This document shows positions 1 through 64,000 of a DNA stretch of 64,000 bases, one piece after another; positions within the stretch are counted from its first letter, which is position 1; the number at the start of each line of letters is the position of its first letter. The notes under the pieces are model-generated. The model ran no database searches. It had not been told where the DNA came from and was given only the letters and a program-made list of their open reading frames with translations. This DNA is from Octopus sinensis (taxonomy: Eukaryota), in the NCBI RefSeq assembly GCF_006345805.1, contig NC_043003.1, positions 96,844,001 to 96,908,000 of the forward strand. Direction: 5' to 3'. The translations under genes and the position numbers were made by a program.

Positions 1-32
1 TCCAAATTAAAGTTTTCACAATACCTTTTCTT

Positions 33-1513
33 TTATATATACTCCATTATGTCTACCAAATCTGAGTAAATTTCCATCGTTCGAGGCCACCTTGGAAGTC
101 GGCATTTCATATGTTTTAACACGTTCTCGCCAGCTGCCTCGATGAACGCCTCGGCGTCGTTCTCGTGGACGAGTGCACCTGTTTCTTTCCATTCGGTGCC
201 CATCCTGACCCACGTATATCCGTTTGTTTCGCTTATTAAATTTTCCATCTCCTCACAGTGCTTGTGATGGATCAACGTTCCATAGTATTTGAATTTTCTA
301 TTCGTACCTGCGTTTTCTCTAGTTTTTCTCTTAGGACTTACTTCCTCTTTTTTCTCCTCCCTTGGTTTCTCTCTTTCTCTCTTTTTGCTTTCTCTTCTTT
401 CTTTTTCCTTCTCTTGTCTTTTTGGCTCTTTGTCTGCCGTCTCTCTACCCTGTGCCTTAAGTTCCTTTCCTGTTGTTTCTTTTCCTTTTTGCATACCATC
501 TTTTCCTTTCTCTTGGTTCTGTTCCTTCTCTTGTTCTTTTCCTGCCTTTTCTCTTTCCTTTAATGTACTTTCCTTTTCTTTCTCTTGCTTCTGCCTTGGC
601 TCCTTCTCCTCTACTTCTGCACCCTGTGACTTTTGCTCCTTTTCTACTATCTTCTTCCCTTTGTTTTCATTTTCCTTCAGTGCGCTGTTACTTCCCTTCT
701 CTTGTTGTTTCTCCGTTATTTCCTTTTCCTTGTTTTCGCTGTTCTTTCCTTCGTGTTCGTTTTCCTTCTCTCCACTTTGTGTCTCTTTTTGCTCCGCTGT
801 GACTTCATACAGCGGACATTCCTTTTTTATGTGCCCTCTTGAACCGCACAGGTAGCAATTCGGTTTTCTGCCTTCCACTATTACACTAATTGTTTTTTCG
901 TTTTCTATTTCTATTTGGAAGGGAAATCTTTCGATGTCTTCAATTGTGGCCATCAGCCACAACTCGACTCCGAATCCCTTCCAATTTACAACGTCGTCTC
1001 CTTAATTGACCCTATTTCTACTTCCTCTTTTGCTGCTCCAATAATGGCTGTTACCAGCATTTCTGTTTTAATATTTGGGGGCACCTTTGGGACTCTTACC
1101 CGTACCCCTCGTCTTCCTTTATACGTCGGCCACATGGTGAAATTTTCCGCTTTCAGGACAGTGGAAGCCAATGAGGCCGCCACTTCCTTTGTTGCGCATC
1201 TCACCTCCACCGTACCATATTTCTTTCCTCTGTCTACAAAAGTCGCTTTTTTCATGATGTCCCCCAGACATTTCTCTATTTCTTCAATCGTCACTCTCAC
1301 CAGTTTTCTCGTGTTTCTATCTTGCGTTCTATACGTTATCGTCATGTTATTTTTCTCTTCTATTGTTTCCACAGGCGGGACCAGCTTCACGCTGTCACCC
1401 TCCCTTTTGACGAACTTCTCGTATTCCTTCAATTGTTCTTTTCTAAAGAACACTTCTTTTATTCTAAGTGACTCGTCACTTTTTGTTGTGGCGACCCCCG
1501 CGTAAGTCTCCAT
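33..1513 (-). CDS. Subtype A ORF1/gag-like protein, unit 1 (~490 aa; one frameshift near 990)
   Basis: ORFs 986-1513 and 33-962 join. METYAGV start, RRM-like region, CYLCGSRGHIKKEC zinc knuckle, E/K-rich linker, C-terminal ~85-aa globular-looking domain. Confidence 0.8.
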
Positions 1514-1759
1514 GACTTGAGGGTCGACACACCTTCTATAAAAGGTTCAAACACGCAGCGGCAAACGCCTCGCGCGATTCAATTTTTGACAATTTTTTAA
1601 CAGTTTTTTTCCAAAGTTTCACATGCAAAAAATAACTCACAACACACTTGGGTAAATTTCCGCCGTGTTGTTTTATTATTACCCACTAGGGGCTACATAG
1701 ATGGGACAATACAATCGGGAAAATGAATAATGAATTATGAAGTTTGTACAATGTGGTGC

Positions 1760-1802
1760 AATGCCCACTCGATCCCCGAAATCGAGCGGTTACATTTCGT
1801 CA
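1760..1802 (-). promoter_or_regulatory. Conserved 3'UTR stem-loop of array units (copies at ~3737, 5518, 7320, 9129, 10912)
   Basis: Sense ATGT-AA-CCGCTCGAT[TTCGGGG]ATCGAGTGG-GCAT. Conserved between subtypes A and B although the surrounding UTR is divergent. Confidence 0.6.
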
Positions 1803-1965
1803 TTTATTTTTATTCGTCAACAATATTTTCAAATAAAACATTTTATACATTTTCAACATACATTTCAAAAAGTTTTACAAAGTTCAACATTTCTTTTTTT
1901 TTTTTTTTTCCGAATTTAAAGTTCTTTTATCATTTCCAAATTAAGTTTTCACAATACCTTTTCTT

Positions 1966-3441
1966 TTATATATACTCCATTATGTCTACCAAATCTGAGT
2001 AAACTTCCATCGTTCGAGGCCACCTTGGAAGTCGGCATTTCATATGTTTTAACACGTTCTCGCCAGCTGCCTCGATGAACGCCTCGGCGTCGTTCTCGTG
2101 GACGAGTGCACCTGTTTCTTTCCATTCGGTGCCCATCCTGACCCACGTATATCCGTTTGTTTCGCTTATTAAATCTTCCATCTCCTCACAGTGCTTGTGA
2201 TGGATCAACGTTCCATAGTATTTGAATTTTCTATTCGTACCTACGTTTTCTCTAGTTTTTCTCTTAGGACTTACTTCCTCTTTTTTCTCCTCCCTCGGTT
2301 TCTCTCTTTCTCTCTTTTTGCTTTCTCTTCTTTCTTTTTCCTTCTCTTGTCTTTTTGGCTCTTTGTCTGCCGTCTCTCTACCTGTGCCTTAAGTTCCTTT
2401 CCTGTTGTTTCTTTTCCTTTTTGCATACCATCTTTTCCTTTCTCTTGGTTCTGTTCCTTCTCTTGTTCTTTTCCTGCTTTTTCTCTTTCCTTTAATGTAC
2501 TTTCCTTTTCTTTCTCTTGCTTCTGCCTTGGCTCCTTCTCCTCTACTTCTGCACCCTGTGACTTTTGCTCCTTTTCTACTATCTTCTTCCCTTTGTTTTC
2601 ATTTTCCTTCAGTGCGCTGTTACTCCCTTCTCTTGTTGTTTCTCCGTTATTTCCTTTTCCTTGTTTTCGCTGTTCTTTCCTTCGTGTTCGTTTTCCTTCT
2701 CTCCACTTTGTGTCTCTTTTTGCTCCGCTGTGACTTCATACAGCGGACATTCCTTTTTTATGTGCCCTCTTGAACCGCACAGGTAGCAATTCGGTTTTCT
2801 GCCTTCCACTATTACACTAATTGTTTTTTCGTTTTCTATTTCTATTGGAAGGGAAATCTTTCGATGTCTTCAATTGTGGCCATCAGCCACAACTCGACTC
2901 CGAATCCCTTCCAATTTACAACGTTCGTCTCCTTAATTGACCCTATTTCTACTTCCTCTTTTGCTGCTCCAATAATGGCTGTTACCAGCATTTCTGTTTT
3001 AATATTTGGGGGCACCTTTGGGACTCTTACCGTACCCCTCGTCTTCCTTATACGTCGGCCACATGGTGAAATTTTCCGCTTTCAGGACAGTGGAAGCCAA
3101 TGAGGCCGCCACTTCCTTTGTTGCGCATCTCACCTCCACCGTACCATATTTCTTCCTCTGTCTACAAAAGTCGCTTTTTTCATGATGTCCCCCAGACATT
3201 TCTCTATTTCTTCAATCGTCACTCTCACCAGTTTTCTCGTGTTTCTATCTTGCGTTCTATACGTTATCGTCATGTTATTTTTCTCTTCTATTGTTTCCAC
3301 AGGCGGGACCAGCTTCACGCTGTCACCCTCCCTTTTGACGAACTTCTCGTATTCCTTCAATTGTTCTTTTCTAAAGAACACTTCTTTTATTCTAAGTGAC
3401 TCGTCACTTTTTGTTGTGGCGACCCCCGCGTAAGTCTCCAT
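1966..3441 (-). CDS. Subtype A ORF1, unit 2 (several single-base frameshifts)
   Basis: Near-identical to unit 1, with single-base deletions at different places. Confidence 0.75.
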
Positions 3442-3844
3442 GACTTGAGGGTCGACACACCTTCTATAAAAGGTTCAAACACGCAGCGGCAAACGCCTCG
3501 CGCGATTCAATTTTTGACAATTTTTTAACAGTTTTTTTCCAAAGTTTCACATGCAAAAAATAACTCACAACACACTTGGGTAAATTTCCGCCGTGTGATT
3601 TTATTACTACCCACAAGGGGCGAACATAGAGGGGACAATACAATCGAGGAACTTAAAATAAGAAAGCGAAATGACAAGAAAAGGAAAAAATTAAAAGTAA
3701 AAAATGACATATGAAAGAATATTTACAATGAGATGTAAATGCCCACTCGATCCCCGAAATCGAGAGGTTACATTTTCGTCACATATATTTTACAATATTT
3801 TCTTTTTTTTTTTTTTCTTCTTTCTTCTCTCTCTTCTCACAATT

Positions 3845-5239
3845 TTATACGTATTCCATAATACCTTTCAAGTCTCTAAAGTCAATCACTGAGCCCTCAG
3901 GCAGCCGCTTTCATTCGAACACCCGTGTAAAAAATACACTCTCTCCAGCTGCTCTGAGGAACTCAGCGACTCTTTCTTCGGGGATCAGAGCAGTCTCCTG
4001 CCACTGATCAGTCATCCTGTTGACCCACACATGTCCCTCCGTACTACATGTCAATTCCTTCATTTCAGGGGTGAAATGGAAGGTTATTAACTTGTAGTAA
4101 TCTTGTTTTCGTCCTACGTTTTCCCTCGTTTTTCTTTTCGGGCTTACTTCTTCCTTGTTCTCCTCTCTTTGTTTCTCTCTTTCTCTCTTTTTGCTTTCTT
4201 CTTTCTTCTTCCTTCTCTTGTCTTTTTGGTTCTTTGTCTGTTCTCTCTTTCTCTCGTGTTTTATGTTCCTTTTCTTTTTCTTTTTGTGTGCCGTCTTTTC
4301 TTTTCGTTTGATTCTGATCTCTCTCTTGTTTTTTTCCTGTTGTTTCTTTTTCCTTTTTCTTTTCCTGACTCTGTTTTGGTTCCATTTCTTTCTTTTCTTT
4401 TATATCTTTTTCTTTCGTTGACTTATTATTTCCTTTCTCTTGTTGTTTTGTCTCCTTTTCTATGTTTTCTTTTTCATTTACCTTATTCTTCCTTTCTTCA
4501 AGTTCCTGCTCGTACTCCGCTATGAATTCGTATAGCGGGCACTCTTTTTTAATGTGCCCCCTTGTCCCGCACAAGTAGCAGTTTGGCTTTCTACCCCTAC
4601 AATTACACTGAGGGTTTTCTCGTCTTCGATTTCTATTCTGTAGGGGAACCTTTCAATGTCCTCTTTTGTGGCCATCAAACACAGTTCTACCCCATATCCT
4701 CTCCAGTTTACTGCATTGGACTCCTTAAAGGATTCCACCTCCACTTCCTCTTCTGCTGCTCCCAGAATAGCTGTTGCCAGCCACTCTGTTTTTATTTCTG
4801 GGGGTATATTCGGGATTTTAACCCGGACCCCTCTTCTTCCCTTGTATGAGGGCCACATTATGAATGTTTCCGCTCTTAGAACAGTGGTAGCCAGTGAGGC
4901 TGCAATTTCTTCCGTTGCACATCTCACCTCCACCGTACCAAATTTTTTTCCTCTACTCACGTAGGTCGATTTATCCATTATGTCTCCCAGACATTTTTCG
5001 ATCTCTGCTATCTCCACTCTTGCCAGTTTCTTTGTACTTTTGTCCTGGGTTCTATACGTTACAGTTTTGTTTTCTTTGTCCTCTTTTGCTTTCGCGGGGG
5101 GGATTAGCTTCACGCTATCACCCTCCCTTTTGAATAGCTTTTCGTATTCTTTGAGTTTATTCTTCTCAAAGAAAACATCCTTCACGACTATCGAGCAATC
5201 ATTACTTCTCTTTCCCGTGACCCCCGCGTAAGTCGCCAT
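3845..5239 (-). CDS. Subtype B ORF1, unit 3 (~465 aa, frameshifted)
   Basis: MATYAGV start, CGTRGHIKKEC knuckle, ends ...KGIMEYV. Confidence 0.75.
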
Positions 5240-5624
5240 GACTAGAGGGTCAATTCACCTTCTTCGGAAGGTTTCCACACGTAGAGGCAAACGCCTCGCG
5301 CGATAATTATCAATTTACACAACAAAATTCCTGTCTAGTCACAGATAACAACACACTTGGGTAAATTTCCGCCGTGGGATTTTATTACTACCCACAAGGG
5401 GCGAACATAGAGGGGACAATACAATCGAGGAACTTAAAATAAGAAAGCGAAATGACAAGAAAAGGAAAAAATTAAAAGTAAAAAATGACATATGAAAGAA
5501 TATTTACAATGAGATGTAAATGCCCACTCGATCCCCGAAATCGAGAGGTTACATTTTCGTCACATATATTTTACAATATTTTCTTTTTTTTTTTTTTCTT
5601 CTTTTTCTCTCTCTTCTCACAATT

Positions 5625-7023
5625 TTATACGTATTCCATAATACCTTTCAAGTCTCTAAAGTCAATCACTGAGCCCTCAGGCAGCCGCTCTTTCATTCGA
5701 ACACCCGTGTAAAAAATTACACTCTCTCCAGCTGCTCTGAGGAACTCAGCGACTCTTTCTTCGGGGATCAGAGCAGTCTCCTGCCACTGATCAGTCATCC
5801 TGTTGACCCACACATGTCCCTCCGTACTACATGTCAATTCCTTCATTTCAGGGGTGAAATGGAAGGTTATTAACTTGTAGTAATCTTGTTTTCGTCCTAC
5901 GTTTTCCCTCGTTTTTCTTTTCGGGCTTACTTCTTCCTTGTTCTCCTCTCTTTGTTTCTCTCTTTCTCTCTTTTTGCTTTCTTTTCTTTCTTCTTCCTTC
6001 TCTTGTCTTTTTGGTTCTTTGTCTGTTCTCTCTTTCTCTCGTGTTTTATGTTCCTTTTCTTTTTCTTTTTGTGTGCCGTCTTTTCTTTTCGTTTGATTCT
6101 GATCTCTCTCTTGTTTTTTTCCTGTTGTTTCTTTTTCCTTTTTCTTTTCCTGACTCTGTTTTGGTTCCATTTCTTTCTTTTCTTTTATATCTTTTTCTTT
6201 CGTTGACTATTATTTCCTTTCTCTTGTTGTTTTGTCTCCTTTTCTATGTTTTCTTTTTCATTTACCTTATTCTTCCTTTCTTCAAGTTCTGCTCGTACTC
6301 CGCTATGAATTCGTATAGCGGGCACTCTTTTTTAATGTGCCCCCTTGTCCCGCACAAGTAGCAGTTTGGCTTTCTACCCTCTACAATTACACTGAGGGTT
6401 TTCTCGTCTTCGATTTCTATTCTGTAGGGGAACCTTTCAATGTCCTCTTTTGTGGCCATCAAACACAGTTCTACCCCATATCCTCTCCAGTTTACTGCAT
6501 TGGACTCCTTAAAGGATTCCACCTCCACTTCCTCTTCTGCTGCTCCCAGAATAGCTGTTGCCAGCCACTCTGTTTTTATTTCTGGGGGTATATTCGGGAT
6601 TTTAACCCGGACCCCTCTTCTTCCCTTGTATGAGGGCCACATTATGAATGTTTCCGCTCTTAGAACAGTGGTAGCCAGTGAGGCTGCAATTTCTTCCGTT
6701 GCACATCTCACCTCCACCGTACCAAATTTTTTTCCTCTACTCACGTAGGTCGATTTATCCATTATGTCTCCCAGACATTTTTCGATCTCTGCTATCTCCA
6801 CTCTTGCCAGTTTCTTTGTACTTTTGTCCTGGGTTCTATACGTTACAGTTTTGTTTTCTTTGTCCTCTTTTGCTTTCGCGGGGGGGATTAGCTTCACGCT
6901 ATCACCCTCCCTTTTGAATAGCTTTTCGTATTCTTTGAGTTTATTCTTCTCAAAGAAAACATCCTTCACGACTATCGAGCAATCATTACTTCTCTTTCCC
7001 GTGACCCCCGCGTAAGTCGCCAT
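5625..7023 (-). CDS. Subtype B ORF1, unit 4
   Basis: ORFs 6262-7023 and 5625-6170; CYLCGTRGHIKKEC. Confidence 0.75.
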
Positions 7024-7428
7024 GACTAGAGGGTCAATTCACCTTCTTCGGAAGGTTTCCACACGTAGAGGCAAACGCCTCGCGCGATAATTATCAATTT
7101 ACACAACAAAATTCTGTCTAGTCACAGATAACAACACGTAAACATATACAACAACACATTGGGTAAATTTCCGCCGTGGGATTTTATTACTACCCACAAG
7201 GGGCGAACATAGAGGGGACAATACAATCGAGGAACTTAAAATAAGAAAGCGAAATGACAAGAAAAGGAAAAAATTAAAAGTAAAAAATGACATATGAAAG
7301 AATATTTACAATGAGATGTAAATGCCCACTCGATCCCCGAAATCGAGAGGTTACATTTTCGTCACATATATTTTACAATATTTTCTTTTTTTTTTTTTTT
7401 CTTCTTTCTTCTCTCTCTTCTCACAATT

Positions 7429-8850
7429 TTATACGTATTCCATAATACCTTTCAAGTCTCTAAAGTCAATCACTGAGCCCTCAGGCAGCCGCTCTTTCAT
7501 TCGAACACCCGTGTAAAAAATTACACTCTCTCCAGCTGCTCTGAGGAACTCAGCGACTCTTTCTTCGGGGATCAGAGCAGTCTCCTGCCACTGATCAGTC
7601 ATCCTGTTGACCCACACATGTCCCTCCGTACTACATGTCAATTCCTTCATTTCAGGGGTGAAATGGAAGGTTATTAACTTGTAGTAATCTTGTTTTCGTC
7701 CTACGTTTTCCCTCGTTTTTCTTTTCGGGCTTACTTCTTCCTTGTTCTCCTCTCTTTGTTTCTCTCTTTCTCTCTTTTTGCTTTCTTTTCTTTCTTCTTC
7801 CTTCTCTTGTCTTTTTGGTTCTTTGTCTGTTCTCTCTTTCTCTCGTGTTTTATGTTCCTTTTCTTTTTCTTTTTGTGTGCCGTCTTTTCTTTTCGTTTGA
7901 TTCTGATCTCTCTCTTGTTTTTTTCCTGTTGTTTCTTTTCCTTTTTGCATACCATCTTTTCCTTTCTCTTGGTTCTGTTCCTTCTCTTGTTCTTTTCCTG
8001 CTTTTTCTCTCTTTCTCTCGTGTTTTATGTTCCTTTTCTTTTTCTTTTTCTTTTTCTTTTTCTTTTTCTTTTTCTTTTTCTTTTTCATTTACCTTATTCT
8101 TCCTTTCTTCAAGTTCCTGCTCGTACTCCGCTATGAATTCGTATAGCGGGCACTCTTTTTTAATGTGCCCCCTTGTCCCGCACAAGTAGCAGTTTGGCTT
8201 TCTACCCTCTACAATTACACTGAGGGTTTTCTCGTCTTCGATTTCTATTCTGTAGGGGAACCTTTCAATGTCCTCTTTTGTGGCCATCAAACACAGTTCT
8301 ACCCCATATCCTCTCCAGTTTACTGCATTGGACTCCTTAAAGGATTCCACCTCCACTTCCTCTTCTGCTGCTCCAGAATAGCTGTTGCCAGCCACTCTGT
8401 TTTTATTTCTGGGGGTATATTCGGGATTTTAACCGGACCCCCTCTTCTTCCCTTGTATGAGGGCCACATTATGAATGTTTCCGCTCTTAGAACAGTGGTA
8501 GCCAGTGAGGCTGCAATTTCTTCCGTTGCACATCTCACCTCCACCGTACCAAATTTTTTTCCTCTACTCACGTAGGTCGATTTATCCATTATGTCTCCCA
8601 GACATTTTTCGATCTCTGCTATCTCCACTCTTGCCAGTTTCTTTGTACTTTTGTCCTGGGTTCTATACGTTACAGTTTTGTTTTCTTTGTCCTCTTTTGC
8701 TTTCGCGGGGGGGATTAGCTTCACGCTATCACCCTCCCTTTTGAATAGCTTTTCGTATTCTTTGAGTTTATTCTTCTCAAAGAAAACATCCTTCACGACT
8801 ATCGAGCAATCATTACTTCTCTTTCCCGTGACCCCCGCGTAAGTCGCCAT
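7429..8850 (-). CDS. Subtype B ORF1, unit 5, with subtype-A patch in linker
   Basis: ORFs 8320-8850, 7850-8395 and 7429-8088. Contains A-type KEQNQEKGKDGMQKGK. Confidence 0.75.
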
Positions 8851-9237
8851 GACTAGAGGGTCAATTCACCTTCTTCGGAAGGTTTCCACACGTAGAGGCA
8901 AACGCCTCGCGCGATAATTATCAATTTACACAACAAAATTCCTGTCTAGTCACAGATAACAACACACTTGGGTAAATTTCCGCCGTGGGATTTTATTACT
9001 ACCCACAAGGGGCGAACATAGAGGGGACAATACAATCGAGGAACTTAAAATAAGAAAGCGAAATGACAAGAAAAGGAAAAAATTAAAAGTAAAAAATGAC
9101 ATATGAAAGAATATTTACAATGAGATGTAAATGCCCACTCGATCCCCGAAATCGAGAGGTTACATTTTCGTCACATATATTTTACAATATTTTCTTTTTT
9201 TTTTTTTTTTCTTTTTCTTCTCTCTCTTCTCACAATT

Positions 9238-10634
9238 TTATACGTATTCCATAATACCTTTCAAGTCTCTAAAGTCAATCACTGAGCCCTCAGGCAGCCG
9301 CTCTTTCATTCGAACACCCGTGTAAAAAATTACACTCTCTCCAGCTGCTCTGAGGAACTCAGCGACTCTTTCTTCGGGGATCAGAGCAGTCTCCTGCCAC
9401 TGATCAGTCATCCTGTTGACCCACACATGTCCCTCCGTACTACATGTCAATTCCTTCATTTCAGGGGTGAAATGGAAGGTTATTAACTTGTAGTAATCTT
9501 GTTTTCGTCCTACGTTTTCCCTCGTTTTTCTTTTCGGGCTTACTTCTTCCTTGTTCTCCTCTCTTTGTTTCTCTCTTTCTCTCTTTTTGCTTTCTTTTCT
9601 TTCTTCTTCCTTCTCTTGTTTTTGGTTCTTTGTCTGTTCTCTCTTTCTCTCGTGTTTTATGTTCCTTTTCTTTTTCTTTTTGTGTGCCGTCTTTTCTTTT
9701 CGTTTGATTCTGATCTCTCTCTTGTTTTTTTCCTGTTGTTTCTTTTCCTTTTTCTTTTCCTGACTCTGTTTTGGTTCCATTTCTTTCTTTTCTTTTATAT
9801 CTTTTTCTTTCGTTGACTTATTATTTCCTTTCTCTTGTTGTTTTGTCTCCTTTTCTATGTTTTCTTTTTCATTTACCTTATTCTTCCTTTCTTCAAGTTC
9901 CTGCTCGTACTCCGCTATGAATCGTATAGCGGGCACTCTTTTTTAATGTGCCCCCTTGTCCCGCACAAGTAGCAGTTTGGCTTTCTACCCTCTACAATTA
10001 CACTGAGGGTTTTCTCGTCTTCGATTTCTATTCTGTAGGGGAACCTTTCAATGTCCTCTTTTGTGGCCATCAAACACAGTTCTACCCCATATCCTCTCCA
10101 GTTTACTGCATTGGACTCCTTAAAGGATTCCACCTCCACTTCCTCTTCTGCTGCTCCCAGAATAGCTGTTGCCAGCCACTCTGTTTTTATTTCTGGGGGT
10201 ATATTCGGGATTTTAACCGGACCCCCTCTTCTTCCCTTGTATGAGGGCCACATTATGAATGTTTCCGCTCTTAGAACAGTGGTAGCCAGTGAGGCTGCAA
10301 TTTCTTCCGTTGCACATCTCACCTCCACCGTACCAAATTTTTTTCCTCTACTCACGTAGGTCGATTTATCCATTATGTCTCCCAGACATTTTTCGATCTC
10401 TGCTATCTCCACTCTTGCCAGTTTCTTTGTACTTTTGTCCTGGGTTCTATACGTTACAGTTTTGTTTTCTTTGTCCTCTTTTGCTTTCGCGGGGGGGATT
10501 AGCTTCACGCTATCACCCTCCCTTTTGAATAGCTTTTCGTATTCTTTGAGTTTATTCTTCTCAAAGAAAACATCCTTCACGACTATCGAGCAATCATTAC
10601 TTCTCTTTCCCGTGACCCCCGCGTAAGTCGCCAT
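9238..10634 (-). CDS. Subtype B ORF1, unit 6
   Basis: ORFs 9915-10634 and 9238-9936. Confidence 0.75.
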
Positions 10635-11020
10635 GACTAGAGGGTCAATTCACCTTCTTCGGAAGGTTTCCACACGTAGAGGCAAACGCCTCGCGCGATA
10701 ATTATCAATTTACACAACAAAATTCCTGTCTAGTCACAGATAACAACACACTGGGTAAATTTCCGCCGTGGGATTTTATTACTACCCACAAGGGGCGAAC
10801 ATAGAGGGGACAATACAATCGAGGAACTTAAAATAAGAAAGCGAAATGACAAGAAAAGGAAAAAATTAAAAGTAAAAAATGACATATGAAAGAATATTTA
10901 CAATGAGATGTAAATGCCCACTCGATCCCCGAAATCGAGAGGTTACATTTTCGTCACATATATTTTACAATATTTTCTTTTTTTTTTTTTTTTTCTTCTT
11001 TCTTCTCTCTCTCTCACATT

Positions 11021-12415
11021 TTATACGTATTCCATAATACCTTTCAAGTCTCTAAAGTCAATCACTGAGCCCTCAGGCAGCCGCTCTTTCATTCGAACAC
11101 CCGTGTAAAAAATTACACTCTCTCCAGCTGCTCTGAGGAACTCAGCGACTCTTTCTTCGGGGATCAGAGCAGTCTCCTGCCACTGATCAGTCATCCTGTT
11201 GACCCACACATGTCCCTCCGTACTACATGTCAATTCCTTCATTTCAGGGGTGAAATGGAAGGTTATTAACTTGTAGTAATCTTGTTTTCGTCCTACGTTT
11301 TCCTCGTTTTTCTTTTCGGGCTTACTTCTTCCTTGTTCTCCTCTCTTTGTTTCTCTCTTCTCTCTTTTTGCTTTCTTTTCTTTCTTCTTCCTTCTCTTGT
11401 CTTTTTGGTTCTTTGTCTGTTCTCTCTTTCTCTCGTGTTTTATGTTCCTTTTCTTTTTCTTTTTGTGTGCCGTCTTTTCTTTTCGTTTGATTCTGATCTC
11501 TCTCTTGTTTTTTTCTGTTGTTTCTTTTTCCTTTTTCTTTTCCTGACTCTGTTTTGGTTCCATTTCTTTCTTTTCTTTTATATCTTTTTCTTTCGTTGAC
11601 TTATTATTTCCTTTCTCTTGTTGTTTTGTCTCCTTTTCTATGTTTTCTTTTTCATTTACTTATTCTTCCTTTCTTCAAGTTCCTGCTCGTACTCCGCTAT
11701 GAATTCGTATAGCGGGCACTCTTTTTTAATGTGCCCCCTTGTCCTGCACAAGTAGCAGTTTGGCTTTCTACCCTCTACAATTACACTGAGGGTTTTCTCG
11801 TCTTCGATTTCTATTCTGTAGGGGAACCTTTCAATGTCCTCTTTTGTGGCCATCAAACACAGTTCTACCCCATATCCTCTCCAGTTTACTGCATTGGACT
11901 CCTTAAAGGATTCCACCTCCACTTCCTCTTCTGCTGCTCCCAGAATAGCTGTTGCCAGCCACTCTGTTTTTATTCTGGGGGTATATTCGGGATTTTAACC
12001 CGGACCCCTCTTCTTCCCTTGTATGAGGGCCACATTATGAATGTTTCCGCTCTTAGAACAGTGGTAGCCAGTGAGGCTGCAATTTCTTCCGTTGCACATC
12101 TCACCTCCACCGTACCAATTTTTTTCCTCTACTCACGTAGGTCGATTTATCCATTATGTCTCCCAGACATTTTTCGATCTCTGCTATCTCCACTCTTGCC
12201 AGTTTCTTTGTACTTTTGTCCTGGGTTCTATACGTTACAGTTTTGTTTTCTTTGTCCTCTTTTGCTTTCGCGGGGGGGATTAGCTTCACGCTATCACCCT
12301 CCCTTTTGAATAGCTTTTCGTATTCTTTGAGTTTATTCTTCTCAAAGAAAACATCCTTTACGACTATCGAGCAATCATTACTTCTCTTTCCCGTGACCCC
12401 CGCGTAAGTCGCCAT
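11021..12415 (-). CDS. Subtype B ORF1, unit 7
   Basis: ORFs 12101-12415, 11656-11922 and 11021-11563. Confidence 0.75.
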
Positions 12416-12839
12416 GACTAGAGGGTCAATTCACCTTCTTCGGAAGGTTTCCACACGTAGAGGCAAACGCCTCGCGCGATAATTATCAATTTACACAACA
12501 AAATTCCTGTCTAGTCACAGATAACAACACACTTGGGTAAATTTCCGCCGTGGGTTCAAATATTCTTTCTTCTCTACATTGTATACTTTATAGACAATAG
12601 ACTTTTCTTTAATTTCATTTTTTATTATCCATCTGGACTATTCCATTTCTGTACGCTAATTTTATATTTAATTTATTCCCATTCATGGGAAACCACTTAT
12701 TCAAGTTCAAGTCATTGATGCAATTTTATATCAATTGTTATTTTTATTTTATTTTTATGTTACGATTATATTATACTTTAGTTTGATTTTAATTATTACT
12801 TACTACATATAATTCAATTGATATTATTATTTTTATTGT

Positions 12840-13253
12840 TAAAGTGAAAGTATCTGACATAAAATAGAGAAAATGTTTTTGTTTCACTTTTAACACGTAA
12901 TACTGAAATAGTGGAGAAGATATGATATTGCTATGGGCTCGCTCTAGGCAAGAAGTTAAACTTTTTTGCCCATGAAACTACAGGGACGCTAAGTAAGCCA
13001 TGTGTAAAATTTGAATGAAATTGGTCGTGTAGTTCTCAAGTTTTAGGGAATCGTAGTGGAGAAGATATGATATTGCTGTGGGCTCGCCCTAGTCAAAAAG
13101 TTCAAAATTTTTTTTGGCGATATCACTCTCCGGTCATGTGTAAGGCATGTGTAAAATTTGACTGAAATTGGTTGTGTAGTTCTCAAGTTTTAGGGAAACA
13201 CACAGACAGACAGACAGACAGAAACATATTCTCAATTTTATATATATAAAGAT
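12840..13253 (+). mobile_element. Helitron/Helentron-like (DINE/Lep1-type) non-autonomous element fragment
   Basis: Internal ~145-bp duplication (AGTGGAGAAGATATGATATTGCT...GTGTAAAATTTGA...GTAGTTCTCAAGTTTTAGGGA). Ends (ACAG)n...TTTATATATATAAAGAT. Confidence 0.4.
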
Positions 13254-13839
13254 AATTCAATCTAGCAGCTATAGTAAGTGGTATAAGCACATGTCGATCT
13301 GGACTAATTCTCTTCTGCACTCAATTAAAATTTTCATATTTTAATTTCTCCCATTCATGCAAAGCCACATATTCAAGTTCAAGTCCTTGATACATTTTAT
13401 ACTAATTGCTATTTTTTCTTTTCATTGTTATATAACGATTTAATTACCATTTTAATAAAATAAAATATATTTAATTACTACTTACTATATTTACTATATT
13501 TAATTCAATTGTTATTATTACCTCTAACTTTTTTTGCAATTTTTTTTCTAAATTTCTTATGGAACGTCGAGTGGATCGTATGCGTACAATATATTTTTAT
13601 ATGCTGTTTATATATTTGTATATTACTATATATTTCTAAACGTCGGACTTTATGCCTGTTCAGTAGATATAAATGAATATATGAATATATGTATGTGTTT
13701 GATCTTTCTGTGGATTTTGTAGTGCTTTTGTAGGTGCTGCTCGCATTGCCTCACCTAGGATTAAAAAGTGTATACAGCTCTGCTATATATTTTGAGCGTT
13801 GTTGTCACTAACGATCTCAAGATATTACTTTATATTTTG

Positions 13840-14029
<190 letters not shown>

Positions 14030-14036
<7 letters not shown>

Positions 14037-15078
14037 GAAAGAAGGTTTGAAAATGCAATTTAAAAGATGTTTATTTACTTAACCGGTTTCAGTCTTTGGA
14101 AAAAGATTGTCAAAATTAACATGGAATATTATGAATTCAAAAAATTTTTTTTACATAATTGCCACATTACATGTATATATACAGTCTTTGGTAACAGGGA
14201 CATGTTAAGGACATAAAGAAGTACAACAGTGTGATGAGAATATTTGAAAAAATGGGCAGAAAAGAATAAAACAAATATGTTATTGGAAGTTTGGTTGCGT
14301 TAATTATTGGTTGTTGCAATTTGCCACATTACATGTATATATACAGTCTTTGGTAACAAGGACATGTTAAGGACATAAGAAAGTACAACAGTATGATGAG
14401 AATATTTGAAAAAATGGGCAGAAAAGATTAAAACAAATATATTATACATCTCAGGGTCAGTACAGAATATTATGAATTCAAGGCGAGCTTGTTTACTGAC
14501 CTGTCCGTTTTAGCAGAAATGTAGAATTGAAAAAGATGTACCCGTTTTTTTCTTTTTTTGGCTTTCCTTCAAGCATCAGTGATTTTGGGGTTAGGATGAG
14601 GTGAATATGTGTGTCTCTCTGCGTGTGTGTGAATAGATGTGTCTGTGTGTCTGTAGTATTTGGTCAGATGGCGTCTGTTTGTCAAGTGTGTGTGGTTGTC
14701 ATGGTGTTGTGTGTGCGCGTGCGTGTGTGCGTGTGCGTGCGTGTGTACGCATGCATGAGTGTGGATGGCATTTGACAACCAAACTTCCAATAACATATTT
14801 GTTTTATACTTTTTTGCCCATTTTTTCAAGTATTCTCATCACACTGTTGTACTTCTTTATGTCCTTAACATGTCCCTGTTACCAAAGACTGTATATATAC
14901 ATGTAATGTGGCAATTATGTAAAAAATGTTTTTTGAATTCATAATATTCTATGTTACTTTTGACAATCTTTTTCCAAAGAGTGAAACCGGTTAAGTAAAT
15001 AAACATCTTTTAAATTGCATTTTCAAACCTTCTTTCGTATATAATTCCACTCATGCGATACCCCACAACTCAACTCTG

Positions 15079-15080
<2 letters not shown>
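14030..15080. mobile_element. Non-autonomous Penelope-like fold-back element with ~270-bp inverted repeats, in (TA)n
   Basis: 14030-14297 is the reverse complement of ~14775-15042. There is an extra partial copy at 14317-14445. Each arm has a hammerhead-like motif. Flanked by TA repeats. Confidence 0.65.
14954..14998 (+). ncRNA. Degenerate hammerhead-like motif, U3-A8 core (inverted copy 14075-14119)
   Basis: TTACTT-TTGACAA-TCTTT[TTCC]AAAGA-gt-GAAAC[CG]GTT-AAGTAA. Stem I TTACTT/AAGTAA; 2 extra nt before GAAA. Confidence 0.4.
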
Positions 15081-15117
<37 letters not shown>

Positions 15118-15789
15118 TATATACATATATATATGAAAGCGAACAAAGGCCCTTTAATAAACACAATCGTCAAAAGATCCTACAGGTGTTTACACTGGAA
15201 AAGACACACCTTTCAGTCATATAAATAGTGACTAATATATATAACCCCTCGATTTCCAAAATAAATATTTCCTATATTTCACCCCAATAGTCAAAAAGAT
15301 TTTCTTATATTCCCAATTACTACTATCCATTCTTGCGTTGCCTCTCACTTCGCCCGATTCTTTCTCCCTTTCGCTATCTACTTTCCTTTCTCTACAGTAA
15401 ACATAATCGAACACACAGACACAGATCTTTCACCTCACAGCTGTCAGTTTTCTGACATCTACCCATCCACAAACACAATCACGCATTCAGACACACACAT
15501 ACACACATTAAGACAGTTATATACAGTCACACACACATACACTCATTCACAAAAGAAATCATTTAAACCCACCATTCTTTTGACCTGCACTCTCTCACCT
15601 TACTATTCTTATGCCTCCCTCCTCCTACTTCGTTTGAACTCTTGAACCTTTAGAAACTTCTAGATTCTTCTACATTTAGCCACTCTGACGTCACTCATTA
15701 TAAAGAGACACTCATTATCGCCATAGGCTCCTTGAGAGCGGTCAGCTAAAAGTTTTTTGTGCATTTTGATTTCGACATAAGTTCCATGA

Positions 15790-15872
15790 TTTTCCTGATG
15801 AGAAATCTGCATAATGTACTCCTTATTCCATCGGAATTAGGAATATGCAGCCTTCGAAACATATATCGAGAA
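15790..15872 (+). ncRNA. Type I minimal hammerhead ribozyme (Penelope pLTR type)
   Basis: TTTTC-CTGATGA-GA..CTGCATA...TATGCAG..TC-GAAAC[ATAT]ATC^GAGAA. Stem III has a C.A mismatch (probably GTC to ATC). Confidence 0.7.
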
Positions 15873-16030
15873 TAAAGGATATTTGTTAACTAGTCGTTCA
15901 ACTCCATTCTTCATATACTTATAATTTTAAAATAAACATACAAATTTCCGCACGAAGACACGTAGTCTATGCCCTAGGGACGTAGCTTTACCGTGTTCTT
16001 TCTGATGTGAATTTGCTACCCAGGTATCGG

Positions 16031-16130
16031 NNNNNNNNNNNNNNNNNNNNNNNNNNNNNNNNNNNNNNNNNNNNNNNNNNNNNNNNNNNNNNNNNNNNNN
16101 NNNNNNNNNNNNNNNNNNNNNNNNNNNNNN
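16031..16130. other. Assembly gap (100 N)
   Basis: Run of n. Confidence 1.
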
Positions 16131-17520
16131 GTCAACCTCTACTCCAATATCCCCCACAACCTAGGACTAGAGGCAATCCAATTCTGGCTAGAGAATCACA
16201 CCAACGAACTACCACACCGCATCAAAAAAGAATTTGTGATAGAAGGGGTTAAATTCATCCTGGAAAATAACTTCTTCGCCTTCAATGACAACTTCTACCG
16301 ATAAAAATCGGGGACTGCGATGGGTACACGAATGGCCCCCTCCTTTGCCAACCTAGTCATAGGATACCTAGAGATCAGTCTGTATCGTAAGGTTCTAGAA
16401 AGATATGGCAGCCCTTTCTCCATCTACATAGAAAACAACTGGAAGAGCTATCTAGATGACTGTTTCATCCCTTGGCATAAAAATATAGAAAAACTCATAG
16501 AATTCCAGGAAATTTTAAACGGACTGGACGTAAACATCCAATTCACGATGGAATATAGCCAGCAACAACTCCCCTTCCTCGATATCCTCATTAAGAAAGC
16601 TAATAATATAATAGAAACAGACATATACTATAAGCCTACAGACTCTAAGCAATATCTTCATTCAATTCATGCCACCCCAGACACCACCAGATGAATATCC
16701 CCTTCAATCTAGCAAAAAGGATATGCACTATAGTCTCTAACGCAAACACCAGAGACACACGACTACAAGAACTAAAAGATACCCTTATCACCAGGAACTA
16801 TCCACCTTCACTTATTGACAAGTGCATTCAACGTGCCCTTCAACTTAACATCAAGGAACTAAGACATCCCAAATCAAAGAAAAACTTACAACCAAAAACC
16901 TTACCATACATCTCCACACACAACCCTCTCAATAACGAAGCCTTCGGCACCATCCTCCACAAAAAAAGACCCTCCTAAAAAAAGACCACAGAATGAACAC
17001 AATCCTCCAAACACACACGATCATAAAAAGCAAAAGACAGCCTAGATCCATGAAAAGTCTCCTAACACAAGCCCGAATTCACTCTTCAACACAGAAGCCG
17101 ACAGTAAAAAAATGTGGAAGACCCAATTGCGGGATATGCGACTATCTAATTGAGGGATCAGAGTTCTCCTTCAAACAGGGACAACGGTTTACAGTGAAAA
17201 GCAACTTCACATGTGCTTCGGAGAACCTAATATACTCACTAACCTGCTCCGGGTGTCAAGAGCAGTACATAGGCCAAACAAAAAATAGTTTGCGTAAACG
17301 AATGGCCCTCCACAGATCCCAGATAAAAATTCCCCAAAACAGAAAAATAGCTTTTAGCCAACACATAGATACTTGCGCCAACAAAAAAACACCAAACTTC
17401 AGGATTTTCCCCCTCTACCAATTTAGGGACGATACAACATCGAGACAACGAATAAGTAAAGAAAATCTCTTTATTACAAAATACAAGCCACTTCTTAACG
17501 GGTCTACGACAAACAATTAA
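16131..17520 (+). pseudogene. Penelope-like element ORF: reverse transcriptase + GIY-YIG endonuclease (stop and frameshifts; 5' end lost in gap)
   Basis: VNLYSNIP, GTAMGTRMAPSFANL, YLDDCF, LPFLDI, YYKPTDSKQYL; CGRPNCGIC linker; NLIYSLTC...YIGQT GIY-YIG. Confidence 0.93.
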
Positions 17521-18174
17521 TATACCTCAAATTTAGAATAAAAGAAATATATACACACACAAATATTACACTCCATAGAATCCATTACTAATCAGCCCCA
17601 TCACAGCTATACTTTCACCCATTCATATTCTCCCTTCTCTGTTTTTTTCTTCTTCTTCTTCCTCTTCTTCTTCATCATCATCATTATCATCATCATTGTC
17701 GTCATCATCATCACCACCATCATCACCATCATCTTCTCCTTCTCCTTCTTCTTCTTCTTCTTCTTCTTCTTCTTCTTCTTCTTCTTCATCATCATCATCA
17801 TCAACATCGTCATCTTCTTCTTCTTCTTCTACTTCTCCACCTTCCACCCCTTAACCTTGTCACTAATGTCTTTCAGTATAACGCCTACGCAAATTCCATA
17901 AACAATTCCTGAATTGAACTGCGACTACTGTCAGCCACTGACCATTCAAAATACGACCATCAAGGCATTCCCAGATTTCCCCACCCCCTCTCCACCCCAG
18001 CCTCCTTATTCTTCACCTACCCTACCAAGAACTCACAACGACCCCGAACACACAAGTGCAAACAAGGGAGTCAGAGAAAGGCAGAATGCTACTTATATCT
18101 GAACACTACTATAGAAATATTCTTTTAAAAAAACTTTTCTTCTAATTTTTCTAAATTTAATTATTTAATCGTTA

Positions 18175-18212
18175 CAGTTGAAAAGGTCTCAAAATGACCG
18201 AAACCGGTACTG
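18175..18212 (+). ncRNA. Minimal hammerhead ribozyme, U3-A8 core variant
   Basis: CAG-TTGAAAA-GGTC[TCAAAAT]GACC-GAAAC[CG]GTA^CTG. All three stems pair; palindromic ACCGGT stem III. Confidence 0.7.
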
Positions 18213-18302
18213 AAAGATTCACTATAAAATTATCTTAGCATTTTCTATTTTTGACTTGTTTTTTCATATATATCAACTCGTGTCGTGTGTTCATTTCCAC
18301 CT

Positions 18303-18406
<104 letters not shown>

Positions 18407-18765
18407 ATATAATTTCAAAGTGAGATAGGGGTTATGAGTGTAACCCACTATGGGATATCATTTATGCAATATACTGCCAGTAAAGTACCCAGAGAGGCTA
18501 ATACATAAATGCTAAGAATTGCAATGCAATTAATTCATTTATTGTATTATATGGGCGAAGGTAAAATGTTTACCTCAAACTCATAATACAAAATAAGAAA
18601 ATGGAGGAATAGATTTCTTTCAATCATCAACTACTAGATAATACCAATTCATATAATTTATTAACTAATCATTTAGGAACATCCAGATCAAACAGAATAA
18701 TACGGAATAAAACAGTACACATCAATAAGTAAGATAATACCATAAGAACAATACATATAAAATGG

Positions 18766-18889
18766 ATCTTACAGCAGTTTCAGCCTGTCGATAAGAGTAT
18801 CTCATTATGCTCATATTAGTCAGATGTATTGAGGTAATATGCAGTTTAAAATGAGTTATATATATATATCTCAAGGCCTCGTCAGAGAT
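18766..18889 (-). ncRNA. Hammerhead ribozyme with long stem-II insertion, in a Penelope-like pLTR fragment (~18405-18900)
   Basis: Minus strand ATCT-CTGACGA-GGCCT...AGGCT-GAAAC[TGCT]GTA^AGAT. Confidence 0.7.
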
Positions 18890-19293
18890 TATAAAGTACA
18901 ATTATAAAGGTATAAAATGAAGATATAAAGTGAAAATCGAATATTAAAGAAGGTACACATATACAAGAATAAGCATATATACATATATACATATACATAT
19001 AAGTGTATATACACCTACATATACATATATATATAAGTATATACATAATAATATACCACACACACACACACATATATATATAATATACAAACACGCATGC
19101 AACATACATACATACGTACATACATACATACACACATACGCATACGACAGTTTTCTTTCAGTTTCCATCTGCCAAATCCACTCAAAAGCTTTTGGTTGGT
19201 TTGAGATTATAGGTTTATATTAAATTACCCTTCTTCAATGTGCCACGCCGTGGGGTTGAACCCCGTGGCATGTTGTTAGGGAGCAAACTTCTT

Positions 19294-20864
19294 TATTTCA
19301 TTAAATTTGCCACAAGGGCAGCACACAGAGAGAAGCTCGAGGGCTAGACAGAGACATTAATGGGATGAATGATGATGATATATGGATGATAAGGATGGGA
19401 GAAGACGAAAAGCGCCCGCCGACTTTCGCTTCTCTAAAACATTGTTCTTTTTTTCTTTTTTTAAAAAACACAATGAGGCAATAAACCTCTTACACAGTTC
19501 AAAATTAAAAATAAAACACAAACACGAGGCAATAATCCTCTCACTTTTTACATTTTTAGTCTCTTTTTGAGGTAATACGCCTCTTCAATTTTTCCGCCCG
19601 GCCAGGCTCCTCGCTTCATCGAAGCACCTGGTCCGTTCCGAGCTTAAAGGTTTCAACATAAATCTGAAGGAGTCCTTCGGGAAGGAGTTCGTTATCTTCC
19701 ATAGATCGTTCTCCCATATGACCTCCGCAGCCACCTGCGAAGGCCACTCAGGGTCCTCCGTGTAGGACAGAAGCCCCTCCCACCGGCACTTCCTTTCATT
19801 TTTTTTGTTTTCATTTTGCAAGGTTCCTCCCTTGTGGAAGAGATCCAAAAATTCCTTCTTCAGCAGCACACTCGCCAAAGGAGAATCGGGACACGCCGGC
19901 AGCGTGTCACAACCAGCCGACAATGTCCCGTTTTTCTCTTTTCTTTTCTTTTTCCCTTGGGGTGCGGGAGGGTGGTGTTCCCAGGCTGTGTCCAGCAGGT
20001 TCTTTTCTCCCGCAGCTCTCGGGTTCTTCGGTGGGCAACCATTGTTGCCCACCTTTCGCTTTCGTTTTTTCGAGGAGGTGGAAAGCTCCTCGACATCCTC
20101 ACCCTTCTCTCCTTCTATTGTGGGAGCAGGGAGTGGTTCCTCTGTTAACTGCTCCAGAATCCTATTTTGGTCCTTGGGGCAGTTTTTCTTGATGTGACCG
20201 GTCTCCAGGCTTTCGGGAAAACGGTTATGGTATCGAGCGACTTTGAATAAGTCCTCAACACCACCGTCTTCTTTTCGAGCTCTTTTAGCCATGATTTGGG
20301 AGGTGTTAATTCCCACATTAATATTTCCTTTGCCATTTTTTTTTTTAAATAAAAAGTTCAAATATAGTTCGTCAATACGTTTTCAAATAAAGAAAGAAGA
20401 CACAACAGAAGGGAAGAAAAAATTAAAATAACAGTTCAAATAAAGTTCTTTTTTTTTTTTTAAATAAATGATAGCTGTGAAAAGAGAGTTCAAATCCAGG
20501 CAAAGAAATAAATTTTCGGCCGAAAGGTACTCATGGCCAATTCTTTTAATCCACGTGGGCACAAACATTTTCAAATATAATTTCTCACAATTATGTGAGA
20601 CAACACACACGTCTCCACCGCAAGGCAGACAAAAATCTTCGAATTCAGTAAGGACTCCTTGCCTGTTCAAAAAAATAAAACCAACAGGCAACCAATCCTA
20701 CCGGACTCAAAAAGCAAAAAGTCTTACCTTACAGCGTCTTTCAGTTCAACTTTCGCCAGCTGCATACCAGCGTTACGACTTTAACAGGTGCGTGAAGAAC
20801 ACTGTTTTTGTTCTTTTTTCTTTTTAGGACGGAGCTCAGAGGGAGGCGTCCTCTCAGTTCAACC
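19294..20864 (-). mobile_element. Solitary ORF1-only Tx1/L1-like non-autonomous element with ~15-bp TSD
   Basis: Flanks GGGAGCAAACTTCTT (19279-19293) and GGAAGCAAGCTTCTT (20865-20879). Tail TGCCCTTGTGGCAAATTTAATGAAATA. Contains an ORF with GHIKKNCP. Confidence 0.75.
19585..20292 (-). CDS. Internally deleted ORF1-like protein (half zinc knuckle, basic linker, C-terminal domain)
   Basis: MAKRARKEDGG...LETGHIKKNCP...KKRKRK...WPSQVAAEVIWEND; open frame. Confidence 0.6.
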   Translation of the reverse strand: MAKRARKEDGGVEDLFKVARYHNRFPESLETGHIKKNCPKDQNRILEQLTEEPLPAPTIEGEKGEDVEELSTSSKKRKRKVGNNGCPPKNPRAAGEKNLLDTAWEHHPPAPQGKKKRKEKNGTLSAGCDTLPACPDSPLASVLLKKEFLDLFHKGGTLQNENKKNERKCRWEGLLSYTEDPEWPSQVAAEVIWENDLWKITNSFPKDSFRFMLKPLSSERTRCFDEARSLAGRKN

Positions 20865-21289
20865 GGAAGCAAGCTTCTTACGACACAGTCACACTTTACT
20901 CGTTACATGTTATGGTGTGGTTGTACCATTTACTATCACTCAAATCATAATGTAACATTGAAGAAATATGCAATTTAAAGATAATATTATTCCAAAATCA
21001 TGATAAGTGAGTGAACTCAATTGCAAACAACCCTGATAAGAAGTTCCTCTGGCAAACAAAGTCAGTGATATAGTGTCTCAACTTTGATTTAACTATGTTG
21101 ACTTTACCGTTTCTACCTGAAATAGGACACTAACGCTCTAGTTGATCTCGGTTGACATACACTGCGTTGATGATCATCGAAGTAGGAAAAAGACTCAAGC
21201 GTTTCCTTTAATTTTAAGATGTTACAAGACCAAGACCTCAACAGTAAGAATGCTGCACCTAAAATTGAAACTAGTAAACTATTATATTA

Positions 21290-21690
21290 CGCCCTTTGTC
21301 CCCTACGAGACAGAAACGTGGACAATGAACAGAGCAATAGAAAAGAAGATAAATGCCTTTGTGATATGGATTTTTCGTAAATTGAGCAGAATAAGCCAGA
21401 AAGACAGAGTAACAAACGCTGCAGTATTAGAAAAGCTGGGAGTCCAAAGACACTTACAGTCGAAAATCGGGTCCACAAAGTTATACTTTGGACATTCAAT
21501 ACACCACGACCGATTGGGACGGAAGTATGAAGAAGAAGAGAGCAAGAGGCCGTCAGCTGTGGACTGATGATATCAAAGAATGGACTGGAAACAAGAACTT
21601 AGCTGATTGTATGCATACAGCATAACATAGAGGGAAATGGAAAGTCTTCACATGCCGAACTCTCGACAGTGTGGACATATGGCTGATGAA
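21290..21690 (+). mobile_element. RTE-clade LINE 3' fragment
   Basis: YETETWT..KKINAF.IWIFRKL.RIS.KDRVTN..VL, YFGH, WTDDIKEWTG. Confidence 0.8.
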
Positions 21691-21837
21691 GAGTGAGTAG
21701 CTTGAATACAGAACACTTTGACACTATTTCAGAAAAAAAGGATGACTTAAGAGAAGGATTAAACAGGTGTAGGGCAGCGATAAATTTGATTGATACATGA
21801 ATGCAGGCATTCAAACAGACGTACATAGATACATAGG

Positions 21838-21968
21838 TTTACATACATACATACATACATACATGCATGCATGCATACATACATACATACATACATGCAT
21901 GCATACATACATACATACATACATACATACATACACATACATACATACATACTTACATACATACATAC

Positions 21969-21999
<31 letters not shown>

Positions 22000-22602
22000 C
22001 ATGCATGCATGCATGCATACGTACATAATACATACATACATACATACATACATACATACTTATATACATACATACATACATACATACATACATACATGCA
22101 TGCATACATACACACATACATACATACATACATACATACATACATACATACGTACATACATACATGCATGCATGCATGCATACATACATACATACATACA
22201 TGCTTACATACATACATACATACTTACATACATACATACATTCATACATACATACATACATACATACATACATGCATGCATACGTACATACATACATACA
22301 TACATACATACTTACATACATACATACTTACATACATACATGCATACATACACACATACATACATACATACATACATACATACATGCATACATGCATGCA
22401 TGCATACATACACACATACATGCATACATGCATGCATACATACATACATACATACTTACATACATACATACATGCATACATACATACACACATACATACA
22501 TACATGCATACATACATGCATACATACATACATGCATACATACATACATGCATACATACATACATACATACATACATGCATCCATCCATACATACATACA
22601 TG
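21838..22602. repeat. (TACA)n/(TGCA) compound microsatellite
   Basis: Direct reading. Confidence 0.95.
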
Positions 22603-23446
22603 CTGGAAGTCAACTCGTAACTAAGTAAGACTACTTCCTAATCTCAGTAAGTCCGTGCAAACGCTCTGAGAATCCAGTAAGTTCCTGTGCGTGAATTTGT
22701 TTTGATTGGATAAAGTATTGCATAGCACTGAATTCGAACCCACTTTCCAGCGCAATCTCCTATAACACCAGTGGCACAAGAGAGACTGAGATGACAGAAA
22801 GAAACCGCGCTTCAGGTTTTTAATACGAGTTTGCCTTCTCCTAGAAGGGAGTTCTAACAAGAACTAGGAGCCCTTCACTCCCAGTGGTTCGCCTGCAAGT
22901 TAACCCAGAATTGGAAACTTAGCAGGTTCTACTTCTCCAAATAGTAGTTAAGAGGTAGTTTCATACCCATTAAAACCCTGAAACTCCCGTATCAGAGCCC
23001 CACTATTTCATGCAGTTTAAAGTCATGACCAGGACACATAGATGGAAATGATGACGTTTTGGGCCAACACAAATAACTATCCCTAAATTTCATCATAATT
23101 TCATCTGCCTATGAAGCACGATGATGTTGTTCCAGTTCTCTACACAATGCCTAGAAAGGTTAGCTTTGAAAGTGACCGCATGTAAGAAGTTAATGTGAAG
23201 AGTATGTTCATCGATAAAACGAAAGACTTCTTCAAATTGTTGGTAAAACTCTAGATACGATAATTTGGGTAAGCTGTGTGGGTATGGAGCTTTTTCTCTC
23301 CACCACGCAGTCTTGAATTCAGTCTCACTGTACTGTGCACTTATTTGAGCAAATGTCTTATGCTATAGCTCCGAGGCATCCGACTGAAGCTCTGTGGGTT
23401 GATTTGGTAGAGAAAAGCTGAAAAGAAACCCGTCGTGCATGCATGT

Positions 23447-23489
<43 letters not shown>

Positions 23490-23496
<7 letters not shown>

Positions 23497-23632
23497 GTTA
23501 TAAGTATATGAAAGAATGGAGTTGAACGACTAGTTAACAAATATCCTTTATTGAGAATAAAGGATATTTGTTAACTAGTCGTTCAACTCCATTCTTTCAT
23601 ATACTTATAATTTTAAAATAAACATACAAATT
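23490..23632. repeat. Fold-back palindrome of Penelope pLTR sequence
   Basis: Arms centred near 23552. The right arm matches 15868-15946. Confidence 0.8.
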
Positions 23633-23714
23633 ATGTATGAGTATGGTGGCCATGTATGCATGTGTGTATGAGAGTGTGTGTCTTTGGGTTTGTGTTATTT
23701 TTGTTCCCCCAATC

Positions 23715-23880
23715 ACTTGACAACTAGTGCTGGTTAGTTTACTCACCGTAACTTAGCGGATCAGCAAAAGAGAATAAGTACCAGGCTTTAAAAAAAAGTA
23801 CTTGGGTCGATTTGTTCGACTAAACCCTTCAAAACAGTTCCCCAGCATGGCCACAGTTCAGTGACTGAAGTAAGTAAAAA
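23715..23880 (+). mobile_element. SINE 3' part (related copies 24850-24975, 44880-45050 minus)
   Basis: CGTAACTTAGCGG..CAAAAGAG..ATAAGTACCAGG...GTCGATTTGTTCGACTAAA...CAGCATGGCC...TGACTGAA. Confidence 0.65.
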
Positions 23881-24566
23881 AATAAACAAATGCACAATTG
23901 TAGAAATGTAAATCCAGGTCGTTTGGTGAACAAATTCGCTTTACGTAGTTCTAGATTAGATGTGTGCGAATGGAATTGGTAAATGTATGTATACGGAAGT
24001 CCGTCAAATTTAACTTATTATTATTGGAGTAATAGGGTATGTACCAAACCATCGAGAGAATTATTCTGTAGAACAGAATGAACGACCTTTGGAAAAAGGT
24101 AATGGAGAAACCCCCTTTGAGAGCCACGAAAGCCTTACGAATGTTTCAATCAAATTTTTATTCTTGTGGTCAAAAGGAATATTCACAAAGCTTTCTTGGC
24201 ACATTTCGGTACCTATCCATTGCCCAACAGCTGTTTATAAAATGTTAAACATAAAATATAAAGAAATGTATACCGTTGCTGTTATGTTAAAAAGTCGTAT
24301 GTCCAAATTTGGCCAGATGCGTTTTCTTCAATATTTCTTTTCGGTTGCAATAGCTAGTTCTTTTGATCAAGCTATCGTATCCCCAGATGCTTCAGCTGCC
24401 AAGATATCAAAAATAGTCCAAATGTTGTACAACGGTTTTGCTATGAAATAGTGAAACTACTTTTTCGTTTTCTGAGAAAGGAACGTTTTGGACACTTTTG
24501 AATAATAGCAACGATACATACATAAGTACATACATACATGCATACATACGTACGTACGTACATACA

Positions 24567-24600
<34 letters not shown>

Positions 24601-25319
24601 CATACATACATACACATGCTTACATACATACATGCATACATACATACATGCATGCATGCATACATACATACATACATACATACATACATACATACATACA
24701 TACATACATACATACATACATACATACATACGTATGTGTATGTATGTGTTTATGAGTGTGTGCGTGTGTTTGTGTGCATGAGTGCGTGTGTGTGCATGTA
24801 TGTGTGTCTGTGTATGTGTGTGTGTGTGATTGTATTTGTGTATGTACCCTGCTACCGCTTGACAACGAGCATCAGTTTCTTTAAAAAGAGAAAGTAAGTA
24901 TTGGTGTCAATTTGTTCGACTAAACACTTCAAGGTGGCTGCAGGATGATCGCAGTCCAATGACTGAAACAAGTAAACAAGAAAAAACATATAAAGATATA
25001 TACAGAAACCAAATTGCAACAACAAATCTGTTTGAGACAACAAAATATTATGCGTTATGAAAGTCAGCTGTCGATTTGGCGATTTAATATTGATGTATTA
25101 AGAAAAATATAGGTGAAAGGGGACAACGATGGAAATTGCAAATTCAGTACCTCAAAGTACTCATTTAACTTCACACCCATTATTACTGGAGCTACTGTGT
25201 GTTTGTGTGTCTGTGTTTGTCGCCAAAATATGGTTGAATTTAGAGCAAAGAACATAGATCCATAACTCATACATCACCGATGATTTAAAGATTCATTATC
25301 AACTATTATTAAGTAAGGT

Positions 25320-25540
25320 CTAAGGCGACGGGCTGGTAGAATAGTTTGCACGCTGGGTGAGGATGCTTAGCGGCATGTCGTCTGTCCTCATGTCCTATGT
25401 TCAAATTCCACTGAGGTTGACTTTGCTTTTCATCTATTTGGGGGTCGATAAAATAAGTGCCTGTTGAGTACTGGGGCCGATGTAATCAACTATTCCTCTC
25501 TCTCAAACTTCAAGCCGTGTGCATATAGCAAAAAGGATTA
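25320..25540 (+). mobile_element. tRNA-derived SINE (family also at 38460-38640, 43085-43290, 44670-44850, 52290-52495, 59405-59770, 63655-63870)
   Basis: GGCGAGCTGGCAGAA..TTAGC..GAAATGCTTAGCGG..GTTCAAATTCCGCCGAGGTCGACTTTGCCTTTCATCCTTTCGGGGTCGAT. Confidence 0.75.
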
Positions 25541-26283
25541 AGTAAGGTCTTCATTGTGAAAGAACTTTTTACAATTGTTTTCTCCAAACATATTGCTTTT
25601 AAATAAGGACTTTTTAGATTTCTAACACAAAATACTCTGTGAGAGGAGTTGGGATCTTCTAATAGTAATCCTTTAACATCTACCTATAATTATTAATAAT
25701 CGGAGCATCTATTATTTGAACTTAAGATTTTTAATTTACCGAATCATTTTCACTCATAGAAAATACAAGTTTTGTTTCGACTTACGTATATCTTCATATC
25801 GTATTTTCCGATATACAAATCATACAGTATACATGTTAACATGTAGTGTAAACATTTAAACATAGTCACTATCTTTCCAAATCCCACTGCATTTGCATAC
25901 AATTTTTATGTCCTCCGAAATCGTCTCGGTGTGTAAAAGTCGGACTACAATTTTTAGCTGTAAATTTTGGTCCGTAATATTTTTTGTATGCCAGGAAATA
26001 TGATATATTTGCTTATATTTCCCTCAGTTTGTGTGTACAGGATAAACACCTGAAAATATTTATAAATTTTTGCAGTTCCAATTCATACTGAACAAGATTA
26101 TGGTGTTTTAATTGGGAACAGAAATTCCGCTACTTTTAAGACTCACGTTACATTTTTATTTCAACTATATGTTAGTTTCAGATATTGATATTAAAGATAA
26201 GAATCCAATTGAATATTATAAAATTATTAAGTAAATTAGAATCGACCTATAGGCAATACTGATTATATATATATATATATATA

Positions 26284-26323
<40 letters not shown>

Positions 26324-26359
26324 TATATATATATATATATATATATTATAATATATATA

Positions 26360-26415
<56 letters not shown>

Positions 26416-26511
26416 CTTAATATCGCTGACAAGGTCATAATTATTGTATAAAAGTTTAAAACTCAACCGATTGTATTAGAAAGTCATCAAAAATGAACAC
26501 ACACACACACA

Positions 26512-26575
<64 letters not shown>

Positions 26576-26829
26576 GGGCGACTTTCTAATAAAATTCACT
26601 GCCTTTTAAAACTTTTATACGATTCTATGCAGTTGTCAGCAATATTTTCTAACTACCCATAGGCATATGCATCTTCCATTTGTTATTTCGTGCTTGCATA
26701 CAAACATTCACTTTTATACATTAAGATGATTATCGTATAATATACTGCATTGAAAAATGACGTATTTTCTATGAATGAAGATTAATCTCTTAAATTAAAA
26801 ATCTTAAATGTTAATAATAGATGTTTCAA

Positions 26830-27120
26830 TTACACTGTGTAACGCGATTTTTGTCCTTGGGTAGTGAATGTTATTTCATATTTGTTTTCCCCTAGAAAGT
26901 ATGAAAGCTGGCTAATATTTCTTTCAGACTTTGCTTTTGTTACATTTATTCAAACTCCAAATATATCTTCTCAACATACGGCTATGATACTCTCCCACTA
27001 CTCCTGCTCATGATCTGTGATGCACATATGGTCAGCCACTAAGGGACATGCTCAAATGGTTATGGTCATAGAAATGACAAGCAACTCTGTGGTATTGAAC
27101 AGAATATTTGCTATAACGAC
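26830..27120 (-). mobile_element. Dispersed repeat, reverse copy of 51065-51340, next to a CACTGTGTAAC transposon-like terminus
   Basis: CAGCCACTAAGGGACATGCTCAA..TGACAAGCAA..CTGTGGTATTGA.CAGAATATTTGCT is the reverse complement of 51165-51310. Confidence 0.7.
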
Positions 27121-28467
27121 ATTTTTACTTCAGCAACTCAGCGCTGAATCTGCCTGAAATGTAATGGAAAATAGGTCAGTTTCGAAACATAGATGTCCAG
27201 GTTACTAAAGCAAAGTTTGAAGGGAATAGTAGTAATTTCCTTTGATTTCTAGAGAGAAGAAAATAGGAAATAACACTTACTGATCAAAGCGAGAGAAAAA
27301 AAAAAAACATAAATAAAGAAAATTGTTAGAGAATGTTATTAGTAAGTATCAAAGCCAGATATTAAAGGAAGCAGATTGCAATTAGAAGAATTCTGCTTCT
27401 CCTACGGAGAACTTCCTACTAAAATTTTGAATAGTATATTCTATAGGCATTGGGCTTGGCCTGGTTATGACTTTAAACTGCATCCAATTGTGGGACGCTG
27501 GTTCAGGAGTTCCAGGATTTCGAGGGGTGCGGAACCACCTTTTAGTTATTATTATTTTCAAGTCTACGGGCGCCGGATCTGCAAGGTCGTCACGTGATTT
27601 CGACGCCATCTGTCTCTTTGGTGGTAGACGACCGGTAGCTGCACACGTTTCAGAGCTCATGGCAGCGATATATGGAATTTCAGCAACTATTCAGGCTCTG
27701 AGCGCCTTAACAGTACACCCACGTTAAGATGGATATAAAAATTGCCTTTTGGTATTGATAGCGTTTCAGTCTTTAAAAATTATTTTTTAATAAGCCTGCT
27801 CTGGTTGTAAGAGACATCAGTGCCTGAATAGGCACTGAAACAAACTCCATTTCAGTTAAACATTTCAGCCAAACTGTGATATTTGACTGGTATACGTCTT
27901 GCTGTTCCGGCTCCCGTAACTGATGATTCTTGTTTGCCAGCAATATAATTATATGTACTTTTATGCATTATGCATCCATATGAAAGGTCCTTCCAAAGTA
28001 AATAGCATAGTATTTGGCGTTCCAATAGTAGATCTGCGTTAAGTTGGATACAAAGATTGCCTTTTGTTTATTCAATGTTTAACCTTTTAGCATCGGGATT
28101 ACCCTGTCAAACGTAATATTTATTCACATTTGTTTGAATTAGTCATGCATTACCTCGTAGCTTCAAGGTTTTGATCATGTAATAGTTTATGTTCAAAATA
28201 ACATTGTAGGAAAGGCATGAGAGATTGGATCTGGCCAGTTTGAACATAAAACAAGTAGAATACCTGGGATGGACTTAGCAGGTTCAAATGTAAAAGGATT
28301 AAGCATAATCTAAACTTAACACTCCCAGATGAAAATATTTACTCTTTATAATATTAAATAAAACTTTATTCAAACAAAAAAAAAAAGTATAAAAATCTAA
28401 CGCATTTCTAGGGCTTATATATATACGTATATATGGGCTAGAAATACATTAAATTTTAAGACATATA

Positions 28468-28765
28468 TCACGTGATCACGTGACCGACCAGGCTATCAGA
28501 TGTTGCTACACATCGCTTCGCATTGTTTTAGCCTTCAAACGACGCCACCCAGCTGGCTAAGCGAGCAGGCCAACAGAAGAAAGAGTGAGAGAAAGTTGTG
28601 GCGAAAGAGTACAGCAGGGATTGCCACCACCCCCTGCCAGAGCCTCGTGTTGAGCTTTAGTTGTTTTCGCTCAATAAACATTCACAACGCCCGGTCTGGG
28701 AATCGAAACCGCGATCCTACGACCGCGAGTCCGCTGCCCTAACCACTGGGCCACTGCGACTCCAC
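28468..28765 (-). mobile_element. tRNA-derived SINE (same head as 59771-60161, different tail)
   Basis: GTGGAG.CGCA.TGGCCCAGTGGTTAGGGCAGCGGACTCGCGGTCGTAGGATCGCGGTTTCGATTCCC has A/B boxes. Confidence 0.85.
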
Positions 28766-28786
28766 AAGACATACATACATATATTA

Positions 28787-28817
<31 letters not shown>

Positions 28818-28930
28818 ATAATATAGATATATATATTATTATATATAGATATATATATATATATAATATATATATATAATATTATATATATATATATATA
28901 TATATTATATATCTAATATATATATTATAT

Positions 28931-28973
<43 letters not shown>

Positions 28974-28977
28974 CTAT

Positions 28978-29009
<32 letters not shown>

Positions 29010-29022
29010 ATATTATATATAT

Positions 29023-29117
<95 letters not shown>

Positions 29118-29144
29118 TATATATATATATATACAAATATATAT

Positions 29145-30718
<1,574 letters not shown>

Positions 30719-31489
30719 GTATAATATATATATATAGATAGATAGATAATAGAGAGAAGAGAGAAGAGAGAGAGAGGGAGGCGGGGAGATAAAGAGAGGG
30801 AGAGTGTGGGTCTGAGAGAAAGAAAAAAACGAAATATTGGATTGTAATGAATACGTTGTGAGGAAAACGACAAAGAGGAAAGTGGGCAACAGCCAAAAAA
30901 GCCAAATAATTAAAATAACTTGAGCACGGACAAATATAGAGGGACTCAAATTTCAAATACTAAATGATGTTATTGCTGGCACCACATACTTCAAAAGTAC
31001 TGCACACGAAATATAATCCTATGTATTAAAAACGACACGTATATCAATAGCAGGTTCATCATCATCATCATCGTCATCATCGTCATCATCATCGTCATCA
31101 TCAACAGCATCAACAACAGCAACAACAGCAGCAGCAGCAGCAACTACAACCAGAATCTAATCGCATGTATGTAACCATATGTACATAGACTCATCAAAAT
31201 AAACCTTCTAATCTTGTGTTGCTTTAACTCATCACTCATGAGAGTAGTGAAGTTTATCGTATAATTATGGTTCGATTATGAATAGACGCGTGTGGTGAAC
31301 GACACTCAATTTAGAGGAAGGCTGTCGCTTGTACAATGTGTTCGTGAGCTAGTTTTGATTCTTTGTTGAAACTATCTTACTTTCATTATTCTAATAAACC
31401 TGTTTGGAAAAGACACTTATGGCACACTTCTTCGATGTAAATATTGGTCTTGTACTCAATAAAAAAAGTAAGCAATAACAAAACTTTCA

Positions 31490-33050
31490 CACTAGGGAAC
31501 AAAGATTTTGTGGCATTGATACAGGTACTACAGCTTACCTAATTTGGTTGTACTGAATTCAAATCTAAAGTCAGATTTTTCTCTATAAGCTACAGATTTT
31601 TTTGAAATTCAATCTTTTCATTCTTAACGAAATTTCGACACATTTTGCATAAATCTGTGATCCATCTTACGAATTTATGGTCATACTACCTTAAATTTCA
31701 ACACTATTTGAATTCATCACAATATACGCTTAAGTTTAAAATAAAGTCAAGAAACGACAAATGAAATAAGATTGCTCAAATTGTTCCTATTCTGGCAAAG
31801 ACTTTCGTTTGAAGCTTTTACTCTTATAGACTTTGTCAGGGTTATCTCGCTTGTTACTCCAGCAATAGTCCGCCATCATATGACTCTTCCATTATCCTTG
31901 ATAACGCTTTTTCGTCGTTATTAGGTCTTGATGGAGGCGTTATCTCTGATAATCATTTGCAACTCCAAGGTTCTCAGGGAAATGGTGAAGTTGACTATTC
32001 GTGAAATGAAGCTTGGCACACGATGCATCCAAGATCCGGAAAGCCTACATTTATGTTAGTAACCAAATCCTCATAGTTATCTGCATTTTCGCTACCAAGT
32101 AAGACATTTTTAATTACCACCACGAATGACAGCCACGCTGTCTTCTCAGTCATCTTTCAGACAATTTCCTCATCACATACAAGGGCATAAATTTGAGGTC
32201 CACCAAGTATAACCGATTTTATTTTCTCGAAAGACAAATCATGAAAAGCAGACACTACGCACTGAAAACATTCAGTCAGAACTCAATCCCTTGACAAACT
32301 GCTTCATGAAGCCAAGCTTAAGATGGAGTGGGGAGAAAATGATTTCTCGACTGGCGATCACAACGTTTGGCATACTAGTGGTCAGAGTTTCACAGACGGG
32401 TCACTCCTTTTGGGTCTAGTGTTTTCCTCGAATTCGACTGTCCCACATGCAGAGACAGCATGGTAACTTAATGAAACATTTCTGTAGCCTGAGCTGGATG
32501 TTGAAGTTAACTATTTTTAGGTCCAATCAAATGATCATGTTGTGCTCGTGATATTTGAGTAAATCAATGATCATTTATATGTCGTCATGGGTTTCTCGCA
32601 AATGCACTTAGTGGCTAAATGGAAGAGCGCTAAATACATTGCCATTATGCAAGAGAACACTCTTGAGGCTGCGCTTAGACCTATCAAAAATGAATCTCCA
32701 TTTTGTAGGGTTATATTAGGCAACCGTATGAAATGGTTTGGGATATAGCGGTAGTAAACAAATTACTTGTCTTCTGAAAAAGTTCACAAAAATCTGCTCC
32801 CGCGTTCTGAAATATGAGATTTTTGCAGGACTTTCAGGATTTTTTTTTCATTTAACCCAGAGGCTAATGGCTCCGCTGCTTTCTTGGAAAGTGCCAAATC
32901 ATGTGTAAAGTCAAACAGTTTCACCTGACTAAAACACTGAGGGGCTGATGATTGTTTGGTATTAGATGAGGACTCTTCGGAAACTGAGTCCTTCAAGCTT
33001 CTGATCAGATTTACAATGGAGGCATAACCATTAACTCATAGTTGAGTGCT
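31490..33050 (-). mobile_element. Decayed DNA transposon (Chapaev3/CMC-like transposase)
   Basis: FSQ..L.D...DLALSKKAAE.LAS.L.EK, LKSVLLHNGN, CMWDSR, SPLHLKLGFMKQFVK, RLHQD...KRYQG..MMADYCW; terminus CACTAGGGAAC at 31490. Superfamily assigned from memory. Confidence 0.7.
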
Positions 33051-33234
33051 TGAGTAACACTTTATAGCTTCACTGGAACCTTGTTACTCAAACACTCAAC
33101 TATGTTTCTACTGCATCTTGTAGCAGGAACAGCTGTATGCTAATGGAATCAGAAGATACTCATCTATTCGTTTGTCATTTTGTTTTCTGATACACCACAC
33201 AAACACACACACACACACACGTATATATATAGGA

Positions 33235-33385
33235 AGCTTCTTTAAATGTCTGTCTAACGAATCCACTCACAAGGCTTTGATCAGACCGAGGCTATAGCAG
33301 AAGACACATTCCCGTGGTGCTGTGCAGTGGGACTGAACCAAAAACCATGTGGTTGGAAAGCAATCTTCTTACCTCACAGCCACAC
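33235..33385 (-). mobile_element. tRNA-derived SINE
   Basis: CCACTCACAAGGCTTTG..GGCTATAGCAGAAGACAC..GCAGTGGGACTGAACC..CACAGCCAC. Confidence 0.7.
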
Positions 33386-33874
33386 GTGATTTTTTGACCT
33401 AAGCAGAAAAGAAACAGTTTAAGAGGATAGGAATATAATGTATACATGGCTGCTAGCGGTTATTGATTCTCCATAACAGAGGCAGCTCATTTGGAACTTA
33501 GCTATCCAGGCTACGACGACAACCACGTGGTAATCTCGTGATTTTTAGTTATATTCATGTTACGTGCTTCCTGGAAACTAAACGGCGGCTGTTGTTAAAG
33601 TCATTCTTATTGCTTTTGTTATTGTTAATATTGCACTTGTATTTCTTTTGCTGTTATTATTCACACCATTTAATCTGATGGCCTGGCACAGTGCGTGACT
33701 GGACCACGATTCGGATAGTCACGCACTATTCAGATAGTCACCACTTGTGGTAGTAAAGGTATTGTTTAAATATTTTAAACACAAGAGGCAATATTGCCAG
33801 CTTACTGAACTGAAGTAGCATTGTCTGAAAAGATGATTTTCCCATATATAATATATATATATATATATATTAAT

Positions 33875-33943
<69 letters not shown>

Positions 33944-33944
33944 G

Positions 33945-33976
<32 letters not shown>

Positions 33977-34140
33977 TGTATGTATGCATGTATGCATGTG
34001 TGTATGTATGTATCTATGTATGTATACATGTGTGTATGTATGTATATATACACACACGCACACGCATTCATACATATATATGTATATAATATATACGCGT
34101 TTATTCATATGTGCACTTGAACATACACACTTATTCATGC

Positions 34141-34184
<44 letters not shown>

Positions 34185-34573
34185 TATATTATATATATAA
34201 TATTATATATACATATATATATATATATACATACATACATACACCTTTATATATATGTATATATACACACAAGCACATACGTGTGTGTGAGTGTAAATAT
34301 ACATACATATATACAAACACCACCATATATATATATACATATGTTCATATGTATATGTGTGTATATATATATGTGTGTATGTATATAATTATATATACTT
34401 CTATTAATTTAATATTTAAGTAACAACAAAATAGTCATGAATATAATAATAAATTTATCAATAAAATCAGTTAGAAGTGTTTTTCATGTACACATTATTT
34501 TGGCTTCTTTAAAAGTATTAAGCAACCCAACATGATATTGATTTTTATCGTGATCAACATCATGATCATCATC

Positions 34574-34649
<76 letters not shown>

Positions 34650-34966
34650 TTATTGGTAATATCACTAATTTCAAAAGTCAAACTCGTATCGTTGCTTCTT
34701 TCAAGTTTTTAAGAAACGTCTTGAAACTTATTGGTCTTTAGACGTGAACATATAATATAAACATTTTGTATATATGTGTGTATATTGGATAATATATTTG
34801 ACTATGTCTTCTTATGATATGATCCTTGACTAAGAGATTATGACGAGTTTGCTGTATAGGGAACATTATGTTTGTCTCACTGTACGTATTACCACTCATA
34901 ATATTCTAGATGAGACAATACAATCGAAAGTGAGAGATGTGCTTAAAAAAACATGAGAGAAAGGTA

Positions 34967-35019
<53 letters not shown>

Positions 35020-35080
35020 GAGTAAACACATAATGTGAAACAGGTGGAAAAAGAGTACTCAAATACCAGTGGTAGAGTAA

Positions 35081-35210
35081 TATGCTTTATTTAAAGCAGC
35101 AGAAATTCAACAAAACCTGTTACTCTGAGTTTCCCGTTGCCGTTCATGATGAACGGCAACGGAAACTCAGAGTAACAGGTTTTGTTGAATTTTCTGCTGC
35201 TTTAAATAAA

Positions 35211-35213
<3 letters not shown>
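35081..35213. repeat. Near-perfect ~130-bp palindrome in (TA)n (Penelope-like pLTR fold-back)
   Basis: CTTTATTTAAAGCAGCAG...GCCGTTCAT|GATGAACGGC...CTGCTGCTTTAAATAAAG. Arm carries GAAAC[TCAGA]GTA, a hammerhead 3' half. Confidence 0.8.
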
Positions 35214-35254
<41 letters not shown>

Positions 35255-35258
<4 letters not shown>

Positions 35259-35585
35259 GCTTCGGTCATGACTGACCGTGGGATTACACCTAGAAGTTAC
35301 CTTCCAGGTACAAGTCCGGCAAGGTTGTTTTATGGAAGACCAGCGGTCGCCCATGCATACCGGTCTCCCCTCTCCACGCCACCAGTGCTATCAAAGGGAG
35401 AGGCAACAGCAGATACAGCTTGGCACCTGTGACGTCGCAACTCATTTCTACAGCTGAGTGGACTGGAGCAAAGTGAAATAAAGTGTCTTGCTCAAGAACA
35501 CAACGCGCAGCCTGGTTCGGAATTTGAACTCACAACCTTACGATCGTAAGCTCGACGCTCTAACCAAGGAGCCATGCACCTTCAC
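35255..35585 (-). mobile_element. tRNA-derived SINE
   Basis: Minus head GGTGCATGGCTC.TTGGTTAGAGCGTCGAGCTTACGATCGTAAGGTTGTGAGTTCAAATTCC. Confidence 0.8.
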
Positions 35586-35590
35586 TATAT

Positions 35591-35621
<31 letters not shown>

Positions 35622-35691
35622 GTAGGTCCCGGTTTGATCCGGGGTTAACCACAGTAAGTAGGTACTCAATACATAGTAGAGTAAAATAATT

Positions 35692-35833
35692 ATTTATTAT
35701 ATAGAAGGAGCTTCTACAGGACTAGTACTGTTTTCATTCAAGAGAAATCTTCAGGAAGCTCTTCAGTGCTTCCTGAAGATTTCTCTTGAATGAAACAGTA
35801 CTAGTCCTGTAGAAGCTCCTTCTATATAATAAA

Positions 35834-35835
<2 letters not shown>
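35692..35835. repeat. ~140-bp palindrome in (TA)n with hammerhead-like core in each arm
   Basis: ATTTATTATATAGAAGGAGC...CAGGAAGC[TCTTCAGT]GCTTCCTG...GCTCCTTCTATATAATAAAT; CTGAAGA..GAAAC.GTA. Confidence 0.8.
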
Positions 35836-35882
<47 letters not shown>

Positions 35883-35936
35883 TTGTGTGTGTGGTGTGTG
35901 TGTGCGCACACACATACACACACACACTTAGAGATA

Positions 35937-36428
35937 CAGGGTGTTCGAGCTAAACTGAATGATTTTTTCTTTTTTTTTCAGCTTGATCTATTGGTGAACA
36001 GTCAACGTCTTTGGCGATCGTAATGATAAAAGTCAGCTGGTATAGAGGACTAGAAGCCATCTAAATATTGGAAAAATGTTATTTGTATCATGATGATTCG
36101 CGCCGGGCATCAAAATGCCAACATTATGACAGCTGTTGTATGCTATGAAAAAGACTGTAAAGACATGGCATAGGTACCATGAGAATCAAGTTACCCCCAA
36201 GCTGCGATGACCTTTTGGGTGTGTCTCCAGTGAGGGTGACCTCATATAGCCCTACACGTTTGAACAGAACTTTAGGATCAATTCAGACGGTTATGTGAAG
36301 TTCCTGGAGATTGCGGTCAAACTCTGGCTAGAGAGGGTTGCTGCTGGAAGGTCATTTGTGAGGTAGCTCCTTGCCATACATCCGGAAAGAGTCACAAGTG
36401 GTTATCGGAGAAGTTCTACAACTTCACC
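35937..36428 (+). mobile_element. Tc1/mariner (maT/DD37D-like) transposon remnant
   Basis: TA|CAGGGTG terminus; translation ..VSSEGD..P..F..RINSDGYVKFLE..VKLWLERVAAGR..APCHTSGKSHKWLSE.FYNF. Confidence 0.7.
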
Positions 36429-37120
36429 ATACATACATTCATAGATACATACAAGCATACATACATACATATATACATACATACATACATACATATATAC
36501 ATACATATATACATACATACATACATACATACATACATACATGCATAAATACATGCTTGCTTACTTGCATACATAATACATACATACATACATGCAGACA
36601 TATGTACAAACATGCATACATCAATTGCACTTGCTTTGCCGAAATCCAAAATAGGCGTATTTCTTCGAAATGATATCGAAGAGAAGATATGCATTACGTA
36701 TATATATTTATGATGTAGCTCGCACGGTTCTTTCAGTACATATTATTGCTACATAATTATGCATTCTTTTAGCGATCTCATTGATGAACCACAGATGACA
36801 AATTAATTTATTTGCTCATTAATAAGGAAACTCGAGTATGAGATTAACTAAAAATAATAATTCCTTCCCTTCTAGTGCTTTATCGGCGTGCCTTTTAAAT
36901 TATTTTTCCGTGGTTGGGTTTAACTGCTCTTTCATGCATGTAAGAAGTCCTGCCAGAGCTCTTCTCTTTGTGTGTATATACCTGTATACGCTTTATATAT
37001 GAAAGTATATATATATTGTTGTATCTCAAGAATGTCATTTCTTTTTGACAAATAAACACACGCACATATATTTTTTCTTCACTTGTTTATTACTGTTTTT
37101 TATTTATTTATTATTTATTT

Positions 37121-37225
37121 ATCATTTTAACTCATATCCATCGTCCGGAAATCTTTCGTCACACATCTGTGACCTCTTCAGCGACACTTTTCGTTGAGGG
37201 AAAGCCACACTGCTGCTAAAACTAT

Positions 37226-37279
<54 letters not shown>

Positions 37280-37440
37280 AACAAGGACACAAACGCATGC
37301 GCACATAAAGATACACATCTTAGAAGAAGAGAATGGAGTAAAGTGGAGCAACAACACACACGAAAACGAAAAGTGTTGCTGAAGAGGTTACAGATGTGTG
37401 ACGAAAGATTTCCGGACAATGGACATGAGTTAAAATGATA
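37121..37440. mobile_element. Small inverted-repeat element with hammerhead-like arms
   Basis: 37121-37194 is the reverse complement of 37366-37440; CTGAAGAG-GTYAC[AGATGT]GTGAC-GAAAGATTTC. Confidence 0.6.
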
Positions 37441-37596
37441 AAATAAGAACAGTAATAAACGAGCAAAGCAAAACTATACAGTGCGTGTGTTTATTTAGAA
37501 AAAATTGACCGTCCCGAAATATAACATTATCTGTTTCAACACACGATTTCACATCAGGAATCATGTAAAACGAATTGATAAACGTAATATATATAT

Positions 37597-37701
<105 letters not shown>

Positions 37702-37706
37702 AATAT

Positions 37707-37786
<80 letters not shown>

Positions 37787-37837
37787 ATACATACATACAT
37801 ATATATATATGTATGCGTGAATGTGTTTTGTGTATGC

Positions 37838-37869
<32 letters not shown>

Positions 37870-37927
37870 CCATATATATATATAATATAATATTATGCAT
37901 ATATGTGTATATATATATATATATAAT

Positions 37928-37995
<68 letters not shown>

Positions 37996-38104
37996 ATACA
38001 GATATAGGGTGAAATATAATTAATTAAATAAAATCAACAAATTTCACCTAGTAGTATTTCGGTACGGAAAAGGACCATATTCGATAAAAATTTATATAAT
38101 TATA

Positions 38105-38420
38105 ATAATAAAGGTTTTTTGCAACAAGTTGCTTAAACCACATACCGAAAATTTTAGAAATAGCAGCCAAAAGACTACTATTTCCTTTTACTACAAAAAT
38201 AAGTCTCCACAGACAACAATATTTGTAACTCACATATGGCAAAAAAAGAAGAAAAATAATGAATAATATTTTTCTTCTTTTTTTTGCCATATATGAGTTA
38301 CAATTTGTTTTGTCTGTGGAGACTTATTTTTGTAGTAAAAGGAAATAGTAATCCTTTGGCTGCTATTTCTAAAATTTTCGGTATGTGGTTTAAGCAACTT
38401 GTTGCAAAAAACCCTTATTA
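38105..38420. repeat. ~310-bp fold-back palindrome between (TA)n tracts
   Basis: AAGGTTTTTTGCAACAAGTTGC...GGCAAAAAAAGAAGAAAAATA / TATTTTTCTTCTTTTTTTGCC...GCAACTTGTTGCAAAAAACCCTT. Confidence 0.85.
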
Positions 38421-38649
38421 CATATATAAATATATATATATATATATATAAATTATTTCAAATTTTGGCACAAGGCCAGCAATTTCGCGGGAGGAGTTAA
38501 GTCAATTACATCAACTAGTACTTATTTCATCGACCCCGAAAGGATGAAAGGCAAAGTCGATCTAGGCGGAATTTGATCTCCGAATGTGAAGATGGGTGAA
38601 TTGCCGCCAATCATTTTGCCCGGTTTGCCGCCTTGGCGTCGGGAGCGTA

Positions 38650-40000
38650 AGGTTCTGGAATATAGCCATGCTGATATGACAGACAAGTAAGGATAAGAAA
38701 AAGAAACTTTAGGCAAGGACGTTCACACAGAAAAAAAATGAGGTCCATAGACCAAACAGTGTTGAGGAGAACCTAAATTGATGACAAGAAGAAAGAACAG
38801 GGGTAACAGGAGACAACCCTATCCCACTCCAGTGATAATGTCAAATAATTCTGTGTTGCTGCTTTCAATTCTTACATAACAGCTTGAGTTGACATACAGT
38901 TCAAACTGCTAATAAGGCACCCATTTAACTTGTTTACACTTTTACCATTTTGAAAATCGGTACATGTTTTCAACGGTTGTGTTAGTTGAGTTTGATCTTA
39001 AGCATTAAGAGTCGTTGATGAGGATTAAGATGGTCTACATCAAAATCTGAAATCGTCGATCCGGCTATATATGTTGGGGACTTACCTCCCTTTGTCAGCC
39101 ATTAAGATAGTGCTTTTTGGCTTTTTAGTTGTTTAAGCTCTTCTTTCTAGAAATAGTGGTGCTAGTCAGTATTCCTTGTCACTTTTGTGATCTCTATAAA
39201 TTTTGTCTTTAGGTTCTCCTCGAAACTTTGGTCTATAGACCTCATTTTTTCCGTGTGAACGTCCATATCTCAAGTTTTTATTTCTATCGTTACTTGTCTA
39301 TCATATTCGTTTGGTTATATTCCAGCAGCTTACTCTCCTGACATCAGGAAATTGAAAATATTAGCAGTTAGTCCATTTGGGGCTTTCCACATGACAAAAT
39401 TGATGACCAGAAGAAACAACAGGTGTAACAGGAGACAAACCTGTCTCACTCTAGTGATAATGTCAAAGAATTCTGTATTGCTGCTTTCAGTTCTCACATA
39501 ACAGCTTGAGTTGACATACAGACCGTTAAAGATGGAGAGGCAATTGTCTGGTTCACAATATGCTTAGGAAATACACCACAACATTTCATAGTGTACACTG
39601 GCAAAAGTTTTTTTTTTAATCGATAAAATTGCTGACCAGTGGTGGCTGGAGTTCTACGCACTGCTCAAAAATGTCTTGCAATACGAAAATCTCTTCGGTG
39701 CATGATCTTGCTCGGAATCCTACTATATCATCCTTGAACTTTCTATTTAGTTGTGCATCTTTCAAATGTTATAACTAGACTGAGAAGACCTTGCTCGGCA
39801 CCGAGAACAGGGTCAGGTCCCACTAGGTACTCCAAATGCTTTATTAGCTTAATTATGGTACCTTTTCTCCAATCTTCTGGCACTGCCCCATTGTTTCTGA
39901 AAATCTTTTACCTGCTGGAGTGCATGGAAACCGTTGGTACTTCTAGGTGAAAAATCCCCAGCATTGGAGTCTCCATCAGTCTTTCCACTGCAAGCATTCT
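38650..40000 (-). mobile_element. Decayed RTE-like LINE RT fragments with local duplication/inversion
   Basis: Minus translation GFR..RSCTEEIFVL..IFEQC.E...FID..K.FASV, FDIITRVRQ.CLL..LLFLLVIN. 38778-38900 duplicates 39400-39520. Confidence 0.7.
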
Positions 40001-40429
40001 ATTTACTTTCATGGCTAGCATTTTCGGCTTCAGTTGCAGCACTGCCTGCTGAAGGTGATGTCTGATCTTACATCTGCACTTCTGTCTTTTTTTTTACATC
40101 ATTCAGACCTGAGTATCATCTCCTGCTGATGCAGTCGTAGTTGAGTTCATTCTAAATACTTACATTTTGTAAACACCATAAATACGTGTGTGCATAGTTA
40201 AATATTTGATTATGATGTAAATAGCATAATGCACATATTGTTTAAAAGTATATTTCTGGATGAAGTTCCGCGCTTTGAGATCTCAAAGCACCACGTGTGC
40301 CAAACTAGTTCATATCGGGGCTTCCGTCATGGTAAACAACACAGTATATCATGTTTTAACACAATATCCACATTTAAGCAAGGATAAATATTACCTTTTG
40401 GTATTAATATTGATTCTGTTACTCTCTCT

Positions 40430-41620
40430 CTCCCTCACACGTACACACACACACACACATAAGCACGCACGCAGGCACACGCGCGCTCGCGCACATGCAC
40501 GCCACTCACACAAACGTACATACACCTCCACACACACGAACGCACATACAACGCAACTCCACACACGAACGCACATACACCTACACACACACGACACACA
40601 CATAACCCACATACATGCACACACACATACATGCACACACACATACATGCACACACATATACACACGCACACACACGAACGCACGTACAACTCCACACAC
40701 GACACACACATAACACACATACATGCACACACATATACACACGCACACACACGCACGCATACACACACCTACATATACCTTCACACACTCAACACACACA
40801 TACATGCACACACATGCATACACATATGTACATACACACATGTACATACACGCACACACACACACACACACGTACGCACGAACGCACATATACCTCCACA
40901 CACACATATACACACGCACACACACACGCACGCACACACACACGCACGCACACACACACGCACGCACACACACACCTACATATACCTTCATACACACAAC
41001 ACACACATACATGCACACACATGCATACACATATGTACATACGCACATGTACATACACACACACACACGCACATACGAACGCACATATACCTCCACACAT
41101 ACGACACACACATACATGCACCCACATACATACACAGACATACATACACATACGTACATACACGCACACATACACACACGCACGCTCACACGCACACATA
41201 CATACACGCACGTACATACATGCACACGCACATATACATACACGCGCACTCACACATGAACGCATATATACCTCCACACACATAACATACATGCAGAACA
41301 CACACAACACACACATACATGCACACATATACATACACACACGTACATACACGCACGCATACAAATACACACTCGCACACACACGCATGCACACACAGGA
41401 ACTCACATATACTTCCACATACACAACCACAAGCATATACACACATACATACACATACACACGCACACACACACACATGAACGTAGATGGACAACACACA
41501 CACATACACACACACACATAATACACTCACACGCACATAAATACACATCCCCACACACACACACGAAAACATACACATACATATACAGAGAGAGACAGAC
41601 AGAGACAGTGGGACACACAC
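40430..41620. repeat. Degenerate (CA)n-rich region
   Basis: Direct reading. Confidence 0.9.
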
Positions 41621-41864
41621 GCAATTTATGCATATGCCCTCCACACATCCATACCCACGCATTCACACACCCTTCAGACCGCTTCTGAAACACCCTTCAA
41701 ACTGCCCCGACTCACTACTGACCATCTCATCTACGCACACGTGCAAAAACACACAACCGCCCATACATACACCTGTCACCATAGCTGCTACCTCACTCCG
41801 ACATAAACAGACACATGCAGATCACTCACATAAACATACACATATAAATAGTCAATACCACACA

Positions 41865-42215
41865 CACAACACACAACACACAGTTACCACAACACACAAC
41901 ACACAGTTACCACAACACACAACACACAGTTACCACAACACACAAACCACACAGTTACCAACAAACAAACCACACAGTTACCACAACACACAACACACGG
42001 TACCACAACACACAACACACAGTTACCACAACACACAGCACACAGTTACCACAACACACAACACACAGTTACCACAACACACAACACACAGTTACCACAA
42101 CACACAACACACAGTTACCACAACACACAACACACAGTTACCACAACACACAACACACAGTTACCACAACACACAACACACAGTTACCACAACACACAAC
42201 ACACAGTTACCACCA
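41865..42215. repeat. 23-bp minisatellite (CACACAGTTACCACAACACACAA)n
   Basis: About 14 tandem copies. Confidence 0.9.
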
Positions 42216-42529
42216 CACACACACACAGATGCCAACCATTATTCACACTCGCCTGTCCCAGGAACCACTTTCTCTTTGTCTATCTACTTTCGATCATTCC
42301 AAGATGTAACTACACGTGGACTCTTGGCGATTTTTTTCCTCCTTCTTCCTTTCCTTTTGGACTTTTCTGTTTCCTGTTTCCGAGGAAGAGCTTTGCCCGA
42401 AACGTAAAAAACCACTTCTTTTTTCCTTCTCTGGGCGTCTTATTAATACTTTGCATGAACCATGTCCATGCGTTGTTATTTTTCTCCTGTTGTCTTTTTC
42501 TCCGTTTCTTTAATTAATTGACTAACTAG

Positions 42530-42602
<73 letters not shown>

Positions 42603-42694
42603 AACCGCACTCACACACAATAAACGTACGCACGTGCATGCATATATATATATACATGCACGCACACACATACGCATGTATATATATAATATAT

Positions 42695-42745
<51 letters not shown>

Positions 42746-44879
42746 ATATATATATATATTATGCGTGCGTGTGTTGTGTGTGCGCGCATGATATCCATTG
42801 TCGTGTGAATGTTAATCTTACAATAGTGCTCATTATCTAGAGAGAGAGGGAATTGAAATAACATCTTCTATCCCGAAAATAATATAAATCTCTATAAACA
42901 GATATTAATCTATATCCTTTTATTCTTTTATTTGACTCAATCATGGTAGGGTATCACCCTAACGACTGTCCTAGGGTATCACCTTAGCGACCATGCTAGG
43001 GTATCACCTTGTATACAGATATTAGAATGATATCGTATGCTGCTCAAGAAATGATGCATTTAATAGTTTACAATATATTCCCTGGAACAGCGAGCTGGTC
43101 GAATCATTAGCACACCAGGTAAAATGCTTACCGGAATTTCGTCGGTCTTCCCGTTCTAAGTTCAAATTCCACCGAAGTCGGCTTTGCATTTCAACCCTTT
43201 CGGAGTCGATAAAGTAAGTATCAGTTAAGTATTGGGATCGATGTAATCGAATTATCACTCTCACCCGAAATTTCTGGCCTTTAGCTAAAGTTTGAAGTTA
43301 ATATTTAGGTTTGTCCTTTATACGTCTTAAGGTGACTGTCAACTTTATAGGGGCGGGGTACAACTGCAGTCGTTTTATGAATTATATTCTTCCGTAATAT
43401 ACCTGTGATCTTCAGACAAAAACACTCATCACTGTACTTACTTATGAAATATGTAATAGAAAATGATGATGATCATAATGATGTTGAAGAAACTGCGTAC
43501 TGGGATCGAACTTAAGAGAACCATATATAAATAAATATTGAGAAAATTATTCATACATTTGAAGCAGATTTAGCATTGACTAGTTCCGTTCTACTAGCAG
43601 TTATATGTTCTCATGGTGACCACCCCTTAATCCACATCACCTCATTCCCCCTTTCACAGAATCCTTTCATACGGCCATTAACATTTCTTCATACCTATTT
43701 GTTGCTGCTTCTCCGTACTCCATTTTTACTTCTTAGCTTCTTTTCATCCATGTTTTTCTATTTTGTCTCTCTTCTTTCATTTTTCTGAATTTCCTCAATG
43801 TTTGTCCCTCCCCCACCCAACACCGTCTGTTTTGTATATCTCTTTACTTCCTGTAACTTCATCTTTTCTATTTCTCTTGTGTTTGTCTTTTTGTTCTACC
43901 TTTTTTTAGGACTGTTTTCTCCTTTGCACATTCTTTTGTATCACTCTTCTTTTATCTTTCTTATTTCTTCTGTCTTCTTCATTTTTGCTGATTTTCTTTT
44001 CTTCATTCTTCTCCACTTCCCTCCCTTATATTTCATTTCTCTCTTGTCTTCATTTTGTTTATCATTTCTATATCTTTTCCATCATCTGATCTTCTTTTGA
44101 AGACGGTTTTTCTCTATTGTACATGTCTAGTTTGTCCTTTATTCGCTGCTTTTTTTTTCTTGTATTCACTACTGCATATATGTTCTCTATTATTTATTTT
44201 ATTTATTCAGCGAGTACTGTAGAGAAAACAGTAACCTAGTGGGCGAGTCACTATCACGTTCTAGTTTTATTTTTCAGTTGATGCAAGTTCACTAACAGCA
44301 TTAATACCAATGCGAATAATACAATTTTGTCATATTCTCCTATTCACCCCATCGCTCAGAATATGGAGAGCATTTCTAACAATTGGAAAATAATAAAAGA
44401 ACTAATATTTTTATTTTACTCTATGGCTACCATAGAACAAAAAGTAAGCGTATGACTTGCCGAATCGGCGATACAGTTACCTTTCGTTTTGATGGCATTT
44501 CACTCCATTTTCGGCACCAATTCTCTAAGAAAAGTGAACGCCTAACATCCCAAGACAATGCAAGTTTAAAATTAACATTTCAATGAATACAGCTCTGTGA
44601 TACAGTCCTACTTCTTTTATGTGTTCCAGTCAGTAATCTGAGCGGTGGCCACGGTCGGGCATTTTTGGTGCAGAAGTTGCTAGAATCATTAGCACGACGG
44701 ACAAAATGCTTTGCAGCATTTATTCTAGCTCTTTACATTTTCAGCTCAAATCTCGCCAAAGTTAACTTTACCTTTCATCCTTTCGGGGCCTATTAAAATA
44801 AGTGCTAGTTAACTGCTGTAATTGATGTAATCGACGATTTGTCCCTCTCCTGAAAATGTCTACACCTACTCTTTTATAC

Positions 44880-45079
44880 TCTTTTACTTGTTTCAGTCAT
44901 TTGACTGCGGCCATGCTGGAGCACCGCCTTTAGTCGAGAAAATCGACCCCGGGACTTAATCTTTGTAAGCCCAGTACTTATTCTATCGGTCTCTTTTGCC
45001 GAACCGCTAAGTGACGGGGACGTAAACACACCAGCTTCTGTTGTCAAGCAATGCTAGGGGTACAAACACAGACACACAA

Positions 45080-45120
<41 letters not shown>

Positions 45121-45290
45121 TACGACAGGCTTCTTTCATTTTCCGTCTACCAAATCCACTCACAAGGCATTGGTCTGCCCGGGGCTATAGCAGAAGACAC
45201 TTGCCCAAGATGCCACGCAGTGGGACTGAACCCGGAACCATGTGGCTGGTAAGCAAGCTACTTACCACACAGCCACTCCTGCGCCTATAC
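44880..45290 (-). mobile_element. Full-length tRNA-SINE with internal microsatellite
   Basis: Minus head AGGCGCAGGAGTGGCTGTGTGGTAAGTAGCTTGCTTACC..GGTTCCGGGTTCAGTCCCACTGCGTGGC; tail TGACTGAAACAAGTAAAAGAG. Confidence 0.8.
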
Positions 45291-46878
45291 AAATGTACAA
45301 AAATTAAAAAGAATTATTATTTTGTTAATATATATTTTGCTGCCAAGTGAGCAAAAAATAGTGGAGTGCCGGATAAAATGTCGCACAGTGTTGAATATTT
45401 TCTACATTTTGATTCAAATATAGCAAGAGCGATTTTAATTTTACAACTTCGAATAAATAAAGTATACATGATATATTGTACTTCTGGCGTAATTTAAAAA
45501 GAGACGAAGATAACTCAGTTTCAATCCCGAGCAGAAGTTTTATTTAGGCAATCAATAAATATCCTTGAAGAAAACCTGAAGTTGAAAGTCTAAGAAATAT
45601 GCGACCCTGTGTATAGATAACTAATTAACAAACTGAATAAATAAACAATACACTGGATAGGTTTCAAGTGACTGCATCTATTATCTACAAAATTCTGTCT
45701 TGTAATTAAATAGCAAATTTAGAACAAGCACCTGACTGAAGTGCTGGATGATGGGGTAATGTATTACAATGTTTAGTGTCATCTTTGAAGTGAAAAGCTG
45801 CTCCCTTTGACATCACATGTAATATTTTTAGATATTTTTTAGCGAAGAAAAGCAAAATTATATATACTGCGGTTAACGGAGCATAGATCAAGAGGGTAAC
45901 TTCCAGTAAGTTGTGTTCCCAGTTCCTACTTGAAGTTACCACCCGTACATTGTTATTTCCCATAGAAAAAGTATAGACATCCTAACTATCACATTAACAA
46001 GCATAAAATGTTGAACTGCCACGATTATTGGATCAAAGAAGTGGCTTGTGGTTCGGCAAAATTCTTCAAACCTTTGACAGGTACACTACGTTTAAATAAA
46101 ACGACAACCCAAATGTTCCCGTTTCTTTGTTCTCCCTTCTTCACATCGTCCTTTCTCTGTCTTTTCTATTAGACACTTTCTTTATTTCTCTCTTTCTCTC
46201 TCCCTCTCTTCCTTTGTCTTTCACTCAGTTTTTCCTTATTATCCTCATTTTCCATATTTAGCTCTTTTTTTTTTTTTTTACCAGACTCTATCATTCTCTT
46301 AGTTTCCTCTTTAATATCTTTTATGCTATATTTCCAATCTTCCTTTAGTAGTTTTCAACCCTCGAATAGCTTCCATTCGCTGTCCTTCGCCCAGTCCCAT
46401 CTTTCTCCTACTATCTCCAAATTTCTTCTTATTTCACCCTAACTTTTCGTTTATCGTTTCTTTCTTGTTCCTTTTCCACTTTACGTTTCCTGACTCTTGT
46501 TTATCAGGTATTTTCCTTCGTCTCTCTTTCTCCATTTTTTTCTTCTCTTGATTTCTTTTACTATCTATCATCCATTTTGTTCGGCCTCTTCTTTTTCATA
46601 GTTTTCTCATAATCTTCTTACTTCCATTTCCATCTCTAGTTATCTCTGCCACTTCTCTGTCTATTTTCCTTTTAAACATTCAAATTTTTATGTTCCTATT
46701 TTATCACATACTGTCCTAGTTTTTCCTTTACTTCTTTCATTCTTTCCCTCAAAATATACTCTTATAATTCACTCTTGCTCTCCTTTCATTTTACTCCGAT
46801 ATTTTTTCAATTCAAGCTACTTTCTGCCATTTTTTTTTGTTTATAGATGCATACAAACACACACACTCACACACATAT

Positions 46879-46922
<44 letters not shown>

Positions 46923-47143
46923 TATATGCATCACACACGCACGCTCGTAAATGTATGTAGTGTTCATATGCATATACATATATACATTCATGCATATATA
47001 CACACAAACATTCACACACACACACACACACACACTCACACACACATACATATATATATATATGTATGTATGCACATATCTATACAGATAAACAGATAGA
47101 TATACATACGTATAGATATATATGTATATGCATCGGTATGTGC

Positions 47144-47191
<48 letters not shown>

Positions 47192-47236
47192 ATATATATA
47201 TATGTACATGGATTCACCCACCCACCTATCTATCTC

Positions 47237-47282
<46 letters not shown>

Positions 47283-47318
47283 AATCTATCAATCTATGTA
47301 TTTCTGTGTATGTGTGTG

Positions 47319-47361
<43 letters not shown>

Positions 47362-47886
47362 TTACACACACGCACACATAGACATGCAGATAACTGCGTG
47401 TGTATGTACGTGTGTGTTTGTGCGCGTTTATGTGTTTGTGTGTGCTTAAAAAATTCTTTTTATGTTGTTTATTTCGTATTTTGTATTTTGTATTTTGTCC
47501 AAATCTGAAGCCTCCTTAAGTGTCTATAGAAATGGATTCTGGAAATTTCTTCTCAAAAATATCGATTGCGTATTTGGTTTAATGAATAGCTATTATGGTG
47601 AGAGTATCAACTGAAACATCAGTCACATTTCAAATCATTCGATTATGTTTTTTTTTAAAACCATTTTTCAAGAAACAAAATTATATCAACAATTATAAAG
47701 AAATAGATAATGGCCATCCGCGATATAATTGGTTAATTAATGTTAATATGAATATTTTAGAAAATGAAACATTTTGAAATAATATTTCTAAAATTAAATT
47801 AGTTATTCATCATACCGACCTCAAAACATTAATGTTAACTAGTTAAACGTTGAAACATTCGGTTCATGACAGAACCGATAAAGACA

Positions 47887-47978
<92 letters not shown>

Positions 47979-48229
47979 TGATGATGATAATAATAATAAT
48001 GAATAGTATCAAAAGGGAATAAATTAATCACAAAAGATATAAGATATGAGATAATAAGTTCATTTAAATGTTATCACAATCTATACCTACTTTTAAATAA
48101 TCTTGTATGTTTTAACTTCTTTATTTTCTCTTCCTTTTCCAAGCTAATTTCTTTTTGTTTCTTTGTGTTTTTCTTTCTTCCTCTCTCTCCTGGCAAATAT
48201 GTGTGTATGTATATATGTGTACATAGTAT

Positions 48230-48262
48230 ATATATATATATATATAATATATATATATATAT

Positions 48263-48296
<34 letters not shown>

Positions 48297-48418
48297 GCAT
48301 ATGTAATATATATATGTATGTATATGTAATATATATATGTATATGATATATATATATGTATATATATGTATGTATATATGTATGTATGTATATGTGCATA
48401 TATATATATATGTGTGTG

Positions 48419-48470
<52 letters not shown>

Positions 48471-48562
48471 ATACATATATATATATATATATAATGCATA
48501 TATGCGTATGTTTGTGTATACATGAGCGTGTAAGAGAGATAAAGATTGGGGAAGGCAGAGAT

Positions 48563-48600
<38 letters not shown>

Positions 48601-49293
48601 AGAGAGAGAGAGAGACCATGAAACAAAGTGAGTGAGAGAGGGAGGGGCGGGAAGGAGGGAGGGAGAAATAACGGAAAGCTATGTGCTTCAATAGTAATAT
48701 TGTTCGTTGAAAACATGGCGGATTTGCTTTTAGTGATTTGACGGTCGTAAATGTTTTTATTTCTTAAATAACCAGTAGCTCAATTATGAGTCGAAATTCG
48801 TTTCACTGACAACCTAATTGTGCAAGAGTAATGCTTTGTGTTTTTCTTTTATTGCATCTACGTTTGTTCAATTTTACATAGACTAACATTTAAAAGGTAA
48901 CTGTTATTTTTGTAATATGTTTATTGTTGTTTATTTATCGAAATACATTTAAATACATTTTAATTTGTCCTAACCTATTCATATACTTTAATGGAGATCT
49001 AATATAATGAGCTTGCTGAGAGGTCACCTCATATGTATATGTGTGTACGCGTGCGTGTGTACACATATATGTGCGCATATACGTATGTGTCTGTGTGTAT
49101 GAATGTATTGTGCATATATATATATATATATATATAATATATATATATATATTATATATATATATATGCATATGTAATATATATATGTATGTATATGTAA
49201 TATATATATGTATATGATATATATATATGTATATATATATGTATGTATATATGTATGTATGTATATGTGCATATATATATATGTGTGTGTATT

Positions 49294-49342
<49 letters not shown>

Positions 49343-49990
49343 ATACATATATATATATATATAATGCATATATGCGTATGTTTGTGTATACATGAGCGTG
49401 TAAGAGAGATAAAGATTGGGGAAGGCAGAGATAGAGATAGAGAGAGAGAGAGAGAGAGAGAAAGAGAAAGAGAGAGAGAGAGACCATGAAACAAAGTGAG
49501 TGAGAGAGGGAGGGGCGGGAAGGAGGGAGGGAGAAATAACGGAAAGCTATGTGCTTCAATAGTAATATTGTTCGTTGAAAACATGGCGGATTTGCTTTTA
49601 GTGATTTGACGGTCGTAAATGTTTTTATTTCTTAAATAACCAGTAGCTCAATTATGAGTCGAAATTCGTTTCACTGACAACCTAATTGTGCAAGAGTAAT
49701 GCTTTGTGTTTTTCTTTTATTGCATCTACGTTTGTTCAATTTTACATAGACTAACATTTAAAAGGTAACTGTTATTTTTGTAATATGTTTATTGTTGTTT
49801 ATTTATCGAAATACATTTAAATACATTTTAATTGTCCTAACCTATTCATATACTTTAATGGAGATCTAATATAATGAGCTTGCTGAGAGGTCACCTCATA
49901 TGTATATGTGTGTACGCGTGCGTGTGTACACATATATGTGCGCATATACGTATGTGTCTGTGTGTATGAATGTATTGTGCATATATATAT
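48230..49990. repeat. ~870-bp tandem duplication
   Basis: 48297... repeats at 49168...; near-identical unique core (GGAAAGCTATGTGCTTCAATAG...). Confidence 0.85.
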
Positions 49991-49992
49991 AT

Positions 49993-50027
<35 letters not shown>

Positions 50028-50485
50028 CTGTGTGTGTGTGTCTGTGTGTATGAATGTATTATGCATAAATATATATATATGTGTGTGTATGTATATATAT
50101 ATATTATATATGTTATGTATAGGTATATATCTGTACACATGAATATATGCTTATATATATGTATCTATATGTTTGCACTCTCACATACACATATACAGCA
50201 CATATACGTACACTTATTAAACTTCTAACTGTAATGGCCCCAATTAAGAGGCTCGTTCCAAATAGTTCCGAGATCAATCTCACCGCGTGGCACACGTTTC
50301 TTCAACAACAGCCCCACATTGACTAAAGCTTTGTGAGAGGTATTTTGTAGGATTCTTTACGTAATATGCCTTAGCAGCTCGACAAATAGACCTCAATAAA
50401 ATGGTATAAAAGCTAAAATTATCGAGGTCGGTATGATAATATCTCTGAACGCAATGCTCTCATACGTTTATGTTTACGCATGTAG

Positions 50486-50517
<32 letters not shown>

Positions 50518-50981
50518 TGTATGTATGTATGTATGTATGTATGTATGTATGTATGTATGTATGTATGTTATATTTTTGTTCATACGTGTGTCTATGTAAG
50601 GATATATGCACATAGGTGTAGGTATTTGCATCAAGACTTGTTTTTATGTATGTATATGTATCAGTGTGTATGTGAATGGATAGTTGTGTACTTACATACA
50701 TAACATGCATGTTTATACACACACACGTATGTATATACATACATATACCAATATCAGTGTTTGTAGCGTTTGCATATATAGTGTTTCATTTTTGGCTTTC
50801 CGGATTTTATTCATCGAAATTCTTTAATAAATAAAATCTTACTTCCAACCTAGAAAGCCTATTCACTTCAATTTATATATCAATTAGTTAGCCCTATAAA
50901 ATATATTAGGCTTTCATCCTAAAATATGTCGGCTAGTTTAATGTTGAAACACTTGTTCCATGACAGAACTAATAAACATAG

Positions 50982-51064
<83 letters not shown>

Positions 51065-51068
<4 letters not shown>

Positions 51069-51620
51069 GCCCTGATGCAGTACCAGGCAGTGGCTCTCAT
51101 GGCTTCTGATCTTAACTGATTGGAAGTGTTATCATGTACATTGTTTTGTCTTGGTATAAAAGATGGGCTACAGCAAATATTCTGCTCAATATTCTCCACA
51201 GATTTGCTTGTCAGTTGTTTGACCTTAACCAGTTGAGCATGTCCCTTAGTGGCTGACGATATGTGCATCTCTGATCACGAGCAGAAGTAGTGGGGGAGCA
51301 TCATAGCCATGTGTTGAGAAGGATTCTTTGGGGTTTGAATAATTCACCTCTGGAAACATGGGTGTTTCGTTCAACGTCCTTAAACAACCCTTATTCAGGG
51401 ACCTTTTGAGCGGGATGGGTTACTCGATCTGAAGAAAATTCTAACCTGCAAGGTCATGTGCTGTTTATCTTGATATGAGATCACCATGTCGCGCACATAT
51501 GGTTGTGATGCATGTGCCTGGTGTACCCTTATCAGACGGGTAGTCATGATGGGTATACTGGGCTTCGTATATTTTACCCCAGTGTCACTTTGATGGCATG
51601 CTCTGCTCACTCACTCAATA
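51065..51620 (+). mobile_element. Dispersed repeat (SINE-like) inserted in (TAA)n
   Basis: Flanked by TAA repeats; second copy at 26900-27120. Confidence 0.65.
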
Positions 51621-51632
51621 ATAATAATAATA

Positions 51633-51708
<76 letters not shown>

Positions 51709-51710
51709 TA

Positions 51711-51751
<41 letters not shown>

Positions 51752-51752
<1 letters not shown>

Positions 51753-52260
51753 AAAGAGCAAAAAAGTGGTACGAACATAAATCCGAAGGCATCATTGAAA
51801 ATAATAATGCAAAGATCCTATGGGATTTTATGATTCAGTGCGACCATGAGAATAGGAAATCAGACACAGTGTTAATTAAGAAAGAAAGCAAACGATGCTG
51901 GGTCATAGATATAGCATGCCCAGCTGATAACAAGGTGTTCGATAAGGAAGAAAGAAAAGTCGATAGATATGACAGGTTAGCTTGGGAGGTTAAGCAGTTG
52001 TGGTCGATGAAAAAGGATGTTAGTAGTACCAATAATTGTCGGAGGCCTGGGAACAGTGAGTAAAACTCTTGAGAAGTACGTGGAACAAATAGGGGCTGTA
52101 ATAAGGATGGAGCACTTGCAGAAAACAGCACTGCTTGGAACCGTTCGAATACTCCAGATGATGGTCAAAAAATAAGGGGTGTTACATTAGTTCACTGGTA
52201 ATGAACAGTTGACACCGTAGTACATCTCCAGCGTTAGAAGCTGTGCAAAGTCAATAAATA
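51752..52260 (+). mobile_element. R4/Dong-clade LINE 3' fragment (restriction-like endonuclease)
   Basis: WYEHK.E...N...KILWDFMIQCDH..RKSDTVLI....CWVIDIACP.D..KEERKVDRY..L, VVPIIVGGLG, LQKTALLGT; adjoins TTA/TAA repeats. Confidence 0.85.
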
Positions 52261-52493
52261 GTCATAATAATAACAATAATAATAATTTTTACTATATGCA
52301 CAAAACCTGCAATTTTGGGGAGGGGACGGGCCGATTACACCAACCCCAGTTCTTACCTGGTACTTGTTTTATCATTCTAGAAAGGATGAAAGGAAGAGTC
52401 AAGCTCGTCGGAATTTGAACTCAGAGCGTAAAGACGGATGCAATACTGCAAAGCATTTTATCCGGCGTGCTAACGATTCTGCCAGCTTCCCCT

Positions 52494-52614
<121 letters not shown>

Positions 52615-52619
52615 GATAA

Positions 52620-52990
52620 CACCTGGTAATCGACATAGCATGTCCTGGTGACAACAGTACCGAAGGGAAAGAGGACGGAAAAATGAACAACTATGATGAA
52701 TTAAAGTGGAAAATTCACAGGTTGTAGGAAATGAAGAGAGTTGACTTGATGCCAATAGTGATTGGTGCGCTTGGAAATATCAAACTCCAGCTATAACGTG
52801 GCTCAAAAAGATTAGGACAAATGTAAAGATAAAACACCTACAAAATTTAGCATTGCTGGGAACTGCAAGAGTTCTCCTCAGGGTTCTTGAAGCATGATCA
52901 GTAAACAAGTGTCACCCTAGTCTGCTGGCTGTGGCAGCTGACACTTTCCATCCTACCCAGCAAAATAAGCTGAGAGTTTTCATCAAAATA
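52620..52990 (+). mobile_element. Second R4/Dong 3' fragment
   Basis: IDIACPGD..YDELKW.I, PIVIGALG, HLQNLALLGTARVL; between TAA repeats. Confidence 0.8.
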
Positions 52991-53009
52991 ATGATAATGA
53001 TAATGATAA

Positions 53010-53555
53010 TTCGACCTTGCCAGTATTATGATGCTCTGCCCGTTTTGTCAGAGAGACAAAGACAGAACTTCAAGCATTCGATAGAAAATCTTGGAAGCTG
53101 CTGAGAGTGCACAATGCGCACCAGCCTAGAAGTAATATCGACAGAAAAGGAGACAGAGGATCCTTGAACTCAAATGACACAATGAAGAAAGAAAGCTATC
53201 GGTGACTAGAAATATCCAAGAAGTTGCTGAAACAGTAAGAGAATGCAAGAACAGAAGGAAGAGCCACAAAATAAATAACTGGAAAGAGAATGAATTACAT
53301 GACCAATGCATGCAATAAACCAAGGATGCTGGAAGTAAAGAACACTGGTTGTGGCTGGTGGATAGAAACTTGAAACGAGAATCTGAATTGTTAATAATAG
53401 CTGTTCAAGAACAATCTATTAGGACCAATTTTATAAAGGCAATGATTAATTAAAACTCAGTCGGGGAACAAACGCAGAGTTTATGGAAAAGGAGATGTAA
53501 GTATTAACCATTTGTTAAGTGAATGCAGCGGACTAGTACAAAAACAGTATTAAGT
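53010..53555 (+). mobile_element. Third R4/Dong fragment (post-RT region)
   Basis: ALPVL..ELQAFDRK..KLL..HNAHQPRSNIDR; WL....LKRESELLIIAVQEQSIRTN; INHLLSECSGL. Confidence 0.75.
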
Positions 53556-56500
53556 AGTACATTAGAATATTAGTGGAGTGTGTGAACTAAGAATAGTTGT
53601 ACATATATATCATAGGACACAAAAGTTTGTTAGTGTATAGAGTAAATATTATCTAATCGACAAAAGCTATATTTACTGACATTTCTGTGTTCAAATATTA
53701 TAATCGTTATAGGTTGATGTCTGCGTAGCTATAAGAATAACTGGCTGATGTTTATGATCGCGTGCTCTGCATAGGCTACACAACTACTAAATCTATCTTG
53801 CTGTATAGCGAACCAACGTCATGAGTGCAGCCAATATAATGAATAAAAGATATTTCTGCGTGTATAGGTGGTGGGGAAAATATTGTAGACGTTGTAGCTC
53901 CAGAAATTTAATCAAACTTATGGTAAAAAGATATTTCATAGGTTATAAAACGCAACAGGTTTTATCTGTAACAAAACTATATTTCCTTCTCTTCTAAATT
54001 AAAAGAACTTATATAACAGTTTTAAGTAAATGACGACAGCTAGAACTAACTTTTTGAAGAAGCCATTCCAACTCACTTGAGCTGTTAATGCTCCAAAACG
54101 TTAGAGAGATTAAAGTCAGTCATCTCTCAACTAGAGAACAAAAGGCAAACTACTTGGTCTAGCTGGCAATCTTGTTCTATCCCTTAATAATAGATAGGGA
54201 AGACCGAGGAAATTTGATAAGAGGAAGAATTGAGCTACTACCTCAGTCTAACAGTTATAGTTATGTACTGCAATTTAAATATTGTATCTAATGTTATCCT
54301 ATTTTACATCAACTAAGCATATATGAACCAGTATTATGAAGATGTGATGAACAAAAAGCATTTATTTTTAAAAAGCACAGAACAGTAAAAAGTAGATTTT
54401 AGCACTATAAATGTGACGCTTTCCTTCAGTTTTATAGCAGTGGTTAGCGTCTTTTAAAATTTGTTTTTGTAGTCTATAAGATACCCTTTATCTTGATAAA
54501 TTTTACTCAGCTTCATATAACTGTTTCCCTAAAGCTAGTTTCAGAATGGTCGCCTTCAGTTGCGTTGAGCCACTGCTCATGAAAATAATTGATTTATAGC
54601 CCACCTCCCCTCTTCCCAATCTTTACTATATGCATTACTCCTAGATAACTAATGTTATTAATTTGATTTCATTTCACACCACAAAGCAAGAAGAATACAA
54701 GCATAAGTCAGAGCGTAGTAGTATTGCAGATGTTCTCCAACGTACAGTAGAAGCCGTTTAAAGTAGACTCGGTATGCAATTTGCAGTCATAGACTTCCAC
54801 GTTGATCGAATGATATTAACACATTACATCGCTGAGCATAAAACATACATACGTAGATCTTGGATATTCAAACTATTAGTCTTGAAACATAACTTTTTCC
54901 TCTAAAACTAGAAGCTGGGTTAACCTTGATTATTAAAGATTAGGCAGTTAATTGTTATGACTTGTTTTAAAGATAAATGTCGTAGCATAGCGTATCAATA
55001 TGAAAACTGGAGGATGAACAAGGGAACTGGAGAAGCTTTCTGGTTGGGTTTAAAGGAACACCGGATCCTTGTAATTTATGCCCAAGAACCAATATGTATT
55101 AGTCTGGTTTAGGATATTCAGTCGGTACACATTTAGCCGATTTTACATCAATTCAGTAACAGTCATGGAATTGTCATTGTCTATAAGCACAAAACAAAAT
55201 TTGGATGAAACAGGTTGTGCTACAAGTTTGGTAGTATTGCAACTGAATAAAGAATTTAAGTTTGACTTTATGAGATTAGCAGCACTGCTTCCAACCATTT
55301 TCTTATTCATACGAGTCAAATATTGTAAACATTTTATTGGAAGCGTTCCTGTGAGATCTACAAGGACTGCTACAAGGTAAGAATGGATGAACAAAGAATT
55401 GTTTGTACAATTCTTTGATCTCTTTCGCCATCGTACATGTTGCCACGCAGACAGCAAGGTTTTGCTCATCATGGATAATCAATAATCTCATTCATCATTT
55501 CAGGCAGTGAACAAAGCATAAGCAGATGGCGTTGCTTTCTAATTTCACCCCCGACAAATTTCAGCCATTATTCTGTACAGCAGTTGATGATTCATACAAG
55601 AAAACCTATAGGCGTTTCATGAAAGCTTGAATGCGTTCCGTTCCAGTAAAAATTATTACCATCTACGTCGTCCCTGTACTGATAGAAGGAAGCATTTTAA
55701 TTTTCTTGAGTCCCTCACAATGTAGCTGTTCGATTTCAGAATGCAAATATGTCACTCTACAATAGTGACATATTCACAGACGACGATTATGTGTCTGCTG
55801 CTCTCACTGACAGAAAACATATACGCCCATAATAATCACTGAACAGAAGTAAGATTGTCAGGCAGCGGTCACCAATCGGAAACAAGATGACACCGTAACA
55901 GTTACTCAAGGAGATAGCCTCATAATAATTACTAATAAGAACAATGAAAGCATGTTGCTACTGATGAAAATGAAAATGAGTATAAAGCACCCTCTTTACT
56001 TGAATTCGCACCCTTAACTGCTCAAGAAGTAGGGTATGTCCTACCAAGAGGGTTCAGAAAACAAGAACTGCAGACAGACGGAAAGGTAGCACTAAAAGTG
56101 GGAACTAGAATCACAGCAGCACTTGATGTCTAAAACAAAAAGACGCAAACAAATTTCGTAGTGAAGCTGACATCGATATAAAGCAACTATAAAGTGGAAT
56201 TAAAGAAATGTTTATTGATACCGACACGAGTAACCCTTTCGGTTTTTGCAAGTGACAAATTTAAATAGGGTCCATCTAGGACATCACATTGTGTACCCAT
56301 ATTTATACCTACACCAGCAACTGTTAACAAATAGCTCTTTGACAGCTTTGGTCTTTCATGAGATTGACTAATAGTAAGTTCAAAAGAAGACTAAAGGAAA
56401 CAGGCATAGGTACGGGATTAAGAAGTTCGTTTCAAAACCATATACTTCAGAGTTCGATCCTTTTGTGAGGCGCAAGGGACAAATGTTTTCAACCATAGCT

Positions 56501-56564
56501 TCAGATTAACCAATATCTAGTGAGTAGAACATAATAGACGAAACCTGTGCAGGAGCTCGCCGTG

Positions 56565-56599
<35 letters not shown>

Positions 56600-59540
56600 A
56601 TGTGCATGTGTGTGTAACTTTCATCGGTATGTATATTGGCGAAAGATATCAAAATTGGCGAGAAAGCTTTAAAAACTCGGCGCATTTCCAGCACTATTTG
56701 TTGTGAATCAAGTTAGATATTCCTCAGAAATGCTTCACCTGTTTGAAACCGATCACAAATTATGATACAAATAAATAAATAAATAATTCCCAGTAGGCCT
56801 GTTACCGCTCAAATAATTTGCCAAAAATATTTCTAGTTATAAACTCATTATTCTACATCATATAAACCTAATACGTTATAAATATTTAATTTTTTTTCAG
56901 ATACGGAACTGTTTTGTAATTACATTATATGATGTTTCAAATAATCTTATATCAATTATAATGATGGTAACGAAATAAAATACAATAAACTTTATAGAAA
57001 AATGAAATGCTTTGACGTTCACGTGCTTCCAGGATCATTAACACAGTTATTGAACGCAAATTGTCTCAACAAAAATCAAATCCGACTCGTGCATATAGGC
57101 TACCATGACTTCTTCCCATCCCCCCTCTCTCTCTCTTCTCTTACATATACACACCAACATATATTTATATGTACACACAGTGCCTATCTTCGGAAATACT
57201 TTTGCCAATAAAATATTTTCTTATTTAAACAATGATTGGGTGCAATTACTGATAGAAACAACGTACCATATTACAATTAAATCACCATATTATATTACAT
57301 GTATTTATTTTATTGACTCAGATATTTATTACAAGCAATTATATTATCAATCTCGGGAGATTCGAACCCAGCATATAGATAGATAAGGTAAGATACTGTA
57401 AGGTATTTATTCCGGTATTATCCTTTGTTTTGTTTCGACTTGTCATTTTGTTGCTTTGTTTTATTTGATTAGTATTGATTTCTCTTAATCAAATGCGTGG
57501 TATGAGTTTTCCAGGCTGCAATCAGATATGTGATTATATGGCATTCATGACATTCTCAAGAGTACATCATAAGCAAGTTAAGAAAAATACTTAAGATACA
57601 TCTAATTGGGATTCAAAAATGAGATATAAAATAATGATTTAAAACATTTTTGTTAATAAAATATGAGATTGTAGTTTTAGTTTTAGACAGGTATTCCAAA
57701 AGAAAAAAATAAATAACACCGCCAGAGTCATCTTTATACCTATATGACGAAAATAACCATTTATTACAATGCCTTTTACCATTCGCACGATACGTTATGT
57801 CTCTTTTCCTAAGAGAATAGTATATAACTTTCTTTTCAGAATAGAAATAACTATTTATTGTTTAGTGCATAGCAAAGTATAAGTTTGAATCCAACAGCAA
57901 TTTAGTATTTTTTATTTTATTTTCGAAAAACAACGTTTTCGTCCCTCCCTCATTCATATTGATCTTAGGTGTATGGCATCAAATTGTATTAATTATTTGT
58001 TTTTCATTATCGCTTTGTCTTTTCTCCATAATCTGCAGATGTAAATTTGTCTTTCCTTCATAATCTCGTTTTGTCTTTCCTACGTAATCTACAGATCCAC
58101 ATTCCAATATTTTTATATTCCATTGATAAAGCTCATAGACAGTTAAAAAATCTGTGTTACACTTCAGTTTTTCAGAGTTATGTATAAATATAAGCGTAAA
58201 GAAAAGTGAAATGAAACAGAAGACGCAATCAGAGATACTATTTGTTCAAATCAAAATGTTTTTCCTCAGAGAGATTCAGTGAAACTGGCGACAATTGGTA
58301 TGTATAAAATCAAAATTTAGTACATATCAAAATACTTCTATTGCATAGTTAGGTCCCATTACCGATGGACAGCCAAAAGCTGTTTTCCTAGCAAAGAAAA
58401 AAGAAGCTATATCATTAATTAATAGCGACAAAAAAATTATACATAGTGAGAATGATAACACGACATATTAATGACATGTTTTGGATCAAGAAGTTATACT
58501 GGAACGTTAGTCTGCATTTCCGAATATAAGCTGCCTTTGACTGCTGATTGGGTGGTGGGACCTGGCTGTGTAGTAGATTAATTCTGCTGGAAAACAAAAG
58601 TTGGCTTCATTCTTACGAGGCAAAGACTCACCAGCTTGAATGAGCTTCCCTAACAAAAAAAAAAAAATTAAGCTTTGCTAATTATTGAATTTTCTATTTA
58701 AATCCAGAGTAAAGTTAAGCTGTATTTTATATTCCGAAGGACCCTTTCTTTTTTCATCATCTGTAGAAGCACATTTTAATGTGACTATATCTCAACAATC
58801 CAGTACATTCTGTTGCGATTGAACTTCAGTCAACTTTAAACTCTTCGGACTTGAATACAAGCGAAAAAAGTCAGTTCTGAATTTTGTTATAACACATTAT
58901 TAATTCTCAACACAAGACGAACTATTTATGACCGAAGCATAGCTTCAAACAAAGACAGTATACACAAATGGAGGGTTTCACCATTTGTCAATTTAATAAT
59001 TGCCCACCACTAATACAACAGCATTCTTTTTCCAGAGTTGTACTTATGATATGGGCCAAATTTGAGTGAATAGATCATGACACTTCTATAGAGCCTGTTC
59101 TATAAGTATGGTATCTACTTGAGCATTTACATACCACATATAATCTCTCTTCTTAATTGTGACACACTACATTTCAAATTTATCCCTGGTTCATGTTCTA
59201 CGTGAAAGTATAATACTTTTCCTGATTTCAAAATAGCAACCGTTTTACCAAAAACAGAATAAATTTGTTGTGAACATTGTGTCATTATTAGAAATATAAT
59301 AAAAGATCTTAACAAGTTAACCAACTGAATGAGAATAACGATTCAGTGCTCTTCTTTTCTTCTCAAGGAAAGAAAAAATCGTTAAATGGTGTTCATGGAC
59401 GTAAAGCACAAGGCCTGAAATTTGGGAGAGAGGGATAATCGATTATATCAACCTCAGAATTCACCTAGTACTTATTTTAGCAACCGCGGAAGGGTGACAG
59501 GCGGAATTTGAACTCAGAACGTAAAGACGGACGAAATACC

Positions 59541-59770
59541 TATTTCTTTACTACCCACAAAGAGCCAAACACAGAGAGGACAAACAAGGACAGACAAATG
59601 GATTAAGTCGATTACATCGATCCCAGTGCGTAACTGGTACTTATTTAATCGACCCCGAAAGGATGAAAGGCAAAGTCGACCTCGGCGGATTTTGAACTTA
59701 GAACGTAAAGACGGACGAAATACCGCTAAGCATTTCACGTGGTGTGCTAACGATTCTGCTAGTTCACTGC
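59541..59770 (-). mobile_element. tRNA-SINE with Tx1-like 3' tail, nested in a same-family SINE
   Basis: Tail TTGTCCTCTCTGTGTTTGGCTCTTTGTGGGTAGTAAAGAAATA is followed by GGTATTTCGTCCG, which also occurs in its own head. Confidence 0.75.
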
Positions 59771-60161
59771 TTTGGATAGAAGCACTCCGTCGGTTACGAC
59801 GACGAGGGTTCCGGTTGATCCGATCAACGGAACAGCCTGCTCGTGAAATTAACGTGTAAGTGGCTGAGCACTCCACAGACACGTGTACCCTTAACGTAGT
59901 TCTCGGGGATATTCAGCGTGACACAGAGAGTGACAAGGCTGGCCCTTTGAAATACAGGCACAACAGAAACAGGAAGAAAGAGTGAGAGAAAGTTGTGGTG
60001 AAAGAGTACAGCAGGGATCACCACCATCCCCTGCCGGAGCCTCGTGGAGCTTTTAGGTGTTTTCGCTCAATAAACACTCACAACGCCCGGTCTGGGAATC
60101 GAAACCGCGATCCTACGACCGCGAGTCCGCTGCCCTAACCACTGGGCCATTGCGCCTCCAC
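59771..60161 (-). mobile_element. Full-length tRNA-derived SINE with 10-bp TSD
   Basis: AGTTCACTGC at 59761-59770 and 60162-60171; A/B-box head. Confidence 0.9.
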
Positions 60162-62083
60162 AGTTCACTGCCTTATGTATGTAAATAATGGCAACAGTTT
60201 ACCGAAATGGATTCTTATACATACAGAGGAAGCAATGAATAAATTATTTTGAAATGTTTTCGTGGGATACTGTGAGCTACCACACGAGTGTATCGTCGAT
60301 AGCTGAGTAATAAGTCCAGTGGCCTCGAAAACACCAGTGGAACCTAAGTGCAAAGCGTTATGAAAGACCGATGAACCAAGTGTCACACTAAATGGATGTA
60401 CTTGTAGCTATTTTATCTCATCTTCCTTCATATGAGATGCTACAAAACCTTTCCATGAACCAATAAGCATTGTTCACCGCTATGGGAAGCCAGACATGTT
60501 ATTTTGATTTTTATTATATAATCTAAACCCTTTCGCGGTTAATAAAAAAAAAGTACGATCTGAATCCTGTGGTCAATGTAATCGACTGACTCACCTCACT
60601 GAAGTTGCTGGCCGTATGTAAAAATTTGAAGCCTTTAATCTAGATTAATTTGAAATTGTTGAAAAAAATGTATAATCGGCCAAATTTGATTTCCAGATTA
60701 TTTAGTAAGAAACTGGAGATATTAAAAGGCATTATGAATGTACTAGTATAAGTCAAATCCTTAGTTTATTCAATTCAATTCCAGGCGCTGATAATCTTGG
60801 AAGCACAAGTTGCACTTCATTCAGCAGATGATTTCAATATCTTTTTCTGTAGAATTTTCACCGAAGAATTTAGAACTGTCGGATCAAAATCAAAGACAGT
60901 ACACATAGATAAAGTGTTTCACTTTTTATCAATTTAACTATTGCTTGCATCTGATAAAACAATATCCCTTGTTGAAATTCACAGCTATGACGTTTAACAA
61001 ATTTATATGAATAGATTCGATGTATCATTATGTATATATAATAAACTATTTGAGTAAACTGTTGGTATTATGTGCACCTGTGGACATCATATGCCAACCT
61101 TTCCCTTTCCCTGGGATGAATAGGATAAAGCGCACTAAATTATAAATATCATTCAGTTGGTTAATCCGTTAAAAACTTTGACCAATAGTTCTGTTTTTAA
61201 AGTGTAGTTTGCACGGTCTTTGCAACAATCTCAAACAAGATACAAGACACTGTGGAGTATGAAAAGGTGCGTTTGGATCAACCTATTCTCACTGTTGTTT
61301 CCACAGGACTGGCTGCATCATTGTAAAACCTGTGAGTATACGCCCATGGACCGTTTCATATTGTATTTTCCATTGACTTATTATGTTTGCAGCACTGATG
61401 TTAACAACGAACTACTAAAAATAGTAATTCGTGACCGTGATTTCATCTGTTTGACTGAAAGACTACAACTATCGCGGTATACGTATGAAGATGCTATAAA
61501 CGTATGCTGCGGTCTTTTGCAAAATGATTTACCTTTTGCTAGCATGATTATTTTTCTTTAACGATTTTTATTGATACGTACTCTCTTACAAAATGCCTAA
61601 AGAGCTGCTGACAGAACATAGATGCAACTTATTCTTCATTTTGGTAAATAATGACAAAACTGAAACTTACCATGAATTCATTAACACAAAACCGAGAGGA
61701 TCGTGAAAGAGATTCTATATTTTATTTTTTGGTTCGTATTGCAATGGGAAGGAACAATAAGAGGAAAAGATTGCCCTTCTAAATGATGTTAGGGTTGTAT
61801 CGAATGATGGAGAAATAATAGTACTTATTTTTGTCATCACCCTTAGATCCTACAAACTTCATATGCTAGGTTATACACTTTCCAACCAATGCTGTTATTA
61901 TTTCATAAACAAGAACAATATCAATATATTTGATGGAGAAGCAATCATTAACAAAAAATACTGATTTCTGTGACGGGCTGTAAGATACCTTAATGAAAAA
62001 TAGTATCATACATTATTGAGGTGTTTTAATGCTATTATGAGACTTAAATGAGGCTAATGGAGTTTGTAATAAAACAAGATTTT

Positions 62084-62403
62084 GAACACCCGTGGACATG
62101 TTTACAAAGTAAGAAAACAGCACAGCTCCCATGACTTCAGGAAGCATTTTTTCACGCTGAGAGTTGCTGAAGCGTGGAACAAACTGCCGGCATCGGTTGT
62201 TAGTTGTCGGAGCACTGCATCCTTCAAGACTTCCATGCTTCCTGAGATTCGCCAACACTACACTTGATTTTCTCCCCTCCATACACACACAAGCATGTTC
62301 ACTTTCCAGACATTTCTACATTACTGCATGTACTTTATATGCACTTTCTGACAAGTTGTGGTGCACCTGAGCACTGTATACAATAATTTCATTATTATTA
62401 TTA
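62084..62403 (+). mobile_element. CR1-clade LINE 3' end
   Basis: NTRGH.YK.....RKHFFTLRVAEAWNKLP..VV...S..SFK; 3'UTR ending in (ATT)n. Confidence 0.85.
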
Positions 62404-63654
62404 ATAGTCAATTTGTGTGAATATATAATTTAAAGCCATATTGTTACAGGATGAAAAACATATCATTGTGTCAAGATTTAATTAAGATTTTCTAAAACTG
62501 CTCCACAAATCACGCTTATGTGATTATATCTTGCAGTTGGAGGGGCTTTCATGATAACTGTCAATAAACATCAATGTCAATCATTAAATAAATGTATCTA
62601 TTTTCCTAACACTTGTATTTGTACATGGGCAACTGTATAGCGTTCTAACAAGAACTTTACAGAATACTGCAGTTATACTGACAAAGCTGAATAAATAGTA
62701 TCCAGTATTTTGTGCAGGAACGTTGTAAAATATTAAAACCTATTATTACTTTTATGTAATTTGGATATTAATAAAGATTTAATTTATATAGTACTTATTT
62801 ATTTGTTGTGCTATTTTATTATTTTGACTATCATTCTTCTTCTTCGTCTTCTTCTTCCAATCATGACTCACTCCATTAGCCACAAAGAATAATCTCTAAT
62901 TCAAGCCTACTCTAAGGTACTAAGAATGCGTGTGGCAACTTGAAGATCCACTCACCACACGCGATAGACTGGCGGTTGCACGGGCGCAAAAGCTACGCTG
63001 TTATCCTCATTCCGTAAACGGTGAAATGCTGAACCATCCTGGGGTACAGAGGATTCGCAATCTAGACCAGGGTCTGAAAGTTTACCACACCATGGTGGGT
63101 TACACCATGGTGGGTTACACCATGGTTCCTCTGCTTTGTGGCAGAAGTAGGAAGAAAGAGTAAGAGAAAGTTATGGTGAAAGAGTACAGCGCGGTTCACC
63201 ACCACCCCACCGGAGCCTAGTGAAGCTTTGCTCGAGCAAAACGAAATTGAACTCTCATCCCCCACTCCCGTCTTTTAAGTCACTACTAACTGTAGATAAC
63301 ATTTTCTTATTCACTCAATATTAATTCTGTTTCATCAATAAATAATGTTGAGCCCAAACTTTTGTTTTAACAGAAACTCTTCAGAAAGACAGCTTATCAC
63401 TTCATTCTTATTATGTATATTGTGCCTATATAGCACAAACGTCTTGTATGATATAATAGTAAAATTTCGGTGAGTAAAATTCTGTGATTGGGTTTCAAAT
63501 TTCGGCTGATCTCGATTTGTATTCACATCACTCACATCGCTACTGCATTTGAGCAAGTCACCAGTGGCAAAAATATGTCTAAATTTGATGTACGCATCCT
63601 TCCCAATCGATCACATGACCTGATGAACAATCTAACTCATTATTAAACGTACGC

Positions 63655-63870
63655 AAGGCAGTGAGCTGGTAGAGTTGTTAGCACACCGGATGGAATGACT
63701 AGCGGTTTTTCGTCTGCCGTTACGTTCTGAGTTCAAATTCCGCCGGGGTCGACTTTGCCTTTCATCCTTTCGGAGTCGATAAATTAAGTACCAGTTGTGT
63801 ACTGGGGCCGATCTAATCCACTGGTCTCTTTCCCCAAAATTTCGGGCCTTGTGCCTAGAGTAGAAAAGCT
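63655..63870 (+). mobile_element. tRNA-derived SINE
   Basis: AGGCAGTGAGCTGG..GTTCAAATTCCGCCGGGGTCGAC..GGCCTTGTGCCT. Confidence 0.8.
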
Positions 63871-64000
63871 TATTAAACTTATGTGGCTAATACTTCTATA
63901 TTATTTGTAGTACTGCAACATTTAAGATCCCCTTTGGTCACGAATGAACATGGGATTATACCTAGAAAGTTCTCCTCCGAGGCACAAGTCTGAGATAGAT

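What the first reader, a model, noticed from the sequence alone, without database searches (positions are those of the whole stretch)
1639..1670. 29-nt junction motif shared by both subtypes: target site or conserved 5' terminus
ACAACACACTTGGGTAAATTTCCGCCGTG, with minor indels in two copies, ends every unit including the last at 12552, while the sequence next to it differs between A and B. Only 3 variable nt (TTG/TGA/GGA) separate it from the next unit's tail. This is the geometry expected if each new copy inserts at the 5' end of a resident copy or duplicates a fixed target, that is, self-targeting array growth (inference).
Basis: partly seen in the sequence, partly recalled or inferred. Interest (0 to 1): 0.7.

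Follow-up and report, generated by a model that had tools for sequence, protein, structure and literature searches.

The report
Retrotransposons stacking on a reusable target
The repeated 29-letter junction is a copied landing site joined to the start of two enzyme-less jumping genes; these and their enzyme-bearing partner sit in ordered chains at one spot of a common repeat across this animal genome, and the chains likely grow because each newcomer inserts in front of the last, a mostly known route with an unexplained fixed order.

Summary
The motif is real (5 exact and 2 one-base-deleted copies) but composite. On the element strand, its first 11 nt belong to a 12-15-nt copy of a host target site; the other 18 nt start the 5' UTR shared by A and B. 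A and B are ORF1-only partners of an autonomous L1/Tx1-like element (C) lying just left of the window. They insert at one position in a ~1.15-kb non-autonomous Helitron-like repeat, inside a decayed ORF1 scrap (998 empty sites by exact pattern). A host single-base variant reappears at the next junction in 13 of 14 loci versus 0 of 53, and unlike neighbours share rare junction variants, so arrays likely grow by insertion into the duplicated target in front of the resident copy. Off-target full-length copies carry the target-like head plus 3-8 nt of host flank, so the head likely also travels in the RNA. Unexplained: C is 3'-most in 26 of 27 complete mixed arrays. Targeting is a preference: 25 of 55 loci are off-target. 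The mechanism matches Drosophila R1 tandems and crocodilian Tx1-Mar/SINEU. This scan noted a similar system in another genome (e1-8825537).

The parts
1657..1668 (-). Target-like head of unit U1 (12 nt, ACACGGCGGAAA on the element strand); a variant of the host target ACATGGAGGAAA
1639..1656 (-). 18 nt of 5' UTR shared by A and B, not by C or the host
1669..1719 (-). 3' terminal ~50 nt of U2, shared by A, B, C and E (88-96% identical), ending AATAAAA-CA without a poly(A) tail; likely the signal read by ORF2
   Evidence: A-C 92%, B-C 96%; role inferred
1..1668 (-). U1, ORF1-only unit of type A; continues about 270 nt left of the window, followed there by C, B, C and the host right flank
1669..3596 (-). 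U2, type A (1928 bp); ORF1 1966-3441 broken by indels; internal A-run at 1894-1909
   Evidence: zf-CCHC in U1 E=1.4e-5
3597..5377 (-). U3, type B (1781 bp); ORF1 3845-5239 broken by indels
5378..7179 (-). U4, type B; head with one base missing and a ~20-nt insertion behind it
   Evidence: zf-CCHC E=8.5e-5
7180..8988 (-). U5, type B with an 89-nt patch identical to type A at 7922-8010
8989..10771 (-). U6, type B; motif with one base missing
10772..12553 (-). U7, type B, the 5'-most unit, abutting the host; head CCACGGCGGAAA
12554..13252 (-). Left part of the host repeat (non-autonomous Helitron-like, starts A|TC at 13252); its last ~55 nt are part of a decayed ORF1 scrap that runs across the insertion point
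12587..12592 (-). TATAAA in the host, first T 39 nt upstream of the insertion point; candidate promoter, untested
   Evidence: 39 nt in 30 of 49 host junctions

Best explanation
The junction is a target-site duplication joined to the A/B 5' UTR, and the arrays likely grow by repeated target-primed insertion of a Tx1-like LINE and its ORF1-only partners in front of the resident copy. Shown: an empty host site TTTGAAC|ACATGGAGGAAA|GCACC; filled sites with a copy of the 12-15 nt on both sides; 14-17-nt duplications at off-target sites; host and neighbour variants passed to the next junction upstream; full-length off-target copies that carry a target-like head and 3-8 nt of host flank. Inferred: C's endonuclease nicks in front of ACATG; the RNA's shared 3' 50 nt primes copying; the copied head anneals to the target's overhang, so the left of the new junction comes from the target and the right from the donor; host flank plus duplication rebuild a target for the next round; donors are mostly the front units that abut the host. 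The window's CACGGCGGAAA is one donor-borne head variant that entered this array and was then inherited.
For: Autonomous C with a 1132-aa APE-RT-zf ORF2 and the same 3' end as A/B. 998 empty sites. Host variant ACCTG at next junction 13 of 14 versus 0 of 53, p=5.5e-13; two steps up 6 of 8 versus 1 of 28. Unlike neighbours: variant head identical in 16 of 36 pairs, shuffle mean 0.85, max 5 of 5000 shuffles; per position e.g. 23 of 24 at position 3, 23 of 25 at position 7. Distance from own host 12-mer rises with rank: 1.6, 2.9, 3.2, 3.2, 3.5. First-insert heads differ from their host at position 16 in 64 of 64, position 7 in 26, positions 1-6 in 2-7. Off-target duplications of 12-19 nt at 10 of 25 loci, plus 15 and 17 nt at two more. 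Host-flank extensions at 7 loci; a mirror search for extensions from a unit's 3' end gave 13 hits, none with a head. A and C siblings are mostly closer to a copy elsewhere (nearest in same array 9 of 33 and 1 of 9).
Against: Targeting is loose: of 55 loci behind the first 100 of 510 3' ends, 26 are at the main site, 2 at a second host site, 2 are other arrays and 25 lie in unrelated sequence (counted by eye). 15 of those 25 showed no exact duplication of 12 nt or more. Some arrays do not fit pure 5' growth (C8_83.13: host variant at both outer junctions, not the middle; C2_118.3 alternates). For B, the nearest copy is in the same array for 26 of 52, so local duplication may lengthen B runs. 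With one pair per array, exact identity of variant heads is 7 of 21. No transcript start was observed. Loci were chosen by junction patterns on the first contigs and by B hits, which favours arrays.
Confidence: 0.82

Rival explanations
1. One insertion event with template jumps, or retrotransposition of read-through multimer RNAs, builds each array at once; inner junctions are donor heads only.
For: Would explain C being 3'-most in 26 of 27 complete mixed arrays and the C8_83.13 pattern.
Against: Inner junctions carry the local host variant (13 of 14 versus 0 of 53; two steps up 6 of 8 versus 1 of 28), which needs the resident's 5' end to be joined to the target first. Distances of paired units across loci correlate weakly (rho 0.28, p=0.066 for 19 A>C pairs; rho 0.45, p=0.11 for 9 B>C pairs).
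Confidence: 0.08
2. A dimer forms by double insertion and like-unit runs (B5, A2) then expand by unequal exchange or slippage. This can coexist with the main model.
For: Window B units differ by 0-0.4% substitutions, apart from U5; B nearest neighbour in same array 26 of 52; U5 holds an A patch, a sign of exchange between units. Proposed for R1 in bioRxiv 10.1101/158386 (passages).
Against: Cannot make unlike neighbours; B copies on contig C1 are as close to window B (0.06-0.12%) as siblings are; A siblings are mostly closer to other loci.
Confidence: 0.3
3. The motif is only a conserved 5' terminus or promoter, and the arrays spread by hitchhiking on the Helitron-like host or by ectopic copying of filled sites.
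For: 18 nt are element sequence; heads occur at off-target sites. One 26.7-kb copy of the window's array lies 112 kb away.
Against: Heads track the local host and neighbour, not the element type; array content differs from locus to locus (35 compositions among 72 loci); 5'-truncated C copies also sit at the host site; both units share a nearest locus in only 5 of 19 and 1 of 9 pairs.
Confidence: 0.05

Closest known systems
Drosophila R1 tandem arrays and melanogaster-type R1 5' junctions (Stage and Eickbush 2009, PMC2718515; passages read)
   Same: New copies insert into the 14-bp duplication at the 5' end of a resident copy; some transcripts carry upstream target sequence, seen at off-target insertions as duplication plus extra target letters.
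   Different: R1 targets 28S rDNA and stacks like with like; here the target is a dispersed Helitron-like repeat, at least four ORF1-only families share the stack with the autonomous element in a fixed order, and the duplicated letters themselves become a heritable, mutating head.
Crocodilian Tx1-Mar and SINEU in Mariner-N4_AMi (Kojima 2015, PMC4494074; sections 14 and 20 and passages)
   Same: Tx1-clade LINE and non-autonomous partners prefer a site in a non-autonomous DNA transposon; tandem copies sandwich a 16-bp duplication by sequential insertion; a second site in the same host; transcription from the flank proposed.
   Different: Partners there are snRNA-headed SINEs; here they encode ORF1, arrays reach 17 units, and the target lies in a decayed ORF1 scrap of a related element.
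HAL1 (half-L1) of mammals (PMC5753468, passages)
   Same: Non-autonomous L1-group elements encoding only ORF1.
   Different: The passages read mention no target specificity or arrays; the original HAL1 paper was not held.
R2 with upstream self-cleavage (Eickbush et al. 2013, PMC3774820; abstract only)
   Same: Target sequence left on the RNA 5' end is proposed to anneal to the target and give uniform 5' junctions.
   Different: R2 has a restriction-like endonuclease and an HDV-like ribozyme; no Rfam ribozyme match was found here.

Membership tests
L1-group non-LTR retrotransposon (unit C) | ORF1 plus ORF2 with N-terminal APE endonuclease, RT and C-terminal zinc motif | tested here: met
   Exo_endo_phos 4.5e-13, RVT_1 3.8e-32, zf-RVT 1.4e-8; best solved structure human L1 ORF2p, E=1.7e-67, ahead of R2
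L1-group non-LTR retrotransposon (unit C) | Target-site duplications and 5' truncation | tested here: met
   12-19-nt duplications at 10 of 25 off-target loci, mostly 5'-truncated C
Tx1 clade | RT groups with named Tx1 elements in a tree | not tested
   No named Tx1 reference among the 120 listed of 1395 homologues; no tree built
Tx1 clade | Target preference for a multicopy sequence | tested here: met
   26 of 55 loci at one position of one repeat; on contig C1, ACATG hosts 16 filled/32 empty versus ACCTG 1/53, p=1.8e-5 (counts by eye; test)
Tx1 clade | ORF1 with CCHC zinc knuckle | tested here: met
   zf-CCHC in A and B; feature recalled as typical of Tx1 ORF1
HAL1-like ORF1-only elements (A, B) | Encodes ORF1 only, no RT | tested here: met
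   No ORF2 in 1.8-1.9 kb; unbroken ORF1 of 400 aa or more in 9 of 62 A and 10 of 69 B copies
HAL1-like ORF1-only elements (A, B) | Moved in trans by an autonomous partner | tested here: inconclusive
   Shared 3' 50 nt, same site, own duplications; no assay
Non-autonomous Helitron (host) | 5' TC after A, 3' CTAG before T, hairpin just before the 3' end (features recalled) | tested here: met
   A|TC in 25 of 26, CTAG|T in 54 of 58; hairpin visible in the alignment
Non-autonomous Helitron (host) | Autonomous Rep-helicase partner with the same ends | not tested
   No search made
R2-type ribozyme processing | HDV-like ribozyme at the 5' end | tested here: inconclusive
   No relevant Rfam match at E<=5 in 1500-5500; no dedicated descriptor search

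The most novel reading that the evidence does not exclude
The stacks are a queue for the front seat. The autonomous element lands first, and ORF1-only parasites are then inserted directly in front of it, by the same enzyme switching from its own RNA to foreign RNA or because its front end is a better target. Only the front unit borrows the host's TATA promoter and becomes a donor, and it passes on an RNA-borne copy of the landing site that mutates and is inherited as an address tag, able to found new target sites (a second site in the host and a new site inside unit D's head). Basis: C 3'-most in 26 of 27 arrays against 9.7 expected; C-first sites gained a second unit in 38 of 48 versus 5 of 14 A-first sites (p=0.006); downstream C copies do not look older than the units in front.
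Probability: 0.3. Interest if true: 0.75.

Novelty: new variant of a known kind. Interest (0 to 1): 0.52.

Why it matters
It gives dozens of independent, ordered records of successive target-primed insertions with marked junctions, so second-strand joining in an APE-type LINE can be read from sequence: which letters come from the target and which from the RNA. It also shows ORF1-only parasites and their helper sharing one landing site with a strong order, a testable case of cis versus trans preference and of promoter competition. The basic route to tandem arrays is already described for R1 and Tx1-Mar/SINEU.

Tried and rejected
Spliced-leader, ribozyme or small-RNA identity of the motif: Rfam gave one weak, irrelevant hit; the target turned out to be a host repeat. 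DIRS/Penelope/Helitron nature of the units: rejected once C's APE-RT ORF2 was found. Age order (C old, A/B young) as the cause of polarity: the upstream unit had the smaller nearest-neighbour distance in only 7 of 28 pairs; confounded by lineage density. Whole-array copying: weak Mantel correlations. Expression: no RNA holder listed on record; contigs cannot show a start. One contig of a run guessed to be RNA bridges the host/head joint (record 30); not used as evidence. Folding the 3' 75 nt gave weak, inconsistent structures, -7 to -10 kcal/mol, no shuffle control. One search's pattern matched only D-type ends (30 sites), so a like-for-like genome count of filled A/B/C sites is missing. The first tblastn failed on a script error and was rerun. 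Protein Atlas gave no answer. Two papers (Tx1L endonuclease; HAL1 origin) were not held. Paper searches listed no paper on a Tx1-like element targeting a Helitron or on ordered helper/ORF1-only stacks; subscription journals, Repbase entries and supplements were not seen.

Full report
Observation. The 29-mer occurs exactly five times in the window and never in 100 shuffles; two more copies lack one base. It marks seven head-to-tail units on the minus strand: two of type A (1928 bp) and five of type B (1781-1809 bp), about 69% identical between types. Both encode an ORF1 with a CCHC knuckle and no reverse transcriptase. All complete window units have broken frames, while 9 of 62 A and 10 of 69 B full-length copies in hand keep an ORF of 400 aa or more; whether the window's indels are real or assembly errors was not settled.

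Both ends of the array. The window is G000:C7:96844001-96908000. In element sense the array reads host-left, B5, A2, C, B, C, host-right. C is 5250 bp with ORF1 and an unbroken 1132-aa ORF2 carrying APE endonuclease, RT and zf-RVT domains; its best solved relative is human L1 ORF2p and its best named homologue is from the octopod Argonauta hians, 64% identical. A, B and C share only the last ~50 nt (88-96%) and the first 12-13 nt. I call C Tx1-like for its architecture and target preference; clade membership was not tested by a tree.

The host and the empty site. The same left and right flanks occur at other loci and, joined, as empty sites: TTTGAAC|ACATGGAGGAAA|GCACC. An exact pattern finds 998 empty sites. 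The host is about 1.15 kb, begins A|TC in 25 of 26 and ends CTAG|T in 54 of 58 copies read, with a hairpin before the end, which fits a non-autonomous Helitron (features recalled). The sequence across the insertion point is a decayed ORF1 scrap related to C and B (tblastn E=1.7e-7 and 3.6e-9 against the 1160-nt empty copy).

What the motif is. Its first 11 nt, with the letter before them, form a 12-nt head that aligns with the host target (CCACGGCGGAAA or ACACGGCGGAAA versus ACATGGAGGAAA). The other 18 nt are A/B 5' UTR. The three variable letters are the upstream unit's last two letters plus head position 1. Across the genome the head varies by array: the exact 29-mer is in 18 of 127 A/B heads, at 5 loci; the 18-nt part within two edits in 69 of 127. 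Many solo insertions have a host-identical head, a plain duplication.

Test of target reuse. I tabulated 72 filled loci whose 3' host junction was in hand, leaving out the near-identical duplicate of the window's array. Where the host reads ACCTG, the next junction upstream has the C in 13 of 14; where it reads ACATG, in 0 of 53; two steps up 6 of 8 versus 1 of 28 (the 14 loci are all hits). Among 51 unlike neighbour pairs in 29 arrays, the downstream head is a non-host variant in 36 and the upstream head is identical in 16, against a shuffle mean of 0.85 and maximum of 5; with one pair per array it is 7 of 21, some misses being one-base offsets. Heads drift from their own host with rank. So a newcomer takes the left of its head from the resident junction.

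Test of an RNA-borne head. First inserts differ from their host mostly right of position 6, and the same variants recur on different contigs. Off-target insertions have their own 12-19-nt duplications (10 of 25 loci, some including microhomology or simple repeats). Full-length ones carry the head behind that duplication, preceded by 3-8 nt matching the end of host-left at 7 loci (C3_89.8, C11391, C3_1.18, C1_76.26, C3_58.33; L187, L188, found by a search aimed at this form); one locus is ambiguous and one starts inside the head. The mirror search for extensions from a unit's 3' end returned 13 hits, none with a head. Donors therefore appear to be front units (inference). A TATAAA lies 39 nt before the insertion point in 30 of 49 host junctions, which would put a start about 8 nt before it; this is untested.

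Order. C is 3'-most in 26 of 27 complete mixed arrays that contain it (9.7 expected), A>C outnumbers C>A 21 to 5, B>C outnumbers C>B 10 to 2, B>A outnumbers A>B 12 to 2. C-first sites gained a second unit in 38 of 48, A-first sites in 5 of 14 (5 loci left out), while on contig C1 about a third of ACATG hosts are filled at all. Downstream C copies do not look older. Loci were picked by junction patterns and B hits, so these shares are biased toward arrays. I cannot tell a coupled cis-then-trans reaction from better target quality or waves of activity.

Against. Targeting is a preference: 25 of 55 loci behind the first 100 of 510 listed 3' ends lie in unrelated sequence, most of them truncated, with 13 of 24 tallied beginning AC. 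Two arrays break pure 5' growth. B runs may also lengthen locally, and U5 holds an A patch.

Comparison. R1 tandems form by insertion into the duplication at a resident's 5' end, and some R1 RNAs carry upstream target sequence (PMC2718515, passages). SINEU-3 tandems sandwich a duplication in a Mariner target of Tx1-Mar (PMC4494074, sections 14 and 20, passages). Double insertion is general in Drosophila (10.1101/158386, passages). ORF1-only HAL1 is known (PMC5753468, passages). An octopus repeat annotation counts recent L1-Tx1 families but the passages seen say nothing on targets (PMC13282606). Six searches listed no report of this combination; supplements and closed journals were not seen. 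The scan's own notes describe a similar system in another genome (e1-8825537) and a parallel one in a SINE here (e1-8665859); my reading was written before these were shown, and they are not support.

Verdict. Real, largely explained by a known mechanism, with the ordered helper-and-parasite stack and the heritable head as the new parts.

Noticed in passing
G000:C7:96721001-96751000 (L027-L029): The window's array and flanks recur 112 kb away, 99.96% identical over at least 26.7 kb with the same indels: a very recent segmental duplication or a false duplication in the assembly.
   Followed up: partly
L047:4432-6112 and others: A further ORF1-only unit D (1681 bp) uses the same 3' cut, directly abuts the host right flank at 30 sites, and at 9 loci has one precise 5' joint that removes 11 nt of host-left; later units then insert at new sites in D's own head. 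Resembles melanogaster-type R1 deletions.
   Followed up: partly
L116, L117 (G000:C2:101.79 Mb and 141.92 Mb): A diverged sublineage (81-91% identical) stacks at a second site in the host's right part, with its own head ATTCCAGTC.
   Followed up: no
window 59540-59740, minus strand: An abundant short repeat ends in a tail like that of these elements (closest to D) and is itself followed by the start of another copy; the family's last ~35 nt draw contig depth far above the rest of the unit. Possible SINE partner of a related LINE.
   Followed up: partly
window 7922-8010: 89 nt inside B unit U5 are identical to type A: conversion, template switch or misassembly.
   Followed up: partly
window 1740-1800 and 3730-3780: A and B share a ~90-nt segment with a strong inverted repeat between an internal A-run and the 3' end, absent from C; no Rfam match.
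   Followed up: no
runs X1 and X6 laid on window 11800-13300: Contigs under other organism codes show the empty site and a unit-to-unit joint with a head variant not seen in G000, so the system likely exists in related species.
   Followed up: partly
L039-L040 (G000:C17:14.517-14.519 Mb): A fourth ORF1-only type E (1922 bp, 71-74% identical to A and B) sits in mixed arrays.
   Followed up: no
junction heads, e.g. window 1657-1672: End plus head (CAACATGGCGG) resembles the YY1 initiator motif of L1 promoters; motif recalled, not tested.
   Followed up: no

Follow-up and report, generated by a model that had tools for sequence, protein, structure and literature searches.

Animal LINEs of the L1 group are the textbook case of the relaxed, poly(A)-reading type. 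Stringent-type systems, in which LINE and SINE end in a short 3' stem-loop with compensatory changes, include eel UnaL2 and zebrafish ZfL2-1/2 (PMC4176376) as well as maize LINE1-1_ZM with ZmSINE2/3 (PMC3747384), and belong to the L2 clade or to plant L1. Table 1 of the 2013 review (PMC3747384) contains no Tx1 pair and no animal L1-group pair. Insertion at fixed sites in other transposons is described for Tx1-Mar/SINEU of crocodilians and for Tx1L in Tx1D of Xenopus; SINEU has a poly(A) end, and neither "stem-loop" nor "hairpin" occurs in the text of the paper (PMC4494074). Elements that contain ORF1 only, need a partner ORF2 and show purifying selection on ORF1 are represented by HAL1, HeT-A and Ag-Sponge (PMC5786205; PMC5753468). 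The Drosophila HeT-A/TART/TAHRE telomere arrays are polar and head-to-tail, with ORF1-only elements mixed with autonomous LINEs (PMC5537684). In Octopus vulgaris 13 recently active L1-Tx1 families were reported, the tails or targets of which are not treated in the accessible part of the paper (PMC13282606).

The window analysed here is a stretch of 64,000 nucleotides from Octopus sinensis (contig NC_043003.1, positions 96,844,001 to 96,908,000). As in the eel, zebrafish and maize systems, its passengers and their LINEs end in a short stem-loop with compensatory changes, but these LINEs belong to the animal L1 group, and the hairpin binding that was demonstrated for ZfL2 (PMC4176376) would in octopus be predicted from sequence. 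As for Tx1-Mar/SINEU, passengers were assigned to partners through a common target, and different families serve different passengers (PMC4494074); in contrast to that system, the 3' hairpin covaries, ORF1-only lineages are among the passengers together with a SINE whose head may be tRNA-like, and SINE heads and a Helitron-like repeat are among the targets. The ORF1-only families A, B and S resemble HAL1, HeT-A and Ag-Sponge in their make-up, but they are site-specific, end in a hairpin rather than in poly(A) and represent old lineages. The octopus arrays share the polarity and mixed composition of the Drosophila telomere arrays, but they are internal and located in a dispersed repeat, and their units are separated by target-site duplications. 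The components (stringent stem-loops, HAL1/HeT-A, Tx1-Mar/SINEU) are known; their combination was not found in print, though Repbase and Dfam may hold the families.

The tail hairpin in the window and across LINE families

The original prediction was that units of an array (A and B), a solo ORF1 element and a SINE share one 3' tail hairpin, the stem of which covaries around a conserved 5-nt loop. All four quoted tail strings were confirmed on the minus strand by a scan of the window. The 3' tail of a B unit (3600..3646, minus strand) contains a conserved TCTATGT motif, the hairpin GCCC-CTTGT-GGGT at 3621-3609 and an A-rich end, and the same hairpin was found in four other B units (5402, 7204, 9013 and 10796). 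The A unit has the hairpin GCCC-CTAGT-GGGT (1693-1681), the solo element TGCC-CTTGT-GGCA (19320-19308) and the SINE GCTC-TTTGT-GGGT (59565-59553), all on the minus strand. A loose scan gave one extra 3-pair match at 24159 (plus strand) that was absent from the covariance-model matches; the covariance model, built from an alignment of 45 tails, recovered all 8 known window tails and one weak match (E 0.57). In the 2.72-Gb genome an exact 18-mer tail pattern had 86,031 matches versus 0 for the reversed control, and all 30 loci fetched from this search were SINE tails.

Within the window the predicted covariation held for the solo element, in which two pairs are changed, but not for the remaining tails: the A and B stems are identical, and the GCTC stem of the SINE occurs in 1 of 107 SINE tails (61 read GCCC.CTTGT.GGGT and 12 GCCC.CTTGT.GGGC) and is decay of one copy, not covariation. 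Nor is the loop strictly conserved, as its length is 4-6 nt and its sequence varies between families.

Covariation was assessed in the 45 tails, aligned with MAFFT without regard to structure, the rows being chosen by ORF2 position or target site; a pairing-based regular expression for picking tails was discarded as circular. The alignment omitted L195, a site match without a tail, and nine ORF2 ends for which the interval searched contained no AATAA motif (L038, L230, L233, L236, L247, L295, L298, L309 and L310). Pairing was found in 87.6% of 177 stem cells versus 65.4% after shuffling, a value reached by 0 of 500 shuffles, and the covariation score was 0.541 versus 0.180 for shuffled and at most 0.165 for slid controls; relatedness is not accounted for by this shuffle control, and 23 of the 45 rows, being old and related copies at the SINE2 site, are not independent. 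The registers of the 4- and 6-nt loops were set by pairing. An ungapped alignment of 21 columns gave 87.5% pairing and a score of 0.629, with double changes at all four pairs. RNAalifold predicted a hairpin at the same alignment columns. In the 15 LINE rows alone, however, the stem pairs ranked only 8, 12, 18 and 44 among 210 column pairs by mutual information. Across LINE families the predicted covariation was recovered.

The tails therefore have the compensatory 3' stem-loop, common to the passengers, by which stringent-type systems are recognised, but single sequences do not show the hairpin above the shuffled background: single tails were no more stable than their shuffles (0 of 10 significant, z from +0.74 to -1.54), and the minimum-energy folds of the A, B and window SINE tails lacked it. 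It is the covariation between families, not single-sequence folding, that supports the structure. This lack of a folding signal, together with the finding that the most conserved tail columns are the unpaired TCT and AATAA motifs, would agree with a tail that descent or recombination has spread and that works at the DNA level or as a 3'-end or priming signal, through its AATAAA-like end and microhomology to the target, rather than as a protein-bound hairpin. We regard this as quite improbable because double changes between ORF2 subclades preserve the pairing at each of the four positions and because the signal collapsed in the slid controls. A further, basal stem (TCTNTGT:ATAAAGA) could form in some families between the conserved upstream motif and the A-rich end.

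An ORF2 tree of 19 loci contained four tail-bearing subclades, each with its own stem (GCCC/GGGY, RATT/AATY, ACCT/AGGW and NGCC/GGCN); locus L038 in this tree had no tail at all. A scan with the covariance model for matches 3' of APE+RT ORFs, as had been proposed, was positive just after ORF2 in 18 of 22 further loci selected by zf-RVT, mostly kin of the training rows, versus 1 of 22 empty host loci, in which the match was located in a flanking SINE. The tail is common to the whole LINE lineage and not to one ORF2 family.

ORF1-only arrays and the adjacent LINE C

Five head-to-tail ORF1-only B units of ~1.78 kb each occupy positions 3596-5365, 5377-7167, 7179-8976, 8988-10759 and 10771-12541 on the minus strand. 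They are accompanied by an ORF1-only A unit of ~1.92 kb (1668..3584, minus strand), the ORF1 of which is ~72% identical to that of B, and by a second A unit (1..1656, minus strand), the tail of which lies 243 bp left of the window. This tail is directly followed by LINE C, then by a further B copy (B') and a second LINE C, after which the host repeat resumes with its 3' half, so that the order in element direction is B x5, A x2, C, B', C.

LINE C begins about 280 bp left of window base 1. The statement that the ORF2 source is not in this window was therefore literally correct, but misses that the driver of the array lies just past the left edge, inside the same array. LINE C is 5.2 kb long and contains an ORF1, an uninterrupted ORF2 of 1132 aa (L031:4722-8120) and the tail hairpin. 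Pfam domains of the ORF2 are Exo_endo_phos, RVT_1 and zf-RVT; its best solved relative is human L1 ORF2 (E 1.7e-67; R2 1.3e-26). The closest named ORF2 relative among the matches listed is from Argonauta hians (62%). The features of the L1 group, namely APE, RT, a C-terminal zinc motif and a preceding ORF1, were found in LINEs C, E and F. No named Tx1 protein was among the matches listed for ORF2; the Tx1 clade label, which we take from the targeting, would fit the L1-group domains as well as the Tx1-type trait that was found, sequence-specific insertion in repeats with target-site duplication. Since autonomous LINEs with an intact APE+RT+zf-RVT ORF2 bear the tail, the proposal that it is a LINE 3' end borrowed by passengers was borne out.

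The B ORF1 contains one CCHC knuckle and is frameshifted in the window copies, whereas it is intact, with 473 aa, in B'. The A and B ORF1 frames in window positions 1-12541 are broken mostly at homopolymer runs, at positions that differ per copy, possibly through long-read errors. The dN/dS ratio of ORF1 was 0.11 for A versus B' (dS 1.5, near saturation) and 0.17 for B versus B'. An ORF1 homologue, the lack of ORF2, a LINE 3' end and a target-site duplication, the hallmarks of ORF1-only LINEs, were all found. Identity of ORF1 to five sampled LINE ORF1 families was 36-38% for A/B and 18-26% for S, which indicates that A/B and S are old self-maintained lineages and not recent deletion products. 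An origin by internal deletion of an identifiable LINE was not supported, given this 18-38% range; the parent LINE may be unsampled or extinct. A comparison of ORF1 with a fish protein with PF23057/PF23058 domains gave no significant match.

The array is located in a ~1-kb repeat with 1996 candidates, the 5' half of which lies at 12554..13255 on the minus strand. In 8 of 10 empty copies its 3' end is a hairpin followed by CTAG, which we take to be a Helitron criterion, and the host is hence read as a non-autonomous Helitron-like repeat. Around the target site (L083-L110; window 12554-12700) the host contains a decayed ORF1 fragment of this LINE group, with the target site inside it, which matched the F ORF1 in pairwise tblastn with E from 1e-17 to 5e-9. 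Through capture of an ORF1 piece the host may have spread ~2000 landing pads. Among 30 host copies chosen by their downstream flank, 22 were empty and 8 were filled at the identical base (6 of 28 filled when the window array and its duplicate are excluded). An exact tail-plus-host pattern had 86 matches, and in the 30 fetched the 3'-most unit was C in 24, A in 5 and B in 1.

The junction CACGGCGGAAA (3585..3595, minus strand) recurs at 1657, 5366, 7168, 8977, 10760 and 12542 and is a variant of the target-site duplication of the host site ACATGGAGGAAA. The possibility that it represents the elements' own 5' end was rejected as a full account: the junction sequence differs between loci and agrees with the empty host site, although it is also present in B copies located outside the host. 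Among the 16 array regions mapped, 11 lie within the host. The last junction was the pristine host site in all 10 arrays in which the 3' end was reached, and inner junctions were mostly copies of the 5' junction of that locus, including those before LINE C copies in the C14 array. Junctions changed stepwise along the C10072 array, and a single insertion with clean duplications was seen on C11. Pristine 3' junctions and copied 5' junctions fit serial target-primed insertion at the upstream site copy: arrays would grow by repeated insertion at the 5' junction, and the oldest unit would thus stand at the 3' end.

Alternatively, the arrays might originate from DNA-level amplification by unequal exchange, Helitron rolling-circle copying or assembly error, with the tail merely inherited. 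A block of 30,010 bp that contains the whole array has a second copy at a distance of 112 kb with 99.95% identity (C7, ~96.718-96.748 vs 96.830-96.858 Mb) and is either an assembly artefact or a very recent duplication; moreover, the C1 array contains nine similar A units and a repeated host piece, and the C1, C3 and C7 arrays have the same B-A-C order and one junction variant. However, units of three unrelated families alternate, each bounded by a locus-specific junction, and the LINE C copies with the C14 array's own junction, the stepwise drift in C10072 and the clean C11 insertion likewise speak against amplification, which we consider unlikely as the origin of the arrays. A part of the host repeated mid-array in one array and two identical units in one SINE tandem indicate that DNA-level duplication contributes in addition to target-primed insertion. 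Partner fidelity is loose: of 15 regions with B, 4 are not in the host, and in one of these B stands beside LINE C2 at a different site.

Related elements were observed at other loci. A D-type ORF1-only family lies after a B copy and before a piece of a LINE ORF2 (L044:6450-8480, plus strand), and a relative of it (L093) is located at the Helitron-like site. On C9 (76.60-76.63 Mb, L321-L323) a C-related LINE forms a tandem array without the Helitron-like host, in which three internally deleted units of 3.57 kb are flanked by two full-length copies.

Passengers and LINEs at SINE heads

SINE1 is a high-copy, dispersed element with a LINE tail and target-site duplications. The window contains a SINE1 body with the LINE-type tail at 59541..59770 (minus strand), with the decayed stem GCTC/GGGT, and a second body at 59400..59540 (minus strand), which starts at the GGTATTTCG site targeted by LINE E and ends in an alternative SINE1 tail. 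This second tail type, unrelated to the first, was also found at 63654-63875 (plus strand), so that one head and body occurs with two tails. The first bases of the SINE1 head are interrupted by a third SINE (59772-60162, minus strand) with an 11-bp duplication. A/B box-like motifs were recognised by eye in the SINE1 head, and ARAGORN and Rfam gave no match in the window.

In 29 of 30 loci LINE E, which has an intact frame of 1134 aa in L264, terminates at the GGTATTTCG site of the SINE1 head, and all 10 full-length copies have the SINE1 head upstream and a duplication of ~16 bp. The E site directly follows 29,315 of the 86,031 exact tails (34%), the window's SINE among them. It was not found before any of 22 SINE heads, which implies that self-insertion, if real, joins at identical sequence and leaves one head. 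SINE1 tandems would accordingly form when the SINE inserts in its own head and the cDNA joins at identical sequence; the different SINE tail at the end of three tandem chains speaks for insertion rather than plain duplication. Duplications of 9-19 bp were found in 12 of 17 non-tandem SINE1 copies with a head, which are dispersed. Such copies could have been mobilised by a less specific family such as H, in which the last ~25 bases are as in SINE1 and the flanks are varied. Among the sampled families no LINE had the full SINE1 tail; SINE1 scored 34-39 of 57 against seven of them, with no clear best. In L066, L201, L235 and L252 the sequence after the SINE1 tail is a second internal site, located further upstream in the SINE1 head, which suggests another SINE-targeting family.

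Two further insertion sites were noted. A tail-bearing LINE, seen in one copy, stands directly before a U1 snRNA-like 5' end (L301:2221 onward, plus strand), presumably that of a U1 snRNA gene, and L302-L307 represent a young LINE family with an AU-only stem and one further fixed site.

The solo ORF1-only element of the window (19293..20864, minus strand) belongs to family S, which is ~2 kb long in relatives, the window copy being ~440 bp shorter. Its 14-bp target-site duplication (3' copy 19279..19292, 5' copy 20865-20878, minus strand, 2 mismatches) lies in a SINE2 head. All 30 fetched S copies, namely the window copy, two local duplicates of its locus (L115 and L116) and 27 others, end at one SINE2-head site. 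The S tail-end-plus-site pattern had 206 matches, and a hairpin with varied stems was present in 29 of 30 fetched. LINEs F/G end at the SINE2-head site in 26 of 30 loci, and in 8 of 8 full-length F copies checked the SINE2 head lies upstream with a duplication of 14-16 bp; two 5'-truncated loci were left out. On either side of the solo element two further fragments were observed on the plus strand. At 16132-17520, next to an assembly gap, a GIY-YIG fragment (Pfam E 1.9e-5) after an RT-like stretch represents a Penelope-like element, and at 21142-21700 a short open frame resembles, by eye, the C-terminal part of another LINE ORF2.

For the SINE2 site, complementarity was found between a motif in the 3' UTR and the first 8-10 bases of the target, and the motif follows whether the target is the A or the T variant: among 76 junctions 57 were concordant, 1 was discordant and 18 had no motif. 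Such agreement would be expected if the tail RNA paired with the landing site and helped to choose it, the passengers being partly self-targeted. This is doubtful in view of several observations. The concordance reflects one or two independent changes (F versus G/S lineages), and pairing within read-through RNA explains it equally well. In E, the U1-site family, L302, C2 and SINE1 the match is 4-6 nt only, no better than to foreign sites, and tails that land elsewhere also have the 7-8 nt match to the host site seen in C/A/B/D.

ORF2 families, their passengers and target sites

The original prediction assigned all three passenger classes to one Tx1-like ORF2 family. This part did not stand: three fixed sites were found, each common to a different ORF2 family, with A/B and LINE C at the Helitron-like site, S and LINEs F/G at the SINE2 site, and SINE1 and LINE E at the SINE1 head. 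The ORF2s of C, E and F/G are 63-72% identical over the last 352 aa (F/G 64% to C). The A and B tails match that of C best (45 and 49 of 57), whereas S matches G/F best (34 and 33). A single family is thus highly improbable, and this reading fails on the four ORF2 subclades with their own stems and on the S stem and end, which match F/G rather than C, even though the GCCC/GGGT stem is common to A, B, SINE1 and LINE C. Cross-use also exists: B stands beside LINE C2 and at non-host sites, and one SINE1 copy (L074) is located at the SINE2 head.

The reading that we hold with good confidence is that the hairpin is a 3' end common to a radiation of L1/Tx1-group LINEs, likely bound by ORF2, that A, B, S and the SINE likely ride several ORF2 families, and that each endonuclease likely sets the site. 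In this mechanism the ORF2 protein would bind the hairpin RNA of the tail, and a common landing site would point to a common enzyme. A more speculative and rather unlikely extension is a two-part address, in which the lineage-wide hairpin would load any ORF2 of the group while a short tail segment pairs and co-evolves with the site, so that RNA would help to steer insertion and passengers could switch drivers and targets. If this were true, each array would be a time-ordered tape of active families.

The intact ORF2s, the natural stem variants and the distinct targets together form a panel that could be used to separate RNA recognition from target choice, and site-specific LINEs are of interest for targeted gene insertion. 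For the octopus genome, the system links this LINE group with a SINE present in tens of thousands of copies and accounts for SINE tandems and mixed arrays as results of targeting, with the arrays as ordered records of transposon activity.
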